A stretch of DNA of 64,000 nucleotides, taken from the NCBI GenBank assembly GCA_030324005.1, contig JARDVH010000115.1:36716794-36780793 (forward strand), read 5' to 3'. The notes below the pieces were generated by a model. That model did no database searches. It was not told where the DNA came from and was given only the letters and a program-made list of their open reading frames with translations. This DNA is from Negaprion brevirostris (lineage: Eukaryota). Made by a program: the position numbers and the translations under genes. Positions 1-64,000 of this stretch are shown here, in pieces (positions within the stretch are counted from its first letter, which is position 1; each line of letters opens with the position of its first letter).

Positions 1-1125
1 AGGTTCACTCATCATTTATTGCTACTAGAAACACCAATGTCAGAATTTTCCCACATACCTCACAGCTAATAAGTTTTAAAATTGATTATTAGGAACATGG
101 TAGGGATTCTTTGGTAAATGCTTTTGCAACGTAACGTGGGCAGTTTGAAGTTGGCTAGTTTTAAGATTTGAAGTTCTGGTACATTAATGAATCTTCTTTG
201 TGGTATTGCCAGTATCAATGCTCAATACTTCTGAACTGGTGTTCAGAAGTATTTCCAGTTAGAATTATTATGGTGCAAGAAACTAGTGACCACTTCAATG
301 ACTACTATCTATTCTTTCCCCCCCGCCCGGATTTGTATTTGTACAAATGCTTAAACCAAATCTAAAAAAGTGATGCAAACATAACTCAGGGATTTATGAT
401 TTTCTTTATTTTTACTCACAGGATGTGGTCAGCATTTATTGCCCATGATAAGGTAATAGTGAGCTGTCTTCTTAAACCACTGCAGCCTATGTCTTTAATG
501 TGGTCACATCTTATGGTTTCTTAATTCATGTGTGTAAGTTCTGAGCATGTTTTGAGTTTAATTGTGAAAGGAGTCTGTTTTATCTTCATTTGGAGATTGT
601 TTGAAATGTGATCTGCGGCTTTGGATTGATTGAAGACACTGAATATGGCACTTGCCGGAAAAGGCTGATGTACATTTTGAAATCAGACAAACTGGATTAG
701 AAGGTTTTAAATTAAAAATGGAACTAACTGGTTATCTTTGTTGTAAACAAGCCACTGTTCCTCTCATTTGTCAGATAATGATGTCAGATATGTAAAGAAA
801 ATGAAAGAGAGCAAATATTGAAGAGTACAAGAGTGATCACGTGGTAGGATAAGAAGCAAGATACTTGTTTAGAAACTGTCTTGATTATCGTAGTACCAAA
901 GCTGTTGAATTACAAGGTTAAGAGAACTGAAAAGTTAACACATTAAAATTCACGAGGGGGAAGCAAGTGGAAGGAGGTTTGAAAGTTGAACAGTTTTACT
1001 AAGAACACTTGAAAATGACCTGTAGCTAGTCCGAACGTTTTTCTTTCTTTTTATAAAAACCTCTCAGCAACAACATCTGAAATTACACAGTATTGACCAC
1101 ATTGTTTTATAAAACCACCAGGGCT

Positions 1126-1131
1126 TTTATT
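1126..1131 (-). promoter_or_regulatory. Candidate DDHD1 polyadenylation signal AATAAA (alternatives at 1628-1633 and 405-410)
   Basis: tttatt on the plus strand, about 640 nt downstream of the stop, followed on the minus strand by GT/T-rich sequence; usage not demonstrable. Confidence 0.35.
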
Positions 1132-1770
1132 GACCTGAAAAAAAACACAAAGCACTGAGAAAATGAGAACGCAATGCCTCCTGCACTATACAATAGCACA
1201 GTGTAGCTTTCAGTGCTGGCAAAATTAAAAGATATATGAACTAGAACAAAAAAAGTGAAAAACATTAGTGATATTGTGTTAACAAAATTATAAGCACCAA
1301 ATATACATTTTATACTTCAAATGTGTAAACAGTTCATAGTTAGCCATATTGACTAGCTGTTAGATGAGGAGAGGTTGGAGATATAAAGTGCAAGCTTCAA
1401 GTCAACATTCATAGTGGGTTATACTCCTAGTACAAAACATTTTAAAGTATTTGTATATAGTTTGCACATTTGAAACATAAATTAAAAAGTTTTTAAAATT
1501 ATAAGTTCCAGCCTAGGTGTTAATTGCCATATATGTAAAGAAGTACTTTGCATTCCTATTATACAGTGAATAATGACAAACTGTTTAAGGGGTAGGAAAG
1601 GAAGATGGTTGACTCAAGTACAAGTACTTTATTTAGAAATAGGTTGATCATACTTCAGTATTCATTGTGGATTTAGAAAATAAATTAAAAAAACGCAAAC
1701 AAAATTGTGATTTCCTTAGTTTTTCATTGCACTTTAAGCAGCAGTACCAATAGTCTCTCTAAACAATTCT

Positions 1771-1976
1771 TCATTTGTATGCAGGATCTCCTGGCATTCT
1801 GGTGCTTTCCGATTGGTCTACACTCCCAGGTGGTCTCTGTGTGTACAAAAACGAGAGGAGGAAAAGAGCGACGTCTAGAGATGACCAATAAGAAGTGTGT
1901 GATGTTACGGCAGACCAATACCTGCTTTCTACAAGGCCCTCCCGCAGTTCAAAATCAAGGCGATGCTCTAACTCCA
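1771..1976 (-). CDS. DDHD1: DDHD1 last coding exon (VELEHRLDFELREGLVESRYWSAVTSHTSYWSSLDVALFLLSFLYTQ...PAYK*)
   Basis: ORF 1771..2109; tttttctctctgtttag|-type pyrimidine-rich acceptor; contains the His and last Asp of the DDHD signature; TGA at 1771-1773. Confidence 0.95.
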
Positions 1977-4900
1977 CTAAACAGAGAGAAAAGAAAATAG
2001 TCGATGCTTCAGAATTGGAATAGAAATTCAATAAAACAAATTTCACACAAAATTGACACAATTTTCTTACATGCGTAAGTTGCACATTACATGCCCATCT
2101 AGATCTCAACTATACCTTGCTGGACGAGAGGGATTAAAACCTAACTCACTGAAGACCAGCAAGCTGAATAACTGCATAAGTGATCTCCAAGAGCTGTCCG
2201 AACGCTTAGTTTACTGGAAGTCAGAAAAGACAGGCCTCAGCCAACTTTATATTGATATTGGGGCATTTTTCCATCAAGGTATTGTGAAACCCACTTCCTT
2301 TCAGCGCCTTCCATTAATTTTCAATCAGGAGTACAAGATAGAATAAATAAAGCAATAATTCTGCTTGTATTTTAAAAACTTCAGACAAGCAAAGCTCATT
2401 ATGTTACCCAACGTGGGTGATTCTCTTAAATGCAAGTTATCCTTCACGTACCAATGCCATTGATCGAGAGCAATACTTTGACAAACTGAGGCACATTAGG
2501 CAATATTACGGCAGACCAAGTGCTTGGTCAAAGAGTTAGGTTTTAAGAAACATCTTAAAGGGAGGGAGAGAGATAAACGGGCAGAGAGATTTAAAATAGG
2601 AATTCCTGAGCTTAAGGCCTAGGCAATTGAAGGAATGAGAGCAATTAAAACTAGGAGGTTCAAGATGCCTGGACTAGACAAGCACAGTACATTAGCAGAG
2701 AATGGGGACTGGACAAGAACAGAGAGATTGGAAGAAGGACAGGGATTATGTTGAAATCAAGGTTGAGAATTTTAAAATAAAGACATTGTTTAACCAGAAG
2801 CAATGTAGGTCAGCAAACATAGGGATGAAAAGTGAGGAAGTATACTGACAGCCGAGTTTTGAATTATCTCAATTTTACAGAAGAGTAGAATGTGGGCGGC
2901 CAGGCCAGCCAAGAGTGTACCAGAACTGACAAGTCTATAGGTGCCAAAAGCATGAATGACAACCCTTCTACACCCTACAAGATCCATGTTGGAAGGTCAG
3001 TTGAAAACGACCATTCAAATAAAGCTTNNNNNNNNNNNNNNNNNNNNNNNNNNNNNNNNNNNNNNNNNNNNNNNNNNNNNNNNNNNNNNNNNNNNNNNNN
3101 NNNNNNNNNNNNNNNNNNNNNNNNNNNCCCCAGACATTCTCTCTTACAGTTTCTTCCATCAGGAAAAAGATACACAAGTCTGAGATCATGTACCAACCAA
3201 CTCAAGAACAGCTTCTTCCCTGCTGCCAGCAGACCTTGCATGAAGTTGATCTCTATACCCTAGCTATGACTGTAACACTACATTCTGCACCCTCTCCTTT
3301 CCTTCTCTATGAATAGCATGCTTTGTCTATATAGTACTCAAGAAACAATACTTTTCTTTGTATACTAATACATGTGATAATAATAAATCAAATCAAATCA
3401 GAAGATATGTCGATCAGTATTCTCAGAAATAATGAAAGATTCCTCAATCACAAATACTATTTAAATGTTGCACTGTCGTCACTTTATTTTAAGACTTGAA
3501 CAAATCGTCTTTTCCTGATAATACTACAACCCTGGAACATTAGACATGTAAAATACCTCTCACATGTTTTGATAACATTAAAATATAGTTATTGAGAAAG
3601 CAAATCAATATGGAAATGAATGCCTGCACTTACCTGCGCAAAACCAATGATCCCATGTGCATCATCATTTGACTGGATGACGATAACTACTTGATCATGA
3701 GAACCAATCTCAGCTCCTCCTTTTGCATTTGTGAGCTTCACTGCAAAAATCTCATCATCCTCTGGCACATCATCATCAAGAATATTTATTGCTATCACAG
3801 CATCTTTATCCCCAGGTTCAAATATGAGTTCACCAGACCTATAGGTGACAATATAATGTTTACATTAATACTATGAGAAACATAGCAACTTATAGAATTT
3901 TTAAATACAACTCAATTGCATTTTTAAGTTGGTCCAAAGTAATTTGTTTCTTCTGAATTTGATTTGTACTGTACACATTTGTCCAATTTTATTCCACAAT
4001 ACATGATTTTTCACTTGATCTAACAGCAGATAAAAAAGTCTCACAACATCAAGCACCAACTGCTTTACTTGGAATCAAGACTTTCAGAACGCTGCTCCTT
4101 CATCAGGTGAGTGGAGAGGCAGGTTTCACAAACACAGCATATGTAGACAAAGACACAATTACAAGATAATGGTTGAAATGCAAATCTTTTCAGGTAATTA
4201 AGCTCATGATTCCAAATAAACTTGTTGGACTTCAACCTGGTGTTGTGAGACTTCTTACTGTGCTCATCCCAATCCAATGCCGGCATCTCCACATCAAGTG
4301 GAAAGGGTTTAAGCATGATTGATGACCTTAATCACAACCATTTTTTATTTCAAAGACTCAAGGTATGCTCATCAGCAGCGACATAACCAACAAAATGACC
4401 CTCAGGCAGATTACTTCTGAAGTACTGCTCGCCAATCGGTTCCTATTTCAGCCGTGTTACCTTAATTAACATTTTTCATGTCACTATTTAAATAAAATTG
4501 CTGTCATATTTTTAGTGATGTTGTTCAATTTTGTTAGTGTAGGCAATTTAGACAGATCAACTCTTTCATAGTAGCATTAAAAAAAAGTGCAGTTAACTAA
4601 CTATTCCCCATATTCAAGCAGGAGCCTGAAGGATCTAAATCCAGAGTGCATGTTGTTCAAGGAAAGATATTGAAAGACATGTACCAATGAGTTAATAAAC
4701 TAGGGATCATTTCAAACATCAAATGCTTGTTAAGCACTTGATGGGCTAAACCAGCACGTCACTCTTTGGAATGCTCAGAGCTCCCTAAGAATTGTCCTCC
4801 GGTTTTTCGAGAAGGGTAGCACTTACAGGTCAAATCTAAATATGGCAGCTTTCCCTTCAGTTCAGAGCAGAGTAGGTTTTGTTCTTCAAAGCAGTCCATC

Positions 4901-7900
4901 CCATTCTCAGTGTCATCACATTTTTATTTGATCACTGGCCAAACAGGCTAGCAGAAGAGAAGCATGCCACAGGTCAGCTTAGAAGGCTGTAGAGAAACAA
5001 GCCTATCACTGGAGGGGTTCATTCAGTTGGGATTTGGAGAACACAAAGTTACAGCTATTTCTTTTAGTTCACTATTACCATAGCATTAAAGCCCAGATTC
5101 AGCACGAGACCCGATTTAAACAAAATTATTTCTCCCGTATTCCTTGCAGATTGTCAACTTTGTGACTGCGATTTTCTGGCCCTGACACTGGCAGGCATCG
5201 CAACAGGCAGGATGGGAAAATTTGGAGAGCTGTTGACTTTTAATGGGTCTCCAAATTTTCCCGTTCATCCATGACGATGCCCGCCAGTGTCAGGGCCATA
5301 AAATCTCATCCATTGGGAAAACAGATTGAATAATTACAGTTTATCAAATACAATTCAAATTAAGGATAGACATTACTTACTTTGCAGGAAGTTTTAATAA
5401 GAACTTTCATATACTAACCTGTACCATACAAAAGACCAGAATTATTGCGTGACAGCACCCTTGGACTTTGCGGAGCTTCAGCTGCTCTCTTCTCTTCTAC
5501 GACTGTTTCTTCTTCAGCGTTGGAAGTGGAACGTGTGAATCTTGCAAACAGTATACCACCAATACCTTTTCCTATGTGTGCAGCTCCTAATGGGAAGGCA
5601 AAAATGAGAATTCAGATGGGAAAGTGTAATATTTATGAAAGATGTGTACAGTCTATAACACAAGCTTTTATTGCTCTTGGGAAACCACGCTCACCATTTT
5701 CAGTTGCATGTAAAATATTTAGTTGTTAGGCTTAAGCCTAACGTCATAGATTAAAAGGTTTTGAATTTGAAATGGCCGGTCTGCTCAACACTGAAAGCAT
5801 AACATATCAGAAACACTCAGTTTTGGCAGCATCTAGTGAGAGAAAAATAATTTGCGTTTCAAGTCAAATGGTCCAAAAAGAAGAAAGGCCATCAATGGGA
5901 AATGCTAACTCTGTTTTTCTCTCCACAGATGCTGCCTGAGCTGTTGAGTATTTCCAACATTTTCAGGTTTATTTTTTAATTTCAGGTTTTCAGCATCTGC
6001 AGGACTTTGCTTTTGTCTCCCTTCCAGATTCAAAACAGACAGAAGTCACATATATTGTAAATAATCCAGTTGAAGGGTGATATGGTCTGGCTTGATTTAA
6101 AAATTAAAAAAAAACAGGCCACAGATGGGAGGGCAGAGGCACTTCTTTCTCTACTATTTCTTCCAGTTCTTGATAAAAATGGAGAGGACTCTGTTGTAAT
6201 TCAACCAAATGCCAGTTTCCCAATACCAACACCCTTTATTGTGCACCAAAGGGCCGTGCCTGTAGCTTACAGCCAAGGGTCTTCACCTTGGGATCTACAA
6301 GGCTGGACCAAGTAAAGTTACAGGCTCAATAAAACTACTCATACTCCATGATGCCCATGGGAAAAACAATTGGTGATCCCTCATGGCCTTTGTGGCCATC
6401 ATAACATCAGCACCCGCAACCCCCAGTCCACGTCTCTTCCAGCACCCCCACTGCGAGATCTTTTCTGTTGCTTTCCACTCAGTCAGAGGTCTGTTGGTCA
6501 GCAGGGCTGGGTGAGGCAGTGTAAACCAAACAGGGGACCTTCTCTTTCGGAGGAAGCGCTGCATGGTTACTGATGCGGGTTCCTCCTTTGGTTCTGCTTC
6601 AGCCCAGAGGTCCACTTCATCAGCCTCTGTCTCTGAGTATGTACCTTCACACCCAAGGCTAGAAATGAGCACAGGTCCCTGGAGCTATGAAGCAGCAGTG
6701 CTAGCTTCTGTGCCACCTGAGAAGAGCTGGATGGATCGATAGTATCAGAAGCTTGATAGAGGGAGAAATAACAGTGGCACCAATAATTACAGTGGAGAGA
6801 GGCAATGCCTTCAGCCCACATGGATGATGGCTAATTCTGGATGGACCAGCAGAAGGTCCGTGGTCATGATATAAGATCAGTTCCTGTAATATAAATTCTG
6901 GCTTCAGATAATAATAGTACTGGGAAAAATTCTTATCCAGCAAGAACATTTGCTTGAAAAGAATATAAAATTCTTGGAACTGTCAATATTTGTATAACAA
7001 TTAAATGCTGAACTGGTTATGCAGTGCAGCAGTAAAACTTTTGATCAAGGCATTCCATAAAAAACAAAGTTTAAACATTCACTCCTTTAGTGGTCAGTAA
7101 GAATTCCGAGCTCAGTACTGCATTTAAGTTGCTGCTTCAAACACTGAGCCAGGTACTTTTCACACTGGGAGTAGGGCAGAGCATTACTAAATTTAATACC
7201 ACGAAGCGGGCTGCCAGCTGGGAGCTTAATACACTGCAAAATGCTTTTCTCATAATGAAGGATCAGAAATGTTAATCAATTCTCATTTCGGAGCACAGTT
7301 AAATATGATATGGTTTAATAGAATGAGCACTGACATTCCTAAACTTCCTGATCTCCATTCTTTTGGACTGAACTCACTTAAACAGACATCCATGTCTACA
7401 ATGCCACCTTGTGGACCAATAGTATCATGGGATCAGATCACTCAGGCATGAACACGAGAACCCAAGAATTAGGAGCAGTAGGCCATTCAGCTCCTTGTGT
7501 TTCTTCCGTCATTCAATAAGACAATGGTTGATCTGACTGCGGCCTCAACTTCACCTTTCTGCCTGTTCCCCATAACTCTGGGCTCCCCGTAGATCAAAAG
7601 TCTGTCTAACTCCACCTTTGACCACATTGTTGTGGGTCTGGAGGCACATGTAGGTTAGGCCAGGTAAGGACATTAGATTTCTTTCCATCAAGGATATTAA
7701 TAAGTCAGCTTGGGTGAGGAGCTCATTTCACCTTTAATCTCTGGTGCTAGACAGGAAATTTGAAAGGCTTCACCTGGCTCTTTCAATCATACATGTCCTT
7801 GTCCCTTCCCATCTACTCCAGTCCTATAACCAAAATGATCCTCCAAACTCTCCACCTCTTTCTTAACTTCATGCATAAGTTAAGAAACTCTTTTTTAACT

Positions 7901-10900
7901 TACAACGGTGATTGTGCTTTTTGATATCCAAGTACCAAGTTGTAAAATTATCTCCCTAAATCTCTGCTCCTCCAGCTGCTTTTGCTCAGCATCTATTTTG
8001 GTCTGATTAAATGTCTCCAAGCCATCTTGGGTTGTTTTCTATGTTTAAGCTGCTTTATAAATGAGTGTTCCTTTGGTAATGGAAAGAATCACAAAAAAAA
8101 TGAGAGATAGCAAAGCAATCTACAAATACGTCAAGAAGGAGGATTGCTAAATGTGAAAAGGAATCAAAGAGAGGACGGACACTATTACTGCAGCGCTTAA
8201 CCTGCACTATGAATTGGGATAGGAGATAAGATGCCCTCTAAAGTATATGTAGGCATGGATGTGCAGCAACCTGCAAGATACTGCTGTTCACAATTTGCTG
8301 TAGTTAAAAAATTGTATGCATGGCCATTAAAACAAATTTACAGATGCCACCTATTGAAATGAGCAGGTCACGTCCAACAAATAACAGATAGACAGAACGT
8401 TAGTAGAAAGTTACTCCTAAAATTGATTATTAGTGAGTAAAAAACAAAAAGCAGTACAGCACAGGAACAGGCCCTTCAGCCCACCAAGTCTGTGCTGACA
8501 CAAACGCCCCTCTAATATTTTCTTGCCTCTATGTGGTCCATATCCCTCTATCCCCTGCCTATTCATGTATCTATCTAGATGTCTCTTGAACTTATTATAG
8601 AATTTGCTTTCACCACCTCCTCTGGCAGCGCATTCCAGGCATTTACCATTCTCTGTGAAAAACTTTCCCACTTACATCTCTTTTAAACTTTCTCCTTCTC
8701 GCTTTCAACAAATGCCCTCGGGTAATTGACCCTTCAACCCTGGGAAAAAGACTCTGGCTATCCACTCTATCCAAGCCTGTCATAATCTTGTAGACTTCTT
8801 ATCAGATCCTCCCTCAAACTCCGATGCTCCAATGAAAACAATCTAAGTTTGTTCAACCTTTCTTCACAATCCACAAACCAGGCAACATCCTGGTAAATCT
8901 CTTCTACACCGTTTATAATAAATCAACATCCTCCCGGGAGCATGGTGACCAGAATTGTACACAATACTCCAAATGCAGCCTAACTGAAATCTTATACCAC
9001 TGCAACACGACTTTCCAATTCCTATACTCAATGCTCTGACCAATGAAGGCCAGCATGCCATATGCCTTTTTGACCACCTTATCCACTGGAGTTGCCACCT
9101 TCAGGGGACTCTGGATCTGCATGCCTAGATCCCTCTGTATGCTAATATCTCTAAGGGCTCTACCAATTACTATATATTTTCCTACTGCAGTAGACCTTCC
9201 AAGTCAGATCACCATACATTTGTCGTGTTAAATTCCATCTGCCATCTTTCGGCCCAGGTCTCCAGTTGATTTATATCCTGCTGTATCCTCTGATGATCCT
9301 CCTCACTATCTGCTACTCCCCCAATTTTTATATCATCTGCAAATTTACTAAATCAGACCACCTGCATTTTCCTCTAAATCATTTATATATATTACAAACA
9401 GCAGAGGCCCCAGCACTGAGTCTTGGGGAACACCGCTTATCACAGACCTCCAGTTAGAAAAGTACCCTTCCACTGCTACTCCCTGTTCGCTATGCCCAAG
9501 CCAGTTTTGTATCCATCTTACCGGCTCACCTTGGATCTCATGATTTCACCTTCTGGATCAGCCTGCCATGAGGAACCTTATCGATGGGAAATACCACGAG
9601 TTAAAGGAATGCATTGGAGTTTTCAAAGAAGGACAAAATGCCAGGATCTGATGAAATCTATCCAATGATCTGATGGGAATTAGAAAAGGAAATAGTGGAG
9701 CCACGAGAAAGTATGCTTCAGTATTCTATTGAAAGAAAATGTATATCAGTGAACTGGAGAGAAATTAATGTAATCTCCATTTTCAAAGAGGGACAGAGCT
9801 CCAAAAGATAATTACAGACCCATTAGTCTAACATTCATGGTGTGGAAAATGTTGGCATTTTTAGTTATAAAGATGAAATTGTGGAAAAAGATATGAAACA
9901 GTGTAATCAGAAGCTGTCAACATAGAGCGAGTGATGTTCAGAATTGAAAATAATACCAAAGTAGGAAGTTAAGTCAATTGATGGCCCAAGGAAGTTGCAA
10001 GGGAATATTGCCAAGATGATAGGATGATTGAACTTTCTATATTTTGGTTAAGCAAAATTTAAGATTTTAATTCAAATGAGAAAACTGGACATAGAAGAAC
10101 AGACAGATTTGAGAGTTTAGGTTTACCAATCATTTTCTCAACAGGTTAAAATTTAAACTAAGATAAACAGAAACCCTGGAGTTCTAGCAAGAGTTAAGGA
10201 ACACAAAAGTCAAGATATTAATGGCAAAATAAGACCATAGTTGGAGAGATTACTGCACAGAGAAAGGACACCAAGGCCACAGAGATAGTGCATTTTACTC
10301 AGGATGCTGCTTACGATGAAGTGGTAGTACAAAAGAAAGACCTGAAATAACTGAGGCTGTATTTGTTGGAACACTGCAAAACAGAGGCCACTTCATCAAC
10401 AAGAGACTTATATACTAAGTGGAACAGTCAGTCACCTTACATACTTCTCCTATTCAGATTGCAATTAAGAAAACAGTAGACTCAGTCTGTAGAGTGGGAA
10501 AGCATAAACTGGCACCAAGGGAAACAGTGCTACTAAAAAATAGTATCAGTGCACTGCATTTTATAGATAGAATTTATGGTAGCAGCGATATTGAAGTGTC
10601 TACAAACATTGTTTATGAGTAGCTTTGGAAAGGGATTTGAAAAGTGTCTTCAGGGAACTCTCAGTGCGTAACTGTGTCTTTTGAAAAAGATGTTCACAGG
10701 GCTACTTATGGAGCGACCTAGTCAGGTTTTTAAAATGAAATTTCTATGGGTCTGTGTGGCCAACTGTTGCCCCTTGCCTCCTTTACATGCTGCGGTGGAT
10801 TCTGTTCGATCACTTTGCCCCTCTCCTCTTTCACCTCCTCTACATCCATGAGTAGAACTCTTTAATAGGCAAAGCTGCAAACAAGCAGTGCACAACCTTT

Positions 10901-13900
10901 AATATTCTAGCTGGACTACATTATAGAGCTTCCTCTCCCCACAGCAAGCCTCAGAATAGACCTCAATGTCATTTGTCTGGTCTAAGGTCATTCTGTTGAT
11001 TGCTGGAGTTTATAAGTGGACCTGTCATAAGCCATTGTTGCTGACAGTACTGTTGGCCTCAATTTAGTAACTCCCAGGAATGTACATGTTTTGTTTTGTT
11101 ATAGAGCACCTTTCATGTCCCAAACCAATTAAGTTCTTTGAAGTGTAGTCACTGCTGTAATCTAGGAAACATAGCAGCCAACCGGGACACTGAGCTGTTA
11201 TAAAAGCAATGCGATAATGATCTGCTTTGGTGATGTTGATTGAGGATAAATATTGGTCAGGACACCAGGGCCAGGATCTTATGGCCCGCCCTGCCCTGTG
11301 GGATATTACAATCTCGCTGAAGAGAATTTCAATTGCCCACCAAATGGCCTGCAGGAAAGGTCTTGTGGCATAAATCTCAAATGAATTTTCTCAATTATTG
11401 TAGTCACTAAAGCCATGGCTCCTGGGACAAGTGGAGGTCCTATTACACTGGCTTATATATCCTGGTGTAAAATACCAGCAAGCTATGCCAAAAATGCTTG
11501 TGTTTCTGCCTGAACAACCGTATCTTCCTTCCTGGCCCAATCATTCTTTTCCAAAAATCATACGGGACTGGGTTTTTAAGCCCCTGAAGGGGGTGGAAAC
11601 AGGCAGGTGGGCCCAGGATTTTACATCACTGGGTGGGAAGCAGGGCTACCCACCTGAGTAGAGGGTAGCCTATTAAGCCACTTAAAGATCTTGAGGACCC
11701 TGCCTAGGTGAAGAATGCACCCTATTCCCTTCCCCCCATCCGCACAACGATGGTTTAATCTATATTCATCGTTAAATTTGAAAAGGTTAGAGACGATGCC
11801 TCCATCTTGGTGTGTCCTCTTCTTCACTGAACTGCAGCAGCATCCTGTTATTGCTTTCAAACTGGGGAGTGGATTGTCAGGCCCTGTTTTACAGCAGCAT
11901 GCACAATGTTTTACAGAAGACAAGCAATGAAAGTCACAAAACAGGATGTCTGAAATTAGTATCCAACTTCCTTGTTGCTTAGATTTGCTCTTCTGCCAGT
12001 TTATAGCAGAACATTTTCATGGATTGCACAACATGGAGTCCTTCCATTTTTCATTCCTGCTCTAATACCACAACTCAAATTTTAAAATCATGGTCAGAAT
12101 TATACCGAAACACACAGCCGATGGAATTTGTCAGCTGTACTATTAGAAAACACTGACTTTTTAAAATCACTCAATAGCAAATGCACCAATATACTTGCTG
12201 CTCAATGTTCTCATTCTTAAATGATATTCCAGCGTATAAGCAGGTTAATTTAGCCAATTTGCAAATCATTACAGTAAAAAAATCCATTTTGTAGTTGGGA
12301 TGTAGAAAAATTATCTTAGTCATTTTTAATGTTTACAATGCCCTATAATTTTATGATACAAATATATTGTATGCTAATAATAAATGCCTTTTAACATCCA
12401 CTAAAAGAATCACATTACTTCATTGCCCTCTCGAGTTATTTCAGACAGTTTAAAACAGATATATTTTTAACATCTCACCCATTATACTTGCTTTTCCTAG
12501 GCTGGTTATTGATTCCCCATAGTTTCGTCGAGGCATAACTGGTGAGGTACTTGGACTTGACATATTGTCCACTTCTGTATGTGAGGTAGATGCTGAGGGA
12601 GCCATTGACGGATTCATTGACTCTTTGGCAGGCTTGATATAGGTTGGCCTTAGGTCATCGTACTTTGTTAAGACAGCTGTGTTGTACCAATGGATTTGGA
12701 GGGGTGCAATATTACTGTAATGTTTCAGGATCAGAGGTTCTAGTCGATAGGCCTAAAAATAAATGAAGATTTCACACTTGTCAACTCTCTGACTCTCATC
12801 ATCTTTTAGTGCTTTGCACACTTAAAATGGGAAAACATTAGTGAGAAATTACTAAGCACGAGAACTAGAAATGAGAGTTGAGAAATGGATCAAGTATGAG
12901 ATTAAATAGAAACAACAGACACTTGTCATCACTACCTATCACAGAAACCACCGAAGCCAAAAAAGCTACTACTTAATTATATTTTATACTTCATGTTAAT
13001 CAAACTAAAGCATATTCATTCAACATATTTGATTTTTGAAATAAGCATGCCTTGCTTTTCATTCACCCATTGCCAATATTATCAATTTTTCCACTTCAGA
13101 TGCTGGGGCAAGGAGAGATGGAATACACCGCATTTTTCCTTTTCTTGTATTCAGCGGAAAGAAGAATAAGCGTGCCTGTCATTTCACTAAGAATCTCTAC
13201 TGACAGCAAAGAGGGACATTAATCTAACTTACATTGTAGCCCGGCTTATAAAAGTAAAATAAATGTTGAAATTGCTGCACCATCTGGGAGACAAAAGCTT
13301 CCACTTTGGTTTAACTTTTTAATGCAAATCAGAGTAAGTAATCAAGAAATGAAACGTTTGACATTTTTGGGCACGTTGTATAGTATTATACACATTCCTA
13401 GGTCAAATATTGGGGTGGCACTGCAAAAAGAAAAAAAAAATTGGGGTGGCACAGTAGCACAGTGGTTAGCACTGCTGCTTCACAGCTCTAGGGATCTGGA
13501 TTCGATTACCAGCTTGGATCACTGTGGAGTTTGCACATGCTCCTTGTGTCTGCGTGGGTTTCCTGCGGGTGCTCTGCTTTCCTCCCACAGCCCCAAGATG
13601 TGCAGGTTAGGTTGATCGGCCATGCTAAAATTGCCCCTTAGTGTCCTGAGATGCATAGGTTAGAGGGATTAGTGGGTAAGCGTGTCAGGATATTGGGGTA
13701 CGGCCAGGGTAGGGCCTGGGTAGGATTCTGGTTGGTGCAGACTCGATGGGTCGAATGGTCTCTTTCTGGGGGGCAGTTTAGAATGGAGTTGAGGAGGAAC
13801 TTCTTCACTCAAAGGGTGGTGAATCTCTGGAATTCTCTGCCCGNNNNNNNNNNNNNNNNNNNNNNNNNNNNNNNNNNNNNNNNNNNNNNNNNNNNNNNNN

Positions 13901-16900
13901 NNNNNNNNNNNNNNNNNNNNNNNNNNNNNNNNNNNNNNNNNNNGTTCCATGCAGGGAAGGAAATCTGCCCACCACCTGGCTAAAGGCTAACTCAGTGCCG
14001 CAATTTGTAGTTCCACATAAGTGGGAGCACAGAATGGACATGACAAGCCTTGAGTGTGGCAAGGACCAAGTGCTAACTTAGGAATTTGGTGCAGATAGAA
14101 ATCTTGTGGAGAGGGTTAAGGAGCTTCTGTTTTTTATACCAGGTTCTAGTCTCCTTTTAGCTGGTAATTGTTCAAAGCGATTAATTAAGTCAGCAGGTAT
14201 GGGTGATTGGTTGGCAAGGTCGAAGACTTTATCCCTCTAAATGGAGACAGTAGTTTAAACAGTAATAAATATTGCATTAAACTTATAGCTTAACTAGTTG
14301 AACTATTTAATACAACCACAGATGACAGTAGTGATATTTCTAAACTTGAAACCTAATTAGTTAAATAAAACACAACAAAGATGGCAAGGCAGGTGATGTC
14401 TTGTAACTCTTGCATGTGGAAGCTGGTGGATAACCACCTGATTTATGACAATCACAAGTGTCTACAGATCCAGCAACTTTGGCTGTAAGTTGATTATCTG
14501 AAATACAAGTTGCAATGCATCAGGGGGAGAGAGAAAGTTACTTGCACACTTTGTTCTAGGAGACAATCACATCCTTTCGGGCAGAGTCAATGATTGGGTC
14601 CGTGGACAGATAGGGGAAGGTATGACTATAAGTGGCAGGTATGGGGATCAAGGTAGAAATGGAGGAGCCTTGCGCCAAGCAATTGCCTAATGGATTTGAG
14701 GTTTTTGGGCTTGTCCAGATGAAAGCAGGTGTTGCAGGGTGGATGAGCAAACTAACAACGGTGCTTTGGTACAGAAAGCCAATCTTGGGGTGAGGGAGAG
14801 GGTGGGAAGAATTAATGGGAACATAATAGTGGTAGGGCACAATGTGATTAGGGACAGACTGCTCTGCAGCCAAAGCAGATGTCAGGAAGGCTGTGCTGCC
14901 TGTGGACTGGGAAGAAGCTTGCTATTTGGGAGCAGTGTTGGGGGGAGGAGGGGGCACTATGGTGGTTGGATCCAATTGTTGTGGACCATGTAGGTACTGA
15001 CGACAAAAGTTAGAAGAAGAGGTTTCTCCTTAGAGAGTCTGAGCAGCTAGGCACTAAATTAGAAAGCAGAACTTCTAAGGTAAAAATATCTGGATTATTT
15101 ACCTGAGCCACAAGCAAACTGGAGTAGGGTAAGTAAGTTTCAAGAGTTAAATGCATGGCTCAAAGATTAGTTTTGGAGAAATGAGGTTCAATTCATGGAG
15201 CACTGGCAAAGTGGGAATTGTACCTTTTGGATGGTCTTCACCTGAACTATGCTGAGACAGGCGTTATGGGGTAGAGAGGGCTTTAAGCTAAATAGTTGGG
15301 GTGAAAGATCAAGTGATGGAAGATGTGATAAATTTAAGAGAAGGGACAAGGCAAAAAAGCAAGATAACAATAAGGGAATTGATAATCTGAGTGTGGAAGA
15401 AAGAGCTGGAGCATTTAAATCAGAATGTGCCAGCGTATAAGGCTAGGAGTTACAAAAATAATAAAAAGACAGAATTAAAGACAGTCTATCTGAATGTACG
15501 AGGTAGATGAATTGATGGCTCAAATTCATGTAAAAACGTGCAATATAATTGCTATTATGGAGACATGGTTAAGGTGCATTACACATAGAATGAAAACTCA
15601 CCACAGGGTCAGTTGGGTGAAATATATTGTACAATCGGCCACAGATACTTCTCGGTAGAATGTGATCCTGATTACCACTATGTTGAGGCCGTATGCCACG
15701 TAATGCTAGGAAAACAGCTAGAGGGGATCCCATACAGANNNNNNNNNNNNNNNNNNNNNNNNNNNNNNNNNNNNNNNNNNNNNNNNNNNNNNNNNNNNNN
15801 NNNNNNNNNNNNNNNNNNNNNNNNNNNNNNNNNNNNNNNNNNNNNNNNNNNNNNNNNNNNNNNNNNNNNNNNNNNNNNNNNNNNNNNNNNNNNNNNNNNN
15901 NNNNNNNNNNNNNNNNNNNNNNNNNNNNNNNNNNNNNNNNNNNNNNNNNNNNNNNNNNNNNNNNNNNNNNNNNNNNNNNNNNNNNNNNNNNNNNNNNNNN
16001 NNNNNNNNNNNNNNNNNNNNNNNNNNNNNNNNNNNNNNNNNNNNNNNNNNNNNNNNNNNNNNNNNNNNNNNNNNNNNNNNNNNNNNNNNNNNNNNNNNNN
16101 NNNNNNNNNNNNNNNNNNNNNNNNNNNNNNNNNNNNNNNNNNNNNNNNNNNNNNNNNCTATTGATTGTTGGCAAGTCCGGACGATCTTGCAGTGGTCGGG
16201 GCCAGAAAATCCCACCCAGAGGTTGTTCATTCTGTCCTTTCTGCTTGCACATCAAGCCAAACCTTCTCCAAGGCTGCTGCTTTTCCTAGCATATTATTCC
16301 AGTTGATGACTGGGAACAGGCTCACAACCAGTATCACACTAGTAACTGAAGTATAAATGTACCAGAAATAATCTGAATTCCATGAAGGTCTATGATCTAT
16401 GTAAAGCTCTAGTTGCAGAAGGAGAGAACCCCGAGAATAAAACAATTCAGCTGTTGCTGACGTCTGTAACTTATCAGATGGCGCAAAACCGTCATCGCTG
16501 AGGATTATTTTTAATTAAAGATTTGTGACCTGTGGCTCTGCCTACCATCTTAGGCAAGGAAAGGAAAACATACACACTACAGATACTTTCACCTTAACTG
16601 CAGTTTTAAACTCAAACTCAGCGGAGCTGAAATTCTGTTTGAGGGAAAAGCATTGCAGGCAGTTTTATTAACACAAACTATCAGAAAAATACACAGTCAA
16701 AACACAAAGACATGCTGCACCAGTAATCAAAAGTACAAGGCTGTTGAGAACAATATAACTACATTCTCAAGTGAACTTAAATGAGTTAGTCTACTTTTTT
16801 TTTGTTAGTAAGGGACAGGCATATGACCGCCTCTCGATTTTAATTACGCAAATTTTAAACTGTAGGTTAACAAATCTACTTCTACACACCTTAAATTTCA

Positions 16901-19900
16901 AAGCAGGAAATCTGAATGGAGCTGATGCTTTCACTTGAAGCAACTGGTGCTCTAATTGTTTTAATCTGTAAAATGAAATTCAAGTATCAATGGATGCCAC
17001 AATAGAATTGTACTGTAAACAGATATTTTCACAAAAAACAAACATTATAAAAGCACCTTTAATCTTCAGCTGCATTTTTGTTCCCTGGTCCAATAACTAT
17101 GCCGCAAGGGATAGTTAAAATTGGATATTAAAATAAATGTATCTGTATCATTTTCACAGGGATATCAGAGTTGGTTTGCAAGTATAGTCTGATACACAGT
17201 TTGAAATAGACGCACACACACACACACACACACAGCCGCCCACCCTAGCCTTTAGGCAACTTCTTAGTAAACTCTAGATGCATCACTGTTGGCTTCCTAT
17301 CTCCGAATGACACAGTCTGCAACAATATATGCGACAACCACCCGCCCACACAGCAAAGTCACAATATCAAGAGAAGAAACTTTGTAGAGCAAGTAAAAAT
17401 CAAAAAGCACGTCACTCTGGGTCACTTCAATCACCTTATCAATGGCCTGGAGTTGGCATTTAGAAGGAACATCGGAGGTCAGTTGCCAAGTGATGGGGTA
17501 CATGGCAAAGAGACCTTAAAGGGAGCAAACAATTAAAACAACTGGGGGGGGGAAAAAAGTGGCAATGAGTACCTTTCCCCCACTATCAGATAAAGTGATA
17601 CTTTGTGTTACTTATTTGTGGCATAGTACCAGATAATTATTTTAACATGTAACCACCAAAATAATTTCAGATGGCAAAGCAAGTCTCAATGTTTATACAG
17701 AGGAAATAAGTCAGGAAAACAAAAGTGAAAGTAGATAAAGGGAAAGAGAGAGAGAGACAAGAATGGATACAAAGTACAAGATACAGGAACTGCTGAGGGC
17801 TGCAACTCAAAAAGACANNNNNNNNNNNNNNNNNNNNNNNNNNNNNNNNNNNNNNNNNNNNNNNNNNNNNNNNNNNNNNNNNNNNNNNNNNNNNNNNNNN
17901 NNNNNNNNNNNNNNNNNNNNNNNNNNNNNNNNNNNNNNNNNNNNNNNNNNNNNNNNNNNNNNNNNNNNNNNNNNNNNNNNNNNNNNNNNNNNNNNNNNNN
18001 NNNNNNNNNNNNNNNNNNNNNNNNNNNNNNNNNNNNNNNNNNNNNNNNNNNNNNNNNNNNNNNNNNNNNNNNNNNNNNNNNNNNNNNNNNNNNNNNNNNN
18101 NNNNNNNNNNNNNNNNNNNNNNNNNNNNNNNNNNNNNNNNNNNNNNNNNNNNNNNNNNNNNNNNNNNNNNNNNNNNNNNNNNNNNNNNNNNNNNNNNNNN
18201 NNNNNNNNNGTGGTACAGGTCACAGGTTTGGAAGGTGCCGAAGGAGACTTGCCGAGCTGATGCAGTGTATCTACGGATAGGACATACTGCTGTCACTGTG
18301 GGCCAATGCGGGAGTGTGTGAAAGGTTAAGATGATGGATTTGGTGCTGAGTTTTCTTGGATGGTGTAACGATTCTTGAGCGTTACTGGAACTACACTCAT
18401 CCAGGCAAGAGGAGGATATTTCATCACTCTTCAGAGTGTATCTTGTAGGTGAGGGAAAGGCTTTAGGAGTGAGTTATTTGCTGCAGAATAACCAGCCTCT
18501 GAATTATTCTTGTAGTCACAGCATAGTTGATCTAGTTAAGGTGTCCTTTAATGGCAACATCATAATTATTGATGGCAGGGATTTAACAATGATAATATTA
18601 TTGAAAGTCATGGGGAGATGGTGAGATATGGTCGACGCCTGGCGCTTGTGTCACTCTCCACTCATCAGCTGATGTTGATTGTTGTCCAAGTTCTGCTGCA
18701 TGTCAGCTTGGACTGCACCAGTGTCTGAGGAGTTATGAACAGTACTGAACACTGTGCAAGCAAAGGACATTCCCACTTCTGACATTATGATAGAGGGAAG
18801 GTTGCTGATGAAGCAGCTGGAGATGGTCGGATCTACCCTGAAGGGCTCCTCTGATGATGCCCGGGGGCTGAAATGAACAGACTGACAACCACAGCCTTTT
18901 TTTTTGCTGCATCAAGACTCATTTCTATTAGTATTAAAAGCTTTATTCTTTCCTTTTGTATTTCAGGTAGCGCATTGTATGTCCAAATAACACAATGTCA
19001 AAGCATTTCTAACAACTCCCCATTGCCACTCTCCTTTTCACTCCTTGTTGATCCTCAGTTTACATGTTCTAGTTACTGACTAATTGGTCAGTGGAAATAG
19101 TTTTTCCATAACTTGTATTATTAATATCCTTCATATTTTAAAAATCTGCTTCAGACTTTTTGTTTTAATGAAAAGAACCTTAGTTGCTTGTAGGCTAGCT
19201 AGTAGTGTCTAAACTGTTCACTACTCCTGGTATAACTTCAATAAATCCTGCTTTATCATCATGGCCTTGAGGTTAGTATCTTCTCTGAGTTCAGAAACAA
19301 AGGCCCATTTATAAAACAACTCACATTGCACAAGTTTGCTTTTTTGACAGCTTTATCTACATGTCTGCATGTAAATATTGTGCATCTGAATCTCTCTGCT
19401 TTGTTGCAGCTTTAACATTGTTATTGTTTAGACTATGTTGACTCCCCATTTTCTCCCAAAATGTAGCCTCACAAAGTTCTCTACATTAAATTTCAGCCAA
19501 TCAGTCTACATCGTCTTGAAGTTGCATAATTCCCTTCACAGTGAATTTATCTACAAACTCGCTATCTACAAACCTTGGCCTGGGTTCTCAGGCCTCTGCT
19601 CACGTCAGAATGGAGGCAAAAGGACATCTAAAAGTGACGGTTGAGACCTGGCTCAGGGAATCCTGCCCCTATTTCAGTTTCTGTGAATTTTCTGGCGCAG
19701 GAAAGGGTGTGGGTAACAAGCCCACACATAGCACTCCTTTCCACTGAGGAGACCCCCTGTAATTTTGATGGAGTTGAGCCAGCTTATGTAGGAGATGCAG
19801 TTCATGACTTTTCAGGGCAATCATGAACAATGGAGGAAGTCTACCCTGGAGTTGGGAGCCAGAGAATGCCACAGGCATTCAATATTCCCTTTGAAAAAAA

Positions 19901-22900
19901 AACACCCTCTTACTTTCNNNNNNNNNNNNNNNNNNNNNNNNNNNNNNNNNNNNNNNNNNNNNNNNNNNNNNNNNNNNNNNNNNNNNNNNNNNNNNAAACA
20001 GATGATCAAAAAATAAATAATAAAAATGTCAACGAAGCAAAGTTAGCAGTTTGCTTGCAACTACATAAACAACCACACATAGAACTGAATGCATTTGTTA
20101 TTGCTGGAGTTCAGCCTAACTTCGATAATAAGACCATCTATCAATTTTATCAACAAAGGCAGACTGAACAGATAGTCTGACAACTGGCAAAGTGGTTAAC
20201 ACTTCTGCCTCACAGCGCCAGGGACTGAGGTTCAATTCCAGCTTTGGGTGACTGTGTGGAGTTGACATGTTTTCCTTGTGTCTGCGTTGGTTCCCTCTGG
20301 GTGCTCCATTTCTTCCCACAGTCCAAAGGTGTGCTGGTTAGGTGGATTGGCCATGCTAAATTTCCCCTTAATGTATAGTTTGGGGGATTAGTGGGGAAAA
20401 TATGTGGGGATAGAACTTGGGCAAGATGCTCTGTTGGAGAGTAAGTGCAGACTCAATGGGCTGAATGGCCTTGTTCTACACTGTGGTTCTATGATCTATT
20501 CTGCAAGATGGACTAGTACTAAATTAATAAATATTTAGTTGTGCTCCAAGACTGACTAAGAGGATCTGTTACACAGTCAAAGTGCACTGCTTGCTGTGTT
20601 GTAGTGAGTTCTTGCCTTGAAGTGATTTTTCAATGCCTGTGTGCTTATTTGGATAGAATTGGAGGTTTCTTAAATGGGACTTTCACTGACTGTGTTTGAC
20701 TGACAGTTTTATGTATTTGTAATGGACCATTTTTTAAATAGAATGTTGTTGCCCAATTCATTTTATATTTCCTAAGCATTTCAAAGACTTCCAGTGTTAT
20801 GATATGGCTCTCAAATTCTGTACCTAGTGGATACTCTGAGAGTGGACTTGGAAAATGCATGGGAGAGTGAGGGCAAGAGGATGAATAATGCCCAATCTTT
20901 GTCCCAGTAAATGGAAGCAGCTCTCCTAACATGTCAGCCTGGCCATCCATCAGCCATATTTGCCACCTCTGTAGGCAGCAGGCTTGATCCCAACCCCTGT
21001 CCACCTCTGCGACATAAAAAATAGAGTGGGTGTTTCCATGACGGAGCTAAGATCACAGAGGCAGAAAAATTCCCAACCCCCAATACCTGTCTCAAATGAA
21101 AATTCGGCCAGTTGATACCATGTTCTCAACGTTCTACTCCAGTATCTTCCTGTGTTGGGAAGGATAATGATTCCAACACTGTCTTTGGAATCAGCACTTC
21201 TTAGATTTTAGTCTGAAAACATCCATTAACCACTACTGCTTACTGTCCTTTTACCAACTTTCCATTAATGTCATCATATTCTCTTCAGTATTGTAACATC
21301 CAAATTTGTAATTAATGCTGTTTTGAAAATGAAAACTGCATCTCCTTTATCGATAGATATTTTCTCAAGGAAGTGGATTGAATTTATCATACAACACTTA
21401 CCTTTTAAAAATGTATGTTGGCGACCTTTAATTAGTCCACCTCCTTCTACATGGGTTTTAATTTTATTCCACATTATGGTTACTAGAAGCTGCCCCAGTA
21501 TAGATGTTAAGCTGACTAGTCCATCATTATCCAATTTATACTTTCCCCCTTCTTGAATCAATGTAAAAGTTGCAAAATTGACCAATCTTCTGGCAGGTGC
21601 AATTTCCATTTCCTACGATACTTAGAAAACTCTAGTTAACGCCGCAATTATTTTTTCCTCTCCAATCTGCCTTAACATTCCAATATCAATGCCATCAAGT
21701 TCTGGTGCCTTTCTACGGAATTGCACAAATCATTTCAATCCGGCTGCCTAAACTAGTTACTTCATCTAATTTCTCCAAGACAAAGCATTCATCTAATATC
21801 TCTGCCATCCCTGCAAGCTCCATGAAAGATTTCCTTTGTTTCTAGTTGCTTCTAACTTTTCAGCAACAATTCTTTTACTAATTTTGTTGATGACACCCAT
21901 TTCTGGGGTGAATGCAGAAGCCAAGTCTGTGGCTAAGTTGTAGCATTCTCAGCTCTTAGATGATGTGGGTTCCAGTCCCACTTCGGAAACTTCAGCACAT
22001 AATCTTGCCTGCCATTCCAGAGTGGTGCTGAAGAACTGCAGCACGGTCAGAGGTGCTGTCTTCCTGATGAGGTGTTAAATCGCATCCCAGGGTCTCAGCT
22101 GGATGTAAAAGATCAGACTGCTCTATTCCTAGAACAGCTGGTTCTCCTGGTGTCCTGACTCATGTTTATCCCTCAAGTCAATGTCCAGAAAGAGATGACC
22201 TGGTCACTGATTTTCTCACTCTTTCTGGAAGATTGTTTTGTGCAAAATGGTTACGATACACCCTATAGGATAAACACACTTCACTGGTTGTTGAGGCTTT
22301 TGTGATATCAGATATCATGAAAACAACTCAAGAAATACTTCTTTCATCTACTGATTAGACAAGGGACAGGCAAATGACAGAAATGATGGCAGATATCAAG
22401 AGTTGGGAGGATTGTCTGAACAGTTGATCTCAAATTCATCTTTCCATCAGCCTAAGACATGTTTAGACTGATTGAAGTTATTTATTTCATTTGCAAAACC
22501 AGCACCCAGGTAATGCAGTCTTCATATGTGTACATTCTGACTTTAATGATCAAATGCTTTTCTCAACCTTTTGCCATCAGAAGAATTCAACTGCTGCCAG
22601 AAGCCAATGAAAAACAAACATGTATTTGACACAAGTTAACAAAGTTCTAGGGTCTTCTCTTCCCTTCCACAGTCTGTGCGCCTTTTGGAATTCTGATGAT
22701 CTTTAACATTCTGGTTAAGCAAACAAAGACACAGCCTTTTTCCTACATTGTCAAAAATCTGAATTGATTCATCAGTATTACACTTCATGCAACCTTAAGT
22801 AACTTTATGCATGTAAATTTGATAACGAGGCTAGGCACCATGATTTTAACATTATACCATGCATAAATCCTTACCGTTGTTTAGTCTTGAGAATATCATC

Positions 22901-25900
22901 CAGTAGCTCACGCTCCTCAAAGCTCATGGAAGCCTCTGTCATCTCTTCTTCCTCTTGGACCATTTTGTCATAAAATCGCACTGGATACCAACCAGTCATA
23001 ATGTCATACGTGATGACACAGCCCAGCGAGTGGGCTACTATTGAAACCTTGCCGCCTTGCATTTCAAAATCGGGGTTCCGAGAACAGAAAAGCGCATATA
23101 ACCGATTTAACTCCTGCTGAAGACCTTTCACAATCTGAAGTAAGAAAAACATAAAAATATTTAAATGACGTACCTAGCTTTCACTATGGTATACATAAAT
23201 GCTGGAATTAAAAGTATAGCCACATGGTGAATAGACATGGAATTTTATGCTAATATACATTTGGATAATTCTTGCAGATAGCAGACACATACATGATGGG
23301 TCGAATGATTCCCTTCTGTGATGCAACCACTCTGTAATTCTATGAATTTCATGCATGCTGTGTAAGACGCAAATTTACACTGGAATTATAACTGGATTCA
23401 AAAAAGCAGTGTACATCCACTTCAAAAGATTCCTGAATAATATACAAGCTAACAATTAAATTGATACAGTGTTACTTCTACTTTCGGCCTAATTCACGAA
23501 CAGGAAAGATCATGAGAATTATTATTCAGTAACTCATATAGAAGTCTATATGAGTTATTGAACTGAACAATAACCAGCTACAGNNNNNNNNNNNNNNNNN
23601 NNNNNNNNNNNNNNNNNNNNNNNNNNNNNNNNNNNNNNNNNNNNNNNNNNNNNNNNNNNNNNNNNNNNNNNNNNNNNNNNNNNCAGCCTTCAAAATTACT
23701 TGTCCTGGTTATCAGTTGCTTAACTGGAACTAATACAACAGTGTACAGTGTGTAGCCTGATCGAAATAAGATCAATGGACAGATTTAAAAAGTCATGGCA
23801 TTTCTTAATCAAGTTTTATTATTGTTTGTGTATTGAGTTCCAAGGTATACAAATTCCAAAGAATAAATAATCATATTGCCTTTTTGTTCTGGCTAGACTC
23901 GCTGTCGACAATTTGGTAATAAGCTGCATTACACCAATGTTTAGCTTGGTAATGTCTTGTATTTGTATAGAATAATTAAATGGTCAAAAGCTGCTGCTAA
24001 TACTCAAGTCCCCTTGTCACCCTGACAGACAAGGCATGGGGAAAAGAAACACTGCAGCAGAGGATCACTCAGATTTGAAAACCTAAATTCTGCATTAAAT
24101 AAGGATTTATCCTCCAGCAAAAACACATTTTATTTAGGATAAAGTGTTGCTACTTGTAATTTTTGCTTACCATCTGAATAATTCTTGTCTGATTAAACAG
24201 AGCTTGGTTTAAAACGAACACTTTAAAATACTGTGGTTACAAAGTTTGAGTGCATGCACATAGTTTGTCTAATATCCAAAAGGAAGAAAAAGACAGGAAT
24301 TCATTTTGGGTGGCAGTACATTGTCAGCCCACGTCATCCAACATTTGGTTCGATTAACTTTCATGTTATACAAGAGTATAACAAGCAGCTGAGGCAGTAT
24401 GAACTTCCAGGATGGATGCTTGCTCCCAAAGTGTGTGTTTTGCAGAAGGTTTGTGTCCTACTCCAGGGTAATCATTACTTACTATTGACAAAAATCTCAT
24501 GTTAAAAAATATTGCACTATGACCCCCCTCCTTCAACATTGGATATGCACAACAATATTTTTTGTTCTGGCTAGACTCACTGTCAGCAATTTACTAATAA
24601 GCTGCAATACAATAATGTTTAGCTTGCTAATGTTTTGTACTTGTATAGAATAATTAAATGGTCAGAAGCTGCTGCTAATACTCGTGTAACCTCATCACCA
24701 TGAGACACAAACTTGACCCCTATTTTCTTCCAGTTAAATTGATAGTTCCTATCCACTAAGTTTTAAAAAAAAATCCAAAAGGATGCAGTGAGAAAACTGC
24801 TGATGAAGTTACGATGTGGAATCTGGACTCATGCACGCTGCTTTAAAACAAATTCTGATAAACACTTCAATGTTAAAATTAGTTGATGCATTTTGAAGCT
24901 ACTGTGCTGGTACTACTTAAATGTGAACTATGAACAGCAAAGGGAACTCCTATTTTTAAACATCCAACTTGGGAGTGAAGTTTTACTGCAAAGCTTTATA
25001 ATCCATGAATTAACAACCTTCCAGCTTTAGTTTTTGTAAGAATCTCAATTTTTCTCTATTTTAGCTCACCACATGAGCAGGATTTAACACTCCACTGCCA
25101 GCAAGTATGAAGTGGGAGGGAGGTGGGGGGCATACAAGATCCAGTGGCAGCCTTGCCTGCCATCTTGATTTGCCGAATTAGCCAAATAGTACCCACTTAA
25201 GGCCTTATGCCATTGCCGCTAGGATTCAACCGGCAGCAGGAGAGGCCCACACTAAGCATCCATGCAGTCAACTTTATCTGCATGATATAATGGCAGGCAG
25301 GATGTGGCCCTTTAACAGGCCCATTAGATTTAATGGGGCACTCCCCCAAGATATTTCAATCCTGGCCAGCCACAACAGCCTACCCACCTGATCTCATCAA
25401 AACCCTCAGACTTAACTCTGGTCCTGGTTTGACAGCAGCTCGCCTTCCTGCATGTGTCACCGTGGTACTGACAGTGGCTACCGCTCCTGATAGCACTGTC
25501 AATATGGACACAGTCGTACTGGAAAGCTGCTGGCTTCTAGCTCTAAGGGGTGGACATCCTGTTGCTGATGGGCAGAAGTCATGGATGTCTCAAGCCAGTT
25601 AATGGCTGGGGACCACAGCGCTCTGTTAAATCCAGCCCTATCTCATCACCTTCCTCAAGCCCATTGATCTAGCCCTCCAGAGTTAAAAAAAAGTCCCAAA
25701 ACACCAACCAAACAAAAGCTTTTCAGAATTAACAACAAGGCTACAGATCTTCATGCATTAACTACTTGACTACCAGGAGTTTTGAATAAAAACTGTTATT
25801 AAGTCATTAACACAGGCAAAATAGATGCATCTTATGTGCCAACATTAGAGAATCTATTTCAAACTTCTGATACGCTTTTACCAGAAGCTAGTAGAATCAT

Positions 25901-28900
25901 TGGTAACATCACTGCTGCTGTTGCATCATAGGGAATTAGAGACAGTATGGAAAGCAGATACACTTCCCCGCAGAAAATCAGCATTGGTTCCACCTAAACT
26001 CTAAATACTGTCTAATCCCCAAGTCCCAGCTCCACTTACTTTTGTGTTCATGTGGAATCTTAATTGTGTGCTTCCTGAGTCACATGACCTACTGCAATTG
26101 GTCTCAAATCTACAGTAGTATTATACTAAATCTTGCCCTAAATTATGACAAGAATTCTACTATAACTGTGTAGGAATGCGAGCTAACATTTTATTCATAT
26201 ACAATTTCCACCCATCTCTGCAGCTTGAATTGAAGCAGTTTCCACTTTTATTTACATTCATTCTGCACTTCACCTCATTAGTTCTGTGCAAGATAGGGAC
26301 AACGTCTGATAAATCTACAAATGCTACAATTGAAATTCCATCAATTTAATGTCAAGATGCTATTTAAGTGCTTCTTTAAAATATATTCTTAAACACATAA
26401 TTTAATTGCTGTTCCCATCTGAGCCACGATACCCCCATCCCCATTTTGAAATTTAAAAAATGCATTATGAAAATACAATGATGTTATCAACAATGTAGAG
26501 GAGTAAAACCTTGTCATTTATGGTAGCACCAAAGAGGACAATATTGATGGGGCATCCGTTAACACATTCCATCCAGTATTTAGTTTCAAAGATTTTAATG
26601 TTACCGAATTTACAATGGTATGTCATAGAAAGAGCAAAAGTTGCTTTTTCTATGAAATGCTTCCAGAAAATTTGGCCTGCAATTTGCTTTTGCAGTCAAC
26701 ACCCTACTGGAACTGAAGCAACTTCTGAAGCTTGCACATACGCAACATAAAGTGGGAAATATAGAGGGTTCTGTCAGTGATTCTACAATTCTCCAGTGAA
26801 TGCACTGTTGAAGTCTCCCCATTCAATATTCCCTTAGCAATCAGAGGGTTGGTGAAAATTTCCACTTTGATCCTGTTAGCTTCACTGTAAAAACCTGGTA
26901 AATAAAGATTCAACAGGAGCAGCATCCTAATTTCATAATCACTGTTACACAACTTCACTAGCTAATTTTATATCTGTGGGATGTCAAATTTCTCCATTAT
27001 GAATTAAAATAATCCTACATGTTTTTAATATAACTGTTTTTAGGGTTTATTTTTTATCTTAATCCAATCATAATTTGTTTCACTATCTGAAAATTTAAAT
27101 TAAAAGGGGCAATATCGATGTTTTAAAATTTGGAGATTTCTGTTTCTGTGATTGGCTGCTTCCCCTGCTTTCTGGCATTACTGCTAATGTGTGCCTGGAG
27201 ATCTCCTTGGTGCCATCAGATTAAAACTGGTTATTAAGGGAAATTCCTACCAGAGACATCTTTGGGGTCAACTTTCTTCGAGATTAGCAGCAAATGCCAT
27301 TGCTCTGTTGCTGACTGCAAAATCTGGCCCTTTGTTTTTTTTAAGACAGCGATACGCATATTCTGCCTTTATTGCCTATTTCCATTGAAAGCCTTTAGAA
27401 TACCAGGGAAAAGATGGAATCTTTCAGGCTTCACACATTAAACAAAGTACACTCCATCAACCCAATGTGAACGAGGTGCATTTACAAAGTTTCCAGTTCT
27501 GCTCAGTTAATTTTAGAGCATTTGTTTCTCTTACGCCAAATCAATAAGTAGAAACCTTTTCAAAATTCCAGTTCTATGTTTTTGTAAAAGCTTTAATGTC
27601 AATAAATAATAAAGCTGTATATAGGTAACGAGCCTTTGTCAAATCAGGGACAGGGTCTGTCGCATGATTATGGAACTGTGAAGTTGATGTATAAGATTTA
27701 TTTTATTTTATGTATTTTTCACATGTCAATCTAATTTCGACTGCACCCTGCTATTACCTGCTTTCTTCTGACAAAGCTGTAATATATGATTTTGCACATT
27801 CCCTGACTTACTACTCTAAACCAACTGCCCCATCAGTGTGACCTTGCTTGCCTTAACCTTGCTCGAAACTCACACTAGAATATTCAACTTGGATCCCATT
27901 ATCTTTCAAATATGTTTATTGGCTAATTTTGTCACTGCCATTTAAGTTGTACAATACTGGTTCATTCAACACTAGCACGTGCTAATGTTCTTCTCCCTTA
28001 TTTCTCTTTATTTTCCTAATGCTTTTCCTCTCAGCCTTACAGTGTTTACATGTTNNNNNNNNNNCCACAAAGACAAAAATGACACCAGAAATAAACAACT
28101 TGTCAGATAAACAATTAAGGTAAGAAGGCCATTCATCATCTGGTTGTTGACTTTTAACCGGTCAAATTTTTATCTTTATTTGCTGTACTAATTGAATGAC
28201 CATAGCATTTGTTTACAAAAGCTCAAAAGAATTGCAATCTTAAAAAAATGCACATATTATATATATTAAAAAATCAATCTGATTTGCAGCAAAATATAAG
28301 TGGCATTCTGCACCCCATAGTGCAGCGAGTAGAGTGCACTTGTGTGAAAACTAATGAAATCTAGTATTGTACACAAAAAAATTAACTCAAAATCCCACAT
28401 TAATAAACCATGATCATTATGCCTACTTAAAACTATTTACAACAAGATGAGAAACAGACAGACCTCATCCCTGTAAAGGGGGCTAGTGTAGTACATGATG
28501 TCCATAGCACTGCTGTTTAACATGTCTCTAAGTCCACGTACTTTATCTGGAGTTATAGATTCAACAGTATCTAGAAACATAGAAAGTTGAAAAAGATCCA
28601 TTTTCATTAATTCAGCAAGGCAACATTTGAAAATAAATCTTCATGGACATTCTACTTGAACACTGATGCCACAGGTCTAAGGCAACATGTTTAATCCTGT
28701 CCCCAGTGATGCCACTGACTGTCTCCAGCACCTTGCTGAAGTGACCATTCTTCAGCAAATCCTATTGTTCTTATCTGGTACCAGCGCACAGCACACTTCC
28801 AGACAGGAGTGCAACTTGCACTATATGCTCCCTTCCCTTGGCCAGAGGTTTCAGTGTCAGTTCTAAGTCCCTCAACATAGGTCAGCTTATTTAGCACGAA

Positions 28901-31900
28901 CGTGAAACTGCCTTTTCCTGGTCTGTACAGCTCAGTATTACAGCAGCATTTACCACTGTGCTAACAGAGGAGTTATACTACGCTTTTTCCAGGTAACAGT
29001 TGCCTTTGGTGGGCTGGAGCAAGTATAATGTCAGCAACCAGATGAGAAAACAGTTCAAATTTTCTTTTAAAAAAAACAATGAGTTTTAGTGGCAAAAAAA
29101 GGACACGTTTGTTTGAAGAATAGAGCGCCTCTTCATTTAGACTATTATTCAAGTAACACTGTTTCTCACTGTTTTAAGAATTCTAAAAGAGATTGCTGCT
29201 AATATCAAAATACAGTGAAAAACAAGGTCCACAAACTCTGAAAGTCAATTACTTCTTAAGCATCAGCCTTGGCAGTATAACAGCATTCTCAACTCAGTCT
29301 GAAACTGTGGGTTTAAACCCCATTCCAGACATTGGAGCATGCCACCCAGGTTGACACTCGAGTGCAATACTAAAGTGTGTTGCACCGTCACAGGAACCAT
29401 AGTTTCAATGAGACATTAGCAGAGTCTGTCTTCCCTCCCAACTGGATACAAAAGGTCCAACGCAATACTTTGAAGACCAGCAGGGAATCTTCCTTGACCA
29501 ACATTTATCCCTCAATCCAATCAAAGACAGATGACCTGCTTATTTCAGACGGTGGGAGCTTGCTTTGTGCAAATTGGCTGTCAGAGTTTCTAATTTACAT
29601 CACTGTGCACACCTCAAAAATATTTCATTTGCTCTAAATTGTTTTGGTATGTAAAAGGCACTATCATAAATGCAAGTCTGTCTTTCTTTTACTTCCTTCC
29701 CTTGACTTAAATGTCAATGTGTATTCACTGGTTGAAAAACAATTTAAGTATAAGAACTGGTTACAGTGTAGCTAAATTTAGCAGCTTATTCTTGTCTAGA
29801 GTCAAGACTGAAAAAGAACTTAATCATTGTCAATTGGTTTGACGTGCAGTTGCTCATGTTTACGAACAAGAGAAAATATATTTCTCTCGATCTTGTAACC
29901 GTGGCTCTGTCTCCCTAATTCTTTCCTTCTCCATTTCCATCTTCTGTTCTTTCTCCCTCTTTTTCTCGTTAGATAGTTGAGATACTTTCTCCTGTTATTG
30001 CTACCTGTCTTCCAAACCTTCATCCTTTCTCTCCATTCTTTTGTAAATCCTTCTTTCATCTATCTCGCTAGATTTCTACTCACGTCATATGATTTGCATT
30101 GGTATGTCTAACCAGATTGCATGCCCAGCATTCGAGCCGTTCTTAATTCATAAACTGTTCCTGAATATTTTCTGATTGCTTCCTTCTTTACAGCAGCACG
30201 GTGGCACAGTGGTTAGCACTGCTGCCCCGTAGCACCAGGGACCCGGGTTCGATTCCAGCCTTAGGTGTCTTGTCTGTNNNNNNNNNNNNNNNNNNNNNNN
30301 NNNNNNNNNNNNNNNNNNNNNNNNNNNNNNNNNNNNNNNNNNNNNNNNNNNNNNNNNNNNNNNNNNNNNNNNNNNNNNNNNNNNNNNNNNNNNNNNNNNN
30401 NNNNNNNNNNNNNNNNNNNNNNNNNNNNNNNNNNNNNNNNNNNNNNNNNNNNNNNNNNNNNNNNNNNNNNNNNNNNNNNNNNNNNNNNNNNNNNNNNNNN
30501 NNNNNNNNNNNNNNNNNNNNNNNNNNNNNNNNNNNNNNNNNNNNNNNNNNNNNNNNNNNNNNNNNNNNNNNNNNNNNNNNNNNNNNNNNNNNGGCAATCG
30601 GTGGAGGGGAAAGGGGGCAGGGGGTCGCAATCGGTCTGGGTCGCGGGGGAGAGGAAAGTGGGTGGATAAGGGGGAAAGTTATGTTGTAGGGGTGATGTCT
30701 GTGGGGACCATCACTCCCAGGCCGCTTTATCCATTTTTTGTGGCCCAGGAGCGATGAAACAGGGGCGCGATTTTCAAATGTTTTTCCTCACTGCGCAGTT
30801 CAGAGCTCCAATCGTTTCTGGTGCACTAAGCCCCACCTACAGCGCAATTCAGACTCGCGATTTTTTTTGCGGGCTAAGTGATTATGGGGGAGCCTGAAAG
30901 CAGATTTCCAAGTCGGATCTGAATTGCGCCCAGATTCAGCACTTAGAATGAAAATGGTAAAATTTGGCCCTCTGTCAGAGAGTTGATGCAGACTCAATGA
31001 ACCGAATAGTCTCCTTATGCACTACAGGACTTCTATGATTCTAATTCTCATTTGTTTCTTGCAAATCAAGTATTCAAATTTGATTTCTTGGGAATTTTAT
31101 TTTAATTTGGCTGCTGAGCTGCCAGCAGACGTTTACAAGCATCCACCAGTCTGCTAACTTTCTTCACCAACAGTAATCCTCTTTACCTTAAAAGGGACAG
31201 GTCAGGTTAGGCATAACTACATCTTAGCAGCAGAATATATTACACGTTACATGAGCTAATACTCCTGGTTGTAAAATAGCATCATCTTTCTCACTGAGAT
31301 CAGTGCCACTGCAAATGAATTGATCGGGCAATTTGCAAAGATTTCGTTCAAGAACCGCATAGTGAAAGGGATGAGATGAGATTGGATTAAATTTGAGCCA
31401 CAGGGTGGCACAGTGATTAGCACTGCTGCCTCACAGTGCCAGGAACTCGGGTTTGATTCCTGGCTTGGGTTACTGTGTGGAGTTTGCACATTCTCCCGAC
31501 ATCTGCATGAGTTTCCTGTGGGTGCTCCGGCTTCCTCCCACAGTCAAACATGTGCAGGTTAGGTGGATTGGCCATGCTAAATTTGCCTGAGTGTCAAGGG
31601 GACTAGCTAGGGTAAATGCATGGGTTATGGGGATAGGGCCTAGGTGGGATAGTAGTTGGTGCAAACTCAATGGTCTGAATGGCCTCTTCTGTACTGTAGG
31701 GATTCTATGNNNNNNNNNNNNNNNNNNNNNNNNNNNNNNNNNNNNNNNNNNNNNNNNNNNNNNNNNNNNNNNNNNNNNNNNNNNNNNNNNNNNNNNNNNN
31801 NNNNNNNNNNNNNNNNNNNNNNNNNNNNNNNNNNNNNNNNNNNNNNNNNNNNNNNNNNNNNNNNNNNNNNNGTGCTGTGACTGCTTGCTTCTTATTTTGT

Positions 31901-34900
31901 GCATACCAACATCAGTAAGATGACTAATCGATCCATTTCTGACAAGTGTTGTTTAAGAGAGGAATACCAGCTACCATAAACAGAGGAATTTCCTGTAACC
32001 AGAGCAAAATGCTGTGGATGTTCAAAATCTAAAATAAATACAGAAATTGCTGCAAATACTTAGTAGATTTCGCAGCACTTGTGCAAAAAGATAATTAAAA
32101 TTTCAGATTCAAATGAAAGGTTATTAGTCTGAAACTTTGGGCTGATTTCTGCTATTAAGGTGGATAGCTTGAGTTGGGAATTGCTGGATTCGACAGAACC
32201 ACCTCCATATAGGGGACCCTGTCGAACCCACCAGAAAGGCATGGAAAGGATAGACTCTGGCTTGCCCACCCTTGAAGTTGATCAGAGGTGGCCATGGAAG
32301 CAGGCAAGGGCCAAAGTGGGCTGGTTAGAAGGCCCGACTTGGTTCATTGGGACTTTGCTCGAAGATGTTGGCCCTTTAGCCTTCACGCCCCGTTCATGAT
32401 CCCTTTATGCCCACTCACCCAGTACACAATGTAGAGAACCATTAAGCCATATAATAGCAATGGCTATTGAAATGCTGAGGAAAATCTTTCAGAAATCTGC
32501 TTAAAAACAGAACCCTGGCTGAGCTAATTCAGTTGCCCTGGAACTCAGCCAAGTATTCATAATAAGGTCACCTGGTAACTGCATTAATGGAGACCAATGG
32601 CCAAACAACTACTTCAATAAATGGGCTCATTATGAATTCAGGACTTGGCATTTTTTTATTATTGCCTGGGCATGGAAGGGGCGTGGGTGAGGCCTGCTAA
32701 ACTTACCTTTTAAAAGGTTCTCAAATCCAGATTATCCAGGATAGGAGATGCTCACACTCAATAGAACCAGCCAGGGTGGGAGTGCAGGGTGTGGGCTGCC
32801 CACACTCTTATTCTGCACCAAAGAAAATTATCGGCAGCAGGAATGGAGGCAGGAATTCCAGATTCAAGTCCTGTCCACCACTTCTAAATCCCTCTGGGCT
32901 CTGAAAATCTGGGTGTTAACTGTTTCCCTCCGCAGATTCCGCCAGATCAATTGAGCATTCCTATAAATCTTCCCTGGTTTTCTGCAGGCTTCTTGGCTCA
33001 ATTCTAATTAGCTTTGAAATTTGAAAGTTTAGAAAACTGGCAGGTGCTTGTAAAACTTCTTTAATTTTCTTGTAAACTCACGTTTAATCACATTAGGAGG
33101 TTTATGTTTCAATACTATCTACTTTAATGAGGGATGAGAGTAAGTGCTAAGACCATACACAAATTCTAGTTCAATTCCGATCTACAAGAAGCCCTTATCC
33201 AAATGGTACCCCTGTTTACATTTAATTACCCCCATCCAGGCACAGCTTCGACCTCCACTCCACAGGCAGAAACTCAACATATTCCAAATTTGTGGCATAA
33301 GGAAAATGCTTTTCTTCAACCTTTCTTGCAGCTTCTCGCATCCTACCAAAGTAGAAGAGAAATAATCTTATGTGGACCTGTGGTAAGTGTTAAGATGAAA
33401 GCAAACAGACCAGGCTGCTGTCAGTTTAAAACGTTATCTATTTTTAGCTGTTGGCAGGCTTAACAAACAAAAATAGAGCGAAGTGCATGAGCTTTATTCT
33501 TTCATCACTAATTTGACAACAGTGCAAAAATTCACAAAACGAACTACGTAGATACTTACATGCTGCAACTGAAATTATGGTTCAGTTTGTTACTATTAAA
33601 TGTCTGTAAAAATTGACTGAAGTTCCTCCAGGGTGACTATTTAAAAAGGCAATAATCTCTGGGCTAATGAAAATAAACGGAGGCATCTTTAGACTTTGTT
33701 CCAATGCACCTCAGAAAGAGGCCAAAACATGTTTCTATGAAAAGCCTGTTTCTTTCTCAAAGACAACAAATACAGAACGGTGGATTTTAAAGCCTTTGCC
33801 GGTAGCCAGTGTATTAAATTAGATTATGTTTTCAGTAAATAAACTGCTGTTTAAAGTTTACGTTGAGGAAAAAAAACATATGATAGTTTTGTTTTTTGTA
33901 TTCACCCAGTAAAGTGGAGAGATTCATATTTTACTGTATCATTCTGTTCACTCATCTGTCTCATGCAAATAAACTACCTGCTGGTCAAAGGCCAGCATTG
34001 ATCTGTATGTGTGTGGATATCAAACTCACCTTCTGAATGTGTCCACTGCTAGTGTAGAATGTATACAGCTCTGTACTCTCTTTTACAATCTCTGTTTCAT
34101 GCTATTGTCCATTTAGGTATTGGGCAAGAAATATTGTACTGCCCCCCCATCCCAGCTAAAACCAAAATGACATTTCAATTGTGTGAAGTACTATTTGTCA
34201 CTGACAGTCATTTTATAATGAAAACAGTGTCCAACATGCAAAGTAACCACAACACTCCAAGACAACAGCTGACAGAACGGATGCCATCAATTTCTCAGGA
34301 ATTCTATCCAGTACTGAAAGGGGGACACATTTCAGTAATGCAGAGTCACATAGCCATATCAGAGATAACTCAGGTCCATTGACCAAAGCCACCCTGTTAT
34401 AATGGAGAAAAGCTAACACCCATCTCTTGCTAAATCTCACCTGTTTCTCCTCAAATGTTGTGTGTGCAATCAAAAGTCAACTTTCATTTTTTTGTTGAGA
34501 AACATTACATATAGATTAAGATTTAAAAAGTTACTAATTTTCTAATGTTAGATTTCTTACAAAGGCATTAAGAACACAGATCAGCATTAAACAATCACTT
34601 ACAAGAATTTGTTTTACTAAATGGGATGACTATTCAAAATAGTCTCAGAAGCAGCCTAAACATTTAATGTTACTAGATAAAGCCATGGTTTTACAGTTTT
34701 GTCTAAAACTGGCAAAATACATGACATAGTTCGAGTGCAAAGGTAGCACTACAATGTATGATAGTTGGGGAAGGAATAGATGTATACAAGGATTACATAG
34801 GCCACCTGACCCAACCAGTCCATGTTGGTGTTTATGCTCCATTTCAGTCCCCTATCTTTTTTCATCTAAATCTGTCATTGTAACTGAGTAGACTAAGGTC

Positions 34901-37900
34901 TAGTTTCCCCTTAAATGTATCTGTTTGATTTACTTCAAGTACTCCCTATGGTAGCGAGTTCTACATTCTTACCAGCCACTAAGTGAAGTAGTTTCATGGC
35001 ACCTTCAGGGCTAGTCACCCAAAATCCACATGGGCAGACGTCAGGAGACATGCAGAGATGAAAGAAATAAATTTCTAGCAATCTAATCCAGCTCCCTCTT
35101 ACACACTTAAGTGAAAAAAATCCTATTCACAAAACACATTCAAAGCTTTAACTCTCCTCAGTGCTTAAACTAATAAAACATTTTTACTCAGCTCACACAT
35201 CAAAGACACCAAACTGTGAACTGAGCCCCTTCTCAGACAATTCCAGTTTTTGAAACTCGGCCATGCATTCATAATAATAGCCCATGAGAAATGTTAACGT
35301 TTACTGAAACTGAAAGAACAAATTATATATTTTTTTTCATACCTACACCAGATGACCTGTCAATCCAAGAAGTCTAGAAGATTGTTTTTAAAAGCTCCCG
35401 GACAGTTTCATCGTTTTCTAGTTTAAACAACAGGGAATTTTAAAAAAACTTCAATTCGTGATATTTAAATAAGATCTTACGCATCCTTCAAGAGCATTTA
35501 TGTTGACTTCAGCACCCACACAACAGATTAAGGTCTCTGGACCAGCCATAGTGGGGTCTGTTTGAACTCAAACACAGAGTTCAAGTGGCAGCAATGATTT
35601 TGAGTTTCCCTTCATGTAAATCATGCCTCCCCATGCTGAAAAAAAATGGGATTTGATGAAAATGGGGGCATATCTCACTGGAGTCAGCCTGGCATTGCAA
35701 AAGTCCTGCCCCTAGTGCTTGGTTTGCTTTTTAATGACTTTGCTAAGCTGTGGCATAACTTTTGGTAGTCAGCATATTTCTACTGGGAAATCCAGTTATT
35801 TTTCCATTTCATCTAGACCTGCACCTTTCTCAATAAATGTACTACCTCACATTTGTATCACAATTTGCCCATTCTGCAAGTTTATTAAATCCTCCTATAA
35901 GTTGTAGAAAATAAAACTATTCTAGTTTCACAAGAAATAAATTGAGAAAGCTAAAAATTGTGAAGCTGAACTTTGTTCTAGATAGGCTCTGCAAACTACG
36001 CATTCCATTCACATATAAACACTGCTTTAAGGATTGCTGAAGGAACAAACAAAAGACATGAATATGAAGAGATCAGAGATTGCCTGAGTATAAAGCGCCA
36101 GGAAAATTGGGAGGTCAGAAACATGGCATCTCAGTTTACTGCTGCAAGTTACATTATTGAGAACAGAAGAATTGTTTTTACACACTGCAGCGCACAATGC
36201 AGGTAAAATGGCAATTATGTCTACTAATTTCAATATTCTTTCTGCCTGTGTATTTTGGGCATTGGAACTGAGCTTTCATCTCTCAGAGAGGAAATTCCTC
36301 ATTAAACAGCTGATTTCCCAGAAGAGTGCCCACTAGAGACACAATGAAGATTACAAGCAGAGCAAGTCTGGGATTAGATTTGGGTGAGAATGATGAGCAT
36401 GAACAGACCGGGATGTCAGAAAGCCAAAGCAGCACTAAAAACATTTGTCCACAGGTACCATTTCAACATCCATCAGATGCACTATACCTGGAACTGCACC
36501 CAATTTTTACTGAAGGACAATACCCAAGAAAACTATGAACAAGCTCTGCCATGTCTTATAGAAGATCTTTAGCTAGCATGCTCAATCTGGNNNNNATGAT
36601 CAAGGTTACCGTGAGGCTCAGTTTCCATTCTTTCCAGGTCATCTATGTGGACAGCTGGAGTGTTGCTGAGTTCAATGATCATTGCTGCACGATGAATGCT
36701 TTGTTCCAAAACCAGTATTTTCATTATGATTGAGCACTACCATTGTGAGGGGCTGCATAATTTTAATGTACTGCTGGCTTTCTACAGCTAAAAGGAATAA
36801 TTGTATTGGAGATATTATTTGGGCCCCAGCTTGTAATACTGTGGTGCTTCCTTCACATTCAGTTGGTCTGAGAGCCCAAGAATTATGCAGTCCAATAATT
36901 AGTTCCTCTGCAGCTCCTACAATGCCTTTATTTTTCACCAAACAACAACTGTGCCGGGCTTATCTGACGAAAAAAGCGCAATAAAACGTGGGACAAGATG
37001 GTCCTCTTCAAAATTGGCTAAAGATATCCTGTCAGATATGAACAGTAGTGGAGCACTGACAATGAAGTCCATGTAACGACCAAAATAAATGTGAAATATG
37101 CCATTTAATATATTAAAGTAGAGCTTCTAGATTCTCAGCTGACCAGTTGCTGCATTACATGATAAGCCCAAAGTCGTCAAGATAATAATGGGTCCTGCAG
37201 ACTCCATAACTTTGCTTTACAAAGGGCCTGCCAATAGAGAAAGAGCAAATTCCAGAAGCTGCAATAGTACAGGACGAAGATAGGTCCTGAAGTAAGGATG
37301 CGGGCTGGAAAATTAATGTAGTGGACACTGGTACAAAATATATATTTACTCAAGTACCATAACTGCCCCTTTTAGGAAGTCTTCTTTACACATACTTAAA
37401 CACACTGGTTCAAAACAGCAGTAATCGCCCTCCATTATGATCAATGCCCAACTATTGTTATGATGTTGGATGATCCAATGACAGACATTCTTGGCAGAAT
37501 GAACAAATCAAGTGCACGAACACAGTTGAGTGACGTGCGAACAATGTAGCAGAACAAACAGCCAAGTTCCTTTGGCATATCCACTCATTTTAAGCAAATC
37601 AAAGTAATGCAGAAAGAATAAATGCAGCTGATGGCTGCAGGGTTTTTGATGGTCCTTGCAGGGATCTGGAATAGTGAAAGGTTCTGCTTGTGCCCTTTGC
37701 TCCTCAAGTCTTTGTAAACAGCTTTGGAATCCATGCTTGGCTTGGCAACATTTAATTCAAGAACATTTTTTTCTTCAAGTAAACAGCTAGCTTCCCTTCC
37801 AATGCTTTCTCAAACACAAAACTGGTTATCAATTAAAGGACACAGCTGAATTAGAAAATTAGTACTGTCCTGTTTTCAGTGGGCTAAAATGTGGATTTTC

Positions 37901-40900
37901 TTTCCAAAGTCAAACAACAATCTCATTCTCTCTCTCTCTTTCTCTCTCTTCCCCCCCCTCCCCCATTCAGTGAGCAGAATCAGGTGGCTGGGGGGCTGGA
38001 TGATTATATTCAAATCCATTAAAATGAGATCCTTGCCCTCTGTGGGCACGGACCTCATGACATCACTGGCAAAGGGTGGGAAAAATTAGAAAAGCGACCT
38101 CGGCATTCTCTCTGATGCATACGCTGAAAATTGTCCCCATCACATGTATACCAAACCAGGAGTAAATTCTCCCAGAAAATTTTAGCACCCACAATTGGCT
38201 TGTGACACCAACAGCAATTTCTAGGTTCTCTTGCAAGGTATGTTGATGTCTTCCTGGAGAAGAAGGAATTACTGCTTGGTAAAACATACTTTTCCAGTCA
38301 GAGATGTGAATAAATTTTTACAGGAAGATTTATTCAGAAGGACTGCAATTAATGTATTTATTAATTAATCACAGTACTTTTGGTTCAGATCTTTGCTTAT
38401 CTTTGATGCAATGAGGCAGGGAACACATTGTAATTAAAGGTAAGATTTTGCACAATATAATTGGTAAATAATAGAAGTATAACAAAAAATATTTGAAATG
38501 AGAACAAAAACTTAAATTAATGTGTCACAAGTAACCAGCAGCTTGCCTAATCCTGGGATGATGGCAGATATCAGAAACAAAATATTCTAAGTATACAATA
38601 CAGGTTTAGTACCAGTAAAGGCCAAATTAAAAATTTTGAAAATGTTATAAAAATACAAGTTGTATATTATTCCATTACTTTAATACATGGGTTTTGCCTG
38701 CAGCGTTTGAATTACAAATATCTCCAGAGTCAGATATAATATTCCATTGTGATATCACTCATAGGAACGACTGACCCATTTTCAACTGCTATGCACATGG
38801 AACCCTTCACCACTTTGGCCTTCAAAGTTCTTGTTTGAATATTTGCTACTACCACCACCAAGATCTATACCTCCAACTGGACTTCCATGCTCACCACAGC
38901 AGCCTGTCTCACCAGCCTGTATCGTATACTTCGAATATTTTGTGCCTAATATCTGCCATCATCCCTGGAGTTGGCACACTGTTGGTTACCTGTGACACAT
39001 TCATTTAAATTTTTGTTGTCATTTCAAATATTTTTATTATACTTCTATTATTTACCAATTATATTTCATAAAATCTTGTGTTTAGTTACAATGTGTCCTC
39101 TGCCTCATTGCATTAGAGATATTCCAGCTGACTATTATGCTTGGTAGTCAGCTAGGATTCAATAAAGTTTACAAAGCAATGCCATCATTCTCTACATTTT
39201 CTAATCTTTGCCGTTTCAGAAATTTCAATCTACTGCAAAACAATGAATTAATAATTTATCACAAGTGCATCTGGATTAGTCACAAAATAAGCAACGAACA
39301 TGGCATTTTCATAACTGCAGATCACAAGAACAGCTAAATAATTCTTTTCACCAAGGAGGTGGTAATTTTCAATCCACATGATGCATAAATATCAAATGCC
39401 AAAATTTTGCTTTTTTATTTCCCTGGAAAGTTTTGAATATCAGTATATTGCTAGGGTAAAATTGCTACGCTACGCTGGACCAAGATTAAAAACAAACTCC
39501 AGTAGCTGATGATAAGTTGGTTATTAAGACAAGTTATACATACATCTCAGAGAAAAATCTCTAGATATCTCAGAAAAATTCGGACTAACTTTGCTTTCTC
39601 TTTTAAAAAAAAGAAAGTACCTATGTTTATGTTGCATCTCTTAGCAACCCAAGGACAGCAGCTTGCACTTACAGAATGCTAATATGTTCCACGCTTCAGA
39701 GAACCATGCTGAGAAATAAATTCACATGAAAGCAAAGAAAGCAAAATTAGGATGGGTGACCAAAAGATTGGTTAAAGATACAACTTTTTAGAAGGGTTGT
39801 GAAAGGAGAAGAGATTTATAGAGAACATACTGCTTAGAACCTTGGCACAGGAATTTGGGGGTGTTCAAAACTCGAACAAGTAGTCTGCAATGTTCTTAAG
39901 GAATTCAGGAAGTTACAGAATAAATTTGGGGTCATCAAAGGATTTCATCATGAGATCATGAATATTAAACTGGAGGCCTTTGAAGACTGTGAGCCAGTGT
40001 AGGTCAGCAAGAAAAGGGTGATGGATGAGCAGGACTTCTTGTACTATGATATGGGCAGGACAATTTTGTATAGTCTAAGTGGAGGTTGGCCAGAACAGCA
40101 TTGGAATAAATTGAGCAGAGGCACAGATGGAGGTTTCAGCAGCAAATAAGCTGAGACTGGAGCGAGAAAAGATAGTTAAAGTAAGCATTCCATGTGATTA
40201 TGAGGACACAGGTTCAGAAGTTCAGCCCTGGACCATACAGGATGTTGAGGTTGTGAGCAGTCCTTTTTAAACAGAGTCGGGTGCCTGGCGGGGAATGGAA
40301 TCTAACAGAGGGGATGTGGCAGGAGCCAAAGAACAATGGCTTCTATTTTTCCAATATTTAACTGGAGGAAACTACAGCTCATCTAGGACTCTTGTTAGAT
40401 ATGCAGTCTGGAGCGGTTCAGTCAGAATTAACACAAAAAATTGCAAGAGAAATGCGAGCTAACAAACAACACAGAAAAGTAAAACTAGAAGAGATATCGT
40501 AAAGAAACAAAAAGGTGTATCAAGCATAAGAAAGTAAAGATGAGGAAGAAATTCAAGCAAAAATAAACAAGGAAAAAAAAGAAAACAGAAAAATAAAACT
40601 GAGGAATAAATGCAAAGCATTATGGTTGAGAGTTATGTTTAACATTATTTGGAGAAGATATGTAGTTGGAAACTGTAATTCCGGGTAGGAAAAGGCATCA
40701 GCCTCCCCAAAAGTCCATTCTGCATTTTGAACTGTGTGAAGAGCCTTTTGACATAATTGAGAAATGTATTTTCTGCTATTTTGCATTCCTTATCTCATAT
40801 TGCAGATTTACCTTTTCCATTGCTTTTCTGGTCTTTTGTGTCTCAAAGCAGATCTGATATTTACCTCCTTTCAGGACTAAATGCTTCAAGTTTCTCAGAT

Positions 40901-43900
40901 GCTCTGGATTACTTTGCAACACGAGAAGCTTAAGCTTTTCCTGGAGAATTGGTCAAAGGTATAATGTGACCAAAGCATAGACAACTTCCTCATACCTGTA
41001 CTTTACTGCTTCGTCGACATGGTTCAGCGTTCTGCATGTTTTGTTAGCTGCGCTGATTGGACATGTTGGACACAGAATCGATTAATCTTTTAGAATTGGA
41101 TCACTCATGGAATGTGCAAAACACTTACTTTGCCTATCTGTATGCAAGACTTCCATTTAATTTCATTGGCCACTGTTCCATCCACTTATATTTTATTCAT
41201 CACTAAGTATTTGGCAGTTATCTTATACATCTTCCCATTTTTCATGTGGTGATCATGTCTTTCCTCAGACTTACCTGCTTCTCAGTGCCTGATGGTCTAC
41301 AAATGTGACCAGTTGCATTGAGTTTCTGAATCCAAGCCATTATTGTAAATAGGAAATTGTTCTATAATCTATTGGCATGAATTGTGTTTGAATAGTAAAG
41401 ACTTGTTGCCTGAATTCCCCCTGACCTCACATATCATCGAAGGATGTGAGGTGACCTGACAGAAGGGTATAAGATGTTGAGAGGTACAGACTGGGTGGAT
41501 TCTCAGAGGCTTTTTCCCAGGGCTGGAATGGTTGCTTCGAAAGGACACAGGTTTAAGGTGCCGGGGAGTAGGTACAGAGGAGATATCAGGGGTTAAGTTT
41601 TTCACTCAGAGCGTAGTGGGCGAGTGGAATCGGCTGCTGTCGGTGGCGGTGGAGGCAAATTCGATAAGGTCTTTTAAGAGATTTCTGGATGAGTACATGG
41701 GACTTACTAGAATTGAGGGTTATAGGTAAACCAAGTAGGTAGGGATATCATTGGTGCAAGTTGTGTGCCGAAGGGCCTGTTTGTGCTGTAGTTTTTCTAT
41801 GTTCTATCAATATAGGAATTAGATGTTCCTTTTCCAAATTGAAGAGATTTAACAAAATAAAATTTGTGCTTCTGGTAATCTGACCACAGCAATACAGCAG
41901 ATATAAAAGCAAAATACTGTAGATGTTGCAAATCTGAAATAAAAACAGAAAATGCCAGATAAACTCAGCAAGTCTGGCAGCATCTGTGGAGGGAGAAACA
42001 GTTAACATTTCATGTCCATGTGGTTCTTCTTCAGAGCCAAAAGTGGGAGAAATGTGATGATGGATATTATACCATAAGAGACAGGTAGTGCAAAATTGAA
42101 GGTCAGTGATATGTAAGAGCTAGAAGGGATTGCACGAAGATGTTTGGGGAGCAAGAGAAAGTAAATGTTAATTGCAGTGAGATAAAGTCGCCACAGTCCC
42201 AAATAACCATAACCCTTTTGTGGGGCACAGCTGACTGATGGTGACTTAACCCAAGGATCACCACACCTCAGGCGAGGAGCCAAATTGAGAAGATGAGGCC
42301 TTCGTGAATAACGTCAGCCAGTACAGGAATTGAACCCATGCTGTTGGCTTCACTCTGTAACACTAACCACCTGAGCTAGTGTAAAGAGAACAATAGAAAA
42401 TACTGATAGTGGTGTAAAGATAAGAGAGCAGAATTGTTAATAGGAGAACAAAGGTCTGTGCTTAGAGAAGGCAAAACTTAAGAACAGGTAACAGATGGCC
42501 CTGCAGCATTTTTTGGATTTAAAAAAAAAAGTCAAAGTGGAGCAGAAAGTCTAAATTTGTTCAACTTAACATTGAATCCATANNNNNNNNNNCTGTAACT
42601 TCCTCATCAGAGGATGAGGTGCTGTTCCTCCAATTTGCATTCCACTTCATTGAACATTGCAGCAGGCCAAGGACGGATATTGGTCAGGATAGCAAGATGG
42701 TGAATTGAAATGGCAAGCACCAGGGTCACGCTTCTGGACTGAGTAAAGGTAGTCCATAAAGGGGTCACCCGGTCTGCGTTTAGTCTCCCCAGTGCACAGG
42801 AAACGACATTGGGAGCAACGAATAGAGTAGATTGAATTGAAAGAGGTACAAATGAAGTGCTGCTTGACCTGAAAGGAATGTTTGAGATTTAGACAATGAG
42901 GAGCTAAATGGCCAGGGGATGGAGGTGACGGTGGGGTGGACCAGGGTGTCATGGAGGGAGCAGTCCCCACAGAACGCTGACAGGAGAAGTAAGTGATGAT
43001 GTATTTTGTGGTGTTGTGCTAGGGTTGGCAGAAATGGTAGAGGATAATCCTATGAACATGGAGGTTGGTGGAATGGAAAGTAAGCAGAAGGAGAGCTTAT
43101 CATGGTTCCGGAAGAAAGAGAAGGGGGAGGGACTTGTGGGAAATGGGTCAGACATGATTGAGTGCTCCGTCATGGTGGAGCGGGGGCACGGTTTTCAAAG
43201 TTGAAGGTTGCATCACTGGAAATGATGCAAAGAAGGCCAAGAAACTGGGAGAATGGGATCGAGTCCTTACAGGGACACAAAAGGAGCTGTGGAAGTCGGT
43301 GGTGAATATTGGTGGTCAGTCTATCACCAGAAATTGAGACAGAGAGGTCAAGGAAAGGAATGCACCATGTGAACATAAGAGGGAGGTGGAAGTTGGAAGC
43401 AAGGAAAAGATACATTTTTCCAGGTCCAGGCAAGAGCATGAAGTGACACTGATACACTCATTGATAAGACAGAAAAAGATTTGCAGGAGGGGGCCGGAGT
43501 TAGGACCAGAACAAGGAATGTTCCACATAATCCACAAAACAAAAAAAGCAGACATAACTGAAGCCCATATACGTATCCATACCCACACCTTTTATGTGCA
43601 GGAAACACAAGTTAAAGGATAAATGGTGGAGTTGCAGAACAAGTTCAGCTTGGTAGAGGAGAGTGGCGGCAGACAGGGGTTGTTTAGGCCTCTGTTCAAC
43701 TTCAACTTAATTATTTGTTTGAAGCAATTCAGCAGATAAATGCATAATTTAGACTCTACGGGCACAAAATTCAGACATGGTCGAGTACTTATGAGGTTGA
43801 AAACAGTATCTGGGGCATTGATATGGATGTCAACACTGCTGCAAATATGACATCAATTGGCACATTCCACTGATGTGATGCCAGCGCTACTATTTTAGAA

Positions 43901-46900
43901 CCCAACAGAAACATCTCAAACTCACACAGATGTACATGCATTCTGTAAAAGGGAGGACATCCTGCCAACACCAGCACTATTTAAAGGGATCAGCAACTAT
44001 TTGCAGATTAGTCGTCGATTGATTTCAGCAAGTTGTTGCTATGAATGTACAAGCATTTGATACTTCCTAGAGTTGGCTAAGTTGTTGAGGTCTGCAAAGA
44101 GTGGTTTGGCAGGTACTGATGTACTTTGGTCCTGGCTTCAGGGCTTCTGTACAAACCATTGCAACCCAGATGAGTGAAGCAGTAGACATTACTTTTTGGG
44201 ATACAGCAGGACTAGGAGAATGCAGAGCAGGGCAAACAGCTAGGGAAACAAGTAGGTAAAAAAGGACTACTCAGCAGGAGACTATTATCCACACAGGGTG
44301 TTCAGGGAGCAATTCTCCTACCTGAATCTAGCAAGGAACAAGGTGAGACATCTGCGCTTCAGTAAGGACATCTTCACTGTAATCTGTTACCTGCTGCAAC
44401 CGCAACTGCAGAACAGAGCAAGGACAGCACTATGAATTGCTGTGAAGGTGAACGTAGCTATGAGCTTTTATATCAGTCCCTTTCCAGGTTGAAGTTGAAG
44501 ATATTTGAAATTTCTCGCTGTTTGCCATCCACTATTGCATGGGGGAGGTTACTGACGTTCTTTTTTCAAAGAGACCTGACTACATTTCATTCTCTGTTGC
44601 CAGAGAGCAGGAGGTGGAACGAATACACAGTTTCATTACGATTGCAAGTTTCCCCATGGTGTAGAATGGCATTGACCACAATCATTTCACTTTGTAGGTA
44701 CCACATCAACTGAGATGTACATGAACAAAAGGGATTCCACTCCTCCAATGTTCAGCTGGTGTGTAAGAAAACATGGGAAATCATGCAGATTAATGTCCTG
44801 TATCCTGGCAGCAGTCATGATGCCTTTATTTTGTGGCAGTCTATCGTACCACTTGCACTTGAGCCACCAGACAAACCAAAGGATGACTAATAGGCACCAA
44901 GGGCTACTCACGGATGACAAGGTTCACGGACTCCTGTGCGCAATAAAAGCACAACTAGATAGCATGAATACAATCATTGCCATGATGCCACATGTGACAG
45001 AGCAGACCACTGGTATGCTGAAACAACTCTTTTGCTTCTTGGGCCGCTCAAGAGGAACCTTGCGGTACTCAGCTGAGTAAGCATCAAGATTCGTAGTGCT
45101 CTGTTGCTTGCTGCGTAACTTTTCTATGAAGTCCGCAGGACACCTGCCAGCAACTATATGGCAAGAAAGTGAGGGGCTAAAAAGAAGGGAGGCTTTAGCT
45201 TAAACAGTCCCTTTCTGACAGGACCATGAACAACTCATCTGACTGATACCAGTAAATGCAACCCCAAATTCTCCATTCTCTAACTGTCTTACATCCTACC
45301 TTCCCTACATCACTGATTATGACCAAATGCATGCAGTGATAATGTACAAATAAGTCAACACAAAATAAACATTCTAAATCAAATTTACTATATTGCACAT
45401 GAATGCAAGTTAATCATCTTTATGCATTCTTTTCGTATCTGATGTCTTTGTCTCAGTTTTCCTACATAGAGCTCCCTGAGTGACTGCAATATGGAGGAGG
45501 CTGCAAACAGAATTGCAGGATGTCCTCACACATCTCTGGCCTGAGAGGTCCAGCTTTGGAGAACATTATCCTGGCATGGGCACTAGCATGACTGGCTGGC
45601 TGACAGGCAACAAAAAGACCTGTAGATTGGGAGGACAGATGACAGTAGGTTTGNNNNNNNNNNNNNNNNNNNNNNNNNNNNNNNNNNNNNNNNNNNNNNN
45701 NNNNNNNNNNNNNNNNNNNNNNNNNNNNNNNNNNNNNNNNNNNNNNNNNNNNNNNNNNNNNNNNNNNNNNNNNNNNNNNNNNNNNNNNNNNNNNNNNNNN
45801 NNNNNNNNNNNNNNNNNNNNNNNNNNNNNNNNNNNNNNNTGATCGAATCAAAACCGTATGAATAAAGTTGGCCACCACTACCACACTGGAAAGCACGGGC
45901 CTTGGACCTTCAAACTCTGCACTAAGCCCTGTGCAACATTGGCACTGGACTCTATGCTCTTGCATGCAGCCTTTCTGGCTGGCCCGCCAATACACTGCGT
46001 ATTTGTGCTTACCCATCAGCCTTTTCCTTAGGTTGCCCAGTGTTCATCTGAATCGCTCCAGCAGAACCCATGCATGACCTCGCCCTCTGGCAATCTGGCA
46101 GCTATACAACCCTTGCTCTCTGCCGTGACTGCAAGTTATTCATATCCTGTGTCTCACCACTAACAGATCATGTCTCCCACCTATTTTCTTAATTATGTGC
46201 AGTGTGTATATCTGAATGGTAACTGCGAGTGTGAAATCAAGCAACAATGTTTCTCCATCAGCAATGTCTTGATGCTCTTCCACCACTACCTGGTCAGTTA
46301 GTAGTTCTTGATATCAGAAAGGAGAAAGGCACAAAGGTAAGGCTGTTGGGAGGGGAGCGGGAATGGGAAGGAGTGGGAAACTTGAGATGCAGGCTTACAT
46401 CTGCAGCTTGTAACTAAAAGGAGATTGCAGGAGGAGGAAATGAGATGAGGAGGAGGAAAATTTAGGTATGAGGATATCATCACCTTCAATGACTTCAGCC
46501 AAGTCGCTGGCCATGTCTTGAGCAACAGCTGATGAAGAAACATTGTTGCCCCAACGATCAGCAGCACCATTTTCTCCGTTGGGGTGAGGACATGCAGACG
46601 TGCCTGCCCACTGCCAGTTAGTACCAGCTACATTGGTTATGCATCATAGATTCCTACAGTGCAGAGGCCATTCGTCCCATTGAGTTTGCACTGACTCGAA
46701 CAGAGTATCTTCTCTAGGCCCTCGCTCCTACCCAATCCCTGTAACCCCACACATTTCCCATGGATAATGGGACACTGAGGGAGAATTTAGCATATGGGCT
46801 CTATTCTCTCCCTATAGATGCTGTCAGATCTGCTGACATTTTCCAGCATTTTCTGTTTTTGTTTCAGATTCCAGCATCTGCAATATTTTGTTTTTTTATA

Positions 46901-49900
46901 TGAAGGGCTGACAATATGTGCAAGCCATGAAATATGGGTGATAAGCTTGCACCATTGTTAAGTGAGTGAAGGCGAGATGCAGCACGAATGTTATCCCGAT
47001 TGATAGAGATCATTTGATTGTGAGTGATGGGGCTGTGGTGCATTGACTAATATCAGAGGCTAGTGGTGCAGCTGGTAGGATATGGCATTTGAAGAGGAAC
47101 TAAATTACCATAGCCACTTGGGTGATGTTACTGATAACTGGGTGCAAAGCTGCAAAGTATCTCTCAGCATTGACTGTCACAGCTACCTTTTCCCACTAAC
47201 TTCAACTTCTCTGAAAAGCCTTTTGTGGCTACATCCTCCTTTGCACTTTCTGCATGAAGGCATCTGTCTGAGAACCTTGCAGCATCTTCTCTCATGGCAT
47301 GCCACTATTCAGTCTTTTTCAACATCACTGACTTGTACAAGAACTTCCAACATCTACGGTAGCCATAATGTACCTCCACTTTAAGGCTAGCTTTAACTCA
47401 GTCAAATTTCTCATTATCTTGAGTCCTTCGATGAAACATGTAGCCACTCAACAATGTGGTAAGGGTGGCACTGTAGCACAGTGATTAGCACTGCTGCTTC
47501 ACAGCTCCAGGGACCTGGGTTCGATTCCCGGCTTGGGTCACTGTCTACGTAGAGTTTGCACACTCTCCTTGTGTCTGCATGGGTTTCCTCCGGGTGCTCT
47601 GGTTTCCTCCCAGTCCAAAGATGTGCGTGTTAGGTTGATTGGCCGTGCTAAAATTGCCCCTCAGTGCCCTGAGGTGCGTAGGTTAGAGGGATTAGTGGGT
47701 AAATATGTGGAGATATGGGGGTAGGGCCTGGATGGGATTGTGGTTGGTGCAGACTCGATGGGCCAAATAGCCTCTTTCTGTACTGTAGTGTTTCTATGAT
47801 GTAAAAAACAAAACTAAGATCTGTTGCACGTGAGAATCATGATAATGAGCAGGCAGCCCAAATTTGGTGTTTAATAGGCACAGGATAATCGCTCATCCTG
47901 AACCCCATTCCCGTTTTTGGGAGTGGCTAAATTAGTCCTCTATTGTACTGTACGAGCGAGGAGAGAATATTATCTCCAAAGTTTGAATGCGTATAGTTAT
48001 AGGATACTACCAAATTAAATGGATTAACTGACCAAATATTGAACCTTTTGGCCACAGATTACAGTACATTGCTGAAATGAATCAACATCTATCAGTTATG
48101 CATACTGTTCATTACTAAGCATTCCACTGAACAGTTTACTTTTGTTAACTGAGAAATGGTTGTTGCAGTAATAGAACAGATATTTTGAAATACAGTACTT
48201 ACATGCCTGTGTTTTTGATAATACGACCTTGGTCCATTTTTTGTCCTATTCCATGTACAACAAAGACAATGTGCGTAGGAAGTGGAGGTTTGTCTTCAAG
48301 TGAAGACTCTTCTACATATCCTCTGTGAAGTCTAGTTCCGCTGCTTGATGCTGCATTGACAAAAAAGTAGACAATATTTGTGCACACAAAATATAAAACA
48401 ATATATAAATCTAAGAAGCATAACACAGAAAACATCAAGCAGTCACACACTGTCACCTACAAAGCTGCACAGTAGCTGTAAGTTTTTAAACTGGTAAAGT
48501 TACTCAACAAAAAATTAAATAGAAATGTAACCAACTAAACACAAGTTTGGGTGGGATAAGAAATTGCAAAATAAAGATGTCACTAACAGGAGCAGTTTAT
48601 AGCCCCAACCCCCACCAGTAGCTACACAGTAGGAGAGAGTATACATCAAGAAATAATTAGGGTTTGCAAGAAAGGTACTGCAACAATTGTGACTTTGACC
48701 TTTACATCGATTGGGCAAGTCAATTTGGCAATGGTGGCCTGGAGTATGAGCTTTCTGGACAGTTTCTTGGAATAGTATGTTCTAGAACTGACCAGGTTAG
48801 TTTGGATCCGGTAATGTGCAATACAGCAAGATTAATTAAGGACCTCATAGTAAAGGCTCCTCTTGGCAACAATGACCATAACATGAGAAGGAGAAATGTG
48901 GATCCATAATTAGTGTCTTAAGCTTAAACAAAAGGCAATTACCGTGGCATGAAGGCAGAGTTAGCTAAAATGGATTAGGAATATAGGTTAAAGGACAAGA
49001 TCTTGGTGAAGCAGTGGCAGACATTTAAGAAAATATTGCACAACTTTCAACAATTATATCTTTCACGAAGGAAGAAAGGCTCCTCTACCATTTGTGGCTA
49101 ATCAGGAGAGGCATCAAATGCAAAGAGAAGGCATACAATGCTGCAAATAATATTGACTGGGCAGAGGATTAGGAAATGTTTAGAAACTGAAGGATATCAA
49201 AAAAAGAAAAATTAAAGTTTGAGAGAAAACTAGCAAGAAATATAAAACAGGCCATAAATGCTTCTACAAATACATGAAAAGGCAAAAGAGTAACCAAAAT
49301 GAGTATTGGTGTTTTAGCTAGTGAGACTGGGGAATAATAATGGGAAAAGAGGAAATGGCAGAGACTTTGGACAAGAATTTTGTATCTGCCTTCACAGTAG
49401 AAGACACAAAAAGCATCCCATAAATATTAGAAAATCAAGAGGAAAAAGGAAGTGAGGAACTAAGAACAATAATTATCACCAGAAAAAAGATTTACACAAA
49501 ATGAGAGTAAATGCTACAAGTCCCTGGACTGGATGGCCTGTATCCTATGTCTTAAAAGAAATGAGTGAAATGATAGATAGTGGAAGCATTGGTAGCAATC
49601 ATGGGGAGACAGTGGTACATTAGATGAGCAATCCAGAGGCCAGGGCAATATTCTGGGAACAAATCGCACCACAGCGACTGGTGGAATTTGAATTCAATTA
49701 ATAAAGCTAGTCTCAGTCACATTAACCAAGAAACTATCATCAATTGTTGTAAAATCCCATATGGATCACTACTGCCCTTTAGGGAAGGAAGTTCATACCT
49801 GGTCTAGCCTATATTTGGCTCCAGACCCACAGCAAAGCTATTGACTCTTAACTGCCCTCTGAGATGGTATGCCAAGCCACTCAGTTCAAGGGCAATTAAG

Positions 49901-52900
49901 ATAGGTAACAAATGTTGGACTTGACAGCAATGCCCACATCCCAGAAGAGAATAAAGAATAAGTAATTTTCCAAAGTTCTCTAGACGCTGGAAAACACTTC
50001 TGTTCAAAAAAATAGGAAAACAGAAAAATATAATTCAAGTTCGCCTGCTTGTTATTAATGAGATCCTAAACTATGATTAGAAAATCGTAATTAATGATTA
50101 GGAAATCTTTATACAATATGAAAGAGTAATGGTTTTATGAAAAGGAAATTGTGTTCGACAAATTTATTAAAGTTCCTTGACGATATAATATACAGGGTGG
50201 ATAAAGGGGAACCAGCGGATGCAGTACATTTGGATTTCCAAAAGGTACAAAGTGCCTTGTAAAAAGTAAGATGAGGACATAGTGTTGGGGTGACATACTA
50301 ACACGGAAAGGCAACTGGCTAATGAATAAGAAACAGAGTTGGAATAAATAGGTCATTTTCAGGATGGCAGACTGTAACTAGCACAGTGCAATAGCCTCAA
50401 ATATTTACAATCTATATTAATGATTTATATGAAGGGATTGGTTCTATTGTAGCCAAATTCTCAGAGGATATAAAGTAGTAAAGTAAGATACAAGGATGAT
50501 AAGAAGTGTCCAGAGGGATTTATAAATAGGTTAAGTGAATGGGCAAAAAATTGGCAGGTGGAGTATAATGTGGGTAATGAGTGTTTGTCCACTTAGCAAG
50601 AAGAATAGAAAAGCGGATTTTTTTAAAATGGAGAGAGACTGCAGAATGCGGCATGAGGGGGACCTAGGTGTCCTTGTACATGGATTGAAAAAAGTAAGCA
50701 CACATGTACAGCAAATAAATAAGAAAATGAATGGAATGTTGACCTTTATTGCAAGGGGGGAAAAATGGAGATCAACAGATGAGCTTCTCAAATGTCTCCA
50801 TCAGTGCCACTCTGAACTGCTACAAGGCCGTATGCAAGAACAGATTTTCAATGAATCTGGTCATAACTTTTTCTGGTTGACTAATCTGTAATCACTGATG
50901 GAGGTGCGCAGTTTGGAAGGTGTGAATTAAGGTACTGCAATCCACACCAAACTGGGCAGCTGATTCTGGCAACAACCAAGGTGACAAACTCACCCAGCAA
51001 TTAAGTTTCACAACCTACATTTGAAAAACGATGCAGCATCAGTGGAAAACCTATTTTGGAAATACTGTCTAACGTTGTGTCAATTTTACAGGTACTGTTT
51101 GACTCAGGCTCCTGCTTATAACACACTTGATGAAAACATTGACTGTGACTAGGGGTTGTGAAATAGCCACAGTCATGCAATCCCATTCCTCTATCAAAAT
51201 AAAAATCAAACTTACATTTTCCAACTCATAATCCTTTAAAAAGTATCTTTAGGAATGAAATTACCATTGTGTAGGCAAGCTTAACTTATTCAACTTGCTT
51301 TCAAAAAATTCAGGTCAACATTAACATAAAGCAATTAATAAAGCTAAATGTTTTTTGACCAAACTGTACCTTTGGAAAATCCTAATTTCTGGGTAACTGT
51401 CCTCGCAATTTTGGATGTGGTAGCATCACTGTACAGATAGACCTCATCCACGCTGTACCAGTCCACGTGGTTACGGCTGAGCTTTAAACTGTGTATAGCT
51501 GTGACCCAGAAACATATTTCAAATATTAATAAAACACAGTACACAGATTTGTCTGTTTGTAAAGACTTGTAAAACTTAACTTTGAATTGTGAAAAAGTGG
51601 TCAAAGTGCATGCAGTGATTGAGGGACAATCCAAACCTAGAGATTTATTAGTAAATACAGACAAGAGGAAACACTTCATGAACTGTTAAATGCTTCCAAG
51701 TTTCTTGCACAATAAAACTTCTTTGCCCTTCAGTGGTTTCTCTGACAGGTGGGAAGTTGAGAGATATACCGTCACAACCACGTAATCTCCCCTCTACATA
51801 GAGTTCAGATTGTCAATACACTTGGACGTGGCAAGATAGCAAACAATTTGTATCCAAGACAAACAAGTCTTTTTCAGTAATATGCAGGAGGTAATGAATA
51901 CGGTGCAAGTCTCAAGTTACTGATGATAACTCGTGCAATGGAAGTACGTTTTAGTAAACAGTGGCAGAATTGTTCAATTCTGCTAAAGTCTTCATAGCAG
52001 CATAAAATCACTCTCTGCTTATTCATTTTAAACTATAAACCAATTAAACCTCATCAGCCATAAATGATTTCTATTCTAATAGGACCAGCAATATTAAGCG
52101 ACCAATTATAAGCAGTCCTGGTTGAACAGTTCATGATGTGTAACTCTCCGTTTAAGGAATCTATCCTGCTAGTTCTGTAATACTATTTATTATTGCTACA
52201 AGATTCCTAGTGGAGCCATGCACTAAAAGCAAACAGCATGGCCTGGATTTTCTGGTCGCACCCACAGCTGGACCAGAAATTCCCACCCAAAGTCAACAGA
52301 CTTTTGGCTGGTCCGTCAAATTTTCTGTCCCACCTACGACGATTACTGCAGGTAGGAACAGAAAATCATGGTATTAACCTAGATGCCAGGCACAATTTCT
52401 TAAAGGTTGCAACTGAAGCACATAATAATGAACATAGAGAGCAGGTTTTCTATGGGCAGAGCATTGATGGGAGGGTAGGGAAATAATTTCAAATTCAAGA
52501 ACAGTCTTACTTTGGTTCAGGAGGAGAGGAGTTTAAATGCTACTTGAAAAGCTCTTCTAACCAATAGCAAAGCTATATAGAGTAATCTATACTATACCTT
52601 GGCAACGCTTTCTTTTGTTACATGCAGTGGCTGTACTTTCTTTATATCCTCTCCATTTGAACAGAAAAGGAAGGTAGAAGGGAGGGAGTTGTTGGAAAAC
52701 TAACAAAGCAAAAAAAGTGAACTTCATGGATTTTGTGATCATTCAACTGATCTTCAGAATAAGGTCTCAAAATCAAAATACATTCTAGGCTTTCCAACTA
52801 AAAGGTTCTCTGATGTTTACCCACACCAAATTGGTGCACTCATAATTCTAAATTATTTCTAACAAAAAGTGAGTGGAAAGTACAAATTACATCTTACCTA

Positions 52901-61632: not shown

Positions 61633-62834
61633 CGAAATGGCTCCCTAGTCAACCCTGCTCAGTGAAAATCTAGGTCCTAGTGTTCGGGGTCTGAGTTATG
61701 GAAAAAGATGAGAGAAATTAAAATTTTTATTGGGGAAAGAATGTTGGAAAGGCAACCTCATGATGATTGGTGGAAGTGATCTTTGAAATGCTGCCATTTT
61801 TTGTGGTGAACCTTGTCAGAAAGTGCTGAAGAGAGCATTTAAAAGGTGCAATGTTTAGTTGTTACGGTTATAACATAACTTGGGTGAATCCACGAGGAAA
61901 TATATAATAGCAAATGGTACAAGGTTAATCTACAAATGCTACATTAAAGTAAAGAATGGGAGTGGAATTTGAGTGGGAAAAACAATTCTTACAATATAAG
62001 AATTACTAGAAAGGCCACCATTTGTTGTTGCCCCTCCCCTAGAAGGTGATAGTGAGCTGCCCTCTGAAACTCTGTAGTAGCTTGACACAACTGAATGGCT
62101 CAGTAGACCACTTTGGCAGCAGTTAAGAGACAACAATGTCAGAATGTGACTGTAGTCACATGTAGGCCAGGGTGGGTAAGTAAGAATGGGCACTAAATAC
62201 TAGTCTTGCTGATGGCATCCACATATCCAGAAAGGGTTAAAAACTTAGGCTAAACATAGATGCACTCAACTTTGAATATCACGGCACAATATCTGGTCAT
62301 CATATCACTCAATTGTTTAAAAATTACAGAAGAGATGGTGTTCAGGAAACTTCCAAGATTACTAACAATTTCCCCACTTCCCCCTGGTATTTTTGGCACC
62401 TACGTGAAACAGACGGAAAGCTACAGTTTCATTTGGGAGTGGGAGGTGAAAAAGGCAAGAGTCAAAAGAACTTATAATTTTGTAAACTAGATCACAGGAG
62501 GAGTGTACAGGAAATCAGAGGGTTGAAGACTAGTATTAAAACACAACAGATCAAACATCGCAAAAGGCAAATAAACATGATCCTCAAGCAGCACAGATGG
62601 TCAGCAAAGAAACATATGAATAAGCTCCCAAAGTAAGCAGCAAGGACCTATTTCAAAGTAAACAAATCCTTTTGAAGGTCATGACGCATTTGGGAGGTTC
62701 CAGCATAACAGCAGAGGTTGATAATGCAAATCAATCGTAACTTTGAAGTTTATATATTAATTAGATTTAGAAATACAAATGTGAATGCAATCGGAGAGTT
62801 TCCCTTCAAACGTTCTCAAAGCAGCAACCTCCCT

Positions 62835-63075
62835 TAGAATCAAAGGAGGAGGCCATTTGGACCATTGAGTCAGCACCGACTCTCCGACAGAGCATCTTTA
62901 CCCAGGCCTTCACTCACTCATCCCCATAACCCTGCACATTTGCCATAGTTAATTCTTCTAACCTACACATCTTTGGACATTAAGGGGCAATTTGGCACGG
63001 TCAATCCACCTAACCTGCACATCTTTGTACTGTGGGAGGAAACTGGAGGACCCGGAGATAACTCATGCAGCCACA
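62835..63075 (-). mobile_element. HE1-like V-SINE, partial (a further partial minus copy at ~46645-46795)
   Basis: ccacctaacctgcacatctttg...gtgggaggaaactggag. Confidence 0.8.
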
Positions 63076-64000
63076 TGATAAATATTTATTTAAGAAATGG
63101 GGGTTGGAGGAAAATACAAGTTTTCTATATTTTTGCATGTATGTGTGCTTTATCAAACTGAAAGACAAGCAGATTTTGATAATCAGATGATACATGCACA
63201 TACATTTTATGCCTAACTGACCCTTCTACATTTGGCCATTTAAATAGTATAAAAGGAGTACTTCACATTAGGTACTGACCCCCTCTGATCATTTGTTATT
63301 CTTTTCATCTCCACTGTTTGTGATCTTTGTACGCTAATAATGCTTACAAAAACTGAGGTTTTCTATTCTTAGTAGCTTGACATCTCAATGCAGCTACATA
63401 GATTGGTGGCAATAGAATCACGATCATGGTTGTTGAACAGCAGATAGTATTCCTACTGTTCTATTATAGCACATAGGCTGAGAGTACATTTGGAGTGAAC
63501 TAAGCAGAGTGAACTAAAACCTTTTAACAATACCACCACAATTTGCTAGGCATCAAAACTGAATTTTTAGCTTGGTAAAATCAATTGCTGCATTAGACAC
63601 ACCAATAATCCACAAACAGCTATAAGATATTAATATATGCAAGATCAATGGTGATGACTTGTACACGTTAATGCGTTCACAATAATATCGAAAGTGCTTT
63701 TAATGAATATTTGAATGTTTACAGAAACATCTGATTAGAATTTTCTTCCCTACTCCCATTCTGAAAGAACTCTGTTTAAATGCAGTGGGCTCATCCAAGT
63801 TCTGTTATAACATTAATGACAGAACACTGCACCTCTTTTGATGCTCTTTTCAGTACCTTTCTTTGCAAGTACCACCAACAAATAGCAACATTTCAAAGAA
63901 TCATTTCCACTAATTATCATCACTATCTTATTTTTCTACTTAGGCACTGCATTTTATCTCCCGAAACCAAAGACTCTGATTTCCTTCCCTACACATGCAC

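Follow-up and report, generated by a model that had tools for sequence, protein, structure and literature searches.

The exon for a Calx-beta repeat that lies in the last intron of DDHD1b in the draft genome assembly of Negaprion brevirostris is, judged from contigs, very probably an ordinary exon of ADGRV1 that was misjoined into DDHD1b at a repeat-mediated chimeric contig end, with the switch between the two genes falling within 4117–4268. All positions refer to the window, by which we mean the whole stretch of 64,000 nucleotides analyzed here; the features on which the argument rests are collected in Table 1.

Table 1. Features around the exon and the proposed join
Feature	Position	Strand	Details
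DDHD1b last coding exon	1771..1976	-	99% to Mustelus asterias DDHD1b; Pfam DDHD positions 217-258
100-N gap	3028..3127	.	second junction required by a true insertion absent from the sequence
3' end of very high-copy repeat, AAATC-type tail	3128..3400	+	contig ends in it; summed depth up to 3.7e6, bin 3184-3327
Unique island: exon and intron flanks	3377..4109	.	X1 3377-4109 (0 differences), X2 3406-4109, X7 3380-4109, X9 3593-4116
ADGRV1 coding exon, Calx-beta repeat after EPTP/EAR block	3634..3838	-	67/68 identical to XP_078070005.1 aa 3540-3607
Inverted repeat, putatively Penelope-like	4025..4296	.	eroded arm ~4025-4085, hammerhead-like motif to ~4112, tail to 4199, second arm 4200-4296
DDHD1b last intron, 5' part	4269..5418	-	contigs X1 4269-5268, X2 4269-5233, X7 4271-5014, X9 4320-5182
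DDHD1b penultimate exon	5419..5586	-	phase-1 donor; tblastn of P0014, 50/57 identical

Identity of the exon

The exon is 205 nt long and runs on the minus strand from 3838 to 3634, between the acceptor ...cacctatag|G at 3839/3838 and the donor CAG|gtaagt at 3634/3633. It is open for 68 residues (P0001) in the frame starting at 3837, its phases are 2 to 0, and its translation scores 31.6 bits against the Pfam family Calx-beta (PF03160; cut-off, 27 bits). Both the sequence and Pfam thus bear out the first-pass annotation, which had described a stop-free Calx-beta exon of this length with an AG acceptor and a CAG|gtaagt donor.

The best match among 1.84 billion representative sequences is ADGRV1 from Mustelus asterias (P0169, XP_078070005.1), with which the exon shares its place just past the EPTP region (aa 3540–3607), its borders, and its phases; the differences are that the window holds this exon only and shows one private change, H for N. 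This sole mismatch is located at 3699, where the window encodes His and Asn is found in all 10 chondrichthyan ADGRV1 proteins as well as in the sequencing runs X9, X2, and X7 described below; run X1 agrees with the His of the window. Identity to ADGRV1 amounts to 58–61 of the 68 residues in seven other sharks, 51–52 in two batoids, and 46 in human. The same ADGRV1 repeat is the best-matching segment in each of 14 vertebrate ADGRV1 proteins (88–133 bits, with the runner-up segment at 54–64), the Mustelus protein giving 133 bits for the best segment and 61 for the second.

The borders of the exon recur elsewhere: contig ORFs from other vertebrates (P0005–P0011) stop matching at the same residues, and an animal locus with 53% identity (L001) agrees with the exon in its AG|G acceptor, its phase, and its gtaagt donor. 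The splice sites and phases are thus inherited from ADGRV1 and carry no sign of selection within DDHD1b; any fragment of ADGRV1 should have good splice sites, whether or not DDHD1b uses them. ADGRV1 cannot spare an exon of 205 nt, and because this length is not a multiple of 3, losing the exon would cause a frameshift in ADGRV1.

Searching the window by tblastn with full-length Mustelus ADGRV1 (6197 aa) and four further Calx-beta proteins placed 91 segments on the exon and a single stray one elsewhere (E = 0.46), in line with the earlier statement that the 64 kb contain no other ADGRV1 exon. Comparison of all 356 stop-free frames of at least 52 aa with Pfam (above the cut-offs, three DDHD, one Calx-beta, and one DDE_Tnp_4; four more below) revealed no second foreign exon, and so no sign that misjoins are frequent in this window. 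A metagenome scan for the true flanks of the exon yielded six loci among 331 pattern matches, 37–53% identical and none of them close enough. Judged by title, none of the papers found on ADGRV1 in sharks deals with an exon in DDHD1b.

In all eight chondrichthyans that could be compared, the sequence carrying ADGRV1 differs in length from that carrying DDHD1b, the respective lengths being 147,988,225 and 91,211,459 in Mustelus, 199,962,141 and 289,498,315 in Scyliorhinus canicula, 228,627,932 and 102,347,732 in Cetorhinus, 146,811,608 and 95,765,476 in Chiloscyllium plagiosum, 139,723,901 and 96,416,223 in Stegostoma, 212,062,168 and 130,974,252 in Heterodontus, 187,191,526 and 212,297,639 in Hypanus sabinus, and 131,315,132 and 75,329,052 in Amblyraja; Pristiophorus and Heptranchias, two of the 10 chondrichthyans with ADGRV1 entries, were left out. 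The two genes are therefore probably on different chromosomes in these relatives.

The host gene

The host is the shark gene DDHD1b. With tblastn, the proteins from Mustelus (P0014) and Scyliorhinus (P0015) map to 11 and 12 exons, respectively, all of which are on the minus strand and together extend from 59524 to 1774, and the order and frame of the DDHD1b exons in the window are normal. Relative to shark DDHD1b (PF02862), exon order and frame are alike, and the assembled last intron differs by a foreign island and a gap. This intron, 5418–1977, is in phase 1. The window contains 15 gaps of N, and the contig with the exon is bounded by those at 3028–3127 and 13844–13943. Together, tblastn and the gap map confirm the placement given by the first-pass annotation, namely between DDHD1 exon 11 at 5419 (in human numbering; the penultimate exon of DDHD1b) and the last exon at 1976, on the gap-free contig that also holds exons 10 and 11.

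In 44 of 54 chondrichthyan DDHD1b proteins, the sequence of the penultimate exon passes directly into the ELEHR motif encoded by the last exon; seven have other short ends, none of which resembles the Calx-beta exon. It had also been pointed out that mammalian DDHD1 carries an alternative cassette in the same intron. That cassette is real (P0097 versus P0102; its motif occurs in 8 of 155 DDHD1 proteins), but it is absent from all 54 chondrichthyan proteins, and since sharks are without it, the shared position is, from these protein comparisons, most likely due to chance.

Copy number of the exon in shark DNA runs

Contigs of four shark DNA runs (X1, X9, X2, and X7, from 24 in 13 studies) were aligned to 1600–5900 at 90% likeness. 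Run X1 shows one difference from the window in the 3,569 letters of four long contigs; it may be the source of the assembly, or at least come from the same species, and is thus not independent. Runs X9, X2, and X7 represent three studies and differ from the window by ~2–3%, with 82% of X7 covered. Run X9 carries the organism code of X1 at this distance of ~2–3% from the window, and most of its listed alleles are common to X2 and X7; its organism label may be broad or wrong.

Among the contigs listed, the exon is found on a single unique contig in each of the four runs, in an island of 0.5–0.7 kb between two very high-copy repeats. The sequences flanking the exon within 3377–4109 would be ADGRV1 intron. 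At site 3699, one contig accounts for the whole depth in X9, X2, and X7, and the total depth in X1 is that of its island contig; by this measure, no further exon copy with at least 90% likeness turned up in any of the four runs. The ratio of island depth to that of the neighboring DDHD1b contigs is 1.24 in X1, 1.03 in X2, 1.40 in X7, and 0.98 in X9, to be read with the caveat that contig depth does not equal copy number, flank contigs within X9 alone ranging from 4.02 to 8.53. Rough Poisson estimates, assuming reads of 150 nt, give P values for doubled depth of 4e-4 (X1), 3e-11 (X2), 4e-3 (X7), and 9e-5 (X9). A 1.5-fold depth fits X1 as well as a 1-fold depth does (likelihoods of 0.0255 and 0.0248) and fits X7 better.

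The earlier suggestion that the exon may have been recently transduced or duplicated is therefore not borne out, as a second copy at the donor gene was not seen and doubled depth is disfavored in all four runs. Contig depth, taken as the check for an extra copy, shows no doubling, a heterozygous extra copy being compatible with X1. A duplication and a chimeric join had been considered equally plausible; the chimeric join stands as the better supported of the two, with one exon contig per run and depth ratios of 0.98–1.40, and the equality is to be dropped. Since one copy is seen per genome, the ADGRV1 protein sequence is kept, and ADGRV1 without these 205 nt would be frameshifted, the copy is most likely the one in ADGRV1, on another chromosome than DDHD1b.

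These data also bear on an older arrangement common to these sharks, in which the exon was duplicated or moved before the four lineages split and was kept as a poison exon. All four runs do break inside the same repeat, and the order of island, repeat, and DDHD1b intron is uncontradicted among the contigs listed. An old duplicate, however, predicts a second contig or doubled depth, neither of which is observed in X2 (1.03) or X9 (0.98), whereas a move would frameshift ADGRV1. Moreover, an out-of-frame poison exon would have no reason to keep 67 of 68 residues in the frame of ADGRV1, and none of 155 DDHD1 proteins shares a 6-mer with the exon or a 5-mer with the out-of-frame peptide, the latter being weak evidence given that NMD forms are rarely annotated. 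We find this history hardly credible.

Repeats and the site of the join

Two features had been reported to bracket the exon, a 100-N gap at 3028–3127 and a repeat at 4030–4295. The gap is confirmed; the repeat is present, with its limits refined to 4025–4296, and a second, very high-copy repeat at 3128–3400 has to be added, which may be a Rex1-like LINE. Summed contig depth is 1e5–4e6 in both repeats versus 4–14 for unique contigs. Within 4025–4296 it is 6e4–2e6, and unique contigs end at 4109–4116 and restart at 4269–4320. The foreign piece makes up the terminal ~1 kb of the 10.7-kb contig, which stops in the second repeat at the 100-N gap, as would be expected of a chimeric contig end positioned according to its larger part. 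The misjoin is thereby placed, by inference, at 4117–4268. No contig among those listed for the four runs bridges 4110–4268 or 3128–3376, and 2934–3027 has little cover in any of them; neither observation was counted as evidence. A search for a direct repeat of at least 20 nt bracketing the foreign piece gave no match among 15 repeat families. Contig ends of a HindIII type, as the AAGCTT at 3027 might indicate, were rejected, for the motif is right at the edge in only one of 15 gaps.

Two further copies of the inverted-repeat family are found in the window at 53390–53735 and 60279–60540, the latter split by the 100-N gap at 60359–60458. When the arms were compared over alignment columns 31–66, the two arms of the focal repeat agreed at 23 of 31 positions, with a 5-nt gap in addition, while the focal right arm agreed with another copy at 31 of 36. 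In both control copies, the best match of each arm is its own partner (35/36 for 60279–60540 and 30/36 for the other). The unlike focal arms thus fit two repeat copies that were joined, in what is a small test of 31–36 columns with two controls. Three observations speak against a misjoin: the layout of the focal repeat, with a long and a short arm as in both controls, also fits one old natural insertion; the focal arms share subfamily letters; and a piece from X7 covers 4147–4227 with five differences, which shows that the inner junction at 4199/4200 is not confined to this assembly. The island contigs of X9, X2, and X7 already enter the left arm, and the DDHD1b contigs of X2 and X7 already begin within the right arm. 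With the arms already present in relatives, any join was therefore in register between pre-existing repeat sequences, and its maker was either the assembler or homology-guided repair in the animal.

If the assembler was responsible, the contig path of this low-depth short-read draft would have left DDHD1b within 4117–4268, where the repeat in its last intron gave way to another copy of the family located in an intron of ADGRV1. The path would then have continued for ~1 kb through ADGRV1 and halted in the next repeat, after which scaffolding would have positioned the contig according to its 9.6 kb of DDHD1b. Under this reading, splicing in the animal would keep the exon in frame within ADGRV1 and would connect 5419 to 1976 in DDHD1b.

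The inverted partial arms of 4025–4296, together with a CTGATGA...GAAA motif, suggest by their sequence a Penelope-like element. Excerpts of two sources describe inverted pseudo-LTR structures for these retroelements (10.1101/2021.04.23.441226; PMC6155905); the likeness consists of an inverted partial arm beside a 5′-truncated tail and of a CTGATGA...GAAA motif similar to a minimal hammerhead core. The remnant in the window differs in having no RT or GIY-YIG frame, no Rfam match, and no fold better than shuffles: its four overlapping frames match no Pfam family, a search of 3128–5900 against Rfam gave no matches, the repeat remaining without one at E values up to 1, and three of three foldings of the hammerhead-like motif were no better than shuffled sequences (z = −0.22). 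According to excerpts of 10.1101/2021.04.23.441226, the inverted structures of Penelope-like elements are often troublesome in short-read assembly, and such elements can also retrotranspose intron-containing host genes.

This latter ability is one route to a real, very recent, and possibly heterozygous insertion of ~1 kb of ADGRV1 into the last intron of DDHD1b, private to the individual or species, the other being ectopic repair or recombination between repeat copies. If spliced in, the inserted exon would introduce a premature stop 161 nt before its donor, and NMD would be likely. Such an insertion accords with an assembled contig that is gap-free across the join, with intact splice sites on the strand of the host, with a depth ratio of 1.24 in X1 that is compatible with a heterozygous extra copy (P = 0.11), and with the position of the island, on the minus strand, just 3′ of the repeat tail. 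On the other hand, a homozygous identical duplicate is disfavored in X1 (P = 4e-4, rough), and both ends of the insertion would have to lie within repeats of high copy number and line up in register with an arm that X2 and X7 already carry in their DDHD1b intron. The arms are unlike, while a single retrotransposition should give near-identical ones; placement on the same strand has a one-in-two chance; and the acceptor of the exon is weaker than those of the host. We consider a private insertion quite unlikely.

A chimeric contig could also have switched farther inside DDHD1b. At 5167–5308, there is a small palindromic element of modest copy number with 34-nt arms that are 91% complementary, and the contigs of all four runs end within it or close to it. 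If the switch were here, 4269–5200 would also be ADGRV1 intron and 4025–4296 a single natural copy. The breaks of the four runs near 5182–5268 and the layout of 4025–4296 as one insertion would agree with this, but the breaks at 5214–5268 are each bridged by contigs of another run. That of X1 at 5265–5268 is spanned by contigs from X2, X7, and X9 that start at 5214–5217, and that of X2, X7, and X9 is spanned by the X1 contig 4269–5268, with at least 31 letters on each side, though inside the repeat. We thus give a switch at 5167–5308 very little credence and retain 4117–4268 as the site of the misjoin.

Predicted effect of the exon in DDHD1b

Poison exons that trigger NMD are known in splicing-regulated genes, and NMD is generally expected when a stop codon precedes a downstream junction by more than 50–55 nt. 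Recomputing the phase clash proposed in the first-pass annotation (an exon of phases 2 to 0 in a phase-1 intron) led to the same TGA at 3797–3795. Inclusion in DDHD1b is predicted to add 13 out-of-frame residues past the junction glycine before this stop, which is predicted to lie 161 nt upstream of the donor of the exon, a distance that would suffice for NMD if the exon were included. The last residues of the DDHD signature had been expected to be lost; a loss is indeed predicted, and its extent can be refined to ~42 residues, corresponding to Pfam DDHD positions 217–258.

Like known poison exons, the predicted stop lies more than 55 nt before the junction; the difference is that conservation here follows the protein frame of ADGRV1, with no regulatory pattern of DDHD1b. 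The pyrimidine fraction at the acceptor is 0.55, versus 0.86 and 0.82 at two host DDHD1b acceptors. The search of 155 DDHD1 proteins for the exon 6-mer or out-of-frame 5-mer, negative as stated above, is weak for the same reason, and no literature on DDHD1 with a poison exon was found. The end of Scyliorhinus isoform X4, which resembles the out-of-frame peptide, was dismissed, as read-through of the exon-11 donor fits better by eye. The exon is probably not a new regulatory exon of DDHD1b.

Relation to known assembly errors and implications

Interchromosomal chimeric contigs are defined in excerpts of PMC6816165. With these, the contig studied here has in common that its parts come from different chromosomes in relatives and that the foreign part is terminal and begins in a repeat; it differs in that the foreign part, ~1 kb, is under the 10 kb alignment floor that the tool in these excerpts uses for correction. 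If the misjoin is true, the case serves only as a warning that low-depth shark drafts can hold kilobase pieces of foreign genes at contig ends, joined via inverted repeats, and that such pieces mimic transduced exons; in this assembly, the gene model of ADGRV1 would miss one exon and appear frameshifted. If the insertion were true instead, exon shuffling mediated by repeats could be watched directly before fixation, which is rare, and a poison exon would have arisen de novo in a cartilaginous fish, with working splice sites in the orientation of the host and with the loss of the last 42 DDHD positions.

Other features of the window

A fragment of a DDE_Tnp_4 transposase scores above the Pfam cut-off at 44714–44887 (+), and a weak RVT_1 fragment is present at 9351–9545 (−). 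A candidate EMP24_GP25L domain at 40779–40952 (−) is below the Pfam cut-off, and its translation and a PDB search were unsupportive; this is likely a chance match.

Two alternative forms of DDHD1b itself can be recognized. At 1840–1727 (−), a second frame crosses the last exon and 3′ UTR and is entered via an internal AG at ~1842. It is identical at 25 of 38 positions to the C-terminus of a DDHD1b isoform from Chiloscyllium punctatum (P0146) and similar to one from Hemiscyllium (P0149), and likely represents a conserved shark isoform without the end of the DDHD domain. At 52700–52593 (−), there is a 36-aa DDHD1b exon that is contained in the Scyliorhinus isoform P0015 and absent from P0014 and P0017, and is likely a cassette exon.
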